NCBI GenBank assembly: GCA_016182555.1
Contig: JACPGJ010000005.1
Coordinates: 1 to 62,525 of the forward strand
From: Candidatus Kerfeldbacteria bacterium
GTDB taxonomy: Bacteria; Patescibacteriota; Patescibacteriia; UBA9570; XYC2-FULL-38-9
Reading direction: 5' to 3'
Length of the DNA: 62,525 bases
The position numbers were made by a program, and so were the translations under genes. Within the stretch, counting starts at the first letter, position 1, and each line of letters starts with the position of its first letter. Below are positions 1 through 62,525 of the stretch, piece by piece. The notes beneath the pieces were generated by a model. The model saw only the letters and a list, made by a program, of their open reading frames with translations. It was not told the origin of the DNA and ran no database searches.

Positions 1-1759
1 AATTTCCGCCATCGAAAAATCCGAAAGCGAAGCCCGCGCGGATTCCTCCCCAGACCCAGTATGAGAGAATAGACATGCTAGAGTGTAGAGATGGGATGCA
101 GTATGACACACCCTGACCCTGTCGCTTCGAGCAGCTGTTCGAAGAACGACTCATGAGGGATTGTCCTGCATTCTGTCCGTGCACCGGCAATGAGCAGATA
201 GCGGATGGTCGGCCAACAAGTGACGTTTAGGTTTGTTGGTAATGACTCACGTATACTGGGAATTCAGCTGATGCACAAGAGCTAATAACATAATGTTTGT
301 GCCTATGCAAACGTCATCTGTTTTTGTGCGTGAGCGAACACTCTTTGTGGGTATTGATGTTCACAAAGATACCCATACCGCCGTTGGAATAAATCCATTT
401 GGCGAAAAGGTGTTCGAACTCACGATTGGAAATCAACAGGAGGATTTTCAATCATTGTCAGATCGTGTGAAAGCGAGTGAACAAGAAACAACACTTTCAC
501 CACACTTTGGTTTGGAAGATTGTCATGGATATGGAGAGCGGCTCGCCGATTTTCTGGTTGGTGTGGGATATCCGGTAGTGCATGTTCCACCAATATTGGT
601 AGATCATGCTCGTAAACGCAATACGCACCCAGAAAAAAATGATGCTCTGGATGCGTACGGGGTTGCTGAAGTCATGATCCATAAGATTGACACGCTTCCC
701 ATATATACGGTAACTGAGGATTCAAAAAAAGCCAAGGATATCAAAGGAATATCACTGGATAGAGAATATTTAGTGCAAGAACGCACCAGAATCAAGAATC
801 ATTTGCACACCATTCTGCATCGTATTCACAACACAGAGTATCGCACGCAATTCAAAGACCCCTTTTCAAAAAAAGCACTCACGTATTGGATGCGTTCCTG
901 TCCAAAAAACACTCCACCATTTTTGAAACGGATGATGCAACGCAAGGTCAAACGACTCATGAGTATTCGTGAAGAAATTAAAGAATTGGAAACAGAATTG
1001 GATCAACTCATCACTGATTCCGGTCATACGCTTACTACGGCCAGCGGTTGTGGTACGGTCATCGCCGCAGAACTCATTGGAGAAATCGGTGACATCAACC
1101 GATTCCATTCACCGGCATCTCTCGCCAAATATGCCGGCTGTGCTCCACGTGAACACTCCTCCGGCAAAACATTTCGACATCGTAAAACCAAAGCGGGAAA
1201 CCGACGACTCAATCGTGCATTCCACAGAATGGCTCTTTCACAAATATCTCGCTCGGGAAATGAAAAAGCACAAGCATACTTCAAAAGAAAAATTACTGAA
1301 GGAAAATCTAAATCTCAAGCACTCGTCTGTCTCCGACGTCAACTCATAAATATTGTTTGGATGATGATGAAACACAAAACGGAGTATCGCCGCACTGAAA
1401 ATTAAATCCACTTATCCACATGAAATTTTGACATAGCGGATCTCTCCTCCGCGCGGGAAATCAGCCGAGGTTTTGCCAAATCCTTTTCCCCAGAAAATAG
1501 TTTTGGCAAAACCGAGTCCGCATTGAAGCCCCGCCACACTGCCCGAATACTTGGAGGGCAGAACACCAAAGAAAAATGTCCTTTCCTTTTTTAAGAAAAA
1601 ATTGGTCGCGCGCAAATCCGAAAAGCAAGGAACATTTTTCTTTGGGGTTGCCGAGCGGAGCGAGGCAGTGGCGGGGCTTTCATCATTCACGAATTTTTGA
1701 TAAAGTAAGTTCGAGCGAAGTCGTAAAGACACTCCACTAATTCCAACTATTCATGTCCA
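1..1759 (+). mobile_element. IS110-family insertion sequence region (transposase plus structured non-coding flanks); true ends not determinable, left end may lie outside the window
   Basis: One DEDD/IS110-type transposase ORF flanked by 292 and 354 bp of non-coding, locally GC-richer DNA with nested inverted repeats (1469-1480/1502-1513; 1526-1543/1664-1679; 1539-1544/1556-1561). No terminal IRs seen, as is usual for IS110. Confidence 0.45.
293..1405 (+). CDS. IS110 family transposase (DEDD recombinase)
   Basis: 370-aa ORF. N-terminal LFVGIDVHKDTHTAVG motif of the DEDD_Tnp_IS110 domain. C-terminal Transposase_20-like region (TASGCGTVIAAELIGEIGDINRF, AKYAGCAPREHSSG). Confidence 0.9.
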   Translation: MFVPMQTSSVFVRERTLFVGIDVHKDTHTAVGINPFGEKVFELTIGNQQEDFQSLSDRVKASEQETTLSPHFGLEDCHGYGERLADFLVGVGYPVVHVPPILVDHARKRNTHPEKNDALDAYGVAEVMIHKIDTLPIYTVTEDSKKAKDIKGISLDREYLVQERTRIKNHLHTILHRIHNTEYRTQFKDPFSKKALTYWMRSCPKNTPPFLKRMMQRKVKRLMSIREEIKELETELDQLITDSGHTLTTASGCGTVIAAELIGEIGDINRFHSPASLAKYAGCAPREHSSGKTFRHRKTKAGNRRLNRAFHRMALSQISRSGNEKAQAYFKRKITEGKSKSQALVCLRRQLINIVWMMMKHKTEYRRTEN

Positions 1760-1765
1760 TTGACT

Positions 1766-2653
1766 ATGCAGAATCTGAAACCAGAAATTTCTATAGTCAT
1801 TCCGGCACATAACGAAGAAAAATATATTACCCGCACCATTCGTTCACTCCAAGAACAAGATTTTTCTGGAGCCTACGAAATTATTGTGGTTGATAATGCA
1901 AGCAGCGATGCAACAGCGAGCGTGGCCATAGCAGCAGGTGCTCGGGTAGTTCATGCAGCACAAAAAGGGGTGTGCTATGCGCGGCAAGCCGGCACAGAAG
2001 CGGCTCAGAGTCGCATTATTGTTTCGACCGATGCCGACACGACATTCCCTACACATTGGCTATCAAATATTGCTGCGGCATTCGCTCAAAATGAACATGT
2101 GGTTGCCGCCAGTGGTAGTTTTTCGTTTACGCCACCGCCTCGATGGAGCGTGTGGTTTAGTAAAACCATCTTTCGCGTTGTGGCGTTGCTTTTTCAGTTA
2201 CGCGAAACAGTTGCCTATGCACCCGCGTGTAACTTCGCATTTACCGCTGCTGCCTGGCGCGCGGTTGGTGGCTACAATACCAAACTTACGCAAGGTGGAG
2301 ATGAATATGACCTGTTGCGAAAATTGAAAAAAGAAGGGCGCGTTATTTTTCTTCCAAATCATGTAGTGACCACATCAAGCCGCCGCTTACAATATGGCTT
2401 ATTATATAATATGATTGTCACATTGGGGTTGTATTATATTGTAGAATACTTGCTCTCACGCTTGCTGGGGAAATCGTTTTTGGGTGGCTACCCAGCATAC
2501 CGAGAAGAAGAAATATCACGCCGAACGGCATTCGTTCGTTCCGCCATGGTGGTCGTTGGCTTATTCGTATTTTGGCGAGTCTGTTCTTCTTCACTGGAAT
2601 TTGCTCATGCGCACCAATTGGGTTTACGGGCACTACGAATACACCGCGGATGA
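1766..2653 (+). CDS. family 2 glycosyltransferase (GT-A fold) with C-terminal membrane segments
   Basis: ATG at 1766 (track ORF starts at TTG 1760). ISIVIPAHNEEKYI, VVDNASSD and STDADT motifs typical of GT2. Hydrophobic C-terminus. Confidence 0.85.
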   Translation: MQNLKPEISIVIPAHNEEKYITRTIRSLQEQDFSGAYEIIVVDNASSDATASVAIAAGARVVHAAQKGVCYARQAGTEAAQSRIIVSTDADTTFPTHWLSNIAAAFAQNEHVVAASGSFSFTPPPRWSVWFSKTIFRVVALLFQLRETVAYAPACNFAFTAAAWRAVGGYNTKLTQGGDEYDLLRKLKKEGRVIFLPNHVVTTSSRRLQYGLLYNMIVTLGLYYIVEYLLSRLLGKSFLGGYPAYREEEISRRTAFVRSAMVVVGLFVFWRVCSSSLEFAHAHQLGLRALRIHRG

Positions 2654-3255
2654 AGAGACGATTACAAACAACAGAAAAAATAGTTGCTCTCACATTTGAT
2701 GATGGGCCCAATGAACCATATACATCTGAGCTGCTTGATTTGTTGAAAGCGGAAGGCATACATGCGACATTTTTTGTGGTTGGTGCAAACGCTAAAAAAT
2801 ATCCTGGCGTGGTGCAGCGTATCGTGGCGGAAGGACACACGCTGGGAAACCACTCAACAAATCATCTCTTCCGCAATTATTTTTTGCAACCCAGCTTTCG
2901 CCGCGAAATTGAAGAGACACAAAAAATTCTTGAAGAGATCGCTGGCCTTCGACCGCGATTTTTTCGTTCCCCGTGGTTATTTCGACATCCATTGTTATTG
3001 CGTTCGGTGAAGCGTGCTAGGTTAACAGCGGTATTTGGTGTGTTTGGGAGTGAATGGGAAGTATTTCAACGAAACCCACAGGCGATGATGCAACGTGCAC
3101 TGCACAAACTCCAGCCAGGCACGATCTATATTTTTCATGATGGGTATAACAACAAAGGCGCATATCGTGGTGCAACCGTAGAAGCGCTGCGCCAACTCAT
3201 TCCGCTTCTGCGTGCTCAAGGGTATCGTTTTGTAACTATTGAAGATGCTTTATAG
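2650..3255 (+). CDS. polysaccharide deacetylase (NodB homology domain)
   Basis: ATG 2650 overlaps the GT2 stop (ATGA). Motifs TFDDGP, HTLGNHSTNH, RPRFFRSPW. Confidence 0.85.
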   Translation: MKRRLQTTEKIVALTFDDGPNEPYTSELLDLLKAEGIHATFFVVGANAKKYPGVVQRIVAEGHTLGNHSTNHLFRNYFLQPSFRREIEETQKILEEIAGLRPRFFRSPWLFRHPLLLRSVKRARLTAVFGVFGSEWEVFQRNPQAMMQRALHKLQPGTIYIFHDGYNNKGAYRGATVEALRQLIPLLRAQGYRFVTIEDAL

Positions 3256-3276
3256 AAAATATCCACAGGGTGGCTA

Positions 3277-3330
3277 TTGACCAAATGTAAAAAGTATTTT
3301 ACAATCTAAAATGTAAAGTATATTTTACAT
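3277..3330 (+). promoter_or_regulatory. sigma70-like promoter with two palindromic operators upstream of the XRE gene
   Basis: TTGACC (3277-3282), 17 nt, TACAAT (3300-3305). Two TGTAAA-N6-TTTACA palindromes at 3286-3303 and 3312-3329, one over the spacer/-10 and one just downstream. Confidence 0.6.
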
Positions 3331-3347
3331 TTCAACGCATCTTACGC

Positions 3348-3551
3348 ATGCCGAAAATTCAAACAAAACTAAAACTCTATCGCACGCAACGCGGTATGAC
3401 GCAAGAAGAATTGGCCCAGCAACTGAACGTGACCCGGCAAACAATCAATGCTATTGAGCAGGGAAAGTATCAACCAACCCTACACCTCGCCTATAACTGC
3501 GCCAAACTTTTTGATGTCCGCATTGAAGATATATTTACTTTTATCGATTAA
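3348..3551 (+). CDS. XRE-family (Cro/C1-type) helix-turn-helix transcriptional regulator, 67 aa
   Basis: [28 protein letters not shown] is a canonical HTH_3 signature. Short single-domain protein. Confidence 0.85.
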
Positions 3552-3561
3552 CGCAGAACGT

Positions 3562-4059
3562 ATGTTGAATCCAAAAAAATTTCTCTGGTGGGCATTTGAA
3601 CCATCCGATGAACGCGAAGAAGCCATTCTTCGTCGTGCCTATAAATTCAGTTTCTTTTTTTTACTGTTTTTTTGGTTGAGCCTTGGCAATATTTTTCTGG
3701 AACTCACGGAAGCAAAAAAAGAAATAACCGGTATGCAACTCGATACGTTAATTATTGTGAGTTTTACTATTGCGACCATCGTGGGGTATTTCACCCTACG
3801 AAAAGAAGAACTGCCATACACATTTCAATATATGCCAAAATGGGGTCGTGGAAATTTTCTTTTACTGGTTTGCGGTGGACTGATCATTGATTTCATGCCC
3901 GATATTATTCGTGGGCTACGAATAGCATTTCCCATATTGCAATCTTTTTCACTGCTATCAATGAGTACTACGGTTGCGATCGTCGCTTCACTTTCTTACA
4001 TTGGTTGGTATATCCGTTGGCAGAAACAACAACGAAAAAATAACGCATTTACTTTATGA
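3562..4059 (+). CDS. membrane protein of unknown function (paralogous N-terminus with next ORF)
   Basis: ATG 3562 (in frame within track ORF 3448-4059). Several hydrophobic helices. N-terminal FLWWAFEPSDEREEAILRRAY resembles VLWFLHKPQDEREIAMYQRAY of the next gene. Confidence 0.6.
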   Translation: MLNPKKFLWWAFEPSDEREEAILRRAYKFSFFFLLFFWLSLGNIFLELTEAKKEITGMQLDTLIIVSFTIATIVGYFTLRKEELPYTFQYMPKWGRGNFLLLVCGGLIIDFMPDIIRGLRIAFPILQSFSLLSMSTTVAIVASLSYIGWYIRWQKQQRKNNAFTL

Positions 4060-4970
4060 AACACCCAAAAAATGTTCTCTGGTTTTTGCACAAGCCACAA
4101 GATGAGAGAGAAATCGCTATGTATCAACGCGCGTATCACCGTGCATTCCTGGCACTTGCTTTAACACTTTCAGTCGCATTGCTCATCAGCATTGTCACTG
4201 CACCATTTATTTCTGATGTCTCACTCTCTTTTGTGTTGGTGGGTATTCTGTTTGCGCTGTTCATTGCACACAGTGTGGGTTGGTTGCAGATATATACTGA
4301 AGATGTATCAACAGGAGATGATGCAACACAAACCCGTCTGACGGTGGTCCATTTTCTTGGTATTGTCCTCACGAGCATGGTCTTAGTTACTCTGCTCATG
4401 CTCTGGAAACCCGCATTTTACTTTTTATGGTTCATGGTGACGTATGGCAGCATTCACCTCTATATTATTTTTTGGGCGTTTGCGGTGACGCGGCATCTTC
4501 CATTGTACCTTCGCTTGTTATTGTGTTTATTGGTGCCGGAAATAACGGTGGCAATCTATCATCCAGCAGCGAAAAACTCTGGTAAAAAAATAAGTTTATT
4601 TTTTGGATTAGTATGTATCTATTTTGCTACCCAATTATTTGGCGCGCTGGTTGTGCGTGGAACCATTGCCGATTTATTTTATGTGAATACTCCGGCGTTT
4701 GAACCAACCTATATGCAAGGAGAATTTGTGATTGTTGACCGCCGAGAAAAAAATATTGAACCTGGTATGTATGTGGTGTTCCGCCCCACAGAAAAGCCGG
4801 GATTTACTTTTGCAGAAGTGCTTGCCGTGAATGGTGACATGTTAAACGTGAAGACGAGCAGCACGCAAGTCGATATTCCTCGGTCAACTGTAGTGGGCAA
4901 AGTGTTGAAAGATGGCACTCGCTCACTGAATTTTGTCATACAATGGAGCGAGGAACATGTGAAAGAATAG
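4056..4970 (+). CDS. polytopic membrane protein with C-terminal signal-peptidase-I/S26-like domain lacking the catalytic Ser/Lys
   Basis: ATGA overlap with the upstream gene. About 6 TM helices. C-terminal NTPAFEPTYMQGEFVIVDR...PGMYVVFRP...FAEVLAVNGDML...VVGKVL follows the SPase I pattern (SMxPT..GD..vv / KRV..GD), but Ser is Ala and Lys is Ala. Confidence 0.55.
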   Translation: MKHPKNVLWFLHKPQDEREIAMYQRAYHRAFLALALTLSVALLISIVTAPFISDVSLSFVLVGILFALFIAHSVGWLQIYTEDVSTGDDATQTRLTVVHFLGIVLTSMVLVTLLMLWKPAFYFLWFMVTYGSIHLYIIFWAFAVTRHLPLYLRLLLCLLVPEITVAIYHPAAKNSGKKISLFFGLVCIYFATQLFGALVVRGTIADLFYVNTPAFEPTYMQGEFVIVDRREKNIEPGMYVVFRPTEKPGFTFAEVLAVNGDMLNVKTSSTQVDIPRSTVVGKVLKDGTRSLNFVIQWSEEHVKE

Positions 4971-5012
4971 TGGTGCATATTAGCTGCAATCAAGGGTCAA
5001 TTTTAGGTCTAT

Positions 5013-5666
5013 ATGAATACTCAACGCGTTCAAGAGAACTATATTATGTCTCGAGACGAAAAAGAGGCTTTTGTTGACGTTATTCGAAGATTTCCTTGGT
5101 TATATACTCCAATACTGCAACAATTAGAAGCATATATACAGAATGGGAATACGCTTGTTGATATCGGCTGTGGTGATGGTTACTTACTTCAACTTATTCA
5201 CGAAAAATTTCCTGCTTTGAAATTGACTGGAGTAGATGTAGATTCGTTTATGATAGATAGAGCCAGAAGATTACCGTTTACATTTATAAATACAGGTGTA
5301 GAAGATTTTTCCAGCACAGCGGACATTATTATTTCTAATTTAGCTTTACATCATTTTCAACAGCCTCAAACTATTCTGACCAAACTATATAGTCTTGCAA
5401 AGAACGTGTTGATTATCTCCGATCAAATACGGCCGCAAACTGTATCTGAATTACAAACACGATTAACAAAAAGAAAAGAGATGGTTGGTGAGAATGATGT
5501 TCTCTATTATAGAGAATCTGAAGAACAATCAATATTAGAAGCCTATAATAAAAACGAAATTATAGACTTGTTTACTACTCTTGCTCTACAATATAAAATA
5601 TATTTCTATGACACAGATTATTATGAACGATTTGTGGCCGTATTTGAAAAAGATAACCGTATGTGA
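5013..5666 (+). CDS. class I SAM-dependent methyltransferase
   Basis: Motif I LVDIGCGDGYLL, post-I GVDVDSFMIDRA, DIIISNLALHHF. Confidence 0.8.
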   Translation: MNTQRVQENYIMSRDEKEAFVDVIRRFPWLYTPILQQLEAYIQNGNTLVDIGCGDGYLLQLIHEKFPALKLTGVDVDSFMIDRARRLPFTFINTGVEDFSSTADIIISNLALHHFQQPQTILTKLYSLAKNVLIISDQIRPQTVSELQTRLTKRKEMVGENDVLYYRESEEQSILEAYNKNEIIDLFTTLALQYKIYFYDTDYYERFVAVFEKDNRM

Positions 5667-5813
5667 CTTTTGATAGCGGCGAACAGCGCATTAACGCCTT
5701 CGCTTCGCCCAGAAGCAAACCTCGTTTGGTGGGCATTGGCGTACCATTATACCAACGCAAACATCAGTTGACATTAAAATATACTAATTGATATACTTTG
5801 TATACATTCATAA

Positions 5814-6017
5814 AAAGATGTAAGCAAACTATGCAGCATACTGAAATCGGTCAATATAAAACACAACCAAGGAAGAACTAAGGACAAAAATTTTTCTACT
5901 GTTGATGAATGTCATAAGGAAGTTGAAAAATTAATAAAAGAAAAAATCAACAAGGGTTATCAAGAAATTTCAGATATTGCAAATATTTCAGAAAAACCAA
6001 CTCAAACTTATACACCA
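5814..6017 (+). pseudogene. 5'-truncated WGR-domain remnant, in frame with the DUF4240 ORF but without a start codon
   Basis: The open frame upstream of ATG 6018 reads ...NQGRTKDKNFSTVDECHKEVEKLIKEKINKGYQEI, which matches the C-terminal half of WGR domains (wGRiG...k.F.s.eeA...f.kli.eK..KGY). No ATG/GTG/TTG lies in this stretch. Confidence 0.45.
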
Positions 6018-6488
6018 ATGAACGAAGATGTTTTTTGGGAAATCATCGCATTATTCAATTGGGATAAAACTGGCGATGACGACGCCGTGTTAAGACCCGC
6101 AGTGAAAAAATTAGCTTCCATGGCAATTGAAGATATCTATCAGTTTGCCGATATTCTTTCAGAGAAATTGTACTTGCTGGATGGGATTGAATATGCTTCA
6201 AACATTGGAGAAGAATCTTATAAAGGAGAAGACAAATATTTCTCCGTTGACAATTTTTTATATGTTAGATGTTGCGTAGTTGCTAATGGCAAAGATTATT
6301 TTAATCGTATCATTGCCAATCCAGAACAAATGCCTAAAGAAATAGATTTTGAACCATTATTATATTTACCAAATGAAGCATACAATAAAAAAACCAAATC
6401 TGAGGATTATGATCATGAACCCAAATTTAATTTTGAAACGTTTAGTAATAGTGATGGTTGGAAGAAAAAGTTTGAACATTTTTTATGA
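6018..6488 (+). CDS. DUF4240 domain-containing protein
   Basis: N-terminal MNEDVFWEIIALFNW... resembles the DUF4240 start (M.e.eFW.lI). 156 aa. Confidence 0.6.
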   Translation: MNEDVFWEIIALFNWDKTGDDDAVLRPAVKKLASMAIEDIYQFADILSEKLYLLDGIEYASNIGEESYKGEDKYFSVDNFLYVRCCVVANGKDYFNRIIANPEQMPKEIDFEPLLYLPNEAYNKKTKSEDYDHEPKFNFETFSNSDGWKKKFEHFL

Positions 6489-7327
6489 ATCCTGAAATAA
6501 AACCACACAACCCTTCCAATAACCACCAAGGACTCGAAATGTATTTTTCGCCAAAAATCGTTGAAAAATTTGCTGAACTTGAGCAGAACGAAAAAAATCT
6601 CAAAGTTGCTCAAATTGTCGATACCATACTGCTTCAAGAATCCATCGGTTTAAAAACTCCAATATATTCTGCGGAGTTAGGCGGTGGCGCGCATCCAGAT
6701 AGATATGACGCATTTTTTAGCAAATTGATTAACGAGGGCGGACACATGGACTGGGTTGATGTTGCACCACTCATGCTTGAACTGGCTAAAAAATACATTT
6801 CGAACGAAAAATATCAAAACCGAAAACAGGTCCTCACCTTCGTCAAGAGTGAAATGTTGGAATATTTACGTGGAATTGAAAATGAAAAACTTGACCTTGC
6901 GATCATGAAATACACCATTGATCATGTTGATCATCTTGAAGTGTTGTTTGAACTGCTTTCTGTAAAATTGACGCGGGGCGGTAAACTTATCGCCACAATT
7001 GGAAGTACAAGCCCGGAATTAAAAAGCTACTCGACCAATGCGCGATTTCTATATAACGGCGAACAATTTCCAGACAATGAAACTCGTACATTAACAGATG
7101 GTGATAATTTTACGGTCAAGTTTTTCAAGGTATCCGGTGACCCAACGGCTGGTTATCTTGAAGGTGCTGAAACGTTAAAATATTATCATTCAGCCGAGAA
7201 GATAAAACGGTTCGCTGAATCTTTTGGTTTTGATATTTTTCTCGGCGATTGGAAAGATTTTGTTCCGCAAGAGAATCAAAAAGGTGAAACAATAAATCAA
7301 GATGTGTTAGTGTTAACAAAAAAATAA
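6485..7327 (+). CDS. probable class I SAM-dependent methyltransferase-fold protein
   Basis: ATGA overlap with the previous gene. AELGGGAHPD (motif I-like), WVDVAPLML, DLAIMKYTIDHV, LTRGGKLIAT. Confidence 0.5.
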   Translation: MNPEIKPHNPSNNHQGLEMYFSPKIVEKFAELEQNEKNLKVAQIVDTILLQESIGLKTPIYSAELGGGAHPDRYDAFFSKLINEGGHMDWVDVAPLMLELAKKYISNEKYQNRKQVLTFVKSEMLEYLRGIENEKLDLAIMKYTIDHVDHLEVLFELLSVKLTRGGKLIATIGSTSPELKSYSTNARFLYNGEQFPDNETRTLTDGDNFTVKFFKVSGDPTAGYLEGAETLKYYHSAEKIKRFAESFGFDIFLGDWKDFVPQENQKGETINQDVLVLTKK

Positions 7328-7386
7328 AATTGGACAAGTTAACTATTTTTTGATATACTTGTATAAACAAATACAAATTTAATATT

Positions 7387-7648
7387 ATGGAACCAAGAAG
7401 AATTGAAACAGGGCCAGGTGTTATTCATATCAACCCCCCTACGTCTTAGAACAAATACGCCTTATGTAATGGGTAGAGATATACAGGTGGTCACTGATAC
7501 TGGTCCGTTAGAAATAAAAGCCGGAACGGTATTTTCTGTATTTCATTTTGACCATTATGAATTAGAAATTCCACAGAAAGATGGCTCCAAAAAACAGTTT
7601 ACTATTTCTGCAAATTATCTTCCAAAAACCTTTCCAATTAGGGTGTAA
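7387..7648 (+). CDS. small hypothetical protein; apparent +1 frameshift at a C6 run (7434-7439), track ORF is 7403-7648
   Basis: ATG 7387 follows a TGaTATACT extended -10 (7350-7358) and reads MEPRRIETGPGVIHINPPTS*. One C fewer joins it to the 7403-7648 frame (..INPLRLRTNTPYVMGRD..). A terminator follows. Confidence 0.4.
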
Positions 7649-7676
7649 TCATTTTACAGCGGACAATGCGTATCCG

Positions 7677-7699
7677 ACCACCTGTTCAGAGGTGGTTTT
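7677..7699 (+). terminator. rho-independent terminator
   Basis: ACCACCT (7677-7683) / AGGTGGT (7690-7696) stem, 6-nt loop, T-run. Confidence 0.6.
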
Positions 7700-7738
7700 G
7701 CATTCTAGAATGAATTGACTTAGTATAACTTTGAGATA

Positions 7739-8473
7739 TTGATAACCAATTACCCACGGCAACTTCATCGACACGCAAACGCTAGTACCATTTTATTTTC
7801 TGTTATGAATGCCTATATTTTTTTAGGACCTACATTTGCACACTATAGAAAAGCATTGGAATGTGATATTTGGTTTAGAGGGAGTGTTACAGCAGAAGAT
7901 CAGAAGAGAATAGAATTATTGATACCATATCCACTCTCTTTGAATTTAAAATGGGGAGAATGTTTTTTACATTGTGCAACGGATGATATTTTTGAAATGC
8001 GCGTAAGAGAAAAGTATGGCAATTTTCTGAGAGCTATAAGTAGTGCCTTTTTTGGATTTACAGTCAGGGCAAACGAAAAAGAGCTGGAACGTTTTTCATT
8101 GGCTCTCAGTCATGCTTTGGATATAATTCATACGATCCATCCTATCTTGTTTTTTCTTCAACCAAAAGAAGATGGAGAATGTAAAGATAAACAAAAATTT
8201 TCAAATTGGCATGAGGAGAATGTTTCTAAAATAAGAACAGAAATCGTACCGGCGCTCATTCATTTTTTTGTTTCAAAAGAAACCAGCAATCAAGACAAGG
8301 CACAGGGAGCTTGGATTGTCAATAATCTTTTTTCTTACATTCCTCTAAACATAGAAAAAGAATATATAGATGAACTGATTAAATTAGTCAAATGCTCATT
8401 AGGGCATGATAAATATATAGATAGATATAATCATGACATTTTGGACAAACTAATAAAAAGGGTAAAGGAATAG
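7739..8473 (+). CDS. hypothetical protein
   Basis: 244-aa ORF (TTG start in track; an ATG giving MNAYIFLGP lies near 7805). No motif recognised. Confidence 0.5.
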   Translation: MITNYPRQLHRHANASTILFSVMNAYIFLGPTFAHYRKALECDIWFRGSVTAEDQKRIELLIPYPLSLNLKWGECFLHCATDDIFEMRVREKYGNFLRAISSAFFGFTVRANEKELERFSLALSHALDIIHTIHPILFFLQPKEDGECKDKQKFSNWHEENVSKIRTEIVPALIHFFVSKETSNQDKAQGAWIVNNLFSYIPLNIEKEYIDELIKLVKCSLGHDKYIDRYNHDILDKLIKRVKE

Positions 8474-8536
8474 CGCGCAAAATACAAAACGCAAAAATCT
8501 TGATTTTCTTATGGGAATTTGATATACTGTTAATAC

Positions 8537-9601
8537 ATGATGGCTCCCAAAAACACAAATAAAAAAATTGATTTGTTATTAACCGCGGCTGTGCAACAAA
8601 GAGCCTCGGATTTACATTTAGCAGTAAAGATGCCACCAACGCTTCGGGTGAACGGTGATTTGGTTGAATTATCGAATGAAGGCCCTCTATCTTCTGCGAA
8701 TGTTGAAGAAATGGTTATGTCGATGTTGACTAAAGATGAGCAGAAAAAATTTATTGAAAATCGGGAGTTGGATTTTTCTTATGAAGTTGTTGGTGTGTCG
8801 CGTTTCCGTGTGAATATCCATTGGGAAAAGGAGCATATTGGGTTGGTGGCTCGTGTTGTTTCCAACCATATTCCCACTATGGAAGAACTCTACTTCCCAC
8901 AAACCGTTTACAATTTAGTGCGCGGTCGGCAAGGATTGATTTTAATCACTGGTCCGACCGGGTGTGGCAAGTCTACCTCTCTTGCCGCGATGATTGATTT
9001 GATTAACACAGAGCGTCGTGCGCATATTGTCACACTGGAAGACCCAATTGAATTTATTCATACATCCAAACAGTCTTTGATACGCCAACGTCAACTACAT
9101 TCAGACTTTCTCTCTTTTGCAGAAGCGCTGAAACACGTGGTGCGCCAAGATCCGAATGTGATTATGGTTGGTGAAATGCGCGACATGGAAACGATTGCAG
9201 CGGCGATTACGGTGGCGGAAACAGGCCATTTAGTGTTCGCAACCCTTCATACGATCAGCGCAGCAGAAACGATAGATCGTATCGTCGATATTTTTCCCCC
9301 ACACCAACAAGAGCAAATTCGCGTCCAATTAGCGGCTGAATTGCGAGGAGTTATTTCTCAGCAATTGCTTCCTCGTGTGTCTGGTGGTCGTGTGGCCGCG
9401 CGAGAAATTTTGGTGAATACCCCAGCGATTGCGAATTTGATTCGTGAGAATAAAATTTCACAAATAAAAACAGTCATACAAACAAGCGCCAACATAGGCA
9501 TGCAAACGCTTGACCAAGACATTCGTGGATTATATCAACGCGGTGAAATTACAGAAGACACCGCGAAGATGTATATGAGCAACCCGATGGGGTTGGAATA
9601 A
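8537..9601 (+). CDS. pilT: type IV pilus twitching motility ATPase PilT
   Basis: Walker A GPTGCGKST, LEDPIEF, Walker B VIMVGEMRD, His-box GHLVFATLHT. Length 354 aa, typical of PilT. Confidence 0.9.
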   Translation: MMAPKNTNKKIDLLLTAAVQQRASDLHLAVKMPPTLRVNGDLVELSNEGPLSSANVEEMVMSMLTKDEQKKFIENRELDFSYEVVGVSRFRVNIHWEKEHIGLVARVVSNHIPTMEELYFPQTVYNLVRGRQGLILITGPTGCGKSTSLAAMIDLINTERRAHIVTLEDPIEFIHTSKQSLIRQRQLHSDFLSFAEALKHVVRQDPNVIMVGEMRDMETIAAAITVAETGHLVFATLHTISAAETIDRIVDIFPPHQQEQIRVQLAAELRGVISQQLLPRVSGGRVAAREILVNTPAIANLIRENKISQIKTVIQTSANIGMQTLDQDIRGLYQRGEITEDTAKMYMSNPMGLE

Positions 9602-10468
9602 CTACATAAACTCCTTGAAAAGCGGGGTGATGTCGATATTGGTGATGTCGTGCTCCACAAGCGGTTTTTCGGCAATGGCTGGAAGGCTATCTTCGTATGT
9701 TGGGGTGTCGACTTGGTAAAAAATGCCCGTAGCGATGCGCGTATCCCATTCTTCACAGCGCTCCATGGCCATTTTTTTATTTGTGTTGTCGTATGTGGTG
9801 TCTTCATCCAACCGATAGACGCGTGATTTAAAAAATTCGTAGGTGTTGAGTTTATTGAATGTCACACACGGTTGCAATACGTCGATGAGCGCAAAACCGT
9901 TGTGTTTCATGCCAGCAAGAATAATATCATGCAAGAATTGAATATCTCCGGCAAAACCACGGGCAATAAAGCTGATGCCCTCAGAGGCAAGTGCAAGTTT
10001 AATTGGGTTCACGGGTGTTTCAATCGCGCCAAATGGAGAAGAAGATGTTTTCATCCCTGGCTCAGTGGTTGGCGAGTACTGTCCTTTGGTGAGTCCATAG
10101 ACTTGGTTGTTATGCACAATATAGGTCATGTCCATATTGCGGCGCATGGCGTGCATAAAGTGCGCCATCCCAATGCCGTAACCATCACCATCTCCTCCAA
10201 CCGCGACCACATTCAGTTTGTGGTTCGCCAGGTGCACGGCGGCAGCCAGTGGAAGTGCGCGTCCGTGAATACCTTCAAAACCGTAGGTGTTTACAAAATG
10301 ATTTAATTTTCCGGAACAGCCAATGCCAGAAACAATACAGGTTTCGTGGAGGGGGCGTTCAAGCGCGATGAGCGCTTTTTTGATACCCATGAGAATACCA
10401 AAATCTCCGCAGCCTGGGCACCAGTCTGGGTTTTCGGTTGTTTGCAGATTAGTGAGTTTCATGGTCAT
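9602..10468 (-). CDS. korB: 2-oxoacid:ferredoxin oxidoreductase subunit beta (TPP-binding)
   Basis: WCPGCGDFGIL, GGDGDGYGIG TPP motif. 4-nt overlap with the alpha subunit. Confidence 0.9.
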   Translation of the reverse strand: MTMKLTNLQTTENPDWCPGCGDFGILMGIKKALIALERPLHETCIVSGIGCSGKLNHFVNTYGFEGIHGRALPLAAAVHLANHKLNVVAVGGDGDGYGIGMAHFMHAMRRNMDMTYIVHNNQVYGLTKGQYSPTTEPGMKTSSSPFGAIETPVNPIKLALASEGISFIARGFAGDIQFLHDIILAGMKHNGFALIDVLQPCVTFNKLNTYEFFKSRVYRLDEDTTYDNTNKKMAMERCEEWDTRIATGIFYQVDTPTYEDSLPAIAEKPLVEHDITNIDITPLFKEFM

Positions 10469-12216
10469 AGGTGTTTTTTTGCTTGCTCAAGAATTTCTTC
10501 CGGATAGAATGGCCGGCCACCGTATTTGCGGAAATGATCGCTCATGGTGATGCCGGCGTGTTCACGAACCCAGCCTTCTAACTGCCCAAGTTTATTGCCC
10601 TCCACACACAGTGTCTTTTTTGTTTTGCGCAGCGCCTCTTGAACGAGCTTGAGTGGAAGCGGATCGATATAAATAAAATGAAGATAATTTATGGATAAGC
10701 CAGCAGCTTCAGCCATACGCACGGCTTCCAGCGCTGGTTGTTTTGTGGAACCCCAACCAACAATCGTGAGGTCAGCATTTTCCGGGCCATAAAATACCGG
10801 GCCTTTGGCATCGGTTTTCAAAAAGGTTTGAAGTTTTTCAAAACGTTTGTCATTTTGTTTCACGGTTTCCAGTTCGTCTTCGGTTGTTGCGCCAGATTCA
10901 ACATGTTCGTAGGAAGAGGCGATGTGCCGCCCGTGTTCCATGCCCGGCAATGCGCGTGGTGAAACGCCGTCTTGGGTATATTTGTGGCGAAGGTACGCTG
11001 CTCCATTTTCCACAGCAGCATTTAATTCATCTTGTGTGAGTAATTTTCCGCGGTCAATAGATGTGGTTGCTTCATATAACTCGACCGATTTCCATGATTC
11101 TTGTACATATTTATCAACAACGACGATGACCGGCGTTTGGTATTTTTCTGCCAGGTTAAAGGCTTCATAAGTAGATTGAAAACATTCTTCAGCATCGCCA
11201 GGTGTGAGCACGATGCGTGGGAATTCGCCTTGTGATGCGTGCAACACAAAACGGAGATCGGCTTGCGATGTCCACGTTGGTAAACCGGTGGACGGCCCTG
11301 GGCGTTGACCCATAATCACCACAATCGGTACCTCGGCAAGACCAGCCATACCGAGTGCTTCGCCCATTAAAGCAAAGCCACCGCCAGAGGTTGCGGTCAT
11401 AGCGCGCACTCCAGCAAACCCGGCACCGATAATCATATTCATTGCCGCAATTTCGTCTTCCGTGTGCTTCACGACCAAATCCATCTTTCTTTCTTGTCGC
11501 GAAAGGTAACCGAGAATATCAGAGGATGGAGTCATGGGGTAGGCAGCAAAAAATTTCATGCCGGCTTTCATGGCGCCCATGGCAATAGAACCATTACCAG
11601 AAATAACCATGTGTGGTTTTGCAGGGGTTCGTGCTTCTATGTTGTAGTTAAACGTGGCGTATTTTCCCGCCACCGCATCGTACCCGATTTTCGTGAGCGC
11701 GACGTTTTCTTCTGCTAGGTGCGGTTTCTTTTTTCCGAACCAATCGCTGATCACCCCTTCAATAATTTCCCATGGGCATTGTAATAAACCAAGAGATGCG
11801 CCAATAGCAATCGTATTACGTGCAACCCGATGCCCTTCTCGTTCTTTGATAATTTGGTTCATCGGCACCGGTACCCAGATGAGTTGTTTTCCTTCAATAG
11901 TGGGAAGGCCGTCTTTAAAATCAGCAGGGTCATAAATAATCGCTGAACCGTCAATCAGTTCTTCCGTATGCAATGTGATCGTTTCTTTGTTTAGCGCCAC
12001 CAAAATATGAACAGGGTGGATTTGCGTACTCGCTTGTTCGGCATCGACAAAGACCTGGTAGGTGTTGTGACCGCCGCGAATCAGTGAAGGATATTCTGGA
12101 TACGCAAATGTTTTTAAGCCTGCTCGCATACAGACACGTGAAAAAACGAGGCCGGTGGTCATAATGCCAAAACCCGCTTCGCCTCCAATTTTCCACTGAA
12201 ATCTGTTTGTTTCCAT
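10465..12216 (-). CDS. korA: 2-oxoacid:ferredoxin oxidoreductase subunit alpha (fused gamma-alpha type)
   Basis: 583 aa. N-terminal GGEAGFGIMTTG (gamma/POR domain) followed by AYPMTPSS...TSGGGFALM of the alpha domain. Confidence 0.9.
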   Translation of the reverse strand: METNRFQWKIGGEAGFGIMTTGLVFSRVCMRAGLKTFAYPEYPSLIRGGHNTYQVFVDAEQASTQIHPVHILVALNKETITLHTEELIDGSAIIYDPADFKDGLPTIEGKQLIWVPVPMNQIIKEREGHRVARNTIAIGASLGLLQCPWEIIEGVISDWFGKKKPHLAEENVALTKIGYDAVAGKYATFNYNIEARTPAKPHMVISGNGSIAMGAMKAGMKFFAAYPMTPSSDILGYLSRQERKMDLVVKHTEDEIAAMNMIIGAGFAGVRAMTATSGGGFALMGEALGMAGLAEVPIVVIMGQRPGPSTGLPTWTSQADLRFVLHASQGEFPRIVLTPGDAEECFQSTYEAFNLAEKYQTPVIVVVDKYVQESWKSVELYEATTSIDRGKLLTQDELNAAVENGAAYLRHKYTQDGVSPRALPGMEHGRHIASSYEHVESGATTEDELETVKQNDKRFEKLQTFLKTDAKGPVFYGPENADLTIVGWGSTKQPALEAVRMAEAAGLSINYLHFIYIDPLPLKLVQEALRKTKKTLCVEGNKLGQLEGWVREHAGITMSDHFRKYGGRPFYPEEILEQAKKHL

Positions 12217-12265
12217 TCAAAAAGTATAAACTATTCTTTCTATTGAAGCAATTTGGTTCGTCGAA

Positions 12266-13003
12266 TTATTGTCCAAAACTGAAACCGTCTGCAATTTCGA
12301 TATTAGCGCCATTGACGCTGTGATTTTCTGCCATTACCAGAAACGAAATGACGCGAGTGATATCAGCAAATGCGACATACTTTCCTGTTGGTGTGGGAAT
12401 TTTCACTACAGATGATTCAAGAATACCTGGTGAAATAGTATTCACGGTAATACCAAAGCGCGCGTTGTCTGCCGCGAGCTGTTTGGTGAGCATGATGATA
12501 CCCGTTTTGGCGATGTAATACGGAGTGGTGCGTGGGCGAACAATCATACGTGCAGCATCTACTGCACCAAGGTTGATAATGCGACCACCACGATTTTTCC
12601 GCATGTGTGGGATAACGGCGTTACAGATATAAAATGTCGCATTCAGATTAGTGTTCATGACCTCTTGCCAATCGGTAGTGCTTGTTTGCGCGAGTGGTTT
12701 AAAAATAAACCCGCCAACATTATTGACTACGACATCTAATCGGCCATATCGTTGAATAATAAGATCAATCATTGCATGTGCTTCTTCTGCATCGCGCAGA
12801 TCAGCGCGGAGCATTGAAGAGTCTTGGTTGCTTCGGCGTAATCCACGTACCAATGCCGTTGCTTCTTTTTCGCTGTGAAAATAATGAACGACAACCATGT
12901 AACCATCTTTCGCTAATTGTTTAGCGGTCGCGGCGCCTAAACCTTTTGCTGCGCCAGTCACAAGCGCAACACGTTGCGTTGTATTGCTTGGTTTTTTTTT
13001 CAT
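12266..13003 (-). CDS. SDR family oxidoreductase (FabG-like)
   Basis: TGAAKGLG (TGxxxGxG), NNVG, YYIAK (YxxxK). Confidence 0.85.
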   Translation of the reverse strand: MKKKPSNTTQRVALVTGAAKGLGAATAKQLAKDGYMVVVHYFHSEKEATALVRGLRRSNQDSSMLRADLRDAEEAHAMIDLIIQRYGRLDVVVNNVGGFIFKPLAQTSTTDWQEVMNTNLNATFYICNAVIPHMRKNRGGRIINLGAVDAARMIVRPRTTPYYIAKTGIIMLTKQLAADNARFGITVNTISPGILESSVVKIPTPTGKYVAFADITRVISFLVMAENHSVNGANIEIADGFSFGQ

Positions 13004-13686
13004 ACGAGTTGATGTAATTGAGCTATACTAATTTCATTGAAATTTCGAATTATCTGTATTGCGTGTTCCAAGTCTTGAGCTGGAAAGGTCGTCAGTAGAG
13101 CGACAACAGTAATACCTGCTAACCGGGCAGATTCGATGCCGGGCGGTGAATCTTCAAACGCTACTACTTCATGGGGAGAAAGGTTGAGCTGATCGAGCGC
13201 GGCGCGGTAGGGGGCTGGGTGTGGTTTACGAGCGGGCACATCTTCACACGCAATAATACAGGAAAAAAATTTTCGTAGATTTACACGGTCCAATTCATTT
13301 TCAATGAAAGATCGAAAACCAGAAGAAACAATGGCGAGCGCAATATTGGCATCAGCAACTGCCGAAATAAATGTTTTTGCACCGGGGAGTAGTGTATCGT
13401 GTTCATCAACATGTTGTTGAAAATAGCGATAAGCTTTTTTTGACAGTTCAGCGATGCGATCTTCGTCATCAATGCCGCGCATGGCCAATGCGTGTCCCAA
13501 ACGTTCGGGATATAGGAGGCCCGAATACGCACGTAGTTCATCTGGGTCGATATCCACGCCCAGTTCTTCCTGTAACGTGTGTGCAATCGCCAGCCGATGA
13601 ATACGTTCGGTAGAAAAAAGTGTACCATCAAAATCTAAAAACACCCCTCGCACGTTGCCCGTGTGTGGGTATGCGGACACTGGCAT
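13000..13686 (-). CDS. HAD family hydrolase (beta-phosphoglucomutase-like subfamily IA)
   Basis: FLDFDGTLF (DxDxT), VSSG, FEDSPPGIESA. Confidence 0.85.
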   Translation of the reverse strand: MPVSAYPHTGNVRGVFLDFDGTLFSTERIHRLAIAHTLQEELGVDIDPDELRAYSGLLYPERLGHALAMRGIDDEDRIAELSKKAYRYFQQHVDEHDTLLPGAKTFISAVADANIALAIVSSGFRSFIENELDRVNLRKFFSCIIACEDVPARKPHPAPYRAALDQLNLSPHEVVAFEDSPPGIESARLAGITVVALLTTFPAQDLEHAIQIIRNFNEISIAQLHQLV

Positions 13687-13688
13687 AA

Positions 13689-13970
13689 TTAGTGGGCGCT
13701 TTCAATTTCTAAATCACCCTCTACTTGGCATTGGCAAGCGAGTCTTTGGCCGGGTTCTGCACCCATGGCTGAAAGGGTTTCTTTTTCCTGATCTTCTATG
13801 TCGGAAATATTTTCTTCGCCAACAGGTATGTTAATGAGGCAAGTACCACAAATGCCTTGCTCACAACCAAAGGGAATGCTGGCGCCCTCTGCTTGCGCGG
13901 TATCGCGTAAATTTGCGCCCATTTCTGCCTCGACGGTGAGATCATCATCTTTGAATGTTACTTTTGGCAT
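13689..13970 (-). CDS. 2Fe-2S ferredoxin (plant-type)
   Basis: CEQGICGTC (CX4CX2C) plus the distal ACQC. 93 aa. Confidence 0.85.
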   Translation of the reverse strand: MPKVTFKDDDLTVEAEMGANLRDTAQAEGASIPFGCEQGICGTCLINIPVGEENISDIEDQEKETLSAMGAEPGQRLACQCQVEGDLEIESAH

Positions 13971-14095
13971 GGGAGAGTCATTTTATTTTTAATTCGGCTC
14001 CCATTATAGCACGCGTGTTTTTTGCTGCAAGCATTCGCATTGACGAAGCTGCAGTTTTTTTGTATGCTCATTGAGCTATTGAAAAAATAGTGTGC

Positions 14096-14167
14096 GCGCC
14101 CGTGGTGAAATGGATATCACAGCAGACTTCGGATCTGTTTTTGGGGGTTCGAATCCCTCCGGGCGCA
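14096..14167 (+). tRNA. tRNA-Arg (anticodon TCG)
   Basis: Hand-folded cloverleaf: acceptor GCGCCCG/CGGGCGC, D arm GTGA..TCAC, anticodon stem GCAGA/TCTGT with loop CTTCGGA, T arm GGGGG-TTCGAAT-CCCTC. CCA not encoded. Confidence 0.85.
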
Positions 14168-14187
14168 CATGAGGCCTTCGCCTCTTT

Positions 14188-14263
<76 letters not shown>

Positions 14264-14554
14264 CTATTCTGTGACAACGGTTTTCAACGCGTCTTTCAAA
14301 TTTTTTCCTGCTTTGAATTTTGGAATCACCACGGCCGGCACTTGAATGCGCTGCGTCGGGTTTTGTGGATTCACACCCATGCGTGCGCCACGATGTTTTG
14401 CCATGAACGTACCAAAACCGGCAAGTGTTACTTCTTCACCGCTCACCAGCGTTTCTTTAATCACCTCAACCAACAATTCGAGCATATCTTCGCACTGTTT
14501 TTTTGATAATCCGGAGCGTTGTGCGAGAACCTCGGCCAATTTCACTTTGTTCAT
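14264..14554 (-). CDS. hup: HU family DNA-binding protein
   Basis: MNKVKLAEVLA...GFGTFMAKHRGARMGVNPQNPTQRIQVPAVVIPKFKAGKNLKDAL is a canonical HU/IHF signature. The stop codon abuts the 3' end of tRNA-Lys. Confidence 0.95.
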   Translation of the reverse strand: MNKVKLAEVLAQRSGLSKKQCEDMLELLVEVIKETLVSGEEVTLAGFGTFMAKHRGARMGVNPQNPTQRIQVPAVVIPKFKAGKNLKDALKTVVTE

Positions 14555-14596
14555 ACTTCCCCCTCAAAATTAATATATTAAATTACTCATAGTATA

Positions 14597-15394
14597 TTAT
14601 AGCACAACCTTCTGGTCAATTCTGCAAATGTTTTCTGCCCGTTTTGTTGTGGTATTGATAGAAACCAGCACTCCAGACGCAACAACCTCCCGGGGGTTTT
14701 CTGGTGGTTCTAAGCTGATGTCCAATCCTTGCGCAACTTTTTTTATTACTAACTCTTTGTTCATACCAAGTGAAGAATCGGTGGCACCGGTCATGCCAAG
14801 ATCTGAAATATATGCTGTTCCTTGAGTGAGTATTTGTTCATCTGCGGTTTGTACATGTGTATGCGTACCAACCACAACAGAAGCGCGTCCATCGACATAC
14901 CAACCGAATGCACGTTTTTCACCTGTTGCTTCGGCATGCAGATCGACAATCGTGATTGCATCTTTGCCGTGTGCCGCATAGAGTTCATCAAATGCGGTAA
15001 ACGGTGAGGTAATATTTTTTTCATCTGGCATGAACACTTGTCCCATAAGATTGATGATGCAGAGCGCCGTGCCCCCCACTATCACCGATGACCACCCGCG
15101 CCCTGGTCGATCAGCGGGATAATTTGCTGGGCGCAGAATGTTGCGTGGATTGGCTTGCAACAGTTGCGCGCCCTTTTCATTTTTCCAAACATGGTTGCCC
15201 GAAGTAAAAAAATCTACTTCTGCATCACGCAATTCTTGTATAGTGTCTGGAGTAATGCCAAATCCATGCGCCAAATTTTCGACATTGGCGATCACGAAAT
15301 CCACCCCGTGTTTTTTGCGTAATTCAGGCACGGCTTTCTTTAAAGCAATCCTTCCTGGTTTTCCAACAACATCACCAAATAAGAGAATATTCAT
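14597..15394 (-). CDS. ymdB: YmdB-like metallophosphoesterase (TIGR00282 family)
   Basis: MNILLFGDVVGKPGR, ANVENLAHGFG, GNHVW, DLHAEATGEK. Located downstream of rny, as in Firmicutes. Confidence 0.85.
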   Translation of the reverse strand: MNILLFGDVVGKPGRIALKKAVPELRKKHGVDFVIANVENLAHGFGITPDTIQELRDAEVDFFTSGNHVWKNEKGAQLLQANPRNILRPANYPADRPGRGWSSVIVGGTALCIINLMGQVFMPDEKNITSPFTAFDELYAAHGKDAITIVDLHAEATGEKRAFGWYVDGRASVVVGTHTHVQTADEQILTQGTAYISDLGMTGATDSSLGMNKELVIKKVAQGLDISLEPPENPREVVASGVLVSINTTTKRAENICRIDQKVVL

Positions 15395-15442
15395 ATGTTT
15401 TATTCTAGGGTAGGGTTTTGGGCCGCGTGAGGCCCGCGAACG

Positions 15443-16957
15443 TTACCGCGCATATTCAATGATACGCGTTTCACGGATAACGTTGACCTTAATTTCTCCT
15501 GGATATTTCAACTCTTCTTCAATCTTTTTGGCGATATTGCGTGCGAGTGTATGCGCAGCAAAATCATCAATTTTTTCTGGTTCCACAAACACACGCACTT
15601 CGCGACCAGCCTGAATAGCAAATGCTTTTTGTACACCATCAAAACCCGCGGCAGTATTTTCCAATTCTTCTAACCGTTGAATATATTGTTCATACGAATC
15701 TTTACGTGCACCTGGGCGACCGCCAGAAATACAGTCAGCGACCTTGACAATGACACCCTCAATGGTTGGCGGGTAATCATCGTGGTGGCAAAATGCTGCA
15801 TCTGATAATTCTTGGTTGAAACCAAATTTTCGACCAATATCACGGCCAATTTCAGGGTGTGTGCCTTGAATGTCATGATCTAAGGCTTTACCAATGTCAT
15901 GAAACAAACCGGCTTTGCGACACATTGCCACATCGGCACCCAGTTCTTCCGCAATCAACGCGGCGAGGAAACCAACTTCAATAGAGTGACGTAAAACATT
16001 TTGGCCATAGCTCGTGCGGTAGCGTAGGCGCCCAAGAATTTGTGTCAGTTTTGGGTCAACACCCGGAATGCCAATTTCATATAACGCTTCTTCTCCAGCA
16101 CGACGAATTTCTCCGGCCAATTCTTTCTTCGCCATCTCTACGGCCTCTTCAATTTTGGTTGGATGAATACGTCCATCATCGATCAATTTATCGAGTGTCC
16201 GTTTTGCTAAGTGGCGGCGGATGGGAGAAAATCCAGAAATCAAAATAGATTCTGGGGTATCATCAACAATAACCTCGACACCAGTTAATTCTTCAATGCG
16301 TTTAATGTTGCGCCCCTCGCGACCGATGATTCGCCCTTTCATTTCATCGCTTGGTAAATGTAAGACAGTCGATGTCGTTTCTGCCGCATGAGACATGCCA
16401 CAGCGTTGAATAGCATCGGTGAGAATGCGGCGCGCTTTTTCATCATAGACATCGCTCGACTCAGCTTCCAGCTTTTTGATACGTGATGCGAGCGCTTCGC
16501 TCATTTCTTTTTCTACATTTTTGAGCAGAATTTCTTTTGCACGTTCACGGTCGAGTTCAGCCACACGCTCCAATTTTGCTAACTGTTCTTTTTTTACCGC
16601 AATAATTTCTTCTTTCACGTGGTCAATCTCTTCTGCCTTTTTTTGTAGTTGTTCTTTTTTCTGTTCAATATCTAATAGTTTTTGGTCAAACAGGCCTTCG
16701 CGTTTTTCTATGCGTTGTTGCATTTGTTGAATTTCTTTTCGGCGTTCCTGCTCTTCTTTCTTGGCTTCGTCAATAATAGAAAGAGCACGGTCCTTTGCTT
16801 CGAGTAGCACCTCTTGTTGTTTCGTTTTTGCTTCTTTTAGCATGCTTTCCGCTTTCATCTCTGCGGAATTTTGATTGGCGGATGCTTTGAGGTGACGCAC
16901 CACCCAACCACCGCCAAAACCAGCCACGACGGCAATTAATGCAATAATAATATCCAT
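15443..16957 (-). CDS. rny: ribonuclease Y
   Basis: N-terminal TM (MDIIIALIAVVAGFGGGWVV), long coiled-coil, KH domain (IIGREGRNIKRIEELTG), HD domain (GLFHDIGKALDH). The ATG at 16957 is preferred over the track start 16987. Confidence 0.95.
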   Translation of the reverse strand: MDIIIALIAVVAGFGGGWVVRHLKASANQNSAEMKAESMLKEAKTKQQEVLLEAKDRALSIIDEAKKEEQERRKEIQQMQQRIEKREGLFDQKLLDIEQKKEQLQKKAEEIDHVKEEIIAVKKEQLAKLERVAELDRERAKEILLKNVEKEMSEALASRIKKLEAESSDVYDEKARRILTDAIQRCGMSHAAETTSTVLHLPSDEMKGRIIGREGRNIKRIEELTGVEVIVDDTPESILISGFSPIRRHLAKRTLDKLIDDGRIHPTKIEEAVEMAKKELAGEIRRAGEEALYEIGIPGVDPKLTQILGRLRYRTSYGQNVLRHSIEVGFLAALIAEELGADVAMCRKAGLFHDIGKALDHDIQGTHPEIGRDIGRKFGFNQELSDAAFCHHDDYPPTIEGVIVKVADCISGGRPGARKDSYEQYIQRLEELENTAAGFDGVQKAFAIQAGREVRVFVEPEKIDDFAAHTLARNIAKKIEEELKYPGEIKVNVIRETRIIEYAR

Positions 16958-17230
16958 ACATTCGTCTTGTTTAGAATGGATGGTCAACCAGCGAACGGGA
17001 TGATTTTAGAACAATTTGAATGGAAATGAAAAAAGACCGTATTCTATTCGATTATGTACACGGTGGGCAAGTATCCAAAGTTGATCGAACAAAAAGGGCC
17101 ATAAAGCGCACATTTTAGAGGGAAATTTTCATATCCACATTCACCCAAGTAACTGACGACATCCAGAAAGTTAATAAAGTACGTATTGTATGTGCAGTTT
17201 AACTGTTTCACCTGCCAGAGTCAAGCAACC

Positions 17231-17253
17231 AAAAAACCCCGATATTCTCGGGG
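17231..17253 (-). terminator. rho-independent terminator (minus strand)
   Basis: CCCCGA/TCGGGG stem (17237-17242/17248-17253) followed on the minus strand by T6 (plus-strand A-run 17231-17236), 33 nt after the stop of the 17286-18131 gene. Confidence 0.7.
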
Positions 17254-17285
17254 TCATTTGCTATGGTTTACTACGAGTTTGTAAT

Positions 17286-18131
17286 TTAATCTGTGGTTTC
17301 CACAAATTCAACCATCGTGGGACCAGCAATACCGACGACTTCAGATGCCGGGCGTCCTTGCTGCATAATTTCCAAAAAGCGTTTGTTTTTCATACCGGAA
17401 CTACCAATGGTGAACGCCAGCTGGCCATCGGGAATATCTTTGAGACGATTATAACAAGGAAGGCGAAGCTGTTTGTTTTCGCTCACCCGAATCACGACCT
17501 TTTTCCCTACTTCAAACTGTACCTCTTCTGGGAGAATATTAGTTTTGAGGTTTCCAAATGAATCTACCCAACAGATGGCCATCGGCATTTCTGAAACTTC
17601 ACTATATTCTTCGTAGGGAAGATCTTTACCGGCCATGAGCGCCGCGGCTAAGCGAGGAAGGTAATCCAAACTGCGGAATTGTGTATGAATAATGCGGTCT
17701 TGAACTTTTTCTTCTAATTCCATGTGCGGGACAACGGTAGGAATGTCATACACTTTAATGACCAATTTTTCGCCCACCATTTTTTGCACCAAACTGAGTG
17801 TGTATCCATCAACGGTGGAAAAAATATCAATGTTGCCGACCTTCACCCATCCAAACGGGGTACCATTCGGCCAGCGTTTGGCCTTGCCATGTCGGTGTGC
17901 CACATTCGCTAAAATCATTCCTGGGCGTCCTTCAAAGGCATCAATCACATCCACAATATTGATTGCGGCTTCGAGATCGGCAGCGTCTGCGGTTTCTAAA
18001 TTGCTGGTCACACCAACAAAGATAATAGTACTTTCTGGAAAATAAGTGGCGACACGAGTTTTTAAACGACCCTGGGTATTATCATCACGACAGTCGGTGA
18101 TGTAGGCAATAGGCACGGGTGATTTGCTCAT
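17286..18131 (-). CDS. probable SAM hydroxide adenosyltransferase / DUF62-family protein (divergent)
   Basis: C-terminal-domain motif VDSFGNLKTNI matches the D.FGNl.TNi signature of DUF62/chlorinase-fluorinase-like SAM hydrolases. The N-terminal ITDCRDD is only loosely like the usual TDFG. Confidence 0.45.
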   Translation of the reverse strand: MSKSPVPIAYITDCRDDNTQGRLKTRVATYFPESTIIFVGVTSNLETADAADLEAAINIVDVIDAFEGRPGMILANVAHRHGKAKRWPNGTPFGWVKVGNIDIFSTVDGYTLSLVQKMVGEKLVIKVYDIPTVVPHMELEEKVQDRIIHTQFRSLDYLPRLAAALMAGKDLPYEEYSEVSEMPMAICWVDSFGNLKTNILPEEVQFEVGKKVVIRVSENKQLRLPCYNRLKDIPDGQLAFTIGSSGMKNKRFLEIMQQGRPASEVVGIAGPTMVEFVETTD

Positions 18132-18154
18132 AAGTGATAAGATAAACGTTTCCG

Positions 18155-18745
18155 TTATTTAATTATTTTATCAATAATACCGTATTTTTTTGCTTCGTCT
18201 GCGCTCATGAAATAGTCGCGGTCGGTATCTTGTTCAATGCGACTGAGTGGTTGTTTTGTGTGCTGCACGAGAATTTTGTTTAAACGATCTTTGACACGAA
18301 GAATATGCTCGGCAGCAATTTTGATATCCGATGCTTGTCCTTCTGTGCCACCCATCACTTGATGAATCATGACCTCGGCGTTGGGTAGGGTGAATCTTTT
18401 TCCTGCAGTACCGGCAGCCAGGAGAATGGCACCCATGGATGCCGCAATACCCACACAGATAGTGGAAACATCTGGTTTAATATATTGCATGGTGTCGTAC
18501 ACCGCTAGTCCTGCTGTGACGGAGCCACCCGGAGAATTGATATACAATTTAATATCTTTTTCTGCATCTTGTGATTCCAAAAAGAGCAGCTGGGCAATCA
18601 CGGTATTGGCAACGCTGTCATCAATTGGTGATCCTAAAAAAATAATTCGCTCTTTGAGTAAGCGCGAGTAAATGTCGTATGCCCGTTCCCCGTAGCTCGA
18701 TTTTTCGATAACGGTTGGGATGAGATAATTGGCGGTTTTGCTCAT
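18155..18745 (-). CDS. clpP: ATP-dependent Clp protease proteolytic subunit
   Basis: [37 protein letters not shown] (catalytic Ser), MIHQ (His). Confidence 0.95.
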
Positions 18746-19746
18746 GCGGTTGTTGCATTAGTTGGTTCAATCGACCACTGGCCATTTGTACACTGCAGAC
18801 GACCTGGAACAGTAAACCCTGCCGCTTTTTTATGACCACCTCCACCAAGTAGTATAGCAAGTTTTGAGACATCAATCAATGGGTGCGTCGTTCGAAGGCT
18901 TCCTTTTATGATGCCTGGTGTGCGTTCATAGAGCACCATTACCGCCTTTGCTGTCGTTTGGTCATCAAGCGAATTCAAAAAATTGGCGACACCTTCAATG
19001 GCAGTTTCTGTGGCGCCGCATTCTTCCAAATCTTGTTGGGTAATAACAGTGGTCACGATACCAGAGTGGCTTTGTGTTAATCGTTCCAATGCGCGTCCCC
19101 ATAATTTCAACGTATTCACCGAACGATTTTGTAGCGTATGGTTGGTAATTTGTCGTAGGTTTGCGCCTTTAAGTAACAGTTTCGAAGCGGCGGTAATGGC
19201 AGAAGCGGTGGTGGCGAGGTTCGTAAAGCCGCCGGTATCGGTAATGAGGCCAGTCATTAAGCAGGTGGCGATTTGTTTGTTAAGGACGTTTGCTGAATTG
19301 AGCAGTTCATGAACAATTTCACAAGTCGATGAAGCGGTGGTCATGACGAGGTTGATATGACCGTATTGCGCGTTCGTTGCATGATGGTCAATATTGATAA
19401 TCGTAAAATCGTGCGATAGTTTATCCACGTAATCCGCAATACCACTATATTTAAGATCGCCCGCATCAAAAACAATGAGCAAATCAAATTGAGCGTTAGC
19501 TGGATGCCAGTGTTCGGGACTAGTAGTAATTTTTTCTTTTCCTGGCAGAAAATGCAGCGTAGGTGAAAGAGTATCCACGCAGAAACAGGTATGTGGTTTG
19601 CCGATGATATCCAGATAATGTGCCACAGCAAGTGATGCCCCAGCCGTATCTCCATCTGGTTTTTGGTGCATCACTAACATCACGTGCTGCGCCCGGTCAA
19701 TGGCTTCAAATATTTGTTTATAAATAGATGTGTAATTGTTTGTCAT
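18742..19746 (-). CDS. nrnA: DHH-family phosphoesterase (NrnA-like bifunctional oligoribonuclease/pAp phosphatase)
   Basis: [22 protein letters not shown] (DHH), C-terminal DHHA1 [10 protein letters not shown]. Confidence 0.85.
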
Positions 19747-19818
19747 AAAGATGAAAAACAGGTCACTCTATATGAGGACACACTGGTTGTCAAGCGCAAG
19801 CATGTCCAGCATAAACAG

Positions 19819-20151
19819 TTATATGCTGTCCATCACATCAAAAATACGTTGTGCTTTAATTTCACGTTCATCAAAGAGGAAATTCAGGTGCGGAATAAAT
19901 TTTGTTTTCATCCGTTTGCTTAAGCATTTGCGAATCACTCCACGCCGAGATTCAATCATTTTTATGGTTGATACTCGTTTATGATCTGGCAGCACCGTAA
20001 GATAGACAGCGGCGGTTTTTAAATCTGGAGCGGTTTCGACATGCGTAATGGTTACAAAAACATCCAACGGTAATTCAATTTCACGAGCAATAATCTCTGC
20101 GACATGATGACGCACCAGTTCATTCACTCTTCGCATGCGGTCTCCGGCCAT
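19819..20151 (-). CDS. rbfA: ribosome-binding factor A
   Basis: RMRRVNELVRHHVAEII..., 110 aa, immediately downstream of infB. Confidence 0.85.
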   Translation of the reverse strand: MAGDRMRRVNELVRHHVAEIIAREIELPLDVFVTITHVETAPDLKTAAVYLTVLPDHKRVSTIKMIESRRGVIRKCLSKRMKTKFIPHLNFLFDEREIKAQRIFDVMDSI

Positions 20152-20165
20152 ACACTATTCTGCGG

Positions 20166-22148
20166 TTATTCTAATGTTCTCTCTTTCTCCTGAGCTTCGT
20201 AGGCTTCAATCGTGTCTCCGGTTTGTACATTAGGGGTGCCATCAATTCGCAAACCACATTCTGAACCAGAGGTCACTTCCCCAGCATTTTTTTTCTCCTT
20301 TTGTAGTTGGCCAATGGTTCCTTCAGCAACCATTTGTCCTTTGCGTACAATTTTTACCGGAGCATGATTTTTCATCACACCATCTTCTACACGACCACCG
20401 ACAATAATATGATTCGTACCCGTTTTGAATACCGCTAACACGCGTAAACTGCCAATGCGTTCATAGGTTACGGCCTTGCTCAACAATTTTTGTAATCCAT
20501 CTTTCACGGCATCAATTAACTCATAAATAATTTCAAATTGTTTGATTTCTACCTGTTCATCGCGTGCAAATTTTTCTGCTCCTGGTGTAGCGCTCACATG
20601 AAAGCCGATCACGAATGCGCCAGAAGACCGAGCGAGGGCAATATCATTTTCAGTAACGTTTCCTAATCCTTTTTGAATAATTTCTACACGGACTTCTTCA
20701 TGAGTAATACCATGCAGCGATTGAATAATGGCTTCAAGCGACCCTAACTTATCCGCCCGCAAAATAATCGGCAGAGAATTTTTTTCTTCATGACGGTCTT
20801 TTTTCTGTGTGCGTAAAAATGAGAATGAATCGTAGGCTTTGACGTGCTGTTTTAATATTTTTTTGTCTTTCACCACTTGCAATACATCTCCAACCACCGG
20901 TGATTTTTTCAACCCCAATACTTGTACAGGCATCGAAGCATCGGCTTGCTTCACTTCACGGCCTTGCCAGTTTTTCATGGAACGAACGCGACCTGGCACA
21001 TTGCCAATGAGAATAATATCGCCAATGCGAAGTGTGCCATTTTGCACCAAGACTGTCGCCACCGGGCCTGTATGTTTATCGACATGTGATTCAATAATTG
21101 TTCCCACCGTTTCGCCCTTCGGGTTGGCCACAATATTTTCTTTTTCCATTTCTGCCAGAAGCAACAACGTATCTAAGAGTTCATCAATATGTTTGTTTTG
21201 CATTGCGCTCACCGGCACACAGATTGTTTTTCCTCCGTAATCTTCAGGAATGAGGTTCAGTTCAGATAACTCTTTTTTCACGCGGTCAATATCTGCACCC
21301 GGTTTGTCGATTTTGTTGATGGCAACAATAAAGGGCAATTTGGCCTCTTCCATAATATGAATCGACTCGATCGTTTGCGGCTTGATCCCATCGTCTGCGG
21401 CAACCACTAAAATAGCAATATCGGCCACGCGGGCACCACGAGAACGCATGGTGGTAAATGCTTCGTGTCCAGGCGTATCAATAAAGGTAATCAGCTTCTC
21501 GTTGCGTATGACTTGATAGGCACCAATATGTTGTGTAATTCCACCCGATTCTTTGGCTACCACATTGGTTTGGCGAATCGTATCGAGCAATGTGGTTTTG
21601 CCGTGGTCAACGTGGCCCATAATGACCACCACGGGTGGGCGTGGTAACAATTTTTCCGCATCTTCTCGTTCTAAACTTTCGGTAATGAGGTGCGATCGGT
21701 CTTCCGGTTTGTTCACGTCTTCTTCTCGAACTCCTAGCTCGGGCTTGAAGCCCATGTCTTCGGCAATAATGGCAGCAGTTTCAAAATCGAGCGTTTCATT
21801 AATGGTAGCCATAATACCGTTGCGCATGAGAATCGCAATCAGGTCCGCTACTCGTTTTTGAACGACATCGGCGAATTCTTTCACCGTAATTTTTTCAGGA
21901 ATTTTCAATATACGCTTGGTTGCAGCATCCGTGGCGGTTTCTTCTGGTGTGGGCGGTTCATCTGTAGCAAAAATGCTGCGTTTTCCGGCCAGTTTTCGTT
22001 TTTGTTTAATGGCATCAATAATTTTTACAGCGACCCGATCGTCAATTTTAATGGCACGTTCTCCAATATCAAAACCCAGCTCTTGCACCAGGGTGAAGAA
22101 CTCCTCTTTGGTCATCTTTAATTCGCGATAGAGCTCTGTAACATTCAT
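20166..22148 (-). CDS. infB: translation initiation factor IF-2
   Basis: [25 protein letters not shown]-domain motifs. 660 aa. Confidence 0.95.
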
Positions 22149-22219
22149 CGTCTATCTACATTATAGATATCGTAGGCGGTTGTCAATCATTTGGTCTTCT
22201 GTCGCGGGTTTTTACTCCT

Positions 22220-23005
22220 CTACTCGTTAACATGGCGGAGTTTTCTGTTGGGTCCAACGATCACTTTTATTCCTTGTGGAATGATTTCCACTGTGCAGGG
22301 TGTATTGACTGTGGCAATACCATCGACACTGAGCGTCACCGCATCGCCAGTTGATTGTACATCAACATGTTGTGCTAAAAATAAACTTTCTCTTTTTTTT
22401 GATGCGCGTCCAAACGGTAACAATTTTTTTGCAATGAGTGGTTCAACAATAATAGTCAATCGTCCATCTGCAGCGTCTGCAAGCTCAAGTTCGGGGGCAC
22501 CCACAATATCACCCATGTTCAGTATTCGCACCTCGTTCATCTGGTTAGTGGATTGTATGGAATATGAACGATCACAGCGCATCGATAAGTGAGTGCCATT
22601 GTGTATCACTCGTACGGATCCTAAAAAATACTGGGTTCCAATTTTACCAACATCGAGCGTTGTATATCGACGCCTGGAGATTACACTACATGCTTCTTCT
22701 CCAATCGGCATGCCTAGCGCTTGTGCGAATCGTGAATCCGGATCAAACGGGATAAACCCCAACGCCACATTGAAGGGGGCAATAATATTGACGAGTGTCG
22801 CAAACGTTTTATCATTTCCAACGGCGACAATTGTTTGTGCACCGTGTTTAATAGAATCTTCAATTAATTCTTTTGCGTTTTTAAAGATAGATAATTTTTC
22901 AATACGACCGTTAATACCTAAGTCAATCAAGCGCGTTTCCATTTTGTTAAGCGCGGCTTGATATTTTTGATCTTGGATAAATTTGTCGTAAAAATAAAAA
23001 TACAT
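22220..23005 (-). CDS. diacylglycerol-kinase catalytic-domain (YegS/BmrU-like) protein with degenerate GGDGT motif
   Basis: TIVAVGNDKTFATLVNII...VALGFIPFDPDSRFAQALGMP follows the DAGK_cat pattern (vavGGDGT...lgiiP.GtgNdfar.lgip), but GGDGT is GNDKT. Confidence 0.5.
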   Translation of the reverse strand: MYFYFYDKFIQDQKYQAALNKMETRLIDLGINGRIEKLSIFKNAKELIEDSIKHGAQTIVAVGNDKTFATLVNIIAPFNVALGFIPFDPDSRFAQALGMPIGEEACSVISRRRYTTLDVGKIGTQYFLGSVRVIHNGTHLSMRCDRSYSIQSTNQMNEVRILNMGDIVGAPELELADAADGRLTIIVEPLIAKKLLPFGRASKKRESLFLAQHVDVQSTGDAVTLSVDGIATVNTPCTVEIIPQGIKVIVGPNRKLRHVNE

Positions 23006-23049
23006 ATCATGTTCTGCTTATCCTCCATTCAGTCCTCATTGATGTATCA

Positions 23050-23466
23050 TTATTTTTTTGTTCCGCCGGTTTTTGATCCGGTATCATTTTTTTTCTCTCC
23101 AGTCACGCACTGGCCTTGCATAATCGCACCAGTATCAATCGAGATAACCTGCGTAGAAATATCGCCATACACGCGTGAAGACGCGGCAAGTTTTGTGGTA
23201 CCGGAAGTTGCAATATTCCCATGCACCTCTCCGGCAACCGTCACATTTGCTGCTGAAATGTTTGCTTTAATGTTTGCTTCTTTCCCAATGGTAACATCTT
23301 TGCTGGTCGTAATGGTTCCCACCACTTCACCTTCAATAAGCATATTATCTTGGCTAGTAAATGTACCTTCTACTTTTACCGTGTGGCCAATAACCGTTTC
23401 TGCCACGCCGTGCATGCGTTGTTCTGCTGGTTCTTGATCCCCTCCTTTTGAAAACATGGCTGCCAT
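23050..23466 (-). CDS. bactofilin (polymer-forming cytoskeletal protein)
   Basis: Repetitive beta-helix pattern VIGHTVKVEGTFTSQDNMLIEGEVVGTITTSKDVTIGKEANIKANISAANVTVAGEVHGNI. Confidence 0.8.
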   Translation of the reverse strand: MAAMFSKGGDQEPAEQRMHGVAETVIGHTVKVEGTFTSQDNMLIEGEVVGTITTSKDVTIGKEANIKANISAANVTVAGEVHGNIATSGTTKLAASSRVYGDISTQVISIDTGAIMQGQCVTGEKKNDTGSKTGGTKK

Positions 23467-23576
23467 AGTGTGCGTGAATATTTAGTAATAATGAATATCA
23501 CCAGGGTAGCCAAATCCTTGGGTGTTGTCAAAATAGAAAAAAAGATATTTAATATAGAGGTATCTGTTTTTGCAGA

Positions 23577-23786
23577 ATGACAGATGGTTCACCCTCATTA
23601 AATAATCACCACGCTATGGAGCAACAACTCCGACACCAATACATTCAACGCGATTTGTTATTAATTTTGTGCCTTGTGGTTTTTATGCTGTTTGTGCTCT
23701 CGGCATTGAAATACGCGGATACGCATTATGGAGTTATTGATCGTTGGTCACACGCGTTCTATCAATTTGTATTGAGGCAAAAATAA
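23577..23786 (+). CDS. small hypothetical membrane protein
   Basis: 69-aa ORF with one hydrophobic helix (LLLILCLVVFMLFVLSAL). No other support. Confidence 0.3.
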   Translation: MTDGSPSLNNHHAMEQQLRHQYIQRDLLLILCLVVFMLFVLSALKYADTHYGVIDRWSHAFYQFVLRQK

Positions 23787-23835
23787 TTTTAGTGAGCATA
23801 TATTTTGCTAATATTAGCCAAATATATATATTTTT

Positions 23836-23907
23836 GTCCCTGTAGTTCAATGGATAGAACAAGGCACTCCTAACGCCTAGATGGTGGTTCGACTCCTCCC
23901 GGGGACA
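23836..23907 (+). tRNA. tRNA-Arg (anticodon CCT)
   Basis: Acceptor GTCCCTG/CGGGGAC, D arm GTTC..GAAC, anticodon loop CTCCTAA (31:39 is an A-C mismatch), T arm GGTGG-TTCGACT-CCTCC. No CCA. Confidence 0.8.
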
Positions 23908-23914
23908 CATCCAT

Positions 23915-23987
23915 GGGCCTGTAGCTCAGCTGGTAGAGCGCAGCATTCGCATTGCTGAGGTAAGCGGTTCAAGTCCGCTCAGGTCCA
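23915..23987 (+). tRNA. tRNA-Ala (anticodon CGC)
   Basis: Acceptor GGGCCTG/CAGGTCC with G3:U70, anticodon loop TTCGCAT, T loop GGTTCAAGTCC. No CCA. Confidence 0.9.
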
Positions 23988-24046
23988 CTACGGCATTTGC
24001 CAATGCGCATGGGTGCATGTAGAATATTGAAAGTTTTATGAATTAC

Positions 24047-24120
24047 GGACGGTTAGCTCAGTTGGTTAGAGCGCACGATTCACATTCGTGAGGTCACAAG
24101 TTCGAATCTTGTACCGTCCA
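24047..24120 (+). tRNA. tRNA-Val (anticodon CAC)
   Basis: Acceptor GGACGGT/ACCGTCC, anticodon stem CACGA/TCGTG with loop TTCACAT, T loop AGTTCGAATCT. Confidence 0.9.
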
Positions 24121-24139
24121 CATAGGTATATATTGAAAA

Positions 24140-24155
24140 TGTTCCACGTGGAACA
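24140..24155. repeat. perfect palindrome TGTTCCACGTGGAACA (copy 1 of 4)
   Basis: Core GTTCCACGTGGAAC at 24141-24154. Lies between tRNA-Val and tRNA-Ala, 4 nt before tRNA-Ala. Confidence 0.95.
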
Positions 24156-24159
24156 ATAT

Positions 24160-24236
24160 GGGCCATTAGCTCAGTTGGCTAGAGCGCTTCCATGGCATGG
24201 AAGAGGTCGTCGGTTCAAGTCCGATATGGTCCACCA
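24160..24236 (+). tRNA. tRNA-Ala (anticodon GGC)
   Basis: Acceptor GGGCCAT/ATGGTCC with G3:U70, anticodon stem CTTCC/GGAAG with loop ATGGCAT, encoded CCA. Confidence 0.9.
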
Positions 24237-24262
24237 CAGTAAAATAGATAAAACATAGATAT

Positions 24263-24697
24263 ATGGGATTAGAAATCTATCGTGCGGCAGAATTGCGCCG
24301 TACAGCGTATCGAGATATCAAAGATGGCCCAAAAGAAAGAAATATTGATGAGCAAATTGAAATTCATTTTCGTGGTGGCGACTTGTGTAGTGATGTTTTA
24401 GGTGGTTTGGTGCCACTCACTATGGTGCTAAGAAAAGAAAGATTTGAATCATTACGACCAATGCTTTCGTATGAAGAGTATGTTCGAACGAGTTTTAGTG
24501 GCTATGGTACGGAATATGTAGATGCTGTACTGGAAAGAAGTAATAAGAGCAAGATTTTGGAATATAATCGTCTTGTTTCAGATTTTAATGCGAGTATTCC
24601 AAGAATTGTTCAGGAAAAAGATTCGCAGGCAGTAAGCGTTTTTGAAACAAATATTACAGCTCTTTTTTCGCCGTCAATGGGTGAAACTATTCATTAA
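24263..24697 (+). CDS. hypothetical protein (144 aa)
   Basis: Clean ORF in a coding-dense context. No motif recognised. Confidence 0.5.
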   Translation: MGLEIYRAAELRRTAYRDIKDGPKERNIDEQIEIHFRGGDLCSDVLGGLVPLTMVLRKERFESLRPMLSYEEYVRTSFSGYGTEYVDAVLERSNKSKILEYNRLVSDFNASIPRIVQEKDSQAVSVFETNITALFSPSMGETIH

Positions 24698-24701
24698 TTT
24701 C

Positions 24702-24725
24702 AAATTGTTCCACGTGGAACAATTT
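24702..24725. repeat. perfect 24-bp palindrome AAATTGTTCCACGTGGAACAATTT (copy 2 of 4)
   Basis: Starts 4 nt after the stop of ORF 24263-24697 and ends 6 nt before the NUDIX ATG. Confidence 0.95.
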
Positions 24726-24731
24726 AAAAAT

Positions 24732-25178
24732 ATGTACAGAAAACCAAAAGCAGGAATAGATTATGTTGGTGTATCTATCGTCTTTTTTTGTCATGATGGG
24801 CAAGGTCGCGTTTTAATGGCAAAACGAAGCGAAAATGCTCGTGATGAACACGGTAAATGGGATATTGGCGCGGGAAAGGTAGAAGTCGGTGATTCGGTTG
24901 AAGAAACATTGCATAAAGAGATTCAAGAAGAATATTCAACAGAAGTGATCTCTTATGAATTTCTTGGTTTTCGAGATGTGCACCGTATGCAAAACGAGGT
25001 GCATACCCATTGGATTACTTTGGATTTCAAGGTGCTTGTCCGGCCGGAAAACGTTGCCATTGGTGAGCCAGCAAAATTTTCTGATATTGGCTGGTTTAAT
25101 AAGAACCAGATACCTTCAAATGAGCAGCTTCATTCACAACTGCCATTCTTTTTTCAGAAATATAGCGAACAGTTGTAA
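24732..25178 (+). CDS. NUDIX hydrolase
   Basis: ATG 24732 (in frame within track ORF 24642-25178). Nudix box GAGKVEVGDSVEETLHKEIQEEYS (GX5EX7REUXEEXGU pattern). Confidence 0.85.
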   Translation: MYRKPKAGIDYVGVSIVFFCHDGQGRVLMAKRSENARDEHGKWDIGAGKVEVGDSVEETLHKEIQEEYSTEVISYEFLGFRDVHRMQNEVHTHWITLDFKVLVRPENVAIGEPAKFSDIGWFNKNQIPSNEQLHSQLPFFFQKYSEQL

Positions 25179-25197
25179 ATGTTCCACGTGGAACATT
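25178..25197. repeat. perfect 20-bp palindrome AATGTTCCACGTGGAACATT (copy 3 of 4)
   Basis: Overlaps the last base of the NUDIX stop codon. Ends 17 nt upstream of the -35 of the next promoter. Confidence 0.95.
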
Positions 25198-25214
25198 GGA
25201 TTCACCAATTGCTA

Positions 25215-25243
25215 TTGACAAAACGTGAATTTTCGTGTAATAT
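25215..25243 (+). promoter_or_regulatory. sigma70-like promoter
   Basis: TTGACA (25215-25220), 17 nt, TAATAT (25238-25243), 39 nt upstream of ATG 25283. Confidence 0.6.
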
Positions 25244-25282
25244 TTATAATTGTAACTACCTAATAATTTCATTTAAAAAAAT

Positions 25283-25450
25283 ATGGGATGTGGAGAAAAT
25301 TGCGCTTGCAGCGCGGTAAAGGAAGCAGAACTTCCAACAATGGAAATGAAAGACGCACACGGATGCTCTTCAGATGAGTGCAAGAACGGTGAATGTGAGA
25401 ACTGCAAAGCTGAAGGTGAACAAAAAGAGCATGCAGGCCACTGCTGCTAA
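25283..25450 (+). CDS. small Cys/His-rich protein, metallothionein-like (55 aa; below the ORF-track cutoff)
   Basis: Hand translation: MGCGENCACSAVKEAELPTMEMKDAHGCSSDECKNGECENCKAEGEQKEHAGHCC* (10 Cys, 3 His, CxC/CxxC/CC clusters). It has its own promoter and terminator. Confidence 0.55.
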   Translation: MGCGENCACSAVKEAELPTMEMKDAHGCSSDECKNGECENCKAEGEQKEHAGHCC

Positions 25451-25471
25451 CGGTATTCAGTAAACAAATAG

Positions 25472-25499
25472 GGCCAGCATAGCGCTGGCTTTTTTGTTT
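25472..25499 (+). terminator. rho-independent terminator
   Basis: GCCAGC (25473-25478) / GCTGGC (25484-25489) stem, 5-nt loop, TTTTTTGTTTT. Confidence 0.75.
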
Positions 25500-25507
25500 T
25501 TCACAAA

Positions 25508-25525
25508 TTGTTCCACGTGGAACAA
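25508..25525. repeat. perfect 18-bp palindrome TTGTTCCACGTGGAACAA (copy 4 of 4)
   Basis: Immediately after the terminator of the Cys-rich ORF, between convergent genes. Confidence 0.95.
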
Positions 25526-25564
25526 AAAGAAGGTACAGACTATTCATCTGTACCCAACCCCTGC

Positions 25565-25840
25565 TTACCAATGATTATTTTTTCGATATTTTAACCATTG
25601 ATAGGAGAGAACTATTGTGCAGACAAATCCCGCCAAATCTGGCGGTATCTGCCACCAAGAAGCGCTGAGGATCCCATAGGCGATCCGGGAACCATAAACG
25701 ATTCCGGGAAGGAGAATCAATGCTGGGTCGATCCCGCATCGCTTCTCCTGGTTGTTTTTTTTGATCTGGCGTGGAAACGCCAGAAGCGTCATCAATAATC
25801 CAGAGCAAAATACTATACCTCCAAAGACATCTTTCATCAT
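25565..25840 (-). CDS. PQ-loop / SemiSWEET-like small membrane protein
   Basis: 91 aa with 3 hydrophobic helices. LLAFPRQIKKN...RIAYGIL resembles the SemiSWEET pattern (lPQ..k....s..g.s...w..YGil). Confidence 0.5.
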   Translation of the reverse strand: MMKDVFGGIVFCSGLLMTLLAFPRQIKKNNQEKRCGIDPALILLPGIVYGSRIAYGILSASWWQIPPDLAGFVCTIVLSYQWLKYRKNNHW

Positions 25841-25988
25841 TTATCCCTCCACAACAGTTCGATTTCTTCATGAAACCGAACAGATTAGTATACATAATTA
25901 TATTAAAAAAACAATATAAATTATTTAAAATTTGCAAAAAAATATAAATTGTATATTATAAAGTATACAAAAATAATTTTTTACCTCT

Positions 25989-26765
25989 ATGATCACATAT
26001 CATGAGCTGCATCAACAATTGTACAATTCGCTTACCGAGCTTGGTTTAACTGAGAACGAAATGAAGTTATACACACTCTCATTATTTCACGGTCCGCGAC
26101 CTGTAGCACAGCTTGCTCAGCTTATGGGTATTCCACGACCGAATATCTATAAACTTATTGTTGGACTTGAAGCGTATGGCCTTGCTCATTTTTCCCATCG
26201 CAAACGATATACACGGACATTTGTTGTAGAACCACCAAGCGCGCTTCTTGAACAACTCAGAAAAAAAAGAGAACAGATAGTCAAACTTGATCAAACCGTT
26301 ACAATGCTCATGCCAGATTTGTATGCGCTATACCATCAAGGAGAAACGCCAACTAAAATTCAGATTCTCTCTGGTGCACATCAGTATGAAAAAGCGATTC
26401 GAGAGATGTTTGATGAAGTTAAAGACGAACTTTATTTTTTTGGCTCAGTGTCACATTTTATTGATTCAGTATCGCCACAAGTATTCAGCCGCCTAACAGA
26501 GCGGCGTATTGAGCGACAGATTTGCCTAAAAGCAATGATGGTCGACGAACCCCATGTTCAAGAATTAATACAGCGTGCAAAAGAAGAATTAAGAGAAGTC
26601 AAACTGCTTCCGCAAGACAAGCAGTGCATTACGTCATTTCAACTCTCTGCTCACACCGCCCTCATTTGGCAACCAGCCGCGCCATTGGCTGTGCGGATTC
26701 AAGATGAATATATCGTTGCAATGCTGAAATTACTATTTGAACAAGTATGGAGCTCCACTCCATAA
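25989..26765 (+). CDS. TrmB-family (winged-helix) transcriptional regulator with C-terminal domain, copy 1
   Basis: N-terminal LTELGLTENEMKLYTLSLFHGPRPVAQLAQLMGIPRPNIYKLIVGLEAYGL fits the TrmB HTH pattern. Same ~255-aa architecture as 38280-39044 and 47962-48765. Confidence 0.75.
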   Translation: MITYHELHQQLYNSLTELGLTENEMKLYTLSLFHGPRPVAQLAQLMGIPRPNIYKLIVGLEAYGLAHFSHRKRYTRTFVVEPPSALLEQLRKKREQIVKLDQTVTMLMPDLYALYHQGETPTKIQILSGAHQYEKAIREMFDEVKDELYFFGSVSHFIDSVSPQVFSRLTERRIERQICLKAMMVDEPHVQELIQRAKEELREVKLLPQDKQCITSFQLSAHTALIWQPAAPLAVRIQDEYIVAMLKLLFEQVWSSTP

Positions 26766-26850
26766 TCAGCAATAACGTGAAGATGGTTTCATTGACAGCA
26801 GTCTCATTTTGAATTATACTGAAACTATACCATTTTACTTTTTTAATAAT

Positions 26851-27480
26851 ATGGTTAAAAAACTGAAACGTATACAAGTAGAAGAAAAACTCAAAACCCT
26901 CGGACTACTCGTCTTTACTCCACAACAGTTCAAAAATATTTTTGGAGTGACCAAAGAAACGGCTTCCGTGTTTATTTCTCACAATATCAGCGTAGGGGGT
27001 ATTTTCATCAAGCTGCGCAATGGGTTCTACACGGTGAAAGATGCCTACGTTTCGCATTTTTTTATAGCAAACAAACTCTATGAACCTTCATATATTTCCA
27101 TGGCTACCGCGCTGTCCCATTATGGTATTATTCCGGAAGTCGTCTACACCATCACATCCATCACGATAAAAATTTCCCGCGAATTCAACACCCCAAAAGG
27201 CGTTTTTCTTTACCAACATATCAAAAAAGAAGCATTCACGGGCTATAGCTTACAACATATTGATAACACCAAAGTACTGATCGCTGCACCAGAAAAAGCG
27301 TTGGCCGACTATCTGTATTTTGTGGATTTAAAACGAGTTTCTTTAAACGATCGATTGGAATTAAAAAACATCAAAAAATCTGTGCTTCTGGAGTTCGTCA
27401 AACTATTCGAACGCCCGAGCATGTTACAATTAGTTGACCATATATATGTTGCATATAAAAAACCTCGAACAATTTACTGA
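26851..27480 (+). CDS. abiEi: AbiEi-family antitoxin-like protein (type IV TA), copy 1
   Basis: ATG 26851 (track TTG 26809), preceded by TTGACA-17-TATACT. N-terminal wHTH-like segment (VFTPQQFKNIFGVTKETASVFISH...LRNGFYTV), then PSYISMATALSHYGIIPE typical of AbiEi. Directly upstream of AbiEii. Confidence 0.7.
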   Translation: MVKKLKRIQVEEKLKTLGLLVFTPQQFKNIFGVTKETASVFISHNISVGGIFIKLRNGFYTVKDAYVSHFFIANKLYEPSYISMATALSHYGIIPEVVYTITSITIKISREFNTPKGVFLYQHIKKEAFTGYSLQHIDNTKVLIAAPEKALADYLYFVDLKRVSLNDRLELKNIKKSVLLEFVKLFERPSMLQLVDHIYVAYKKPRTIY

Positions 27481-28171
27481 TCGATCACAAACCACCATGA
27501 TGAATGTGGTGCGGGAGTATTGCCAGCATCTTTTTTTATCACATCTCTATAAACAGCCGGGATCAGAAAAATTGCTCTTTAAGGGCGGTACGGCGCTTCG
27601 TATTGTTTTTGGGAGTCCACGATATTCTGAAGATTTAGATTTTACTGGTACAAACATTACGGAGCGAGAAATAGAAGATATTTTTACTGATACCTTGGCG
27701 AGTGTAGAAAAAACCGGTATACAGGTGACGCTAGAGGAAGGTCAACCAACGAGTGGTGGCTATATTGGCATTATGTCGTTCAATGCATACGAAAAAACCA
27801 TGCCAATACAAATTGAAATTTCGCTGCGGAAGGGTCGACCAGTAAAAGGCACCGTTGCGCTTATTGATAATGAGTATATTCCAGCATACACCCTGGTGCA
27901 TTTATCCAAGGAATCCATTGTGGAGGGAAAGATGCAAGCCCTTATCAATCGCCATAAACCAAGGGATTTTTATGATTATTTCTTTTTATTGTCGGGCAAT
28001 TATCCATTGGTGAAAGAAAAAAAGAATCTCACTATTGTTCAGCAGCTACTTGATGAAACAAAAATTAATTTCCGAAGCGAATTGAGAGAATTTCTCCCTG
28101 CCAGTCACTCCATGCACTTACGCGATTTTAAGAAGGTATTGGAACAGAAAATTAGCATTTTCCTTGGGTAA
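27434..28171 (+). CDS. abiEii: AbiEii/AbiGii-family nucleotidyltransferase toxin (DUF1814), copy 1
   Basis: LLFKGGTALRIVFGSPRYSEDLDFTG is the hallmark GGTAL...R.SEDLDF motif. Overlaps the abiEi 3' end. Confidence 0.85.
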   Translation: MTIYMLHIKNLEQFTDRSQTTMMNVVREYCQHLFLSHLYKQPGSEKLLFKGGTALRIVFGSPRYSEDLDFTGTNITEREIEDIFTDTLASVEKTGIQVTLEEGQPTSGGYIGIMSFNAYEKTMPIQIEISLRKGRPVKGTVALIDNEYIPAYTLVHLSKESIVEGKMQALINRHKPRDFYDYFFLLSGNYPLVKEKKNLTIVQQLLDETKINFRSELREFLPASHSMHLRDFKKVLEQKISIFLG

Positions 28172-28275
28172 ATAAGCGATTCCATTTTTCATTTTGAAGA
28201 AGTCGTGATTTTGTATCATCCCGCTCAGCTCTTGCAAGAATGCGTACATGCTGTATGATGCGAGGGCAATATATT

Positions 28276-29568
28276 ATGGACAGTGAAATATCGTTGTTGA
28301 TCGTATTGGTTATTTTATCAGGGCTATTTTCAGGCGCAGAGATCGCTTTTTTTTCTTTATCTGAAGCAAAGGTTCATGCGTTAATGCAGCAGGGTCGCAA
28401 GCGAGCCAAATTACTGGCGTATATAAAAAAAGATCCTCAAAAGTTACTCATTACTATTTCTATTGCTGATAATATTTCTGATATTGGTGCTTCGGCACTC
28501 GCAACAGCAGTGGCGATTGAAAAATTTGGCTCTGTGGGCATTGGCATCGCAACGGGTATCATGACGTTGGTTATTATGTTTTTTGGGGAAATTATTCCCA
28601 AATCTGTGGCGCAAAAAAATGCCGCATCCATTGCTCTGGCTGCTGCGCCAATGGTTCGGTTATTGATGATTATGCTCTATCCAGTTGTGTGGTTGATGAA
28701 CCATCTTTCTTCTTTTTTTCAGCGATTATTAGGCGTGCATCAACAAGAAAGTAGTATTTCGGAAGATGAGGTGAAGGCGATGATTCATTTAAGCCATGAA
28801 GAAGGGTCGCTGGAAGAAAATGAAAAAGAGATGATTGAAAATGTATTTTTGCTCAACGACATTTCCGCAGAAGATGTGATGACTCCAGCCGAATATATTA
28901 TTGGTTTCGATGCAGACACCACATTGCGTGAAGCGATGTCTATTATGTATGAATCTGGACATTCTCGCTTTCCGATTTATTCTGTGGGTGAAAGTGATGT
29001 CCAGGGTGTGTTATATCTGAAAGATGTTTTTCGACAACTTTCTGAAGTGCAAAAAACTCATTCAGACGGGCAAAATAAAAAAACAATGGAAGAGGTGCTA
29101 GCGCAACGGGTATCAAGCTTAGAAAAACCACCGGTCTTTGTGCCTGAGACGATGCATGCCGATGATTTGCTAAAAGATTTTCAGCAACGTCGCGTGCATT
29201 TGGCCATTGTTGTTGATGAATATGGTGCCGTGCAAGGATTGGTGACGTTAGAAGATTTACTAGAGGAATTGGTTGGTGAAATTATTGATGAAACAGACGT
29301 GGACACCGAAATGATTGAGCGTATTGACAAGCAAACGATTATTGTAGATCCGCGAGTGAGCATTGGCCAAGTGAATGATTTTTTTCGTGTGAGTTTGAAG
29401 GGTAGCCGTCAAAAAACAGTGGGGTGGTTGATTTTGAAACATTTTGGTCGCATTCCTCAAACAGGTGAAAGTGAACGCATTGCCGACTGTGATTTTGTGA
29501 TTGAAGAAGCTGAAGATCATCGGGTGAAACGGATTCGGATTGTGAAAACTATTCGGGCGAATAAATAA
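28276..29568 (+). CDS. CNNM/HlyC-CorC family transporter (DUF21-CBS-CorC_HlyC)
   Basis: ATG 28276 within the track ORF. N-terminal DUF21 TM region (LSGLFSGAEIAFFSL), CBS pair, C-terminal CorC domain. Confidence 0.85.
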   Translation: MDSEISLLIVLVILSGLFSGAEIAFFSLSEAKVHALMQQGRKRAKLLAYIKKDPQKLLITISIADNISDIGASALATAVAIEKFGSVGIGIATGIMTLVIMFFGEIIPKSVAQKNAASIALAAAPMVRLLMIMLYPVVWLMNHLSSFFQRLLGVHQQESSISEDEVKAMIHLSHEEGSLEENEKEMIENVFLLNDISAEDVMTPAEYIIGFDADTTLREAMSIMYESGHSRFPIYSVGESDVQGVLYLKDVFRQLSEVQKTHSDGQNKKTMEEVLAQRVSSLEKPPVFVPETMHADDLLKDFQQRRVHLAIVVDEYGAVQGLVTLEDLLEELVGEIIDETDVDTEMIERIDKQTIIVDPRVSIGQVNDFFRVSLKGSRQKTVGWLILKHFGRIPQTGESERIADCDFVIEEAEDHRVKRIRIVKTIRANK

Positions 29569-29665
29569 ATTTTTTCATGGTTTGGTTAAGGAATTTAGAG
29601 CCGAGTTGTCTTCTTTTTGCTCTGTGTTACAATAGTTTTACCATACAGATTATTAACTTATATTT

Positions 29666-29989
29666 ATGGCAAAAGAAGTGACCGATAGTACATTTCAAGG
29701 GGAAGTGCTCGAAGCAAAAGAGCCCGTGTTAGTCGATTTTTGGGCACCGTGGTGTGGACCGTGCCGAGTGCTTGGACCCATTGTGGAAGAGCTGGCAAAA
29801 GATAATGAAGGCAAACCGGTAAAGATTGTCAAAATGAATATTGATGAAAATAATGATACACCCAGCAAGTACGGAGTGATGAGTATTCCTACTTTGATTT
29901 TTTTCAAAGGTGGACAGCCAGTAGACCAGATGGTTGGTGTACAAGATAAAACAGTGTTGCAGCAAAAATTGAATGAGTTGGCTGGATAA
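29666..29989 (+). CDS. trxA: thioredoxin
   Basis: VDFWAPWCGPCR active site. 107 aa. Confidence 0.95.
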   Translation: MAKEVTDSTFQGEVLEAKEPVLVDFWAPWCGPCRVLGPIVEELAKDNEGKPVKIVKMNIDENNDTPSKYGVMSIPTLIFFKGGQPVDQMVGVQDKTVLQQKLNELAG

Positions 29990-30001
29990 GCTTAAACGAT
30001 C

Positions 30002-30979
30002 ATGAAAGACTCCAGCGGACAAGAAAAGATATATGATGTCATTATCGTTGGTGGGGCCGCCGCTGGTTTAACTGCGGCGTTGTATTGTGCTCGCCGAACA
30101 TTACATACATTGGTGCTGACGAAGTCGCTGGGCGGGCAGGCGGCGATGACTCCGGCGATTGAAAATTATCCTGGGACAAAAAAAATTGCAGGCGTGGATT
30201 TAATGTTACAATTTCAAAATCATGCCAAGTCGTATGGTGCGCAGTTTGCCTATGAAACAGTGACATCCCTGACGAAAGAAAAAGAGGTGTTCACCGTGAA
30301 AACCACAACCGGACAGTACATGGCACGCGCAGTCATTTTAGCGTTTGGGTTAACACCGCGAAATTTAGAGGTGCCCGGTGAACAGGGGTTACAAGGCAAG
30401 GGTGTGGTCTATTGCGCCACCTGTGATGCGCCATTATTTAAAGGAAAAGATGTTGCGGTGGTGGGTGGCACATTTGAAGCGTTGGATGCGGCGTTGTTAC
30501 TCGCACGTATGCATTGCCGTGTGACACTGGTTCATGAAAAAGATGGCTATCCGACACACAAAAAATTATTTGAACAAGTGCAGCAGAATCCACAAATTCA
30601 GTTGCGGATGAATTCCGCGGTGGTGCGTGTGGAGGGAACACAAAAAGTGGAAGCAGTTGTGATTCATGGAAAGGAAGCTGCGGAAGAAGAGCGTATTCCC
30701 GTCGCTGGCGTATTTGTCGAGAAAGGACATAAAATTGATTCGGCTTGGGTTGGCGACTTAGTAGAATTTGATAAACAGAAAGCGATATTGATTAGTCTGA
30801 ATAACGAAACAAAAACACCGGGGTTATTTGCCGCGGGAGATGTAACGCCATTGCGTGATAAACAGGTGGTGATCTCTGCTGGTGAGGGTGCTAAAGCCGC
30901 ATTGTCCGCCTATCATTATTTACAAAAGCAATCGGGTAAACCAGTGTTGCTGGTTGATTGGAAACATTCGGAGGAGTAA
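30002..30979 (+). CDS. trxB: thioredoxin-disulfide reductase
   Basis: VIIVGGAAAGLTAA FAD motif, CATCD redox centre, GGTFEALD NADPH motif. Confidence 0.9.
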   Translation: MKDSSGQEKIYDVIIVGGAAAGLTAALYCARRTLHTLVLTKSLGGQAAMTPAIENYPGTKKIAGVDLMLQFQNHAKSYGAQFAYETVTSLTKEKEVFTVKTTTGQYMARAVILAFGLTPRNLEVPGEQGLQGKGVVYCATCDAPLFKGKDVAVVGGTFEALDAALLLARMHCRVTLVHEKDGYPTHKKLFEQVQQNPQIQLRMNSAVVRVEGTQKVEAVVIHGKEAAEEERIPVAGVFVEKGHKIDSAWVGDLVEFDKQKAILISLNNETKTPGLFAAGDVTPLRDKQVVISAGEGAKAALSAYHYLQKQSGKPVLLVDWKHSEE

Positions 30980-30999
30980 TAATCCACTACCTTTTTTGT

Positions 31000-32238
31000 A
31001 TGGCAAATCCATTTCGACAAGCGATGCAGCAGTTAGAGCATGCGGCAGGGTATATACAACTGCATCCCGATATTCTTGAGCGATTAAAAAAACCGATGCG
31101 TGAGATGCAAGCGGCGATTCCGGTACGTATGGACGATGGGGCGCTTCATGTGTTTTCTGGATACCGGGTGCAATATGATAATTCACGCGGTCCATTTAAG
31201 GGCGGTATTCGTTTTCATCCAAAAACAAACCCAGATGAAGTGCGTGCGCTAGCTTTTTGGATGACCATGAAATGTGCAACTGTCGGCATTCCGTATGGCG
31301 GTGGAAAAGGCGGCGTAACCGTGGACCCAAAAAAACTTTCACAACGTGAGTTGGAGATGTTATCTCGTGGCTGGGTGAGAGCGATGCGTGATATGGTGGG
31401 AGTAGATACGGATATTCCAGCGCCAGATGTGTATACGAATCCAAAAGTGATGGGATGGATGATGGATGAATATGAACAGCTCGTGGGCCATCATGAGCCA
31501 GGCATGATTACTGGAAAACCGATATCTATTGGTGGGTCTGCTGGGCGTGGGACAGCGACGGCGCAAGGTGGGATATATGTGACCGAGCAATTGTTGAAGA
31601 AGTTGAACATTCAACGACCACGAATTATTGTACAGGGCTTTGGAAATGCGGGCGCAGTATATGCAAGTCTCGCGGCCGAACACGGGTGGCGTGTGGTTGG
31701 GGTCTCAGATTCAAAAGGAGCACTGTATAATGAAAAAGGACTTGATGTGGAATTGCTGGCAAAACACAAATTACAAACCGGAAGCGTTGCAGGATTTTTT
31801 ACGGGTGCAGCCAAAACAATGACGAATGAAAAATTATTATTGCAGCCCTGCGATCTATTGGTGCCAGCAGCGCTGGAAGGTGTATTGACGTCTATCAATG
31901 CTGGTCGAGTAAAAGCTCGGGCAGTTGTGGAATTAGCCAATGGTCCCACCACCCCAGAAGCTGATGAAAAATTATTCAAAAAAGGTGTGGTCGTGGTACC
32001 AGATATTCTGGCTAATGCTGGTGGCGTGACGGTGTCTTATTTTGAATGGGTACAAAATCGAATGGGGTATTATTGGGCTGAACAAGAAGTGTTTGATAGG
32101 TTGCGTCCAATGATGATACAAGCGTTTACAGACGTGTGGAATCAATCAAAAAAATATTCTTGTGATATGCGTACTGGTGCGTATATTCACAGTTTGGCTC
32201 GCATTGCGGAAGCGATGCAAGACCGTGGGCGTATTTAA
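31000..32238 (+). CDS. Glu/Leu/Phe/Val dehydrogenase family (glutamate dehydrogenase-like)
   Basis: ATG 31000 within the track ORF. GPFKGGIRFHP, IPYGGGKGGV (catalytic Lys region), VQGFGNAG Rossmann motif. Confidence 0.9.
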   Translation: MANPFRQAMQQLEHAAGYIQLHPDILERLKKPMREMQAAIPVRMDDGALHVFSGYRVQYDNSRGPFKGGIRFHPKTNPDEVRALAFWMTMKCATVGIPYGGGKGGVTVDPKKLSQRELEMLSRGWVRAMRDMVGVDTDIPAPDVYTNPKVMGWMMDEYEQLVGHHEPGMITGKPISIGGSAGRGTATAQGGIYVTEQLLKKLNIQRPRIIVQGFGNAGAVYASLAAEHGWRVVGVSDSKGALYNEKGLDVELLAKHKLQTGSVAGFFTGAAKTMTNEKLLLQPCDLLVPAALEGVLTSINAGRVKARAVVELANGPTTPEADEKLFKKGVVVVPDILANAGGVTVSYFEWVQNRMGYYWAEQEVFDRLRPMMIQAFTDVWNQSKKYSCDMRTGAYIHSLARIAEAMQDRGRI

Positions 32239-32252
32239 AAATAAAGAATGTT

Positions 32253-32720
32253 ATGTCAACAGAGATTGAAAAACATAAAAATCCATACGATATTTTAATG
32301 AACATTATTCAAGATGCTGCTGCAGCAACTCAACAAGACGAATCCAGAAAATTTCCAGAATTGTTTTTGCAAAAATTAGAAGAGGCTTATGGACAAGATC
32401 GAGATGAAATAGAAAAATTATTTGTCGATGCTTTTACTGCTGGAAAGGAGCAAGGAGTAGAACTTTTTGTACTTAAACATTTATGGGTTTTGCCAATGGA
32501 TGAAATATCAAAAAGTCGATTGCTTACGGCTTGTTTACTTAAAGAGAAAGAGGGTCGAATACGCCAATACATTTCTGCAATATTTGATATTAACGAGAGA
32601 GATGAACGCTCACACATAGAAAAAGTAAAAGAAGCCGGCAAGGTGTTTGGTCGGGTTGATCGTATGCGCACAAAAATGAAAAAAGAACGCGGTATACGTA
32701 TTATTCCGGTGAAAAAATAA
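32253..32720 (+). CDS. hypothetical protein (155 aa)
   Basis: Clean ORF. No motif recognised. Confidence 0.45.
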   Translation: MSTEIEKHKNPYDILMNIIQDAAAATQQDESRKFPELFLQKLEEAYGQDRDEIEKLFVDAFTAGKEQGVELFVLKHLWVLPMDEISKSRLLTACLLKEKEGRIRQYISAIFDINERDERSHIEKVKEAGKVFGRVDRMRTKMKKERGIRIIPVKK

Positions 32721-32735
32721 AATAGTTGTACGTAT

Positions 32736-33551
32736 TTATACCCATTCACGTTCAGCTGTTTGCAAACCGGTGTTTTTTGAAATATCGAACCATTTGCCTT
32801 GAAATGGATATCCAATAAGGTAGCCAGTTTTTGCCACTTGCGGAAGAACATCTTTTTCCAGTGAGACCGCATCGCTTGTTAAATATTCAAAAATTTCTGG
32901 TTCAAATACATAAATACCGGCGTTCACCAAACCATGTTTGCTATCTTCGCCGGGTTTTTCAACATATTCGACAATTTTGTTTCCCTCCATGCGTGCCACA
33001 CCATAATGTTCCGGAGATTTTTTATATGTTAACGCGACTGTTCCCACAGCTTCTGATTGTCGATGGTGCTCTACATAATCACTTAAATTGATATCTGCCA
33101 AAACGTCACTATAGAGTAATAAAAATGTTTGATGAATGAGTGGTTTGACGAGAGTGAGTGTCGAACCAGTGCCTTCAGCATGCGGTCCCTGTACATATTC
33201 GACATGCAACCCCCACTGTTTTCCGTCGCCAATATATTCACGCAACGGTGTACCATATTCATCTACGACAAAAATGATATTTCGAATACCGTGGTTTTTG
33301 AGCATATCAAAAATATATCCGATGATTGGTCGGTGACGTATTTGTGTGAGCGTATGTACGGTGTGCGCTGTATCAGCACCCGCAAAAATGACCGCTTGCT
33401 CAATACCTAAACCGAGGTGTTGCCCTAAAATATATTCAATGGCATGGGATCGGTTGCGTATGCGTTCTCCATCTACAAATTTATCGAGCAATGGAAGCAG
33501 GTCTTTGCGTAGTGTAATAGTAATGCGGTCTTTTCCATTGTTTTTCTCCAT
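32736..33551 (-). CDS. ribbon-helix-helix (CopG-like) domain fused to a sugar-phosphate nucleotidyltransferase domain
   Basis: ATG at 33551 preferred. KDRITITLRKDLLPLLDKFVDGERIRNRSHAIEYIL looks RHH-like. The rest follows the NTP_transferase pattern (AEGTGSTL, LLLYSDVL, GVARMEGNKIVEYVEKP, VNAGIYVF), but the N-terminal GGxGTRL loop is AGADTAHT. Confidence 0.55.
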   Translation of the reverse strand: MEKNNGKDRITITLRKDLLPLLDKFVDGERIRNRSHAIEYILGQHLGLGIEQAVIFAGADTAHTVHTLTQIRHRPIIGYIFDMLKNHGIRNIIFVVDEYGTPLREYIGDGKQWGLHVEYVQGPHAEGTGSTLTLVKPLIHQTFLLLYSDVLADINLSDYVEHHRQSEAVGTVALTYKKSPEHYGVARMEGNKIVEYVEKPGEDSKHGLVNAGIYVFEPEIFEYLTSDAVSLEKDVLPQVAKTGYLIGYPFQGKWFDISKNTGLQTAEREWV

Positions 33552-33688
33552 ATATCCATAGTACTGGGCGAGGACTGCAATTGTCAACCCAAGTACCGCG
33601 TTCAATTTTTGCTTGTTCTTTCGACCATAAAAATTGTATAGTAGTATCGTTCGGTTTTCTCTTGATTATAAAAATACGTTTAGTTGGT

Positions 33689-34300
33689 ATGTCATTATCA
33701 CATGAAGAGGCATTGATGGCCGAAGGAATACAGTTTATGGCCGGTATTGATGAGGCTGGGCGTGGCACATGGGCTGGTCCGGTGGTAGCAGCGGCAGTCA
33801 TTATGCCTTCGTCTACGCTGGCTGCGCGCATTGTTGGCATTGCGGATTCGAAAACGTTGTCCCCTAAAAAACGTGAACGGCTTGCTGTGGAAATTCGTGC
33901 GGTGGCGGTTGCCGTGGGTATTGGCAGTGCGTCGCATGCAGAAATTGATGCGATTGGTATTGCGCCGGCAAACCGGTTGGCGATGGTGCGTGCAGTGGAA
34001 GCCTTGGGTATAGTACCCGAACACCTGCTCATTGACGCATTTTTTTTACCAGAATTGTCGCACATTCCTCAAACACCGATTATTCGTGGAGACGCCACGG
34101 TGTATTCTATTGGTGCGGCGTCAATTATCGCAAAAGTGACCCGTGATCAGATGATGCAAAAATTTCATGAAGAATTTCCAGCGTATGGATTTAATGAACA
34201 CAAAGGATACGGTACGGCTGCTCATCGTACAGCATTGGAACGGTATGGGTTGTGTTTGATTCACCGCCGAACTTTTCACCCAATGAAGACAATGATATGA
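33689..34300 (+). CDS. rnhB: ribonuclease HII
   Basis: ATG 33689 within the track ORF. GIDEAGRGTWAGPVVAAAV, DSKTLSPKKRE, ASIIAKVTRD. Confidence 0.9.
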   Translation: MSLSHEEALMAEGIQFMAGIDEAGRGTWAGPVVAAAVIMPSSTLAARIVGIADSKTLSPKKRERLAVEIRAVAVAVGIGSASHAEIDAIGIAPANRLAMVRAVEALGIVPEHLLIDAFFLPELSHIPQTPIIRGDATVYSIGAASIIAKVTRDQMMQKFHEEFPAYGFNEHKGYGTAAHRTALERYGLCLIHRRTFHPMKTMI

Positions 34301-34303
34301 TGC

Positions 34304-34864
34304 ATGTATATGGAAGGAATGAATCAAGATAATCTGTTTGATGCGGCTGCTTTGCTCAAGCGTGCGGGCGTGCAAGAAGGCATGACCGTGGCCGATTGTG
34401 GTGTTGGCCGAACGGCAGCGGTGACTCTTGCTGCTGCTCAGCTTGTTGGTGAGCGTGGTGTGGTGTATGCGTGTGATGTCGTTCGTAGTGTGTTAGATGT
34501 TGTGAAAGCCAAAGTGGAATTAGCGCACGCGGGTAATGTACGTTTGGTGTGGACGGACTTAGAGGTGTACCGTGCCGCGAAACAAATTATTGATGAATCG
34601 GTTGATGTCGTCGTTCTTGCAGATACGTTGTCCCAATCGCAGCGGCGGGCGGCCATGTTGCATGAGTGCGCGCGTATGGTTAAGCCTGGTGGAACATTGC
34701 TGGTGGTTGAGTGGAAGCCAGATCAAACTGTGCTGGGACCGAAAGTAGAACATCGGCTGTATACAGAAGAACTTAAACCGATTGCCGAATTGAATCGGCT
34801 GGAGATACTTGAAGAATTTGAAGCTGGGGAGTATCATTGGGGGGCGTTATTACACAAGCGGTAG
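34304..34864 (+). CDS. class I SAM-dependent methyltransferase-like protein
   Basis: VADCGVGRTAAVT (motif I-like), VYACDV, VVVLADTL, VKPGGTLLVVEW. Confidence 0.6.
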   Translation: MYMEGMNQDNLFDAAALLKRAGVQEGMTVADCGVGRTAAVTLAAAQLVGERGVVYACDVVRSVLDVVKAKVELAHAGNVRLVWTDLEVYRAAKQIIDESVDVVVLADTLSQSQRRAAMLHECARMVKPGGTLLVVEWKPDQTVLGPKVEHRLYTEELKPIAELNRLEILEEFEAGEYHWGALLHKR

Positions 34865-34914
34865 CGCAGGACAGGAATATTTTTTGTATACTCTCCCCTG
34901 ACGGGGATTTTTTT

Positions 34915-35298
34915 ATGACTAGACAAACCATGGGAGCGGTGGGAGAAGAAGTTGTTGTGCGTGCTCTGAAGCGGCGCGGTTTTGATATTCTGGGGCGAAA
35001 TTTGCATACCCGTTCTGGAGAGATTGATATTTTGGCGCTGGAAGATGGAGCCGGCAAGCGTGTGCTGCATGTCATAGAAGTAAAAACACGTCGTGGTGAA
35101 TTTTTTGGTGGTGTAGAAACAGCACTCACCCGAACAAAGTTTCAAAAAATGAAACTGGCGTTGTATGAGTTGCAGGAAAAAATGGATTTGCCGTCAGTGA
35201 GCGTGGTGCAATTTGATTTTGCGGCACTCGAGGTTGTTTCCGGCAAACAGGTTCGTCTAAAATGGTTTTGGAATATTGGTGGAGATGATTTCCATTGA
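34915..35298 (+). CDS. yraN: YraN family protein (UPF0102, PD-(D/E)xK endonuclease-like)
   Basis: ATG 34915 within the track ORF. GAVGEEVVVRALKRRGFDILGRNLHTRSGEIDILA...HVIEVKTRRG is the YraN signature. Usual position after rnhB. Confidence 0.85.
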   Translation: MTRQTMGAVGEEVVVRALKRRGFDILGRNLHTRSGEIDILALEDGAGKRVLHVIEVKTRRGEFFGGVETALTRTKFQKMKLALYELQEKMDLPSVSVVQFDFAALEVVSGKQVRLKWFWNIGGDDFH

Positions 35299-35329
35299 AA
35301 TTTTTTGTCCCACTCGGAAATTGTACAAT

Positions 35330-35368
35330 AAAAAAAGAGGCCAACAAGTGATGTGCTCACTGCTGGCC
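35330..35368 (-). terminator. rho-independent terminator of the radical SAM gene (minus strand)
   Basis: Imperfect hairpin GGCCAACAAGTGA..TCACTGCTGGCC (35339-35368), followed on the minus strand by a T-run (plus-strand A-run 35330-35336). Confidence 0.6.
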
Positions 35369-35397
35369 TGGTGTGTTGCAGCGGATATAAAGACATA

Positions 35398-36702
35398 TCA
35401 AACCGCGAATGTCTCATATAGCTGCATCACCCGAGCGTTGAACTCGGCAGTAAACACTGCCGGCTTTGCCAGGCACCCCACGTTGACTTGCGCGGGTTGG
35501 CTGTAGTTGCGGGTCTGCTGCCAGGCCCACACAATGCCGTTTTGGAGTAACTGCTCCGGCGTGACAGTGTCTTGCCACTCCGTGTGGTCTGCACCCGGGC
35601 AGCGCAGCAACTGACCGGTTTCCCGAATCAGGAGCCCGCTGCAGAGTTGTGCGCAGTGGGCGATTCCCGCATACGGTGCTGGGCCGTGTTTCTGAAAATA
35701 ATCTTCAGAAATGAGCCCACGCTGCACTGAATAGCGGTGTGCCTGTGCATAGTACTGCGCAAACTGTTCCATGAACTCGTTGTTGAGTCCACGGTATAGC
35801 TTGCCTCCGCAGCCACTCTGCATGGAGGTTGTCGAGCACACCGGAATACCGCGATCGGTGAAGTATTTGAAGATTTCAAATGCTTCACCGATGGTTTCGT
35901 GTGTTATTGGTGTGTTGATGAGCATGAGCCGCCCAGGTCGGCCGCGCCCAATCTCCGCTTGCACGAAATACTTGTGCAACAGCTGAAGAGCCCGCGTCTG
36001 TACACGCTTGTAGTCGCCGGTGTAGTCTGTCTTTCCGGCAAACCCACCGCGAACAAGGTGGTTCGTCACCCAGTCATCAAACGAGCGAAAGTTGTAGAGT
36101 ATCCGCAAATTTGTATAACAGGCAAGCCGCTCCACAAACTGCTCTGCGGTGTGCAGCCCCTGCGAGCCGAAGAACTGTTCCACCTCGCAATCGTCGCCAA
36201 GCATCGGGTCTTTTGCAAATATATTCAAAAAAATGCCGAGCTGTGCGAAGCGATCCAGGTGAGCAAACAGTTCCTTGTCACGAAGAAACTCCGTGGGTCC
36301 CAGATACTTTAACGTTCTGGTGCCGAGGTTTTGAACAGCTTCCTCGATCAACGCGAAAATCTGTTCAGGATACAACAGGTCTCGCCCTTGATAGAGGTTC
36401 GGCTGCTTCACGTAGCAGCCTTTACAGTTCAGCCGGCAGTTGCCCCACAGCTTCTGCACAAGCAGTGTTTCGCGCTCTTCGCTTGGAGCCGCATTATACG
36501 CGCACACCAGTTCAGCCGGCAGCCAGTTGAACTCCAATGAGAGGAGCGGACGCAGCAGCCCGTTTGGCAACACTTGCGTAAGCTCTTCAGGAGCTACCGC
36601 AATACCTTCCAGGCTCGCGTTCATCTGAACGCCGATGTCCCGAAAAGTTTGAGTGTCAGAAGAAAAAAGTGGATCTACGTGAGACAGGGGATATACTTTC
36701 AC
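35398..36702 (-). CDS. radical SAM protein, subfamily not assignable
   Basis: CX3CX2C cluster in GNCRLNCKGCY. GTG 36702 preceded by AAGGAG (plus-strand CTCCTT at 36709-36714); the track ORF extends to 36750. Additional C-terminal Cys pairs. Visibly GC-richer than its neighbours. Confidence 0.8.
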   Translation of the reverse strand: MKVYPLSHVDPLFSSDTQTFRDIGVQMNASLEGIAVAPEELTQVLPNGLLRPLLSLEFNWLPAELVCAYNAAPSEERETLLVQKLWGNCRLNCKGCYVKQPNLYQGRDLLYPEQIFALIEEAVQNLGTRTLKYLGPTEFLRDKELFAHLDRFAQLGIFLNIFAKDPMLGDDCEVEQFFGSQGLHTAEQFVERLACYTNLRILYNFRSFDDWVTNHLVRGGFAGKTDYTGDYKRVQTRALQLLHKYFVQAEIGRGRPGRLMLINTPITHETIGEAFEIFKYFTDRGIPVCSTTSMQSGCGGKLYRGLNNEFMEQFAQYYAQAHRYSVQRGLISEDYFQKHGPAPYAGIAHCAQLCSGLLIRETGQLLRCPGADHTEWQDTVTPEQLLQNGIVWAWQQTRNYSQPAQVNVGCLAKPAVFTAEFNARVMQLYETFAV

Positions 36703-36811
36703 GATATTCTCCTTGTGAAGGTTCGTCTCAAGAGTTGTTCTTGAGAACACAAAAGAATATCAGCAAAACACTTAATTGTTTATACTCATACCGACATGTT
36801 GTTAAATATTT

Positions 36812-36831
36812 GCTATTTTTTAGCTAATATT
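36812..36831. repeat. GCTATTTTTTAGCTAATATT motif (TTAGCTAA palindrome), copy 1 of 3
   Basis: 16-nt identity (GCTATTTTTTAGCTAA) with 49883-49898. Lies in the divergent intergenic region between the radical SAM gene and abiEi. Confidence 0.9.
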
Positions 36832-36906
36832 ATATAATAATAGTGTCGAAATATTTTCCACAAATACAAATCAACTATTGCAATTTTTAATAGAAAATAC
36901 GATCTA

Positions 36907-36960
36907 TTGACAATCAGGTTAATAATATGTATCATAAAGGTAAGATTTTTTCTTACCTTT
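36907..36960 (+). promoter_or_regulatory. abiEi promoter with 10-bp inverted repeat over the predicted start site
   Basis: TTGACA (36907-36912), 17 nt, TATCAT (36930-36935), directly followed by AAAGGTAAGA-ttttt-TCTTACCTTT (36936-36960). Confidence 0.6.
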
Positions 36961-36982
36961 ACGTCTCAAATTAATAATTTGT

Positions 36983-37555
36983 ATGAATAATCCCCTTATT
37001 TTGCTAGAAAGATCAAAAAAAACAGTCTTTACAACAAAAGAACTGGCTATTCTTTGGGGTGAACAAAATATCCAAACATTAAAATCGAAAGTGAACTACT
37101 ATGTAAAAAGAGGTAAAATCATCCACATTAGAAAAGGGTTGTATGCAAAAAATGAGCACTATAACCAACATGAACTTGCGGCCAGTATTTTCGTACCATC
37201 ATATATTAGTTTTGAAACCATCCTACAACAAAATGGAATAAATTTTCAATATTACGAAACAATTTTTGTTGCCGGCATCCGATCCGCTGCTGTTGCTATT
37301 CAAAAACAAAAAATACTTTTTCATAAAATGAAAAAAAACATTCTCTACAACACCAATGGGCTTATTCATAAAGAAACATACACAGAAGCATCAACAGAAC
37401 GGGCCGTGTTAGACCTTCTCTATCTGAACAAATTAGAACATTTGGATAATCCGCGAGGGGTTGATTGGAACAAGTGCGAAGAATTGACTCCACTCTACAA
37501 TAATCAACAACTTATAAAACGTTTAAAAATTTTACGAAAACAATTCGCAGAATAA
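36983..37555 (+). CDS. abiEi: AbiEi-family antitoxin-like protein, copy 2
   Basis: N-terminal wHTH-like VFTTKELAILWGEQNIQTLKSKVNYYVKRGKIIHIRKGLYA, then PSYISFETILQQNGI. Immediately upstream of AbiEii. Confidence 0.7.
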   Translation: MNNPLILLERSKKTVFTTKELAILWGEQNIQTLKSKVNYYVKRGKIIHIRKGLYAKNEHYNQHELAASIFVPSYISFETILQQNGINFQYYETIFVAGIRSAAVAIQKQKILFHKMKKNILYNTNGLIHKETYTEASTERAVLDLLYLNKLEHLDNPRGVDWNKCEELTPLYNNQQLIKRLKILRKQFAE

Positions 37556-37563
37556 TTATCACT

Positions 37564-38265
37564 ATGCTCAACAAAGAAAAACATCATCGAATTTTGCTCC
37601 AAATCACCAAAGATATGTATACAAATATTCGCATTTCCTCGCTGCTTGGTTTTAAAGGTGGTACAGCTGCATATTTGATTTATAATCTACCACGTTTTTC
37701 GGTTGACCTTGATTTTGATTTAATTGACCCAACACCCGCGCGTATTGCCACAGTACATAAAGAGGTGCGTACAATTCTTCAGCACTATGGAACAATACAA
37801 GATGAATACAAAAAAAATTATACGTTGTTTTTTTTGTTATCGTACGAAGAAAAACATCATCATATTAAAATAGATATTTCAACTCGTGGCTGGCACAATG
37901 AGTATACTGTTCAGGAATACTTGGGTATTCCAATGTTGGTTATGAACCCGTCATATATGTTTGCAAACAAACTGGCAGCGCTTACTGATAGAAAAAAAGT
38001 ATTTATGCGAGATGTGTATGATATTTGGTATTTTTTTACGAGGCGTTGGGAAATTGAAGAATCGGTCATTCAAAAACGCACAGGAAAAACAGTGAAGCAA
38101 TATATTACTAGCGATTGTGTGCCGGTAATTGAAAAAATTAAAAATGAAGAACTCCTGCTTGGACTTGGCGAATATCTCAATGAATCACAGAGAAGTTTTG
38201 TAAAAACAAAATTGAAGCAAGAAGTATTATTTCAGTTGCGTATTTTGGCCGATTCATTGAAATAA
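37564..38265 (+). CDS. abiEii: AbiEii/AbiGii-family nucleotidyltransferase toxin (DUF1814), copy 2
   Basis: LLGFKGGTAAYLIYNLPRFSVDLDFDL hallmark motif. Confidence 0.85.
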   Translation: MLNKEKHHRILLQITKDMYTNIRISSLLGFKGGTAAYLIYNLPRFSVDLDFDLIDPTPARIATVHKEVRTILQHYGTIQDEYKKNYTLFFLLSYEEKHHHIKIDISTRGWHNEYTVQEYLGIPMLVMNPSYMFANKLAALTDRKKVFMRDVYDIWYFFTRRWEIEESVIQKRTGKTVKQYITSDCVPVIEKIKNEELLLGLGEYLNESQRSFVKTKLKQEVLFQLRILADSLK

Positions 38266-38279
38266 TGAAATAAAACACT

Positions 38280-39044
38280 ATGATTTACCCTAAAATTTTG
38301 CAACAACTTGGATTTTCGCAAAAAGAAATAGCAGTGTATGCGGCGTTATTGGAATTGGATAGCGCAACAGCTGGCGAAATTGCAGACAAAACAGAAATTA
38401 ACCGAACCAGCTGTTATGACATTCTCGATTCACTCATGAAAAAAGGCATCATCAGCAAATTCAAAAAAAAGACAAAAATTTATTTTCATGCCGGCGACCC
38501 AAAACGGTTAATTGCCTACCTGGAACGTGAACGCGAAGAGGCAAATAAAAAAATTACCAAACAACAACAACTGGTGAAAGAAGCTTTGCCCGAACTGTCT
38601 TCATTGTTGCATCCGCAAAACACTAAGCCAAAGGTCACTTTTTTTGAAGGCGAAAAAGGTATGCGTGAAGCATATGAAGATACGCTTACTTCTACAGAAA
38701 CGATTCTTGCATACGCGAATGCTGAAACGATGCATAAAGGATTGCCAAATTTTTTCCCGGAATATTATAAAAGAAGAGCAGGCGCAGGCATTTCTATTAA
38801 AGCGATTATTCCAGACAATGAGGTAGATCGAAAACAAATTGTGCATAATGCAGAAGAAGCACGTGAATCAGTTTTTTTACCCAACCCTGAAATGACTTTT
38901 TCACCAGAAGTGAATATTTATAACGATAAAGTCTTGATTGCATCGTGGAATGAAAAAATGGCAGTGCTTATTGAATCGCGTGAATTCGCTCAATTGCAAA
39001 AACTCATCTATCAGTTACTTTGGAAAAGTTTGAAAAGCAAATAA
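38280..39044 (+). CDS. TrmB-family transcriptional regulator with C-terminal domain, copy 2
   Basis: LQQLGFSQKEIAVYAALLELDSATAGEIADKTEINRTSCYDILDSLMKKGII. Shares EAYEDTLTS...FPEYYKRRA...NIY(N/D)(D/N)KV blocks with 47962-48765. Confidence 0.8.
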   Translation: MIYPKILQQLGFSQKEIAVYAALLELDSATAGEIADKTEINRTSCYDILDSLMKKGIISKFKKKTKIYFHAGDPKRLIAYLEREREEANKKITKQQQLVKEALPELSSLLHPQNTKPKVTFFEGEKGMREAYEDTLTSTETILAYANAETMHKGLPNFFPEYYKRRAGAGISIKAIIPDNEVDRKQIVHNAEEARESVFLPNPEMTFSPEVNIYNDKVLIASWNEKMAVLIESREFAQLQKLIYQLLWKSLKSK

Positions 39045-39067
39045 TCATCTTTCATGATTACATAAAT

Positions 39068-39178
39068 TTGCCGTCGGTGGCCGCAGTGCAATTCGATTTC
39101 GCGGCGTTGGAAGTGTTGCCCGAAAAACACGCTCGCCTGCAATGGTTCTGGAATATCAGCGCCGAGGACTTTCGTTAA
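39068..39178 (+). pseudogene. orphan 3' fragment of a second yraN copy (last ~37 codons)
   Basis: Translates to LPSVAAVQFDFAALEVLPEKHARLQWFWNISAEDFR*, compared with the yraN C-terminus LPSVSVVQFDFAALEVVSGKQVRLKWFWNIGGDDFH*. No start codon and no N-terminal part. Confidence 0.8.
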
Positions 39179-39196
39179 ATGATGGTTGATTTTGAT

Positions 39197-39242
39197 TTGA
39201 CATATTGGATATTTTTGGATACACTGTGATTATAATATCCAA
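39197..39242 (+). promoter_or_regulatory. fic promoter with TTGGATAT/ATATCCAA repeats
   Basis: TTGACA (39197-39202), 17 nt, TACACT (39220-39225). TTGGATAT 39205-39212, TTGGATAC 39215-39222, inverted ATATCCAA 39235-39242. Confidence 0.6.
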
Positions 39243-39252
39243 ACAGAGCTTT

Positions 39253-40281
39253 ATGCTTATTTTAGAAAAAATAGATGCGCTTCGTGAAGCTATTCAGACA
39301 TTTCGACCATTTAATGATAGCCTGCAAAAAACACTGCAAGAGCAATTACGCATTGAATGGACATACAATTCTAACGCGATTGAAGGGAACACGCTCACGC
39401 TCGGAGAGACCGCATTTTTTTTGCGTGAAGGGTTAACGTCAGAAGGTCGGCCGTTGAAAGATTATTTGGAAGCAAAAAACCACGCTGAAGCAATCGACCG
39501 CTTGAATGATATTGTTCAAGGAAAGCGTTCAATAACAGAGTCACTCATTAAGGAGCTTCATGGTGTGTTGATGAAAGGCATGGATTTTACTATTGCCCGT
39601 GGAATGGACGGTCAGATGATTCATAAACGCCTACATGTCGGTGAATATAAAAAGCAACCGAATCATGTACTCACACTTTCTGGAAAGATTCACGAATACG
39701 CCGATCCCATTCATGTGCACGATGAAATGGAAGCATTGCTGGATTGGGTCGGGTCGGAAACAACCATGCACCCCGTTGAACGAGCAGCGCGTTTCCATTA
39801 TCGCTTCGTGAGTATTCACCCGTTTGATGATGGCAATGGGAGAATGAGTCGATTGTTGATGAATTTACTCCTGACGCAGGCAGGGTATTACCCTTGCATT
39901 ATTCAAAATGCCCATCGTCGAAAATATATTCAAACGCTAGAAGAAGCGGACAGTTCTCAAAATGATACCACTTTTATACAGTTTGTTGCAGATGAATTGC
40001 TTGCGACAGAGCAAAAAGTGTTCGATATTATTCAAGGGAAAGTTGTGGCACTTACTCAAGCAACGACCATATTGAATAGCGTGGAGCGCCGAGAACGTAT
40101 TATGCATGTGTTGCGTACTGCCGATTCCCCACTGGCGATGGGACAAATGAGTGAGCTGTTGCCAGAGCTTAAGCGACCAACGCTGAAAAAAGATTTGCAG
40201 CAATTAGTGCGGGAGCGCTTGGTGAGCTCTTATGGCAAAGGGAGAAACATGTTGTATGCGGTACCACAAAAGAAAATCTAG
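39253..40281 (+). CDS. Fic family protein (class II, N-terminal inhibitory motif, C-terminal winged helix)
   Basis: ATG 39253 within the track ORF. Fic motif HPFDDGNGRMSRLL. Inhibitory-helix-like SNAIEGN ((S/T)xxxE(G/N)). C-terminal wHTH-like RPTLKKDLQQLVRERLVSSYGKGRN. Confidence 0.9.
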   Translation: MLILEKIDALREAIQTFRPFNDSLQKTLQEQLRIEWTYNSNAIEGNTLTLGETAFFLREGLTSEGRPLKDYLEAKNHAEAIDRLNDIVQGKRSITESLIKELHGVLMKGMDFTIARGMDGQMIHKRLHVGEYKKQPNHVLTLSGKIHEYADPIHVHDEMEALLDWVGSETTMHPVERAARFHYRFVSIHPFDDGNGRMSRLLMNLLLTQAGYYPCIIQNAHRRKYIQTLEEADSSQNDTTFIQFVADELLATEQKVFDIIQGKVVALTQATTILNSVERRERIMHVLRTADSPLAMGQMSELLPELKRPTLKKDLQQLVRERLVSSYGKGRNMLYAVPQKKI

Positions 40282-40330
40282 CCGACTCTCTGCAACAGTG
40301 AAAATTTTGGGATTGCAAAAACCAATATAA

Positions 40331-40469
40331 GGGATCATACGCAAAAGCACAGGTAGAAGGTTATAATTTAAGCATAGAGTTTACCAACCCTGAAAAGGAA
40401 GGGATATCTCTGACACCACGAAGGATCATACGCAATATAGGGTTCTAGCCATATATTGCGTATGATCCC
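40331..40469. mobile_element. 139-bp MITE-like element with 14-bp perfect terminal inverted repeats
   Basis: GGGATCATACGCAA (40331-40344) and TTGCGTATGATCCC (40456-40469). Internal third copy forms a 17-bp hairpin (40423-40439/40452-40468). TAA on both flanks. Confidence 0.5.
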
Positions 40470-40612
40470 TAAAGAACTGCAATTACAACTATTGAGTAAT
40501 GACTCTTTTTCTTGACAAAATTTTTGGTGGAAGTATACTGCTAATAAGACTAGCATCCATATGCTGGTTTTTTTGATGATTAAAAAATAGATCAATATAA
40601 CCAAGAAGCTCT

Positions 40613-41917
40613 ATGGCAAAAAGTGAACTGATCGCCGCCATTGAACAGGTGTGCGATGAAAAAAACATTCCATTCGATTCCGTTGTGGATTCGATCGAGG
40701 CCGCCCTTGCGGTGGCGTACCGAAAAGAATTCGGTAATAAAATGCTGAACTGCCGCGTGGAATTCAACCCGGAAGATGGTTCTTCGCGCATTTTTGATGT
40801 GAAAACTGTTGTGGAAGATCCGAAAGAGGAAGACCTCGCTGCACAAGCAGAAGAAGAAAAAAAGAAAGCGGAAGAAGCGGTGAAAGGGAAAAGGCGTGAA
40901 CGTCGAGGTCGCGATGAAGAAAAAAGCGAACCGGCAGAAGATGATGTGAAGCGGTTCAACCCACGCACAGACCTTTCACTGACCGAAGCAAAAAAAGTGA
41001 AAGCAGATGCCGAAATTGGAGATGAAATGATTAGTGAGCTTCCGGTACCAGAAGGCTATGGTCGTGTAGCCGCACAAACTGCCAAACAGGTGATTATTCA
41101 AAAGTTGCGTGAAGCAGAGCGTGAAACATTATACAACCAGTATAAAGATCGTATTGGCGAAATTGTGAATGCGACAGTACAACGCGTAGAGGGACCGTTG
41201 GTCTATATGGACTTGGGTCAAGCGACAGCGATTATGCCACCAAATCAACAGTCACCCAACGAACGCTATCATATTGGTGCCCGCTTCAAAGTATTGTTGC
41301 TTTCCGTGGAAAAAACGAACAAAGGACCAGAGATTATTGCTTCCCGTACGGCGCCGGAAATGGTGAAAGTATTTTTCGCCATGGAAGTACCGGAAATTGC
41401 ATCTGAGTCTATTGAAATCATGTCAGTTGCGCGTGAAGCGGGTTCGCGAACCAAAATTGCGGTGCGAAGTCTTGTAGATAATATTGACCCCATCGGTTCG
41501 TGCGTTGGTCAACGTGGCGCGCGTGTACAAACAGTCATGAGCGAAATCGGTGGCGAAAAAATTGATATTATTGAATACAGCGATGATGCTGTGCGCTTTA
41601 TTGTGAATGCATTGTCACCCGCTAAAGTGGTTTCTGTGCAATTAGATGAAGCAGAAAAAGTGGCGAAAGCATACGTGGCAGAAGATCAGTTGTCTTTGGC
41701 AATTGGTAAAGGCGGTCAGAATGTTCGCTTAGCCGCAAAACTGACGGGTTGGAAAATTGATGTGGTGAAAGACGCTAGCTCTCCAGAAGCAGAAAATACG
41801 GAGGAAGCTGTTGGTGAATCAGAAACTGAAACACCAACTGAAGAAGTAACTGTTGAACCGATGGAAGAAAAATCCAACGAAGTGGAAAAAGAAAAGGCCG
41901 CTGAATCCGAAAAATAA
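40613..41917 (+). CDS. nusA: transcription termination/antitermination factor NusA (with charged insertion and acidic tail)
   Basis: N-terminal LIAAIEQVCDEKNIPFDSVVDSIEAALAVAYRK, FGRVAAQTAKQVIIQKLREAER-type segment, S1 and two KH domains (GSCVGQRGARVQ, AIGKGGQNVRLAAKLTGWKIDV). Confidence 0.9.
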   Translation: MAKSELIAAIEQVCDEKNIPFDSVVDSIEAALAVAYRKEFGNKMLNCRVEFNPEDGSSRIFDVKTVVEDPKEEDLAAQAEEEKKKAEEAVKGKRRERRGRDEEKSEPAEDDVKRFNPRTDLSLTEAKKVKADAEIGDEMISELPVPEGYGRVAAQTAKQVIIQKLREAERETLYNQYKDRIGEIVNATVQRVEGPLVYMDLGQATAIMPPNQQSPNERYHIGARFKVLLLSVEKTNKGPEIIASRTAPEMVKVFFAMEVPEIASESIEIMSVAREAGSRTKIAVRSLVDNIDPIGSCVGQRGARVQTVMSEIGGEKIDIIEYSDDAVRFIVNALSPAKVVSVQLDEAEKVAKAYVAEDQLSLAIGKGGQNVRLAAKLTGWKIDVVKDASSPEAENTEEAVGESETETPTEEVTVEPMEEKSNEVEKEKAAESEK

Positions 41918-41937
41918 TAAATAGTAATACTATATTT

Positions 41938-42474
41938 ATGAGCATGAATCTTTGGCACGATGTTCCTTTGGGCGATAATGCACCAAAAACATTCAACACG
42001 ATCATCGAAATTCCCCGCAACTCTGCGAACAAGTATGAAGTGGATAAGGAGACTGGATTGATTAAACTTGACCGCGTGCTTTTCAGTTCTCAATATTATC
42101 CTTTCGACTATGGGTTCGCTCCGCAAACGTATTGGCATGATGGTGACCCGCTCGATGTGATGGTGCTCACGACGTTTCCACTCGCTCCGGGGTTGTTGGT
42201 CGAAGTGCGTCCGATCGGTGTACTCACCATGATTGACGGTGGTGATTCTGATGACAAGGTGCTTGCTGTCCCCGCCGAAGACCCACGCTATGAACATTAC
42301 CAAACACTGGCTGATGTTGGAGAACACTGTTTGAAAGAAATTAAAAACTTCTTTGAAACCTATAAAATTTTACAAGGCAAAGAGGTCGTGTGTAAAGATT
42401 GGCGTGATCGCGATGACGCTATGAAAACCGTGGAGGAATCCGTGCAACTCTATAAAGACAAATTCGTTAAATAA
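41938..42474 (+). CDS. ppa: inorganic diphosphatase (family I)
   Basis: IEIPRNSANKYEVDKETG, YPFDYGFAPQT, DGDPLDVMVL, DDKVLAVP. Confidence 0.95.
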   Translation: MSMNLWHDVPLGDNAPKTFNTIIEIPRNSANKYEVDKETGLIKLDRVLFSSQYYPFDYGFAPQTYWHDGDPLDVMVLTTFPLAPGLLVEVRPIGVLTMIDGGDSDDKVLAVPAEDPRYEHYQTLADVGEHCLKEIKNFFETYKILQGKEVVCKDWRDRDDAMKTVEESVQLYKDKFVK

Positions 42475-42482
42475 TAGACGCC

Positions 42483-43757
42483 ATGAAAGTTACATCGAAA
42501 GTGTTGCCGAACACGACAGCAGAATTAACGATTGAATTATCAGTCGAAGAAGTGCATCCATTTGTACAGGCTGCAGCGAAACGTATTTCACAAGAAGTCA
42601 CCGTGAAAGGGTTCCGTAAAGGCCATGTGCCCTACGATGTGTTGAAACAGCAAGTGGGAGAAGGTACTATCTATGAAGAAGCCTTCAACGCACTCGTTCA
42701 AGATTCGTACCCAAAGGCGGTGGACCAAGAAAAATTGCAAACGGTAGGCCGCGCAAATATTGATGTAGAAAAAATTGCACCAGGAAACCCCGTGGTCTAC
42801 AAAGCGACGGTACCATTGATGCCAAAGGTAGCGTTAGGAGAGTACAAAAAATTGAAATCGAAAAAACCTGCCGTGGAGTTGGATCAAAAGAAATACGATA
42901 AAACCATGGCCGAAATTCGGAAGATGCGCGCTAAAGAAACATTGGTGGATCGCGCCGCAGCCATGGGTGATAAAGTATTAGTAGATTTTGAAGTGAAGGT
43001 GGATGGAGTGGTCATTGAGGGCGGCCAAGCACAGAAACAGCCGATCGTTTTAGGTGATGCGCAATTCATTCCAGGTTTTGAAGAAGCGATTGTGGGTATG
43101 AAGAAGGGTGAAGAGAAAAATGTGGAGCTGAGCTTTCCAAAAGAATATAAAAAAGATTTAGCCGGCAAGCCCGCACAGTTTCATTTGAACGTACATGATG
43201 TGTATGCTATTGAATTGCCAGAACTCAATGATGAAATGGCCAAGGAGATGAATTTTGAATCGCTTTCGACCATGCAAGAAGAAATTCGCAAAAATATTAT
43301 GCGCGAATTAGAACAAGCAGAACAAGAAAAATTCGAAGTTGCCGTGATTGAAGAAATTGTGGCCAAGTCCACATTTGACCCATTGCCAGATCAATTGATT
43401 GATGAAGAGGTAGATAAAATGATGCGCGAAATCGAACAAGACATTACCCGCCAGGGATTGAAGTTTGATGATTATTTAGCGCACATGAAAAAAACACCCG
43501 ATGAACTGAAAAAAGATTTTCGTGATCGCGCTGGACAGCGCATTAAAGCGGCGCTGGTGATGCGTGAAGTGGCTGTGGCAGAAAAAATTGAAGTAGACGC
43601 GGCAGAGTTGCAGAAAGAGATTGATGAGCTGAAAAAGTTGTATGATCAAATTCCAGATATGATTTCACAGATAGATTCAGAAGCTCATCGTAGCCGTATG
43701 GAAAATATGATGATGCATCGTAAAACTTTTGAACGCTTGGAATCGTTTACGAAGTAA
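42483..43757 (+). CDS. tig: trigger factor
   Basis: N-terminal ribosome-binding GFRKGHVP motif, central FKBP-type domain (FIPGFEEAIVGMKKGE). 424 aa. Confidence 0.9.
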   Translation: MKVTSKVLPNTTAELTIELSVEEVHPFVQAAAKRISQEVTVKGFRKGHVPYDVLKQQVGEGTIYEEAFNALVQDSYPKAVDQEKLQTVGRANIDVEKIAPGNPVVYKATVPLMPKVALGEYKKLKSKKPAVELDQKKYDKTMAEIRKMRAKETLVDRAAAMGDKVLVDFEVKVDGVVIEGGQAQKQPIVLGDAQFIPGFEEAIVGMKKGEEKNVELSFPKEYKKDLAGKPAQFHLNVHDVYAIELPELNDEMAKEMNFESLSTMQEEIRKNIMRELEQAEQEKFEVAVIEEIVAKSTFDPLPDQLIDEEVDKMMREIEQDITRQGLKFDDYLAHMKKTPDELKKDFRDRAGQRIKAALVMREVAVAEKIEVDAAELQKEIDELKKLYDQIPDMISQIDSEAHRSRMENMMMHRKTFERLESFTK

Positions 43758-43759
43758 TA

Positions 43760-43811
43760 AAAATTGCCACACTGTCTCCCGTGATGTTTCTCAAGACAGG
43801 TGGCAATTTTT
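43760..43811 (+). terminator. long-hairpin rho-independent terminator after tig
   Basis: AAAATTGCCAC (43760-43770) / GTGGCAATTTT (43800-43810) with inner CTGTCT/AGACAG pairing, then T-run. Confidence 0.7.
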
Positions 43812-43841
43812 AATTCACGTATATTTTGTTATAATCTCTAT

Positions 43842-44591
43842 ATGAAAATAGCGACATGGAATATTGGAAGCGGATTTATTTCGCGTGATCAAAAAAAATT
43901 TGATCACCAAGATTTGAATTATTTTATTGAAGAGTTGCGAAAACAGAATGCGGACGTGATTTGTTTACAGGAGGTTAATACTCCAGCAGAACACCCGAAA
44001 CAAACTCAATCGCACGACATCGCTGACGCTCTGGGTTTTTCGCACATTGCCGCACAGGTGATGCACCCAAACCACCTGCAACCCGGCAATGAACTCTCTG
44101 TTGCTGTGCTCAGCCGCTTTCCTGTTCTCTCCACAGAATATGTGACCGTACCAAACCCGGGTATTTTCGCCACCGGTTCAAACGGAGCACGGTGGATTTC
44201 ATTCGATAAAGGGTTTCTGTTTTGTGATATCAATATGGAAGGAAAAACAGTGCGAGTAGCTTCTGGGCACATGCTCCCGTTTCATAAATTTAAACGCAAT
44301 TTTTTAGAAAACGAATTTACCCACATTCGCACAGCCATTGCAGAAATTATTTTTGAACACTCAACACTGCCATTGGTCATTGGTGCAGATATGAATTTTG
44401 CTGATGTTCATGCCTTGGTGCCACAATTATTTGAAAGCGGTTTTACCGACCTGTTTCAAACCGATACTACGCCAGATTACGGCCAGTGTGATCACCTGAT
44501 CGTTTCAAAAGAGTGGAAGGCACAGTCGTGGCAAGTCATTCCAGGCAATGCAGATCATTATTTGTGTATTGCTGAGATACAATTAAATTAA
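43842..44591 (+). CDS. endonuclease/exonuclease/phosphatase (EEP) family protein
   Basis: ATG 43842 (the track start lies inside the tig terminator). MKIATWNIGSG, VICLQEV, GADMNF, CDHLIVS. Confidence 0.8.
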   Translation: MKIATWNIGSGFISRDQKKFDHQDLNYFIEELRKQNADVICLQEVNTPAEHPKQTQSHDIADALGFSHIAAQVMHPNHLQPGNELSVAVLSRFPVLSTEYVTVPNPGIFATGSNGARWISFDKGFLFCDINMEGKTVRVASGHMLPFHKFKRNFLENEFTHIRTAIAEIIFEHSTLPLVIGADMNFADVHALVPQLFESGFTDLFQTDTTPDYGQCDHLIVSKEWKAQSWQVIPGNADHYLCIAEIQLN

Positions 44592-44592
44592 A

Positions 44593-44631
44593 GTATTTTC
44601 TACCCAAGTAGAAAATACCCGACATTTTTTT
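44593..44631 (+). terminator. hairpin terminator
   Basis: Perfect 11-bp stem GTATTTTCTAC/GTAGAAAATAC with loop CCAA, T7 run 6 nt downstream. Confidence 0.6.
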
Positions 44632-44752
44632 CGACTACGGTAGAAAATTCTTGATTTTTACTGTTTTAAGCATATGATGAATCGTCATTATGGTATTCGT
44701 AATCCTGAATTGACAACCAGAATAGTCTATTGAATTATGATATACTATACAT

Positions 44753-45595
44753 ATGCAAAAGATTGGTGCACATGTATCGGCAGCGGGTGGGGTGAGTAAT
44801 GCTCCGCTCAATGCCCAAAAAGAAGCATGCGAGGTATTCCAGTTTTTTTTGAACCCACCACAGACGTATAAGTTCACGCCAATCTCGGAAGAGCAAATCG
44901 CCGCGTTTAAAAAGAATTGCAAAGAATTGGGCTATACAGAAACTTATGTTCATGCGTCTTACCTTATTAATCTCTGCTCGCCAAAAAATAGTACACGGTA
45001 TGGTTCGATGAGTTTGTTACGCAAAGGGTTGGAAGAAGCCAGCAAGCTCGGCATACAAGGGATGATGTTTCATACCGGCTCAGCCACTGGTTGCCCAGAT
45101 AAACCTACAGCCATCAAAACCGCCATTGAATCGATCAATAAAATTCTCGATGGCTATACAGGTTCTACAAAATTATTGATTGAAAATGCAGCAGGATCTG
45201 GGAACACCGTTGGCGTCAGTTTTGCCGAAGTGGGCACGCTCTTGAAGGGGATAAAAAATAAAAAACAGGTTGGTGTGTGTTTAGACACGCAACATTCATT
45301 TGCATCTGGTTATGACTGGCGCACACCGATTGGTACGAACGCCGCGTTGAAAGAATTCGATAAAGAGATTGGGCTGAAAAATTTAACGGTGATTCAGGCG
45401 AATGATTCGAAAGTAGATTGTGGAGCAAATAAAGACCGGCATGAACATATCCACCTCGGGAAAATGGGCACAACCGCATTTAAAAATTTGTTACATCATC
45501 CAAAACTTGCAAACACTGCGTTTGTACTCGAAACAGAACCAGAGGGACGTGCACAAGATATGGCGTGGCTCAAAAAATTCCGCAATAAAAAATAA
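44753..45595 (+). CDS. nfo: deoxyribonuclease IV (endonuclease IV)
   Basis: MQKIGAHVSAAGG, VHASYLINLCSP, MFHTGS, CLDTQH, DRHEHIHLGKMG. Confidence 0.9.
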   Translation: MQKIGAHVSAAGGVSNAPLNAQKEACEVFQFFLNPPQTYKFTPISEEQIAAFKKNCKELGYTETYVHASYLINLCSPKNSTRYGSMSLLRKGLEEASKLGIQGMMFHTGSATGCPDKPTAIKTAIESINKILDGYTGSTKLLIENAAGSGNTVGVSFAEVGTLLKGIKNKKQVGVCLDTQHSFASGYDWRTPIGTNAALKEFDKEIGLKNLTVIQANDSKVDCGANKDRHEHIHLGKMGTTAFKNLLHHPKLANTAFVLETEPEGRAQDMAWLKKFRNKK

Positions 45596-45600
45596 CGCCT

Positions 45601-46404
45601 ATGGCCAAAATATTTTGTACACCACCGTTTCAAGAATTCGCACTGGGGTTAGCATTGCGTGGTGGCACAATGTTGAAGCGCAATTTTTTTGATAGTGTCC
45701 GTCACACAACAACCACGCGTGCAAAAAAACATGCGCTCGTTACAGCAAGTGACCGTGAGGTTCACCAATTTGCTGTGGCGAAAATTCAGCAATATTTTCC
45801 GGATCATAATATCGTCAGTGAAGAAGGTGCTCCAATTGAGCGGGGTTCTGCTTATACATGGGTTATTGATCCGCTCGATGGCACTCGCAACTACACGATT
45901 GCGAATCCATTTTTTTGCACATCAGTTACTCTACTCAAAAATAATCAGCCGATTGTCAGTGCTATTTACGCGCCATTGTTGAATGAAATTTTTGTGGCAG
46001 AAAAAGGTCAGCCAGCACGTTTAAATGAACGGGTGATTCAGGTGTCGAATGAAAAACGTCTTGCCCGTGCCGTATTATCCTTTTCGTATTTCTGTCGCGA
46101 TGAAATTACACGTGCGCAAGCAATGCAATTGTGGGCTTCATTAGAAGATCGTTCTTGCGCCATGCGCCACCTCGGGTGTGTCAGCTTAGAGCTCGCTTAT
46201 ATTGCTGCTGGCCGCATGGATGCACAAATTTTGGTACCACCGATTCGGTTGTGGGATGTCACTGCTGGTATGCTGCTGGTGCAATGCGCTGGTGGACGTA
46301 TTACGAATTTTTTCGGCAAGCCGTGGCGTGAGGCTAGCGATGGTTTTATCGCTTCCAATAGTTTGCTCCGCGACCCACTTCTTACATTGGTGACAAGAAA
46401 GTAA
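45601..46404 (+). CDS. inositol monophosphatase family protein
   Basis: SEEG, WVIDPLDGTRNY, WDVTAG motifs. Confidence 0.85.
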   Translation: MAKIFCTPPFQEFALGLALRGGTMLKRNFFDSVRHTTTTRAKKHALVTASDREVHQFAVAKIQQYFPDHNIVSEEGAPIERGSAYTWVIDPLDGTRNYTIANPFFCTSVTLLKNNQPIVSAIYAPLLNEIFVAEKGQPARLNERVIQVSNEKRLARAVLSFSYFCRDEITRAQAMQLWASLEDRSCAMRHLGCVSLELAYIAAGRMDAQILVPPIRLWDVTAGMLLVQCAGGRITNFFGKPWREASDGFIASNSLLRDPLLTLVTRK

Positions 46405-46460
46405 ATCTTTGAAGCATCGACTATTGACAAAAATTATTGTTCTGTTACTATCTTTCCATT

Positions 46461-46586
46461 ATGAAACATACGAATTGCCAAAACTACACACATATTACTA
46501 TGCCGCGCCCTATGGGTTTGTATTTTGTTGCGCAAGATACAAAAGGGCTATTTAGCTTAGGCAATGTTTGTATATCGAGAACATAA
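46461..46586 (+). CDS. 41-codon ORF with own promoter and terminator (small protein or leader peptide; could instead be a small RNA)
   Basis: TTGACA 46424-46429 with TACTAT 46446-51. ATG 46461 gives MKHTNCQNYTHITMPRPMGLYFVAQDTKGLFSLGNVCISRT*. Strong terminator 24 nt downstream. Confidence 0.3.
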   Translation: MKHTNCQNYTHITMPRPMGLYFVAQDTKGLFSLGNVCISRT

Positions 46587-46609
46587 TATTTTCTCTATAA
46601 TTTTCAAAG

Positions 46610-46646
46610 ATCGCCTCGGCTAGATAGTCCGAGGCGATTTTGTTTT
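46610..46646 (+). terminator. rho-independent terminator upstream of the MFS gene
   Basis: 10-bp stem ATCGCCTCGG/CCGAGGCGAT (46610-46619/46629-46638), 9-nt loop, TTTGTTTT. Confidence 0.8.
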
Positions 46647-46693
46647 CGACTATCTATTCAGTTCACGGTTCTTTTACAACTTGGGAGGGTATC

Positions 46694-47911
46694 ATGGCCG
46701 CACAAACGATTCGCTTGTATTATGTTTTGTGGTTGATAACAGAATTTGGATTGAGTATGACGTTCGTGACGTATGCACTTTTTCTCAAAGAATTTGGCGG
46801 ACTCGGATTTCTAGGTATCTGTTGCATGAATTTATTCCATTTCACTGTGAAGGCGTGCATGGAAGTGCCAACCGGTGCTGCGGCAGATCTTCTTGGAAGA
46901 AAATTTCTTTCTGTCTTTTCCTGTATCATCATCGCTGCGGCATCGTTATTGTATGGAGGGAGCACGTCGATTGCTGGTTTTCTTGTCGCGGAAGGAATAT
47001 TCGCTATTGGATTTGCGTGTGCAAATGGGGCTTTCAGCGCATGGATGCGAGATCGCGTGATCTATTTCGGTTACACAGCTGAACAGGTGAACCCAGTGTA
47101 CATTCGTAGAGATCTGTATACGCGGTTGACGTGGATCTGTTCGGGCCCACTGGGTGCATGGCTGTATACGGTGGACCCCACTCTGCCGTGGACGAGTGGA
47201 GGTCTGGTTATTGGTGTGGGAGCGGTGTGCAGGTTTGTGTTAATGAAGGAGGATCACACGCCACAACGCACTACACCGCGGCGTAAAAAAAGAGGAACGG
47301 TGAAGGATCAATGGTTCGCATTTGTGATGCACACTCAATTGTGCCACCGCCATATTCAGCGCAGCCAACCAATGAAAGCAATTCTGCTCATGGTGTTGGT
47401 GCAAAATTTTGCGGTGCAAGCGCCAAACATGTTTTGGCAGTTGCACTTTTCTGCGCTACTAGGCAATACGGTATTTCTTGGCCCGTTCTTCTCGGCGTCG
47501 TCGGTAAGTATGTTCGTTGGTATTCTACTGTGCGCTTCAGTGCGGCGGCGCATCGGCGTACGAAAAACGTTGCTGCTCATTCAGCTGGTGATTGGGTTTG
47601 GCATCGCATTTGCTGGATTGCCGTATGCAGCAGTTGCGGTGAGTGTATTTCTTGTTCATGAAGCGGGACGCGGCATGTTCGGTCCGGTGAATGAGGCGTA
47701 TCTCAATACACTCATACCACCGCGCAAATCGAGTAAGCGAGCGACAGTGTTGTCGTTTGAGTCCATGTTCGGGCACATGGGCAGCATCATCGGGCTGTTA
47801 TTTGCGGGCGTCACGGCAGAACTCACTAACTCTATTCCCACCACATGGCTGCTTGCGGGCAGCATTCTTGTGTTTGTCACCTACGGACTAGTCCGTCTAA
47901 AAAATAAATAA
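46694..47911 (+). CDS. MFS transporter
   Basis: ATG 46694 after GGGAGG. About 12 hydrophobic helices. EVPTGAAADLLGRKF loop 2-3 motif. Confidence 0.8.
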   Translation: MAAQTIRLYYVLWLITEFGLSMTFVTYALFLKEFGGLGFLGICCMNLFHFTVKACMEVPTGAAADLLGRKFLSVFSCIIIAAASLLYGGSTSIAGFLVAEGIFAIGFACANGAFSAWMRDRVIYFGYTAEQVNPVYIRRDLYTRLTWICSGPLGAWLYTVDPTLPWTSGGLVIGVGAVCRFVLMKEDHTPQRTTPRRKKRGTVKDQWFAFVMHTQLCHRHIQRSQPMKAILLMVLVQNFAVQAPNMFWQLHFSALLGNTVFLGPFFSASSVSMFVGILLCASVRRRIGVRKTLLLIQLVIGFGIAFAGLPYAAVAVSVFLVHEAGRGMFGPVNEAYLNTLIPPRKSSKRATVLSFESMFGHMGSIIGLLFAGVTAELTNSIPTTWLLAGSILVFVTYGLVRLKNK

Positions 47912-47961
47912 CGTTACGTATGGTTTTTTGGAGGCGCAGAGCGGGGAGATCATTTTTTTGA

Positions 47962-48765
47962 TCAACCCGCTTTTTTCTTTATCTGCACATGATGCAGCGG
48001 ACAGATTTTTTTCTCCCATGTTTTTGCTTGTTCCCAGGCTAAATCAAAAATTTTTCGTTGCGCTTGTGCCATTTCTGCGCTTTCAATAATCATGGCAAAC
48101 TGGTCGCGCCAGAAGAAAAATACCACTTTGTTATCGTAGATGTTTATTTCCGGAGTGAATTGATAGGTGTCTGCTGGCACAAGTAGTGACGTTCTATCTT
48201 CCTGTTTATCACGCTTATGCAATGCCACCGCCATTTTGGTGTGCGGGAAAATTGCGTCAATATGTATTTTACGTTTTGCTCGGCGTTTGTAGTATTCGGG
48301 AAAGTAATCCGGCAGTGTATTTTCAGTATCGTCCACCGATGCGTATGCTTTAATGCTTTCAGAAGAGGTCAGCGTGTCTTCGTAGGCACTCTGAATTCCT
48401 TTTTTTCCTTCGTAGATTTGCACTTTTGGTGTATGGATTCCACTGTTGACTAATGATTTCAGCTCCGGCAGAATTTTTCGTGCTTTTTCCGCCATTTGCG
48501 TAAATTGTTTTGCCCGAAATTCCATGAGGCTCACAAATCGGTCTGGGGGAACCGCGGTGAATGTTTTTTTGTTGTTGCGTTCGGATTGAATAATTAACCC
48601 TTGTTGTGCAAGTTCGCGCAGGATCACGTACGCGGTGGAGCGGTTCAAACGCGCTTGCACGGCAATGCGAGCTGGCGAGGTTGTGCCGAGTTTGAGGGTT
48701 GATAAATAGACCAAAGATTGTTTGGGCGACAGGCCGAATTGTTGTAAGTGGTCTTCCAGGATCAT
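47962..48765 (-). CDS. TrmB-family transcriptional regulator with C-terminal domain, copy 3
   Basis: LQQFGLSPKQSLVYLSTLKLGTTSPARIAVQARLNRSTAYVILRELAQQGLI. C-terminal blocks shared with 38280-39044. Confidence 0.8.
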   Translation of the reverse strand: MILEDHLQQFGLSPKQSLVYLSTLKLGTTSPARIAVQARLNRSTAYVILRELAQQGLIIQSERNNKKTFTAVPPDRFVSLMEFRAKQFTQMAEKARKILPELKSLVNSGIHTPKVQIYEGKKGIQSAYEDTLTSSESIKAYASVDDTENTLPDYFPEYYKRRAKRKIHIDAIFPHTKMAVALHKRDKQEDRTSLLVPADTYQFTPEINIYDNKVVFFFWRDQFAMIIESAEMAQAQRKIFDLAWEQAKTWEKKICPLHHVQIKKKAG

Positions 48766-48813
48766 AGATATTGTTGTTAGTAAGTATAAACAATTTTTTA
48801 TAAAATGTCAATA

Positions 48814-48826
48814 TTTAGCTAAAATT
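48814..48826. repeat. TTTAGCTAAAATT motif (TTAGCTAA palindrome), copy 2 of 3
   Basis: 13-nt identity with 49890-49902. Lies in the divergent region between trmB copy 3 and ORF 48963. Confidence 0.8.
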
Positions 48827-48962
48827 AAATAAAATTAGCCATACATATATTTTGTATCTATTAACAAAAATGCTTTTTCTGATATATTACGCTGTTCTTC
48901 AGTCACACGCGTATCTTGACAATTTAACAACGGAAGGCGTCAAAGCCTTCGAGGAGGAAACC

Positions 48963-49304
48963 ATGGCAATCGCAATTGGGGAACGGATACCCTTGGGTTG
49001 GTTCCCTGAGTTGAAGTTCACTTTTTTCCTCACTGAAAATGTTAAGAGAGAAAGAGAAGAGAAAGATAATGCCTGGATAGTAGAGGGGCATCCATACAAG
49101 CTTATCTATACTGTCACAAGTGATTTCGATTACCAGGATCAGATGTGTAATGATCGACGTCTTCGGTACGTTTTCATCTACAGTGACAGGGGAGTAGTTA
49201 CGTATTTTCCCACCATTAAGGAATGGGAAGTGGAATCTGATGAGTATGGAGAGAGGATGAAAGAAGAAATGAAGAAAATTTTTTCAATTGAGGAGGAAGT
49301 ATGA
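48963..49304 (+). CDS. hypothetical protein (113 aa)
   Basis: ATG 48963 preceded by GAGGAGGA, which I prefer over the track start 48852. ATGA-coupled to the next ORF. Confidence 0.5.
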   Translation: MAIAIGERIPLGWFPELKFTFFLTENVKREREEKDNAWIVEGHPYKLIYTVTSDFDYQDQMCNDRRLRYVFIYSDRGVVTYFPTIKEWEVESDEYGERMKEEMKKIFSIEEEV

Positions 49305-49789
49305 ATCCGAACACGTTTCTTTTGTGTTCTTCGATTGCTGTGATTTTGGCGATTCTTCTCCAGTTAAAATGGGCGAACGACGGCACACTTACTCCGAAAA
49401 ACAAGTGGCGCGCATCGGTGAAACCCCACAGCGTGAGTAGGGATTATTATGAGATACAGAATATTGCTTCAGCGATTTTTTCAGCAATATTCTATACCCT
49501 ACCTGATAGGGTGACAGTGTATTCTAATAATAATACGCAGTGGGTTTTCGTTCGGAGAGATGCCCCGCCGGTTCCAATATGTATGGAGTGGGAGGATGTG
49601 CTCGTGCATTTGGATGCCTATACGGTGGTATCTATGCGGTGGGATTCATCCTCTATCATTTTTTTGCGGGTCAAAGAAGAAAAACTCGAGAATGCAATAC
49701 GTGCTGCTGTTGACGCATTGCATTACTACCGCCGAATCATTATCCGAAAGCCTAATGATGGCTGGGATGATATTGATGGAGCGGCATAA
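49301..49789 (+). CDS. hypothetical membrane-anchored protein (162 aa)
   Basis: GAGGAGGA RBS. N-terminal TM FLLCSSIAVILAILLQL. A terminator follows. Confidence 0.5.
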   Translation: MNPNTFLLCSSIAVILAILLQLKWANDGTLTPKNKWRASVKPHSVSRDYYEIQNIASAIFSAIFYTLPDRVTVYSNNNTQWVFVRRDAPPVPICMEWEDVLVHLDAYTVVSMRWDSSSIIFLRVKEEKLENAIRAAVDALHYYRRIIIRKPNDGWDDIDGAA

Positions 49790-49829
49790 ACAGAGAACAG
49801 CGTGAGGAAAGCGGCGGGCTCTTAAACAA

Positions 49830-49871
49830 GGTCAGCGATCGAGACATACATCGACGCTGGCCTCTTTTTTT
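49830..49871 (+). terminator. rho-independent terminator
   Basis: GGTCAGCG (49830-49837) / CGCTGGCC (49855-49862) stem with one G-U pair, followed by TCTTTTTTT. Confidence 0.6.
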
Positions 49872-49882
49872 CAAAAAACGAG

Positions 49883-49902
49883 GCTATTTTTTAGCTAAAA
49901 TT
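49883..49902. repeat. GCTATTTTTTAGCTAAAATT motif (12-bp palindrome TTTTAGCTAAAA), copy 3 of 3
   Basis: Identical 16-mer with 36812-36827. About 90 nt upstream of the first AAA ATPase gene. Confidence 0.9.
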
Positions 49903-49925
49903 CGCATAAATTAACCACAAAATAC

Positions 49926-49981
49926 TTTTTTGTATACTCTAATATACAAATATTGACGTTTTTTGTATATTGTAATATACT
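49926..49981 (+). promoter_or_regulatory. promoter of the AAA ATPase gene overlapped by two 22-nt direct repeats that each contain an inverted repeat
   Basis: TTTTTTGTATACTCTAATATAC (49926-49947) and TTTTTTGTATATTGTAATATAC (49959-49980). TTGACG 49953-58, 17 nt, TATACT 49976-81, only 6 nt before ATG 49988. Confidence 0.6.
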
Positions 49982-49987
49982 ATAAAT

Positions 49988-51424
49988 ATGAAAATTCAAA
50001 TTACCCAATATATTCAAGAGCAATTAGTCCGTGCGCAAGATCGGTTGAGAGCAAATACCGTCTCTTCTGTCGGGATCGTGTACCCTGAGCGTCACATTTT
50101 CATAACCCTGAAAAAAAAAATTCATGATTTTTATGCGAATGTTTCTCAGGAACGGTGGGTCGTTATTCCAGGGCTGCGCGGTGTAGGAAAAACCACGGTT
50201 GTCTCACAGCTTTATTTTTATATTGTTCAAGAAATGAAGGTTGCACAAAACCGCGTGTTATATGTTTCTCTGGATGAAGTTGAAGACTTGGGCGGGTCGC
50301 TGCAAGATGTGTTAGCGAGTTATGAATATATTCTTGGTCAAAGTTATGAATCACAACAAGAACCGTTGTTTTTATTATTAGACGAAGTACAAGTAGATAC
50401 TCGCTGGGCCAAAACACTTAAAACACTCTATGAACGTTCTCATACAGTATTTGTGTTGTGCACGGGGTCGTCTGCAGTGGAGCTACAGTCGACAGCCGAT
50501 GCAGAACGCCGAGCCATTTTCCATAAAATGTTTCCCATGAGTTTTTCCGAATATCAAATGATCAAAAATCAGGTGTATCCCGAAAACGGTTTACAACAGA
50601 GTTTGATTAACGCCGTGTATTATGCGAACTCTGTTCAAGAAGCGCACCAACAATTGTCCGTTCTCGATCAACAAATTCAAAAGTATTGGTCGATGATTGA
50701 TCAATTCGATATACAAGAATATTTTTCTATCGGCACATTACCATTCGCTATTGGGCGCACAAATGAATACCAAGTGTATCAAGCCATTCTACGATTGTTA
50801 GACCAGGTGATTATGAAAGATATTCAGAGCATGAGTAATTTTGAATATGAGACAACGCTCAAAATAAAATCGCTACTGTATTTGTTAGCAGACAGTAATG
50901 ACGTGCTGTCGTTTAGCACTATCGGGAACACCATTGGTTTACTTCGCCTAACACTCAACGATATTTTTGAAGCATTAGAAAAAACCGAATTACTGATACG
51001 GGCGTATCCGCATGGATCAAATACAGGTAGAGCCACAAAGCCTTCAAAATTTGTATTTATGAGTCCGGCAATTCGCCAAGCATTAACCATTATCTCTGGC
51101 AAAAAAGCGACAAATGAAACTGCGCGTGGGCATTTGTTGGAAGATGTTGTGGGTTTGCATGTATACAGAGAATTTGTGACGCAGCATAAAGGTTCGTTGA
51201 CGTATGATGCTTCTGAAGGTGGAGCGGACTTTATTTTAGAATTGCACAATCAACGACAAATTGTTATTGAAGTGGGTATGAATAAAAAAGACTCGAAACA
51301 AGTGCAAAAAACAATGAATAAAATTGGGAGTGATTACGGTATGGTGATTAGCCAGCAAGAATTGAATGTAGATGCAGAGAAAAATATGTTGTTTCTTCCG
51401 TTGAAGGTGTTTTTGTTGATGTAA
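49988..51424 (+). CDS. AAA-family ATPase (AAA_14/DUF4143-like), paralog 1
   Basis: Walker A GLRGVGKTT, Walker B LLLDEVQ. C-terminal EGGADFILE...IVIEVG segment. Confidence 0.7.
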   Translation: MKIQITQYIQEQLVRAQDRLRANTVSSVGIVYPERHIFITLKKKIHDFYANVSQERWVVIPGLRGVGKTTVVSQLYFYIVQEMKVAQNRVLYVSLDEVEDLGGSLQDVLASYEYILGQSYESQQEPLFLLLDEVQVDTRWAKTLKTLYERSHTVFVLCTGSSAVELQSTADAERRAIFHKMFPMSFSEYQMIKNQVYPENGLQQSLINAVYYANSVQEAHQQLSVLDQQIQKYWSMIDQFDIQEYFSIGTLPFAIGRTNEYQVYQAILRLLDQVIMKDIQSMSNFEYETTLKIKSLLYLLADSNDVLSFSTIGNTIGLLRLTLNDIFEALEKTELLIRAYPHGSNTGRATKPSKFVFMSPAIRQALTIISGKKATNETARGHLLEDVVGLHVYREFVTQHKGSLTYDASEGGADFILELHNQRQIVIEVGMNKKDSKQVQKTMNKIGSDYGMVISQQELNVDAEKNMLFLPLKVFLLM

Positions 51425-51547
51425 GGTAGAAAAAATTCCATACAAGTCGTGTAATGAAACGGTGAAAATGGGTAGCTTGACAATATATTCGATCATGATA
51501 GAATATATATAAGAATGTATCGTAATTTGGCTAATTAGAGATAAAAT

Positions 51548-52780
51548 ATGATTGATAAAATCCTCGAACAATTAAATCCTTGGTGGTCAGCACAGCCTAT
51601 AGACAACGGAATACTTCGAACCAAGTATCTAGATATTTTGAATGAAAACCGAACGAATAAAGAGGTGATATTTTTATTGGGTTCTCGGCGCGTGGGCAAA
51701 ACAACTATTATGAAGCAATGGGTGGGGGAGTTAATTACCAAGTATGGCGTTCAGCCAAAACAAATTTTGTATGTCTTGTTGGATCATCCAGAATTAGATA
51801 ATTATTCTATTTCACAAATCATTGAAACAGCCCGCACGCTGGCTGGCGAAGTGAAGTATGTATTATTAGACGAAATTCAATATCGCTCTGGTTGGGATCA
51901 AGAATTGAAGGCGTTATATGAAACGCAGAAGATGAAGTTTGTTATTTCGGGTTCCGCAATTACGGTACTTTCAAAACAGAAGTCATATCTCACGGGCCGC
52001 TATCTTAAATATATTGTACACTCATTGAATTTTACAGAGTTTCAGCAATTCTCGGCTAAGAAAACAATACAAGATTATTTAACTATTGGCGGATATCCCG
52101 AATATGTATTACGAAATAATCCGCAATATTTATTAGATTTAATCGACCATATTGTTTATAAAGATATTGTGGAAGTCTATGGCATTCGTCATCCGAAAGC
52201 GATTGCTGACTTGCTGCTTATTTTGGCTCGAAGTGTCGGGCATAAAATTAGTTTATCTAAAATTTCACGCACGTTACAGATATCCATTGATACAGTGAAA
52301 GAATATATTCAGCATTTGGAAGAGGTCTATCTTATTCATGAAGTACCAAAATTTTCCCGTTCATTAAATGAACAATTGTATAATGAAAAAAAGTATTATT
52401 TTTATGATACGGGGTTATGTAGTGTATTAAACGCAGAACAACAGATGGGTGCATTAGCAGAGAATGCAGTGGCGAATTACCTCAAAAAGCAACAACGAAC
52501 TTTCTTTTATTACTATGCGAATAAACGCGAGTGTGATTTTGTGATTGAACAGTTTGGTGGTGTCGCAGAAAAAACATATACGCCGATTGAAAGTAAATTT
52601 GATCCTGAAGGGAATAGTATAGAATGGGATGACAAACGATTGAGTGGTTTTTATGAAGCTATTGATAAACTCCATCCAGAACACGCCAGTATTATTACAT
52701 CGAAACAGCACGGAGAGAAAAAATACGGCCATACTTCTTTAGATATGATTTCATTAGAAGTATTTTTGAGTGCGCAATAA
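51548..52780 (+). CDS. AAA-family ATPase with DUF4143-type C-terminal PD-(D/E)xK-like domain, paralog 2
   Basis: NPWW start typical of the family, Walker A GSRRVGKTT, Walker B VLLDEIQ. C-terminal ECDFVIE...PIESKF (D...ExK). Confidence 0.75.
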   Translation: MIDKILEQLNPWWSAQPIDNGILRTKYLDILNENRTNKEVIFLLGSRRVGKTTIMKQWVGELITKYGVQPKQILYVLLDHPELDNYSISQIIETARTLAGEVKYVLLDEIQYRSGWDQELKALYETQKMKFVISGSAITVLSKQKSYLTGRYLKYIVHSLNFTEFQQFSAKKTIQDYLTIGGYPEYVLRNNPQYLLDLIDHIVYKDIVEVYGIRHPKAIADLLLILARSVGHKISLSKISRTLQISIDTVKEYIQHLEEVYLIHEVPKFSRSLNEQLYNEKKYYFYDTGLCSVLNAEQQMGALAENAVANYLKKQQRTFFYYYANKRECDFVIEQFGGVAEKTYTPIESKFDPEGNSIEWDDKRLSGFYEAIDKLHPEHASIITSKQHGEKKYGHTSLDMISLEVFLSAQ

Positions 52781-52785
52781 CTTAT

Positions 52786-53073
52786 ATGACCATACAATTA
52801 GTACAAAAAGCTGGAGTATTTGCGGAAAGTAAAGAGGTTGCACGAGCTATACGAATTCAGCAGCTTATTCCGACTCTCGAAAAAAATGAGGATATTATTC
52901 TGGACTTTACAGGCATTGAATGGACTAATCAAGCGTTTATTCACGTGCTCATTAGCGACTTGATCAGAAATTATGGAAACGACGTACTGGAAAAAATTCA
53001 GTTTAAATTTTGTAATGAAACCGTGAAAGGAATTATCTCTATTGTGACCGATTACATGCAAGAAAGTGAGTAA
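52786..53073 (+). CDS. DUF4325 (STAS-like) domain protein
   Basis: 95 aa. DIILDFTGIEWTNQAFIHVLISDLIRNYG fits the DUF4325 pattern (..ldf.gv..issSF.del...l). 5 nt after the ATPase stop. Confidence 0.6.
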   Translation: MTIQLVQKAGVFAESKEVARAIRIQQLIPTLEKNEDIILDFTGIEWTNQAFIHVLISDLIRNYGNDVLEKIQFKFCNETVKGIISIVTDYMQESE

Positions 53074-53091
53074 CGTTTTGTTGAACCAGAG

Positions 53092-53978
53092 TTATGTAAA
53101 CAACACATAAATACCAGAAAACATAATCAATGCACCAATGGATTTTTTTACCAGCGTTTTTGCGGAAATATCTTCATGGATAATATGTGGAAGAAATATT
53201 GTCAACGCAAAACCAATAATAATGGCATAGAAAGACTGCACTTGCATGACGACGGTGACTAATCCGGCCGATGGGGCAGAGGCCAGCGCTTTTTTAATGC
53301 TCATTTGGCCAAAAAAATCTAACAGATTATTGGCAGCAAAGTATATTTACCAGTGACGGCAGATTTCAAGCCATGAAAGATTTGTTTTCGCATAGAGGGA
53401 ACGAGTAACAATAGTGGCCCCGCTAGCGCCGAACCAAGCGTATCGAGCAGAAAATAATTCCAAAATGATATTTTTGTAAGACCGTAATCTATAAAAAGAG
53501 TCATCACAGACCATAGGAGAATAGCAATACAGATCATTCCGAAGCCCTTAAAAAATATTTTTTTGCTTTTCTCAAGTGAAATGAGAAGTGCGCCGACGAA
53601 AACAATTATAAATCCGAGCACTTGATGAGAAGATAATGTTTGGCCAAGAAAAAGGAAAGCTAAAATAACCGTGAGTACGGGAATGAGTTTAAATGTAATT
53701 ACCAGAGTAGAGGTGTCTCCTTGTTCTAGGGCTTTTCCATAAAAACCATAAGAATAGATGAGCATCACGCCAGTGAGTATTGGTATCCAGGAATAGATTG
53801 TGAGGGTGGGAATGCCAATAAAAATAAACAACAATCCAAACAACAACCAGCTGGTGATTGTTGAAAAGAACATAAAATCAAAAATGCCCTTACTGTATTT
53901 CCCCAGAATATATTTATCGATGAAGTTGGAGCCTGCCCAAAAGAGCGGGGCAAGTAGTGAAAGAAAAATCCAATGCAT
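53092..53978 (-). pseudogene. DMT/EamA-family transporter split by a -1 frameshift near 53340-53348
   Basis: The 219-aa ORF (53319-53978) carries the first EamA repeat and the start of the second. The 70-aa ORF (53092-53304) carries the rest. The frames rejoin as ..TGK(I)YFAANNLLDFFGQMSIKKAL if one A is added to the AAA run. Confidence 0.6.
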
Positions 53979-53995
53979 ATTATTTTTATAGATTT

Positions 53996-54628
53996 TTAGT
54001 TATCAACTGACTTCCAGAGATACAGACAGGCAACCGTGCGATGTCCCCTCCATCCGGCGGCAAGTTGCTGCATACGTTTTGCAGAAGGAAGCTGGCGAAG
54101 TTTGAACAACCGTTGAAATGCTTTCTGAATAGCGAGATCTCCGACTGGTAATATATCTGGACGGTTGAGGGCAAAAATCAAAAACATATCTACGGTCCAC
54201 TGACCAATTCCTTTCACTTGTATCAAGTGCTTCGAAATTTCTTCGTCGGTCATGCTGGCAAATAAACGTGGGGTAATGGTGCCATCTTCAAATCGGCGTG
54301 CCAAGTCAATTAAGTAAGAAGCTTTTTGGTTCGAAACTCCCGCAGTGCGCAATAGATCAACGGGACTGTTGAGCACTTCTACAGGTAGAGGAAATTTTTT
54401 CTGCGTACCATCCGCGTCATATAAAGCGACGAATCGTTTATAAATGGTTCCCGCTGCTTTGCTAGAGAGTTGTTGGTAAATAATCGATTCAGCCAGCGAT
54501 TGAAACGCATTCCGTGTTTTGCGCAATTCTGGTTTTGTGTGTTTCTGAATGAGCCGGCGCAGACGTTCATCTTTTCGTAGGTGCGCTAACGACGCTTCCA
54601 AATCAACCGTACGAGAATTTTTTTTCAT
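53996..54628 (-). CDS. DNA-3-methyladenine glycosylase II family (HhH-GPD, AlkA-like)
   Basis: LIQVKGIGQWTVDMFLIFALNRPDILPVGDLAIQKAF (helix-hairpin-helix plus catalytic Asp). Confidence 0.85.
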   Translation of the reverse strand: MKKNSRTVDLEASLAHLRKDERLRRLIQKHTKPELRKTRNAFQSLAESIIYQQLSSKAAGTIYKRFVALYDADGTQKKFPLPVEVLNSPVDLLRTAGVSNQKASYLIDLARRFEDGTITPRLFASMTDEEISKHLIQVKGIGQWTVDMFLIFALNRPDILPVGDLAIQKAFQRLFKLRQLPSAKRMQQLAAGWRGHRTVACLYLWKSVDN

Positions 54629-54729
54629 AGGTGCTGTAAATTATATACTTTGCGCGAACCTTTTTTGAGAAGAACTGACTACCCCCGCTTCGCCCTTGCT
54701 TCCGGCATTTCGACGAAAAAATCCGGCGG

Positions 54730-55470
54730 CTAGGAATACTTATCTAAAAATTCACCAATAATTTGGTTTGCTTCTTCAATTATTTCCGGATGATAACGAT
54801 AATCATGATCTGAATTTAGTGCGTGTATTTCTTTGGGTGCGGCAGATTCTTCATACGCCTTCTTCACATCTTCGAGATCGTTCATATCATCATTCACGCC
54901 GTAGAAAAACAGTTTTGGTTTGGTGCAGTTTTTTAGTTCAGGCAAAGCATTATATTGTTTGCCATCTTCAAAGTAATTGAGTGGCAAACCAAATTCTTTT
55001 TGCTCCTTAGTTTTCATATTTCCTGGCGGTAAATCTCTATAACTCATTACTTTCCCATCAATAATTCTTTCATTTAATGGATCGCTTGGCGCGCCGTAAT
55101 AAGAAAAAATCGGAATGATGCAGGTAACGCAAGAATTTTTTGGACCAGCAAGCATTGCAATAGTTCCTCCGCGACTATGGCCTGCAAGTATGGTGGGTTT
55201 ATTGCCAAAAAACTCTATCAGTTCATCCACCGATTTTATAAGGTTAGTTGTGGTGTATAAATTTATATCTCCCGGACTTTTCCAAGTACCCGGTGGATCA
55301 AATGACAACGCAAAATATCCATGACTTGCGAGATAATCAACTAAACTTGTGTTGTGAATGTAATCTTTAGTATCTAATCTTCCCGGTATCACAATCGCAA
55401 GTTTTGACGAATTCTTATTGCCCTTTTCGTATATAGCCAGTTCAAAAGTTTTGGTTTTTATAATTCTCAT
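54730..55470 (-). CDS. alpha/beta hydrolase
   Basis: ATG 55470 (MRIIKTKTFELAIY). Nucleophile elbow GHSRGG. Confidence 0.75.
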   Translation of the reverse strand: MRIIKTKTFELAIYEKGNKNSSKLAIVIPGRLDTKDYIHNTSLVDYLASHGYFALSFDPPGTWKSPGDINLYTTTNLIKSVDELIEFFGNKPTILAGHSRGGTIAMLAGPKNSCVTCIIPIFSYYGAPSDPLNERIIDGKVMSYRDLPPGNMKTKEQKEFGLPLNYFEDGKQYNALPELKNCTKPKLFFYGVNDDMNDLEDVKKAYEESAAPKEIHALNSDHDYRYHPEIIEEANQIIGEFLDKYS

Positions 55471-55472
55471 AA

Positions 55473-56453
55473 CTATTTTTCGGAAAGCTCCTTCCGCAAT
55501 CCACTCCGACCCAAATTGAGCCAATACTCCGTTTCTTCGGTTGCGTTTCCTTTGATAAATTTTTCTTGATGACCGCCCATAAATTCCATAGCAACGCCAG
55601 CTAACGCATAAGCGTAGAGATGTTTTTTCTCATCTGGTGTAAGCGGGGTTAGTTTGTCGTACATTTCCGAAACTCGTTCGGTTCTATTACGAAGTGTTTG
55701 CGAGCTATTTTCTTCGTGTAATAAATTTGCGGCAATAACGGCAAGCTCTTGAATTCGTGGATACCAATTAGCAACCGAGAAATCTAAGACATAGATTTTA
55801 CCGTCATTACCTTTCATTATATTGGCTTTCGTAAAATCTCCGTGAACAAAACAATGCGGTAAATTATTAACAGGGATTTCTGCGTATTGTGTCATTGCTT
55901 GTTTAATAAGTTGAATATCCTGTGATTGAATAAATTGTTTTGTCCTCTCAAACATTGCTTTGATATTTGGAATAGCCCAAGAATCAAGAAGATAAGGCGG
56001 ATGATAATCAATGCCATTCACTTTTACTGCTTGCTCAACTACTGCTTTTTCTTCTTCCTCGTCGGGAGCCCGATCAAGTTCAAGAAAAGTTTGCCCGTCC
56101 ACAAATTTCATCAATACCATCGAAATATCGTTTGCTTCGCCATCAGAATAAACTACTCTGCCGTCAGCAGTTTTTATTAGCGGTGGATGATTTATCCCCA
56201 CCTCAACAGCTTTCTCCATTATTATACTATAACGAATAATAGCTTCTGAGTTTCTGTCTTTGGAAAATATCTTTGCCACATATTTGCCGCTTGGAGTTTC
56301 TATGACAACATTGCAATCTTCATATCCAACGCCGATGACAGAAAAGTTAGTCGGGCTACCGATTTTGTAAACACCGGCGAGACGATTTATAACCGCTCCG
56401 ATTTCGCCGGAGTAATTTAATCTATCAAGCGGGGTTTGTTTTTCTGTAGTCAT
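55473..56453 (-). CDS. aminoglycoside/choline-kinase-type phosphotransferase (APH family)
   Basis: FVHGDFTKANIM (HxDxxxxN) and VLDFSVANW. ATG 56453 preferred because the track ORF runs through tRNA-Leu. A TTG at 56555 would add an HTH-like extension. Confidence 0.7.
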   Translation of the reverse strand: MTTEKQTPLDRLNYSGEIGAVINRLAGVYKIGSPTNFSVIGVGYEDCNVVIETPSGKYVAKIFSKDRNSEAIIRYSIIMEKAVEVGINHPPLIKTADGRVVYSDGEANDISMVLMKFVDGQTFLELDRAPDEEEEKAVVEQAVKVNGIDYHPPYLLDSWAIPNIKAMFERTKQFIQSQDIQLIKQAMTQYAEIPVNNLPHCFVHGDFTKANIMKGNDGKIYVLDFSVANWYPRIQELAVIAANLLHEENSSQTLRNRTERVSEMYDKLTPLTPDEKKHLYAYALAGVAMEFMGGHQEKFIKGNATEETEYWLNLGRSGLRKELSEK

Positions 56454-56565
56454 ATTCTCAATATTGCTGATATAGCTCCTATCAACTTTTAATGCCCGCG
56501 CAATATCTCCTTTTTTCGCCGAAATGTCAGTTTTTCTCAAAAAAGGTTCGCGCAAAGTTTGATTG

Positions 56566-56647
56566 TGCCCGGGGCCGGACTCGAACCGGCATGGATTGCT
56601 CCGCAGCATTTTAAGTGCTGTGCGTATACCAATTTCGCCACCCGGGC
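56566..56647 (-). tRNA. tRNA-Leu (anticodon TAA)
   Basis: Minus-strand read: acceptor GCCCGGG/CCCGGGC, anticodon stem CAGCA/TGCTG with loop CTTAAAA, long variable arm, GGTTCGAGTCC T loop. Confidence 0.9.
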
Positions 56648-56716
56648 AAATAAGAAGCCTTACATTTTAGGCTCTGTGTAGTATAATGAAAGCTCAAGTA
56701 AAAATCAAGCCTTTTT

Positions 56717-58339
56717 ATGGACCATATCGAGAATTATATTCAAAAAATTCATTCGGCCCTTCGTGGTGGCAGTACCGTAAGAATTTCATCTTTTGTCGAT
56801 GAACACGCTGCCGTGCTTCCGGTGCTCCACCCGCATGTGCGTGCAAAAAAAGCTGATATTTCAGCCTTGATTTATTCTATTTTACGTCTTCCGTCAGAAA
56901 TACTGTTGGCTCGCTCTGTGATTATGGGTCAGTCGGACCGGGTATTTGAACAAGTAGGCATTCAAATGGCGAGCAAACAGTGGCTTACCACAAAAGCGAT
57001 CGCACGGGAGCGACAGTGTGCGTACAATAAACGGACAAGTACCATCGCCGTGTTTGTGGCCAGCATTTCTGATGTGGAAGATTTAATTACTATTTTGACG
57101 GCATTCTATATTGAAGTGCAAAAGTTGCATCAGCAATTGCAAGAAGACGGCATCACGCTTGCCGATTGTTTTTCGCCAGAAGATTACAGTAAATTACAAG
57201 AAGTGCTGAGTAATCAGTGGAAGCGATTTGAAACACTCGTTGCCGCCCCCATTGACTATGAATTGAAACTTCTTGCCGGTTCAAGCGTGGACTATTCAAA
57301 AACGGTTCAACAGTGGTGGATTCATATTGCTTCTTCGCGTAAAGAATATCCATTCGATGTGTATAAACAACCGGTCTATTTTGTTTCTTCGAATTCGCAT
57401 TCGCTCATCAATACGCTTTCTGGTTTCCCGCTCAAAAATGCAAAAATGTTATTTGCTGACAATGCAGAATTTTTAGAAAAGAATGCAGAAGCGTTTGCCC
57501 AAGAACATGTCCCGAAGGAAAATATTTGTTCTTATCTTTCACGGTTTACGCAGCGACGGAACCCACAGTTCATGAAAGACAAACTACAGTATGAAAAAAA
57601 ACAAGGATTAATTCGTTTGAAACCCTACCACCACATTGATATTGAAGCGCAAATTTTTTCTATTCGAGATGTGATAACAAATAAGTGGTTGGACCCCCGG
57701 TTAAAAATAAATGAACGCATGCGCAAGCAGCTGATCCGCAGCAATGCGCTCATCGTGAATATTGCGTATCCACTCGGCATGGGAGCGTATTCTATTTTAC
57801 GTGAAGTGAGTGAAAATGTGCCGGAAGTGAGAGGGGTGTATATTATGGGTAAGTGTGCGTCATTAAATGCGAGTATTGGCGATATTACTATTCCACATTA
57901 TGTGCGTGATTTGCATACAAAAAATCAAATGTTTGTGAATAATATATTTTCATCAGACACATTTGCGCCGTATGTGGAAAAAAATTCTGTGTTGACCAAT
58001 CAAAAAGCCGTTTCTGTACGCGGTACGTTTTTACAAAATGAACATTCACTGCAACAGGATTACAAAGATGGATATACCATTGTTGAAATGGAAGCCGGGC
58101 CGTATTTGAACCGTGTGTATGAAATGATCTACCCGGAACGTTATCCTACTCATTCTACTGTGGTGTTGGATCCAGATTTCCGTTTGGGCTTAGCGTACTA
58201 TGTGTCTGATACGCCTCACAAAAAAGGGTTGAACTTGGGCGCGAAACGGTTGACGTGGGAAGGCCTGAATGGCACCTATGCCATTAGCCTTGGCATCCTC
58301 CGCGATATTTTTTCCACCGAAGCCGGACAGTCACGATAA
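56717..58339 (+). CDS. phosphorylase-superfamily (PNP_UDP_1, AMP-nucleosidase-like) protein with ~330-aa N-terminal domain of unknown function
   Basis: The C-terminal LIVNIAYPLGMGAYSIL...VYIMGKCASLNASIGDITIPHYVRD...GYTIVEMEAGPYL...YYVSDTPHKKG parallels the AMP nucleosidase catalytic-domain pattern as I recall it. Confidence 0.5.
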   Translation: MDHIENYIQKIHSALRGGSTVRISSFVDEHAAVLPVLHPHVRAKKADISALIYSILRLPSEILLARSVIMGQSDRVFEQVGIQMASKQWLTTKAIARERQCAYNKRTSTIAVFVASISDVEDLITILTAFYIEVQKLHQQLQEDGITLADCFSPEDYSKLQEVLSNQWKRFETLVAAPIDYELKLLAGSSVDYSKTVQQWWIHIASSRKEYPFDVYKQPVYFVSSNSHSLINTLSGFPLKNAKMLFADNAEFLEKNAEAFAQEHVPKENICSYLSRFTQRRNPQFMKDKLQYEKKQGLIRLKPYHHIDIEAQIFSIRDVITNKWLDPRLKINERMRKQLIRSNALIVNIAYPLGMGAYSILREVSENVPEVRGVYIMGKCASLNASIGDITIPHYVRDLHTKNQMFVNNIFSSDTFAPYVEKNSVLTNQKAVSVRGTFLQNEHSLQQDYKDGYTIVEMEAGPYLNRVYEMIYPERYPTHSTVVLDPDFRLGLAYYVSDTPHKKGLNLGAKRLTWEGLNGTYAISLGILRDIFSTEAGQSR

Positions 58340-58382
58340 ATGAATTGTGCTGAGCGGAAACCAAGCTGTTAGGTAACGTATT

Positions 58383-58952
58383 TTAGCTGCGTAATAAATG
58401 TAAAAGTTCCTTCTCCGCTTCATCAGTATTTCTATATACTTTATAGCCATATTTTTTTACCTCATCTGTAAGTCGGCTGCCATGATGGTTAAAGAACCAT
58501 TCCGCCTCAATTCTCTGCAACTCTTCTGTCTTACCCCATCGTGGTACAAGTTTGTTTCTCTCAAAAGTCGATTCAAATGATTCGCCCACAAGAAATATAC
58601 CTGAAAAATCTAAATCTCTCGCTGCCAAATGTGGTAAAAAAGTATCGCCTTCAAAAATAGCAGTAGGATATTGGTGACGGACTTCACTGATCTTTCGAAG
58701 AATCGTTGGCCAAAAAGCTTCTGCTTGTTTCACAGCATCGTTCCAATATATTTCTGGAGTTAATGTTCTCCAATATTCAACTTCATCCTTATTCCAAAAA
58801 AAATTTACGTACGGCTCCAATTGTGGCTCTTTTACCATTTCAGCTCGCAAATCATCCATCGCAAAATGAGGGCAGCCGACTTCCTTTGCCACCTTTTTCC
58901 CCAAATAGGTTTTTCCTGCGGTTGGAATTCCACCAATAAAAGCGTATGCCAT
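58383..58952 (-). CDS. P-loop NTPase, small kinase-like
   Basis: Walker A GGIPTAGKTY at the N-terminus. 189 aa. Confidence 0.55.
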   Translation of the reverse strand: MAYAFIGGIPTAGKTYLGKKVAKEVGCPHFAMDDLRAEMVKEPQLEPYVNFFWNKDEVEYWRTLTPEIYWNDAVKQAEAFWPTILRKISEVRHQYPTAIFEGDTFLPHLAARDLDFSGIFLVGESFESTFERNKLVPRWGKTEELQRIEAEWFFNHHGSRLTDEVKKYGYKVYRNTDEAEKELLHLLRS

Positions 58953-59155
58953 AGATATTGAGCTAAAATATGTTACCTAACATCCGCGAGTAAACGTCAG
59001 TTGCGGCACAAGAGATGGCACAATCATACTACCATAACCGAAGTGAAGCAATTGCGGTTCGGCGCTGTTCTATTTTTCTGGCTTGATACCCAGTTCTGCT
59101 TCTACTTGAGAAAGATATGAATTGAGCTCAGCCGTGCGGTTAGGGTTGAACAGTC

Positions 59156-59650
59156 TTAGAATAACAATAAATATTTTGAAAGATAGTGCCGGTTTTTCCT
59201 CTGTTCATTTTTTGTTAACTGTGCAAAAGAAACAATTTTCTTTCTACATCTTCTTGATTCACACCCACATACAATAGCATCCTCAGCTGCATTTTTTGCC
59301 CATTCATACTCGGTCATGTAATACGAAAAAGTTAACTCTTCTCCTTTTTTGATATTTTTCATCGCCAACCAGTCCGGAAATCCATCTTTGCGAGTTTTAA
59401 TATAACAATTGGGCTCACAAGAATGATTCCAATATCTCCCCGTCCACTTCCTGGGCAAAAAATGTTTCTTTATTCCTATTTGAACTGATATATGACCCGT
59501 CTGATGATCAATGATTTTTCCAAAACCGTGTACCACAATTTCGCCTGCTCGAAAATTTTTCTTTGCATAATACGTATAGCCATACCCCTTTTTACTCGGG
59601 CCCGGCACTACTGTATTTTTATTAAATTCAACAATGTCTCTTTCGATCAT
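59156..59650 (-). CDS. SET domain-containing protein (putative lysine methyltransferase)
   Basis: YWNHSCEPNCY, GEELTFSY and post-SET CGCESRRCRKK motifs. Confidence 0.85.
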   Translation of the reverse strand: MIERDIVEFNKNTVVPGPSKKGYGYTYYAKKNFRAGEIVVHGFGKIIDHQTGHISVQIGIKKHFLPRKWTGRYWNHSCEPNCYIKTRKDGFPDWLAMKNIKKGEELTFSYYMTEYEWAKNAAEDAIVCGCESRRCRKKIVSFAQLTKNEQRKNRHYLSKYLLLF

Positions 59651-59673
59651 ATAAATTTCACCTAACGTTTAAA

Positions 59674-60759
59674 CTAAACCTTTTTATACCTCGCACTTCT
59701 GCCTTGACCTATTCTTTCTATTTTTTTCAACTTTAACAATACCTCAAGCGCTTGCTTGACGGTTGGTCTTGGTATATTCGTTTCCTTAACAATTTCTCCC
59801 GTTCTGGAAATTTCGATTTTTTCGAAATATTTCCAAACGATAAGTTGTTTTTCAGACAATAACTTTTCAATATTTTCTTTTGAAAGTAAATCAATTGCTG
59901 ACTGAGATTGCTTTTGTAAAACAGTAAAGAAAAAATCAAGCCATGGCGCAATGTCTTCCTTTTTTGTCCCAAAAGTTTTTTGACTGCGTCTAAGCGCAAG
60001 GTAATATTCTGTTTTGTTATCCTCCACAAGTTTTTCGTGCGAAACATAAGGCATGTATAGATACCCGCTTTGCAGTAATAGCAGGTTTGTCAAAACTCTG
60101 GAAATTCTTCCGTTGCCATCCTGAAAAGGATGAATTTTTAAAAATTCAACTAAAAAGTTGGCGATGAGTAGTAGCGGGTGGTATTTTTTCTCTGTAAGTG
60201 AGGCATTTGTTGATTCCACAAGTTCTGACATTTCTTTCGGTGTAAGGTGCGGCGAGGTTGGATTGAAAATAATCCCAACTTCCTTGCCTGTGCTGTCATA
60301 CGCAACTACTTTATTTTCTCCGAATTTGTAATCACCTAGATGACCTTGGTCTTTGTCGGAGTATTTTAAAAGCTCTTTGTGAAAATGTTTGATTGAGCTT
60401 TCATTGAATTTCAAATTGTTCCAGGAGTTAAAAATATTTTCTAGGAGTTCATAATAGCCTTTGACCTCCTGCTTGTCGCGGTCGGCAAATTTTTGAATGT
60501 TAATGCCGCGCATTACTTTCTCGATATCCTCATCGGAGAGTTGGACACCCTCAATACGAGTAGATGCGCCAGTTGAGGTAATCAAAACAGAGCGCTTGAG
60601 GCGCCCGAGGGCTTGTGGGCTTAATTGTGCGCCCGTTACCCAACTTCCTTTAAGTTCGTCAATTTTGGCGATTTTTGAGATAATTTCAGCAGGGATATTG
60701 CTGAATCTTTTTGCAAATTTGTTTGCAACAGGGCTATTTTTTTGGCTTTTTTTAGTCAT
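59674..60759 (-). CDS. Fic family protein (class II, C-terminal winged helix), paralog of 39253-40281
   Basis: HPFQDGNGRISRVL Fic motif. STRIEGV inhibitory-helix-like motif. C-terminal RPTVKQALEVLLKLKKIERIGQGRS. Confidence 0.9.
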   Translation of the reverse strand: MTKKSQKNSPVANKFAKRFSNIPAEIISKIAKIDELKGSWVTGAQLSPQALGRLKRSVLITSTGASTRIEGVQLSDEDIEKVMRGINIQKFADRDKQEVKGYYELLENIFNSWNNLKFNESSIKHFHKELLKYSDKDQGHLGDYKFGENKVVAYDSTGKEVGIIFNPTSPHLTPKEMSELVESTNASLTEKKYHPLLLIANFLVEFLKIHPFQDGNGRISRVLTNLLLLQSGYLYMPYVSHEKLVEDNKTEYYLALRRSQKTFGTKKEDIAPWLDFFFTVLQKQSQSAIDLLSKENIEKLLSEKQLIVWKYFEKIEISRTGEIVKETNIPRPTVKQALEVLLKLKKIERIGQGRSARYKKV

Positions 60760-60764
60760 AATTT

Positions 60765-60815
60765 TTGGATATATTAACTATGTCCAATTATATCCAATTA
60801 ACACTTTTTTGTCAA
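60765..60815 (-). promoter_or_regulatory. fic promoter with TTGGATAT/ATATCCAA repeats (minus strand)
   Basis: Sense strand: TTGACA (60815-60810), 17 nt, TATAAT (60792-60787). TTGGATAT (60797-60790), TTGGACAT (60787-60780), inverted ATATCCAA (60772-60765). Confidence 0.65.
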
Positions 60816-60838
60816 ATGCTATGTTTATTTATTCATCC

Positions 60839-61175
60839 TTATTGCGTAAGATAATCTGAGATATAACCTTTATATTTTTCGCGCAAATCTTCCGATAATG
60901 TTTCGTAACTTCCGAACTTACCTCTACAAATTTTCGAACCACAATGACACTCCATTTCTTGTTTCAATTTCAATTCATCGTATCTTGAAACAATCATAGC
61001 ATAATCTATTGTAATTTCCTCATTTTATTATTATTGTTTTAGAGATTATTATTCTTGCGCGAAAACCGTCCATAATGTACGCTTTCTGCGCATGGCTTAC
61101 GAAGGCCGCCTGAATACTTTTTTTCATATCCGACACTGCCTTATATAAAGATGTTTCGTGAAATAATTTCAAAAA
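60839..61175 (-). pseudogene. decayed second SET-domain gene (frameshifted and 5'-truncated)
   Basis: One frame reads NEEITIDYAMIVSRYDELKLKQEMECHCGSKICRGKF...YLTQ* (SET C-terminus plus post-SET). The upstream part (..AAFVSHAQKAYIMDGFRARIIISKTIIIK) is in another frame and joins through an A-run. The NHSCxPN motif is degenerate. Confidence 0.6.
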
Positions 61176-61291
61176 TCAAAATTGCATATAACGTTTCTGA
61201 ACCGCATGTCCAGTGTTATGTGATGTACATTTTTTCTTCTAACGCGCGGGGGAACCGCTGTGCGTAGTCAAATTAAAAATTAACTGTTCCT

Positions 61292-62431
61292 TTAATTTTT
61301 CTTAAATGCAAATACTTTTCTATTGGCTAACGCCCATATTGCGAATACTAACAAAAAAATACTTGTTGATATGTAAATTGCTGGCAAATTCCAAATTTTA
61401 CTGATTATTCCAAATATTAGCGTTAAAAAAACTCCGAAAAAGTTTATTAACAAGGCACTTACAGATGTTACAGTCGCTCTGCCAACAGATTTAATATTGT
61501 GCTGAATTTTGCTATCAATCAATACTTCGAGTGGTGACGTAATGAAATATGAAAGCAAAAGTACGCCAATCATTAGAATACTTGGTTTAAGACCTACAAA
61601 GAAAAGTAAAATTACAGCAACGAATGGAAACATATAAAATAGCCAAGTAGTATTTTTGAACTTATGGGCATAATAAGAACCAAAGGAATTTAAGACTGAC
61701 CAAAGAAACCCAACCAAGCCAAAAGCAAAAATCGGCAGTCCTGAAAGTTGATAGTATAGTTGATCAAACTCTTCAATATCTCCAAAAATAGATATTCCAA
61801 AAGAATAGGCCAAAAGGATTAATAACACTCTGTTACTTTTTACTTCACGATACGCCATTTTGATATATTCGAAATAATGAATTTCCTCGGTAGATTTTGC
61901 TTTTGGCGTTTCTTTGATAAGGAGAGCAAAAAATGCTGATAGTAAAAGCGGGAAAATAGAAAAAATCAAAGCCCAGTCTAAATTGTAGTGAGCGATAAAT
62001 CCACCCGAAATTGTTGAAATAGCCAAAGCAATATGAAAATAGAATTTTTTCTGTCCAAGTACTTTTTCATATTCATCTTTTTTCTTAAAAGCGACTAATT
62101 CATCATAAAGCAGAGCTTCTGTTGTTCCTGAAACAAGCGAACTACCGATAGCCCAGAAAAGAAAACCAAGACCATATAAATAAAAATTACCATCCGCAAG
62201 AAACCATGTTACGAAACAGAACGCTTTAATGACAGGAGCTATTACAAGCATTTTTTTGCGGCTCCAATAATCTGCAAGTGCCCCTGATGGAATTTCGAGC
62301 AACATTGCGGCAAGTGCCCACCATGCAAGAAGTATTGAGATTTCGAAAACAGAAAGTCCACGAATGTTGAAAAGTACATTGTAAATGTTAGGGAAAGTTG
62401 AAAACCGGACTGTGTAAAGTTCAAAAGTGGA
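61292..62431 (-). CDS. MFS transporter; 5' end unresolved (no start codon in the upper in-frame part)
   Basis: LLEIPSGALADYWSRKK loop motif and many TM helices. The frame stays open upstream of ATG 62305 (..RGLSVFEISILLAWWALAA) to 62431 without ATG/GTG/TTG. An adjacent frame continues to the window end across a T4 run. Confidence 0.6.
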   Translation of the reverse strand, partial: STFELYTVRFSTFPNIYNVLFNIRGLSVFEISILLAWWALAAMLLEIPSGALADYWSRKKMLVIAPVIKAFCFVTWFLADGNFYLYGLGFLFWAIGSSLVSGTTEALLYDELVAFKKKDEYEKVLGQKKFYFHIALAISTISGGFIAHYNLDWALIFSIFPLLLSAFFALLIKETPKAKSTEEIHYFEYIKMAYREVKSNRVLLILLAYSFGISIFGDIEEFDQLYYQLSGLPIFAFGLVGFLWSVLNSFGSYYAHKFKNTTWLFYMFPFVAVILLFFVGLKPSILMIGVLLLSYFITSPLEVLIDSKIQHNIKSVGRATVTSVSALLINFFGVFLTLIFGIISKIWNLPAIYISTSIFLLVFAIWALANRKVFAFKKN

Positions 62432-62525
62432 CTATAGTTTTGAGTTGTTGAAGCGGGAGATGTTGAGTGCCAAGGAAATCACCAGCATGCCAGAATCTAA
62501 TTTGGGCAATATTTTTTTCAAGGAT

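Follow-up and report, generated by a model that had tools for sequence, protein, structure and literature searches.

What are the four palindromes that lie within 1.4 kb of one another, beside tRNA genes, in the genome of an uncultured groundwater Patescibacterium? The window analysed here is one entire contig (62,525 nucleotides, hereafter 62.5 kb) of a metagenome-assembled genome, and it is part of a chromosome, with infB, nusA, tig and tRNA genes on it. The sequence is contained in groundwater runs (SRR12113422 and SRR12113419), and the runs in which it occurs are DNA metagenomes only. The 16-mer TGTTCCACGTGGAACA is present in four exact copies, starting at positions 24140, 24706, 25180 and 25509, and the 14-mer GTTCCACGTGGAAC occurs exactly four times in the contig, with starts at 24141, 24707, 25181 and 25510, no copy being added when up to two mismatches are allowed. 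The count of the 14-mer expected by chance is 0.11, and four was reached in none of 100 shuffles. No further copy of TGTTCCACGTGGAACA is seen in the 62.5-kb contig at up to three mismatches, the closest other sequence in the window differing at four positions, and the 1.4-kb span of the cluster holds all four copies while the rest is without any. The copies, labelled here parS1 to parS4 and assigned to neither strand, differ in how far the symmetry extends. parS1 (24140–24155) is exactly TGTTCCACGTGGAACA, a perfect palindrome of 16 bp; parS2 (24702–24725) is perfect over 24 bp around a 16-mer core at 24706–24721, parS3 (25178–25197) over 20 bp around a core at 25180–25195, and parS4 (25508–25525) over 18 bp around a core at 25509–25524. 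The initial annotation had described four copies of the 14-mer within 1.4 kb, each extended to a perfect palindrome of 16–24 bp, and by eye had seen none in the remainder of the contig; the exact search gives the same number and the same four pairs of coordinates, and the remainder is empty of copies even at three mismatches.

All four sites lie between genes. parS1 is inside the 38-nt spacer that separates tRNA-Val(CAC) (24047–24121) from tRNA-Ala(GGC) (24160–24236), and parS2 is between ORF144, with its stop at 24697, and a NUDIX gene (Pfam NUDIX, E = 8e-15) with its ATG at 24732. parS3 is positioned between the stop codon of the NUDIX gene (25176–25178), the last base of which is reached by the extended palindrome, and a promoter-like site (25215–25243) of a 55-aa Cys-rich ORF, its core ending 20 bp upstream of the −35 box at 25215. 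parS4 is found between two convergent terminator-like hairpins, one at 25470–25492 on the + strand, which is the terminator of the Cys-rich ORF, and the other at 25555–25531 on the − strand. Each interval between sites contains one small gene. The proposal that every copy is intergenic and marks the boundary of a unit is borne out at all four positions, as is the suggestion that no promoter separates the tRNAs, ORF144 and the NUDIX gene, there being no promoter-like site called on the + strand within 24026–25214.

The sequence itself is a known one. TGTTCCACGTGGAACA is identical at 16 of 16 positions to parS of P. putida and to the P. aeruginosa sites that bear the names parS2 and parS3 (PMC4368675 Table 1; PMC7022226 table), and at 15 of 16 to the parS of M. 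xanthus (PMC7022226 table). It matches the canonical TGTTTCACGTGAAACA at 14 of 16 positions, and all four copies fit the general 16-bp inverted-repeat parS consensus tGTTNCACGTGAAACa (Lin and Grossman, 1998; Livny et al, 2007, as cited in PMC7022226). Judged from sequence, the four palindromes are very probably chromosomal parS, the sites at which ParB would load for chromosome segregation and for the loading of condensin. The basis for this is threefold, namely the identity to published parS, the linkage of the 16-mer to parAB or dnaA in other phyla, and the conservation of the cluster in relatives. The tight clustering, with every site inside 1.4 kb and the remainder of the 62.5-kb contig free of them, is the pattern of a parS cluster, as in P. 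aeruginosa, where a cluster of four parS sites is the nearest to oriC. The resemblance of the CACGTG core to an E-box, to which the initial annotation had drawn attention, is coincidental. The parS element is a known one, here in a new host; no literature linking parS or ParB to this group was found under the terms Patescibacteria, CPR, Parcubacteria or Saccharibacteria.

Scanning the GTDB reference genomes for the 16-mer gave at least 119 tiles of 8 kb, from many phyla. Among the matches listed, the ParB box II signature GERRxRA is present in 25 of 119 tiles, a ParA-type Walker motif in 28 and the DnaA Walker motif in 17, with 33 of the 119 having between two and five copies of the motif. A ParB or a DnaA signature is found in 41 of the 119 tiles listed, while none of 27 control tiles has any of the three signatures. 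Six of the signature-bearing ORFs were checked against Pfam and all are full ParB proteins, with ParB_N and HTH_ParB domains and, in five, ParB_C as well. The two ParA ORFs that were checked lie directly upstream of parB with the motif just outside the operon, and in a myxobacterial tile (L024) three copies of the motif are seen beside parAB. Stop-free stretches cover 93–94% of any sequence, so that a crude test of genic against intergenic position across phyla is uninformative.

Relatives of the contig were located through homologues of IF-2 (66–69% identity) and by a scan for the pattern of parS next to tRNA-Ala; the IF-2 of the contig itself is 68% identical to that of Candidatus Kerfeldbacteria. 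When exact and one-mismatch sites are counted, and leaving out L124, there are four sites in each of L127 and L129 and two in each of L125, L128, L130 and L131; within the stretches fetched for L123 and L126 there are none. L125 belongs to assembly GCA_964344485.1 and L128 to GCA_043813585.1. The sites of all six relatives are in the same neighbourhood, adjoining tRNA-Ala(GGC) beside a bactofilin–DAGK(–infB) block, and they lie outside genes save for one in L129, which is at a gene junction. A junction of parS with tRNA-Ala(GGC) like that at parS1 is also present in L125, L128, L130 and L131, and in L125 one parS directly follows the terminator of that genome's own Cys-rich small ORF. The 16-mer forms a conserved island in spacers that have otherwise diverged. 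Absence of the motif from orthologous boundaries in relatives, which had been named at the outset as a finding that would tell against it, was looked for, and the sites are present in six. What lies between them is less constant. A comparison of the genes between palindromes, also suggested in the initial annotation, shows that gene content varies among the relatives, the NUDIX gene being weakly conserved (27–32%) and ORF144 having no homologue that could be found.

A dimer of ParB (Spo0J) recognises its 16-bp inverted repeat by means of a helix-turn-helix domain, and the protein, on binding CTP, becomes a closed clamp that slides away along the adjacent DNA. Several closely spaced parS sites give rise to one large partition complex, which is moved by the ParA ATPase and which serves to load SMC condensin at the origin region. 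The four sites in the window are almost certainly the targets of one dimeric helix-turn-helix protein. It would seem likely that a ParB encoded elsewhere in the genome binds these clustered, centromere-like sites, and that the partition complex assembled there would act in chromosome segregation and in the loading of condensin. The organism would then be predicted to encode, on another contig, a ParB of canonical specificity, and the cluster presumably occupies an origin-proximal part of the chromosome. A lineage that lacks ParB and in which another helix-turn-helix protein reads the sites would be a more radical reading, and an unlikely one. On the parS reading the puzzling palindromes become a matter of routine annotation, as the centromere-like sites of the chromosome, and the cluster becomes, for this fragment from an uncultured Patescibacterium, a landmark that is probably origin-proximal. 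The canonical ParB–parS code would appear to have been kept unchanged in a deep-branching, genome-reduced lineage.

The contig bears none of the partner genes. No gene for ParB, ParA, SMC or DnaA was detected on it in a signature screen of ORFs of at least 80 aa, in which the unassigned ORFs were scanned with Pfam, and none was found in the loci of about 20 kb from the relatives. DnaA boxes do not cluster anywhere in the window; TGTTCCACG resembles a DnaA box at seven of nine positions, and the site is at a switch of gene strand. Gene orientation switches at approximately 23.5 kb, where there is also a local minimum of the cumulative GC skew, but the skew tracks the gene strand in all blocks and these features are therefore not diagnostic of an origin. 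The idea of a replication origin with DnaA boxes at this locus is thus unsupported, given the skew that tracks the gene strand and the lack of both a DnaA-box cluster and a dnaA gene.

Set beside the characterised systems, the cluster is closest in sequence to that of Pseudomonas, with which it shares the identical 16 bp and the arrangement as a small group of about four sites. In Pseudomonas, however, parAB and oriC have been mapped nearby and binding by ParB has been demonstrated, while here neither parAB nor oriC was recognised on the contig; in the window, moreover, the sites are without exception intergenic, and the palindromes of three of them reach 18–24 bp. The Spo0J/parS system of B. 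subtilis has the same family of 16-bp inverted repeat, and the half-site TGTTCCAC of the window 16-mer is also the B. subtilis half-site. The B. subtilis sites are scattered over the origin-proximal region and are mostly within genes, whereas those in the window are tightly grouped and intergenic. In Myxococcus xanthus 22 copies of TGTTCCACGTGGAACG are found near parAB, and several sites are likewise clustered, but that array adjoins parAB whereas the neighbours of the window's cluster are tRNA genes and small accessory genes. The Noc-binding site (NBS, ATTTCCCGGGAAAT) and the sites of plasmid and KorB-type ParB proteins are likewise palindromic targets of ParB-family proteins. The core sequence of these differs from that of chromosomal parS, and the sites in the window, unlike them, have the CACGTG core of the chromosomal element.

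Operators for a dedicated transcription factor, for instance a TrmB-like helix-turn-helix protein that controls a small regulon of the tRNAs, ORF144, the NUDIX gene and the Cys-rich gene, would also be palindromic and intergenic, as these sites are. In favour of such a role, parS3 is 20 bp upstream of a −35 box, a TrmB-like gene is situated 465 bp downstream of parS4, and L125 and L128 each have a TrmB gene with its end 1 nt short of a site. The positions relative to promoters are nevertheless inconsistent, with only parS3 close to a promoter-like site, one site between tRNAs and one between two terminators, and the 16-mer is identical to a sequence tied to parAB or dnaA across phyla. Nor are the TrmB genes the same gene. 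The TrmB of the window is only 22% identical to those of L125 and L128, which are orthologues of one another (58%), and TrmB paralogues are common here, three being present on the contig. TrmB was rejected as the protein that binds here, since inherited synteny and the abundance of paralogues account for its being next to the sites. A dedicated regulon is accordingly very unlikely. None of the three suggestions in the initial annotation names parS, but that of operators for one dimeric regulator comes closest; the role, on the present reading, would be segregation through ParB and not a small regulon. ParB itself can influence nearby transcription, and some regulatory side-effect may occur at the sites.

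The sites could instead act in RNA, as hairpins for processing, stability or termination in a tRNA–mRNA co-transcript, which is plausible to the extent that the lack of a + strand promoter-like site within 24026–25214 would allow co-transcription. The predicted folds are weak (−7 to −11 kcal/mol), and a single site is distinguishable from shuffled sequence: copy 2 forms a 10-bp stem of −10.9 kcal/mol (z = −4.6), while the other three do no better than the shuffles (z = −0.6 to −2.0). A U-tract on the + strand is absent at all four sites and none has a + strand terminator call, copy 1 alone being flagged, on the non-coding strand. Intrinsic terminators share with these sites the form of a short intergenic palindrome, but in them a U-tract comes after a GC-rich stem. 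Some of the parS sites in other phyla occupy the apex of a terminator-like palindrome with A and T runs on its flanks; the same sequence, though, is found beside parAB in unrelated phyla. What is conserved, in the relatives and across phyla, is the exact 16 bases and not the pairing; neither compensatory changes nor covariation is seen in the relatives, and no Rfam family matches at the sites. RNA hairpins, as put forward in the initial annotation, are for these reasons an extremely improbable account of the four copies.

The third suggestion made there, of REP-like repeats or of recombination sites that bracket mobile single-gene cassettes, would suit the one small gene in each interval and the orphan ORF144 and differing gene content among relatives, but is scarcely credible for a motif that equals parS, is not dispersed and numerous as REP elements are (four copies at up to three mismatches, all in 1.4 kb of the 62.5-kb contig), has parAB or dnaA as its neighbour in other phyla, and has no integrase or recombinase found next to the cluster, the sole transposase, an IS110, being 23 kb away. 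Apparent joints at the palindromes, in metagenome contigs from four groundwater runs, were considered as signs of recombination and rejected: on its shorter side each joint has a match of only about 20 letters, which are the palindrome itself, and the contigs differ between the sites.

Returning to the preferred assignment as parS, the symmetry extends past the 16-bp ParB site more commonly than expected by chance, and recognition by ParB alone does not explain the extension. An elaboration of the parS reading, which is improbable as things stand, is that in compact Patescibacteria parS has been selected for exact gene and tRNA boundaries and for longer palindromes, the sites combining ParB loading with a function as transcript-end hairpins or insulators. 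Sites with such a double duty may reconcile the sliding of the ParB clamp and the loading of condensin with transcription, and the DNA between them may be a place where gene turnover is both frequent and tolerated.

The longest palindromes around parS, of up to 36 bp, are found in L027 and L131. At parS the palindrome is often longer than binding by ParB requires and at times resembles a bidirectional terminator, a pattern that may merit systematic study.

The 14-mer GTTCCACGTGGAAC has exactly four matches in the 62.5-kb window (starts 24141, 24707, 25181 and 25510) against 0.11 expected by chance, and none of 100 shuffles reached four. Allowing up to two mismatches gave no additional match in the window. 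The 16-mer TGTTCCACGTGGAACA is common to the four copies, which, as the initial annotation described, lie in perfect palindromes of 16, 24, 20 and 18 bp at 24140-24155, 24702-24725, 25178-25197 and 25508-25525, respectively. The lack of further copies that it reported also holds, the closest other sequence to TGTTCCACGTGGAACA in the window being four mismatches away. The placement at unit boundaries agrees with the annotation of genes, tRNAs, promoters and terminators at all four: copy 1 is positioned between tRNA-Val(CAC) and tRNA-Ala(GGC), copy 2 between ORF144 and the NUDIX gene, copy 3 between the NUDIX stop codon and the sigma-70-like promoter preceding a Cys-rich ORF of 55 aa, and copy 4 between the terminator of this ORF and a convergent minus-strand terminator. 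An Rfam search of the window returned tRNAs and no other family.

Judged by its sequence, the 16-mer is the chromosomal parS site. Both parS2 and parS3 of P. aeruginosa are TGTTCCACGTGGAACA, a perfect palindrome (PMC4368675, Table 1), as is the parS of P. putida; that of M. xanthus is TGTTCCACGTGGAACG and the general form is tGTTNCACGTGAAACa (review PMC7022226). Scanning GTDB genomes, one for each species, with the 16-mer gave at least 119 8-kb tiles with a match, many of the 119 listed carrying two to five copies. The matches listed span, among other phyla, Bacteroidota, Acidobacteriota, Verrucomicrobiota, Planctomycetota and Gammaproteobacteria, as well as Myxococcota, Nitrospirota, Firmicutes, Actinobacteriota and Patescibacteria, and this spread suggests a universal site. 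The ParB box II signature GERRxRA is encoded in 25 of the 119 tiles listed, a ParA-type Walker motif in 28 and a DnaA Walker motif in 17; 41 have a ParB or DnaA signature, whereas none of 27 control tiles, cut from other DNA of the analysis, has any of the three. By our own estimate, far fewer than one parB- or dnaA-bearing tile would be expected by chance, given one parB or dnaA per several-Mb genome. Six signature-bearing ORFs analysed with Pfam were all full ParB proteins (ParB_N and HTH_ParB), five also having ParB_C, and the two ParA ORFs checked are both directly upstream of parB, with the motif just outside the operon. These data directly support the identity to parS and a link between the motif and parAB and dnaA in other genomes.

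Because a search of 5.8 billion proteins gave no homologue of ORF144, IF-2 homologues were taken as anchors and about 20 kb was fetched around each of seven. The IF-2 of the window shares 73% identity with its counterpart from a "Patescibacteria group bacterium" and 68% with the Candidatus Kerfeldbacteria protein. Synteny of the bactofilin-DAGK-infB-rbfA-DHH-clpP block is kept in all seven relatives, and in four of the six that can be evaluated a parS cluster lies between the infB block and the CorC/thioredoxin genes, directly supporting that the cluster has been conserved here; for the seventh, L124, the fetched range misses the relevant side. There are two exact sites in L125, four, all inside 1 kb, in L127, one exact and one with a single mismatch in L128, and one exact and three with a single mismatch in L129; L123 and L126 have no parS site in the fetched range. 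One site in L128 lies between tRNA-Val and tRNA-Ala(GGC), the same arrangement as in the window, and in L125 a site directly abuts tRNA-Ala(GGC). Two more distant relatives, L130 and L131 (GC 27-29%; bactofilin 37-42% identical to that of the window), came from a pattern search of metagenome contigs in which parS had to precede the 5' end of tRNA-Ala(GGC); each has two sites flanking this tRNA beside bactofilin-DAGK. When the loci are aligned, the 16-mer forms a conserved island among diverged spacers. The NUDIX gene between the sites is weakly conserved (27-32% identity in relatives), and ORF144, the Cys-rich ORF and ORF91 have no counterpart in the relatives' loci. The non-coding 16-mer is the most conserved element of the region, and that it is better conserved than the genes between the sites argues for its being the target of a sequence-specific protein.

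In ParABS systems each parS is a loading point for ParB dimers, which bind CTP and close into clamps that slide out and spread over the adjacent DNA; ParA moves the complex that results, and SMC condensin is brought by it to the origin region. With several sites inside 1.4 kb, the cluster would form one strong ParB loading zone. We infer that the organism has a ParB, which would bind the four predicted sites, and an origin-proximal position of the cluster would be expected. The window is the entire contig, a sequence from groundwater metagenomes, and it carries ordinary chromosomal genes (infB, rbfA, nusA, tig, clpP, RNase Y, thioredoxin and its reductase, pyruvate:ferredoxin oxidoreductase). 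Pfam scans of all its ORFs of at least 80 aa without other assignment detected no ParB, ParA, SMC or DnaA gene, and no DnaA-box cluster was found on the contig. At about 23.5 kb gene orientation switches and the cumulative GC skew has a local minimum; as skew tracks gene strand in all blocks of the contig, neither is diagnostic of an origin. Compared with the four-site cluster near oriC of P. aeruginosa, the window cluster is identical in sequence and is predicted to act alike, but no parAB adjoins it on the 62.5-kb contig, each of its sites falls strictly between genes and three of the four palindromes are extended. The element itself is known and the host new. No paper in the literature searched connects Patescibacteria with parS or ParB, a silence that reflects a gap in description and not a new kind of system.

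That the sites are operators of a dedicated regulon is unlikely, their sequence being the universal parS. Orthologous TrmB genes do end exactly 1 nt before parS in L125 (1963-2724) and L128 (6886-7653), but these two proteins are mutual orthologues (58% identity), the TrmB-like protein encoded near the window's sites shares only 22% identity with them, and TrmB paralogues are frequent, with three on the window contig (HTH proteins at 25989-26765, 38280-39044 and 47962-48765); the adjacency is probably inherited synteny. Action as RNA hairpins is poorly supported, since folding is weak (-7.1 to -10.9 kcal/mol, copy 2 alone standing out against shuffles), U-tracts are missing on the coding strand and compensatory changes are absent from the relatives' one-mismatch variants. 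REP-like or cassette sites would not be expected to keep to a single 1.4-kb cluster, as this motif does. Contigs from other groundwater runs show apparent "joints" from one palindrome to another, but on the shorter side the match is of roughly 20 letters only, the palindrome itself, and the contigs differ between sites.

Extension of the parS palindromes was assessed at 169 sites from all loci, with shifted flanks as the null. Four or more extra complementary pairs beyond the 16-mer occur at 16 sites against 1.5 expected, and two or more at 48 against 15.9. This excess is the basis of a reading, which we consider improbable, in which parS would serve as both ParB site and transcript-end hairpin or insulator. 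Extended palindromes include window 24702-24725 and, in tiles from the genome scan, L070 (6103-6150), L037 (7939-7970) and L078 (7186-7217), where they resemble intrinsic terminators working in both directions, with parS forming the tip of the hairpin between A-runs and T-runs. Patescibacteria palindromes reach 28-36 bp, in the scan tile L027 (4462-4497 and 5403-5430), L130 (2578-2609) and L131 (3288-3323).

The window has two tRNA clusters, Arg(TCG)-Lys(CTT) at 14096-14263 and Arg(CCT)-Ala(CGC)-Val(CAC)-Ala(GGC) at 23836-24236, which hold their position relative to the infB block across L123, L125, L128 and L129; in L125 genes are inserted between the tRNAs and tRNA-Val(CAC) is duplicated. 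Between bactofilin and the tRNA cluster, a 69-aa ORF with a hydrophobic stretch (23577-23786) is kept at the same position in five relatives at 31-44% identity. A DNA copy of ORF144 (24263-24697), about 85% identical, is present on a 1176-nt contig from a different groundwater study (run X4). The 55-aa ORF (25283-25450), with nine cysteines (MGCGENCACS...GHCC) and no Pfam match, has its own promoter-like site (25215-25243) and terminator (25470-25492), and the peptide may be a metallothionein-like metal binder. In L125, a Cys-rich ORF of 35 aa holds the corresponding position beside parS on the minus strand (about 2806-2913). Toxin-antitoxin and defence-like genes are abundant on the contig (26809-28171, 36983-38265, 39205-40281, 59674-60759, 49988-52780 and 293-1405). 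Two are AbiEii toxin genes (PF08843), both following an ORF that lacks a Pfam match and stands where an AbiEi-type antitoxin would be expected; the contig also encodes two Fic/DOC proteins, two AAA_14/DUF4143 ATPases and, at its start, an IS110-family transposase.

Follow-up and report, generated by a model that had tools for sequence, protein, structure and literature searches.

The question that this locus raises is why the 3′ end of yraN occurs twice on one contig, once inside an intact gene and once as an orphan beyond a group of unrelated genes, and which of the two ends belongs to the host. The contig (JACPGJ010000005.1; the whole stretch analysed, called the window here, is 62,525 nt long) belongs to a relative of the Kerfeldbacteria within the Patescibacteria (CPR). 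The best reading of the region is that it is the scar of a recombination between lineages in which no integrase took part.

The two yraN ends

The intact yraN (34915..35298, + strand) encodes a YraN/UPF0102 protein of 127 aa (Pfam PF02021, 5e-16; NCBIfam YraN, 1e-20), whose nearest database relative is merely 43% identical. The invariant Asp of the family (D101) lies in its last 37 codons (35188..35298, +). A preliminary description of this DNA had proposed that 39068..39178 (+) is a second copy of these codons, stop included, with about 24 of 37 residues identical, and this was borne out. An ungapped nucleotide alignment of the two segments has 78 identities in 111 positions (70%), against a background of 28.4 ± 4.7 for ungapped matching of a 111-mer, and the next-best match to the yraN end in the whole window, on either strand, is 50/111. 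The translations agree at 25 of 37 positions including the aligned stop, i.e., at 24 of 36 residues, and both stop codons fall in the same alignment column. The second copy was also correctly described as lacking a start codon and the N-terminal part, for the only ORF listed there is a 52-aa, TTG-initiated frame (39020-39178) whose first 16 codons are unlike yraN. A search for a third yraN remnant found none, which leaves a single orphan.

The left edge of the similarity had been placed abruptly at TTTGCCGTC. This is essentially correct, and it is at that edge that the copies share their longest exact word, ATTTGCCGTC (10 nt), but the 18 nt further left also match in-frame at 11 of 18 positions, with mismatches mostly at third positions (P ~0.002 against random pairs). 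The junction spacer between trmB and the repeat (39045..39067, +) may thus hold a weakly conserved start of the remnant at 39050-39067 (yraN codons 85-90); the remnant would then begin 5 nt past the trmB stop and be 129 rather than 111 nt long. No significant yraN similarity was found to the left of those 18 nt, and microhomology at the right edge of the repeat amounts to AAAT and no more.

The differences between the copies fall on codon positions 1, 2 and 3 in the numbers 6/7/20, and the NG86 method gives pN 0.18, pS 0.73 and dN/dS 0.076, with synonymous sites saturated. Exact shared k-mers do not exceed 10 nt, and no long identical core was found. Each end is much more similar to its partner than any other YraN is to either. 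A dN/dS of 0.08 together with saturated synonymous sites means that both copies evolved as working genes in separate lineages. Judged by its sequence, the orphan is thus a pseudogene fragment of a second yraN allele from another lineage, and its divergence from the resident yraN matches that of core genes between Kerfeldbacteria lineages.

A foreign block between the copies

A 3.7-kb block of four genes, encoding a radical SAM enzyme, AbiEi, AbiEii and a TrmB-like protein, occupies 35326..39044, its limits being defined as the start and end of similarity to a copy in a Kerfeldbacteria MAG (locus L083). Positions 35413-39025 match L083 7666-11287 with 81.8% nucleotide identity over 3632 nt, intergenic DNA included, and a piece of the terminator (35331-35360) matches at 29 of 30 positions; the similarity ceases about 28 nt past the end of yraN on one side and at the stop codon of trmB on the other. 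In the MAG the block sits at an unrelated locus, with genes for CDPS and AAA_14 on its two sides, and 13 independent Kerfeldbacteria contigs carry it uninterrupted and with this gene order. Among core genes, the seven compared between the two lineages are saturated (pS 0.71-0.85, 54-73% nucleotide identity), in contrast to the cassette genes (pS 0.37-0.60). These comparisons, of which a look for the same cargo at other loci had been suggested, show that the DNA between the copies is foreign, as earlier proposed, and was acquired horizontally from another lineage. The Kerfeldbacteria copy has no yraN fragment and is bordered by neither a yraN-like attachment sequence nor a duplication.

No integrase or transposase gene is present between 30 and 53 kb, as the preliminary description had noted, and the sole such gene on the contig is an IS110 at 293-1405. 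Neither terminal inverted repeats nor a target duplication were found, and no phage or plasmid relatives were found.

The region had been called an accessory island, which is too simple, since the radical SAM and TrmB-like genes form a divergently transcribed pair that, like its operator, is conserved across CPR, and only the AbiE genes are nested within it. The radical SAM gene (35398..36702, − strand; GTG start after AAGGAG) is convergent with yraN, and a terminator hairpin with a T-run, read from the sequence and common to L083, lies 3′ of it between the two genes (35331..35375, −). Its 434-aa product belongs to an uncharacterised CPR family with a CxxxCxxC motif that is invariant in 34 homologues and with additional conserved C-terminal cysteines. 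The Pfam Radical_SAM match is weak (4e-5), and sequence searches of NCBIfam, PADLOC and PDB gave zero matches. In the motif, in these cysteines and in the best structural matches of its AlphaFold model (pLDDT 90; top folds DesII, EpeE, BlsE and CteB), the protein resembles radical SAM enzymes with a twitch/SPASM-type auxiliary domain, but the TM scores are 0.36-0.45 and the sequence identity is 10-12%; it matches no curated family and, unlike those enzymes, belongs to a family that is conserved in CPR and in every case has a TrmB-like gene as its partner.

The TrmB-like regulator (38280..39044, +; 254 aa) is 84% identical to its counterpart in L083 and 62% to that in L084, and its C-terminal tail is family-like right to the stop. 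It shares with the TrmB family the N-terminal winged-helix domain (Pfam TrmB, 4e-18) and a near-palindromic predicted operator in its own promoter region, but it differs from sugar-sensing TrmB proteins in scoring 34 bits against cut-offs of 500-650 (TrmB/TrmBL1 equivalogs) and 22 against 530 (TrmBL2). The promoter (TTGCTA-17-TATAAT) and operator, TGTCGAAATATTTTCCACA (36845-36863), together span 36810..36863 (+) and are nearly identical in L083, L084, L086 and L088; in the last three the element immediately precedes trmB, and the AbiE cassette is missing. The AbiE genes are therefore an insert inside the pair, between the trmB operator and trmB. Compared with the Kerfeldbacteria copy, they have a dS of 0.5-0.6, while the genes on either side have 1.2. 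The cassette (36907..38265, +) consists of a promoter (36907-36935), abiEi (36983-37555; PADLOC 9e-52) and abiEii (37564-38265; PADLOC 6e-66, Pfam 7e-21). In adjacency, gene order and possession of its own promoter, it resembles the AbiE type IV toxin-antitoxin/abortive infection systems, with AbiEi as the predicted antitoxin-regulator and AbiEii as the predicted nucleotidyltransferase toxin; it differs from them in being nested in the leader of another operon and in not reaching the NCBIfam equivalog cut-offs.

The ancestral yraN-nusA slot

To the left of yraN lie rnhB (RNase HII, 33581-34300; Pfam RNase_HII, 8e-41) and a SAM-methyltransferase gene (34304-34864; Pfam Ubie_methyltran/Methyltransf_11), which form the conserved left flank of the slot (33581..34864, +); nusA (40613..41917, +; NusA Pfam domains) forms the right flank. 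The order rnhB-methyltransferase-yraN-nusA is seen again in four distant CPR loci (L009, L093, L099 and L136), and in six related loci (L026, L112, L128, L133, L136 and L137) about 80-330 nt separate yraN from the nusA that follows it, while the distance here is 5.3 kb. The orphan, which ends at 39178, does stand directly in front of the fic promoter as had been described: a promoter-like site (39197-39225) is followed by a Fic/SoFic-like gene with a C-terminal wHTH (39253-40281; together 39197..40281, +), which matches Pfam Fic (2e-21) and the PADLOC profiles PDC-S04 (2e-42) and SoFic (5e-36). The empty site had been expected to be yraN followed by fic. Instead, fic is absent from the yraN-nusA slot in all related loci examined, and no relative with the order yraN-fic was found. 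Because yraN directly precedes nusA in relatives, fic is an insert too and not the ancestral neighbour.

Composition of the pieces

Composition is not uniform across the region: in 300-nt windows, G+C rises to 0.60 within the radical SAM gene and falls to 0.25 at 36750-37049. The mosaic that had been reported is therefore real, but it is a property of the block and not a sign of several insertions here, as the Kerfeldbacteria copy has the same pattern (GC3 of 0.61 in the radical SAM gene, where the value here is 0.63, and of 0.24-0.26 in AbiE). As the radical SAM gene has kept its high GC3 in two AT-rich genomes over a dS of 1.2, composition in the cassette depends in part on the gene and is an unreliable guide to origin.

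The 5′ part of yraN (GC3 0.38) and its 3′ part (copy 1; GC3 0.41) are both host-like. The orphan has a GC3 of 0.68 (25/37) against about 0.40 in the host, a level reached by 0.36% of 37-codon windows of the host and by 42% of those in the radical SAM gene. A jump of +0.29, as between the 5′ part of yraN and the orphan, occurs at 0.13% of comparable positions within genes, and the 3′ ends of yraN in nine relatives are not GC3-rich. The likelihood ratio for a foreign orphan is 5-60. By its GC3 the orphan does not look native, while the terminus inside yraN is host-like. By the codon-usage log-likelihood ratio, however, the orphan lies only at the 6th percentile of host windows, and, codon by codon, its likelihood under host usage is in the normal range.

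Origin of the orphan

We lean towards the view that the intact yraN is native throughout, its last 37 codons included, and that the orphan came in with the cassette. The donor would have had yraN and the radical SAM gene side by side in convergent orientation, the arrangement also seen here. A piece of donor DNA that began at about yraN codon 85 and reached through the radical SAM, abiE and trmB genes would have circularised, so that the yraN fragment came to follow trmB directly. One crossover at the 3′ end of the resident yraN would then have integrated the circle, which was positioned by yraN homology without an element-encoded integrase. What we infer is the circular intermediate and the place of the crossover, on which the direction depends, and as a whole this account is tentative, at somewhat less than even confidence. 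We favour it because the GC3 of the orphan is rare in the host and common in the radical SAM gene, its neighbour in the proposed circle, and because copy 1 continues the 5′ part of yraN seamlessly. Against it, ATTTGCCGTC lies at the left edge, where a crossover, by short homology or site-specific, would make the orphan the resident end; the codon-usage ratio is only mildly unusual; composition in the cassette is partly a matter of the gene; circularisation followed by a crossover at the end of the homology amounts to two illegitimate steps; the Kerfeldbacteria cassette lacks a yraN fragment; and no donor with yraN beside the radical SAM gene was found, the examined homologues of the latter adjoining other genes.

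The preliminary description had read the orphan the other way, as the displaced native terminus. Incoming DNA with copy 1 and the cassette would have recombined into yraN, at ATTTGCCGTC or close by, thereby restoring the gene and displacing the resident end to a place before fic, by means of a recombinase that acted in trans or has since been lost or by a short-homology crossover. This reading is a serious contender, to which we give a little over one third of our belief. The architecture is canonical for such an event (an intact gene, an in-frame swap, an orphan with the same stop and a 10-nt identity at the left edge), there are precedents in e14/icd/icdC (PMC13626634) and in displacements that leave orphaned 3′ regions (PMC5361080), and, since the last 37 codons hold the invariant Asp, an insertion there would require a replacement end. 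The mild codon-usage ratio also fits a resident orphan. The GC3 values and their likelihood ratio speak against a native orphan, however, as do the missing integrase, the Kerfeldbacteria cassette with neither attachment sequence nor duplication, the yraN-like 18 nt left of the supposed core and the implausibility of RecA-type crossing-over inside yraN at 70% identity. Alternatively, the cassette was resident first and a stretch of "yraN 3′ end-fic (-nusA ...)" was imported later from a relative with fic after yraN, with a homologous right joint in or beyond nusA and a left end, broken in the donor yraN, joined illegitimately just past trmB. Such homology-facilitated illegitimate recombination is documented (PMC5361080; see also PMC3240628); it would be anchored on the nusA side, where nusA, the best conserved gene nearby, is the most plausible anchor, and it would explain both a foreign-looking orphan right before fic and the lack of fic in the slot of relatives. 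We consider it improbable, as fic (GC3 0.42, and 0.24 in its first 37 codons) and nusA (0.39) differ from the orphan in composition, no relative with the required gene order was found, and the saturation between the yraN alleles makes long identical anchors in neighbouring genes unlikely.

Two further explanations have very little to recommend them. The direct orientation of the copies on one contig and their closeness to each other would suit a duplication of the yraN 3′ end within the lineage, followed by divergence of the unused copy; yet a dead copy should decay evenly, with frameshifts and stops, and the orphan has none, its differences have the coding-type pattern described above and the intervening DNA is demonstrably foreign. 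A chimera of two related populations, assembled at shared sequence, might be suspected in a metagenome contig whose yraN ends are unlike in composition, and is about equally far-fetched: a second assembly (a Logan contig of run SRR12113422) is 100% identical over 14.9 kb across all junctions, and the longest word common to the copies, 10 nt, is too short for any assembler join, which together exclude a join at the repeat, and the cassette is itself contiguous in the 13 Kerfeldbacteria contigs.

Comparison with known systems

In E. coli K-12, the cryptic prophage e14 lies in the housekeeping gene icd as a foreign segment between the functional 3′ end and an orphaned, slightly different C-terminal fragment, icdC, and leaves the gene intact (PMC13626634). 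The yraN locus is alike in its intact gene and in the orphaned fragment on the far side of the foreign segment. It differs in that e14 encodes an integrase, excises and has a defined att core, while the yraN locus lacks a recombinase, its two copies differ by 30% and share exact runs of no more than 10 nt, the cassette occurs elsewhere without such repeats, and composition suggests that the orphan and not the in-gene copy is foreign. At rhs, T6SS effector-immunity and CDI loci, C-terminal displacement has been proposed to proceed by homology-facilitated illegitimate recombination, an incoming 3′ region with cargo leaving an orphaned 3′ fragment of the earlier allele downstream without an integrase (PMC5361080). 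Those loci, however, have a highly conserved 5′ core as the homologous anchor, carry orphans in arrays and concern polymorphic toxins, whereas yraN has no conserved/variable split, its alleles are too diverged for an anchor within the gene, and there is one orphan.

The orphan fragment itself is dead and without function, a junction scar left by the recombination that brought foreign DNA into the slot. The yraN locus is thus a real but ordinary recombination scar, and its chief use is as a marker of gene transfer in the little-known Patescibacteria.

The duplicated 3′ end of yraN

The yraN gene is intact, and the last 37 codons of its own 3′ end (35188-35298, copy 1) are duplicated downstream at 39068-39178 (the orphan), with the stop codons aligned. 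In an ungapped alignment the two copies agree at 78 of 111 nucleotides, compared with 50/111 for the runner-up ungapped match of the same 111-mer on either strand of the 62.5-kb window and a background of 28.4 +/- 4.7. When translated, 25 of 37 positions agree, i.e., 24 of 36 residues plus the stop, which falls in the same column. The second yraN 3′ end that the preliminary description had proposed is thus confirmed, and its alignment stands out clearly from the rest of the window. An assembly join is excluded because a 14.9-kb stretch that takes in all junctions is 100% identical in a second, independent assembly (Logan, run SRR12113422), and the longest word common to both copies is 10 nt.

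YraN itself, a small protein of the PD-(D/E)xK type, scores well above its family cut-off (PF02021, 59.4 bits; cut-off 23.6) and conserves EVKTR, an E-x-K motif of the catalytic type, and the C-terminal Asp (D101). The orphan lacks the N-terminal part, and the sole ORF across it (39020-39178) has a TTG start and 16 initial codons unrelated to yraN; consisting of the last 37 codons alone, the orphan is no YraN/UPF0102 member by itself.

The left edge of the repeat had been described as abrupt, and an exact identity, ATTTGCCGTC (10 nt), does lie close to the proposed place. The 18 nt to its left also match, with 11/18 in-frame matches (P about 0.002), which may move the start of the remnant to 39050, 5 bases past the trmB stop. 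For two sequences of 129 nt with 69% identity, chance alone would be expected to give an identical run of about 10 nt, and the copies share two further 8-nt identical runs beside ATTTGCCGTC. Beyond these 18 nt no significant yraN similarity was found to the left; a remnant reaching into the end of trmB (AAAGTTTGAAAA) was considered and rejected, since the match lacks significance (P about 0.1) and TrmB has a family-like tail.

The 33 nucleotide differences between the copies fall 6/7/20 at codon positions 1/2/3, and the NG86 method gives pN 0.18, pS 0.73 (saturated) and dN/dS 0.076. This pattern and these values argue that the copies diverged as working genes in different lineages for nearly all of their separation. 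Duplication in situ followed by decay of one copy is therefore ruled out, as the divergence of both copies is of the coding type.

Host lineage and the yraN-nusA slot

A NusA-anchored search matched exclusively Patescibacteria, at no more than 58% identity (best 54-58%), and IF-2 matched Patescibacteria at 72-73% and the Rifle "Candidatus Kerfeldbacteria" MAGs at 68%. The closest YraN among 5.8 billion proteins has 43% identity, and P0003, among the top YraN matches, sits in a non-CPR context. Searches for identical YraN, Fic and NusA proteins returned the same contig or nothing, and JGI metagenome and viral scans with motifs common to both copies (VQFDF, WFWNI) gave no match. Judging by these matches, the host is a sparsely sampled Kerfeldbacteria-related CPR bacterium. 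The contig of the IF-2 relatives at 73% stops short of the yraN-nusA slot. JGI sample 3300025152 holds the host's closest IF-2 relative together with block-bearing Kerfeldbacteria.

The order rnhB, methyltransferase, (small membrane protein), yraN, nusA is kept in distant relatives, and it is on distant relatives that all synteny comparisons here rest, which limits every synteny argument. From the end of yraN to nusA there are about 80-330 nt in six CPR loci (L026, L112, L128, L133, L136 and L137), and in two others (L009 and L024) a single lineage-specific membrane-protein gene lies in between. The window has 5.3 kb between the yraN stop (35298) and nusA (40613), taken up by a four-gene block (about 35326-39044), the orphan and fic (39253-40281, PDC-S04/SoFic-like). 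Because yraN adjoins nusA in the relatives, fic must be counted as an insert too. The native yraN terminus was said still to sit in front of fic, with an empty site in relatives expected to show yraN followed by fic; what the relatives have is yraN followed by nusA, and a terminus in front of fic is not the ancestral state. Tandem accretion predicts a third, older yraN remnant in the fic-nusA spacer, and none was found there.

Several further features of this neighborhood were observed. The fic-nusA spacer carries a hairpin with a 20-bp stem (GGATCATACGCAATATAGGG / CCATATATTGCGTATGATCC, 40423-40468) and, within 40330-40470, a third copy of GGATCATACGCAA at 40332, a motif found nowhere else in the window; nusA has a strong promoter-like site at 40512-40539. 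In the closest available relatives a small membrane-protein gene lies between the methyltransferase gene and yraN (L093 1349-1759; L128 9055-9477), and the window has merely 50 nt there (34865-34914), with a terminator-like hairpin at 34892-34907. A second Fic-domain gene (59674-60759, minus strand) is 24% identical to fic. No Rfam match to a structured RNA was detected over 34.5-40.7 kb.

The four-gene block and its transfer between lineages

The gene identities assigned earlier (YraN/UPF0102, radical SAM, AbiEi, AbiEii, TrmB-like and Fic) were all upheld, and the 3.9 kb of the island are filled by its four genes. Of the 66 homologues of the radical SAM (rSAM) protein, nearly all share 54-62% identity with it; one reaches 80% and comes from Kerfeldbacteria RIFOXYC2_FULL_38_9, where the same four genes occur in the same order (locus L083) between a cyclodipeptide-synthase (CDPS) gene and an AAA_14/DUF4143 gene, a context repeated in 13 contigs of that population. 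The cargo at another locus, which the preliminary description had suggested looking for, was thus found, at an unrelated site. Window positions 35413-39025 are 81.8% identical to L083 over 3632 nt, intergenic DNA included, and the terminator hairpin past rSAM (35331-35360) matches at 29/30. Similarity stops about 28 nt past the yraN stop on the left and at the trmB stop on the right, and neither yraN copy lies within the shared DNA. No yraN-like sequence was found in the flanks of the L083 block, and a parallel duplication there, of the 3′ end of the CDPS gene, was looked for and not found.

As a baseline for divergence we used seven syntenic core genes (infB, rbfA, DHH, clpP, a SAM_HAT_C-domain gene that is SAM hydroxide adenosyltransferase-like, rny and a DAGK-like gene), for which host and Kerfeldbacteria differ with pS 0.71-0.85 at a nucleotide identity of 54-73%. 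The block has lower values against its Kerfeldbacteria copy (rSAM 0.59, abiEi 0.37, abiEii 0.41, trmB 0.60), and the rSAM-abiEi spacer has 201/232 matches. Because the pS of the block is below that of the core genes, the block or parts of it moved between lineages after their split; its cargo is thus foreign to the host, in agreement with the earlier proposal that the DNA between the yraN copies came from outside. The toxin-antitoxin core was the last part to move. By dS, abiEi/abiEii (0.5-0.6) are closer to their Kerfeldbacteria copies than the two genes that flank them in the block (1.2).

A conserved TrmB-rSAM pair with a nested AbiE cassette

In three other CPR loci (L084, L086 and L088) the TrmB-like and rSAM genes form a divergent pair without AbiE, among core genes and in varying places. 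Directly upstream of trmB in all three lie a common promoter and a near-palindromic element (TATAAT ... TGTCGAAATATTTTCCACA). The same promoter and element are retained in the window (36810-36863) and in L083, where an abiEi-abiEii cassette with its own promoter (36907-36935 in the window) splits the element from trmB. Because AbiE is absent elsewhere and the element is split from trmB, the "island" is best described as a regulator gene and an enzyme gene, conserved as a pair, into which a toxin-antitoxin cassette has been inserted. Accessory island is therefore too simple a term, as the TrmB-rSAM pair is conserved in CPR and only AbiE is nested in it. The promoter and TGTCGAAATATTTTCCACA are almost invariant across CPR genomes whose rSAM proteins share only about 60% identity, and TGTCGAAATATTTTCCACA is probably the TrmB-like regulator's own operator.

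AbiEi (PADLOC 8.9e-52, residues 5-184 of 190 aa) and AbiEii (PADLOC 5.7e-66, residues 3-228 of 233 aa; Pfam AbiEii 75.7 bits, cut-off 22.5) are a predicted wHTH antitoxin and DUF1814 nucleotidyltransferase, encoded by adjacent genes as an AbiE type IV toxin-antitoxin system requires. In the rSAM protein, the CxxxCxxC cysteines C88, C92 and C95 are invariant in 34 sequences, and further cysteines are conserved. Its Pfam score (24.3) is under the cut-off of 29.5, and searches for a curated family or a PDB sequence match returned none. Nevertheless, the predicted structure (pLDDT 90) has radical SAM enzymes as all of its top folds, the closest being DesII, EpeE, BlsE and CteB, all distant (TM 0.36-0.45), so that motif and modeled fold together indicate membership in the radical SAM superfamily. 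The TrmB-like protein has an N-terminal winged helix (PF01978 65.5 bits, cut-off 25.6), and it stays below the cut-offs of the sugar-sensing TrmB equivalogs.

Related genes occur elsewhere on the contig. A second cluster at 25989-28171 contains a TrmB-like gene (25989-26765), a 223-aa ORF and an AbiEii gene (27434-28171) with only 24-28% identity to those of the island, so that TrmB-like and AbiE genes stand together twice. A third TrmB paralogue (47962-48765, minus strand) is 38% identical to the island's and has two AAA_14/DUF4143 ATPase genes nearby (49988-51424 and 51548-52780); in the Kerfeldbacteria copy, too, trmB is followed by a gene of this type (L083 6271-7494). In L088 the pair lies between two copies of a 23-nt palindromic terminator, CAGTGGTCGCAAYGATCACTG (~4975-5000 and 7305-7330), read by eye and absent from the repeat-tool listing; L084, L086, L083 and the window showed no such terminator pair. 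The rSAM coding region also contains a palindrome (35854-35892) that could fold into a hairpin with an 18-bp stem; it encodes the conserved IGEAFEIFKYFTD and is more self-complementary in the window (0.87) than in three homologues (0.46-0.62). We do not regard it as a distinct element: it is mostly a by-product of the IGEAFEIFKYFTD peptide, and the motif was not found in L083.

Base composition and the native yraN end

The contrast in composition across the region is real, with a G+C of 0.60 within rSAM and 0.25 at 36750-37049. The Kerfeldbacteria copy, in a background of 37% G+C, has a GC3 of 0.61 in rSAM, 0.24-0.26 in AbiE and 0.40 in TrmB, and because it shows the same pattern, the mosaic was inherited with the block. 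The mosaic is thus uninformative as a sign of several insertions here. High GC3 is not a trait of the rSAM family either, as the more distant L084 homologue has a host-like 0.32. The rSAM gene (35398-36702; L083 10001-11299) has kept a GC3 of 0.61-0.63 in two AT-rich genomes despite a dS of about 1.2; trmB, at the same dS, is AT-rich in both. Elsewhere on the contig, a low-G+C stretch at 5000-9000 (33-37%), with a methyltransferase gene, a DUF4240 gene and other ORFs, is possibly a further acquired segment.

GC3 also bears on which yraN end is native. The 5′ part of yraN has 0.38, copy 1 has 0.41, and the orphan has 0.68 (25/37). Host genes have about 0.40, with a mean of 14.5 +/- 3.5 G/C per 37 codons, and 37-codon windows reaching 25 G/C make up 0.36% in host genes versus 42% in rSAM. 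A resident orphan would imply a GC3 jump of +0.29 in yraN, found at 0.13% of comparable positions; in 49 genes the jump at the terminus does not exceed +0.22, and yraN with copy 1 has +0.02. That yraN 3′ ends are generally high in GC3 was rejected, since nine relatives are not GC3-rich there. A beta-binomial comparison yields a likelihood ratio of 5 to 60 for a foreign orphan, the span being set by the donor prior and by whether the 18-nt extension is counted. Against a foreign orphan, the codon-usage log-likelihood ratio is only at the 6th percentile of host windows, the composition of the cassette is partly gene-specific, and it is at the left edge that the copies share their longest identity; a crossover there would mean a resident orphan. 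On balance we lean toward an orphan that was imported. The earlier claim that it is the displaced native terminus is not supported, given an orphan GC3 atypical for the host and a copy 1 that continues yraN seamlessly, but it is only somewhat the less likely of the two.

Mechanism of insertion and comparison with known systems

No recombinase was found in 30-53 kb, where all ORFs were assigned, and no integrase or transposase within 15 kb of the block, as first described for the island. The contig yielded a single mobility gene, which encodes an IS110-family transposase (DEDD_Tnp_IS110 + Transposase_20, 293-1405) and is 34 kb away. Neither terminal inverted repeats nor short direct repeats or target duplications were found at 35326 / 39044; viral scans with rSAM, AbiEii and TrmB gave no match, nor did the complete island when compared by blastn with plasmids and phages. 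An origin as an IS/transposon, phage or plasmid was rejected, there being no transposase, end repeats or phage/plasmid relatives.

The outcome has known counterparts. In the case of e14 in icd, the intact gene runs into the element, with an orphan C-terminal pseudogene at the far end (PMC13626634). As there, the 3′ end of the target gene is duplicated here and yraN stays intact. Unlike a site-specific integrative element of this type (prophage, ICE or IME), the present case has no integrase and an unconvincing core, and the same cassette occurs elsewhere, in Kerfeldbacteria, without att-like sequence or a yraN target. C-terminal displacement in rhs/T6SS loci has been ascribed to homology-facilitated illegitimate recombination (PMC5361080). 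Such rhs, T6SS E-I and CDI loci likewise show an orphaned 3′ fragment downstream of a 3′ end plus cargo, but YraN has neither the conserved-core/variable-tip split nor the toxin/immunity organisation, and there is a single orphan and no array. The yraN scar therefore resembles both in outcome only.

Because the orphan is a piece of a gene 3.7 kb upstream, the site of the event must have been set by homology to yraN or by synteny. RecA-type crossing-over inside yraN, at 70% identity with synonymous sites saturated, is implausible, and long anchors in the genes neighboring yraN are unlikely. In the mechanism we propose, a donor segment from yraN codon ~85 to the stop, followed by the spacer, rSAM, abiE and trmB, would close on itself and enter through one crossover, located inside the homologous 111-129 nt or at their end; the scheme accommodates either direction. 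With the crossover at the right edge, the yraN end would be native and the orphan foreign, and the GC3-rich orphan and rSAM would be former neighbors. With the crossover at the left edge, the outcome would be that of the preliminary description, with the end inside yraN foreign and the orphan resident; the microhomology favors this, and composition the right edge. It is also possible that a "yraN end - fic" segment was imported, anchored in nusA, which would account for where fic lies but not for its composition.

We would give very little weight to a broader reading, in which TrmB-rSAM(-AbiE) is a self-contained, integrase-less mobile CPR unit that relocates as a circle and enters beside or within the 3′ end of a resident gene by pairing via a captured fragment of that gene. 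If true, the work would fall to the DNA-binding TrmB-like protein or to recombination functions of the host, and it would explain why no two of the genomes examined have the pair at the same locus, why its limits are a terminator and a stop codon, and why a yraN fragment is carried here. In L083, L084, L086 and L088, rSAM was not seen adjoining yraN.

Implications

Recombination scars like the one at yraN are familiar in kind; the phylum in which this one lies is not. We would like to note, as a caution, that the G+C mosaic travels with the cassette and points opposite to the textbook view of the native repeat. By-products of this work are a newly delineated conserved CPR rSAM-TrmB pair, its putative operator, and AbiE nested in the pair's leader, and the yraN-nusA gap emerges as an insertion slot in the host clade. 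Horizontal transfer in Patescibacteria is mostly inferred from trees or composition, and here a physical junction is preserved: what would be a dead foreign piece of yraN lies beside a cassette 82% identical to one in a different Kerfeldbacteria lineage from the same habitat type. The junction is a concrete marker for the donor and the empty site in better-sampled metagenomes, and what makes it valuable is a transfer between CPR lineages that is physically marked and can be dated.
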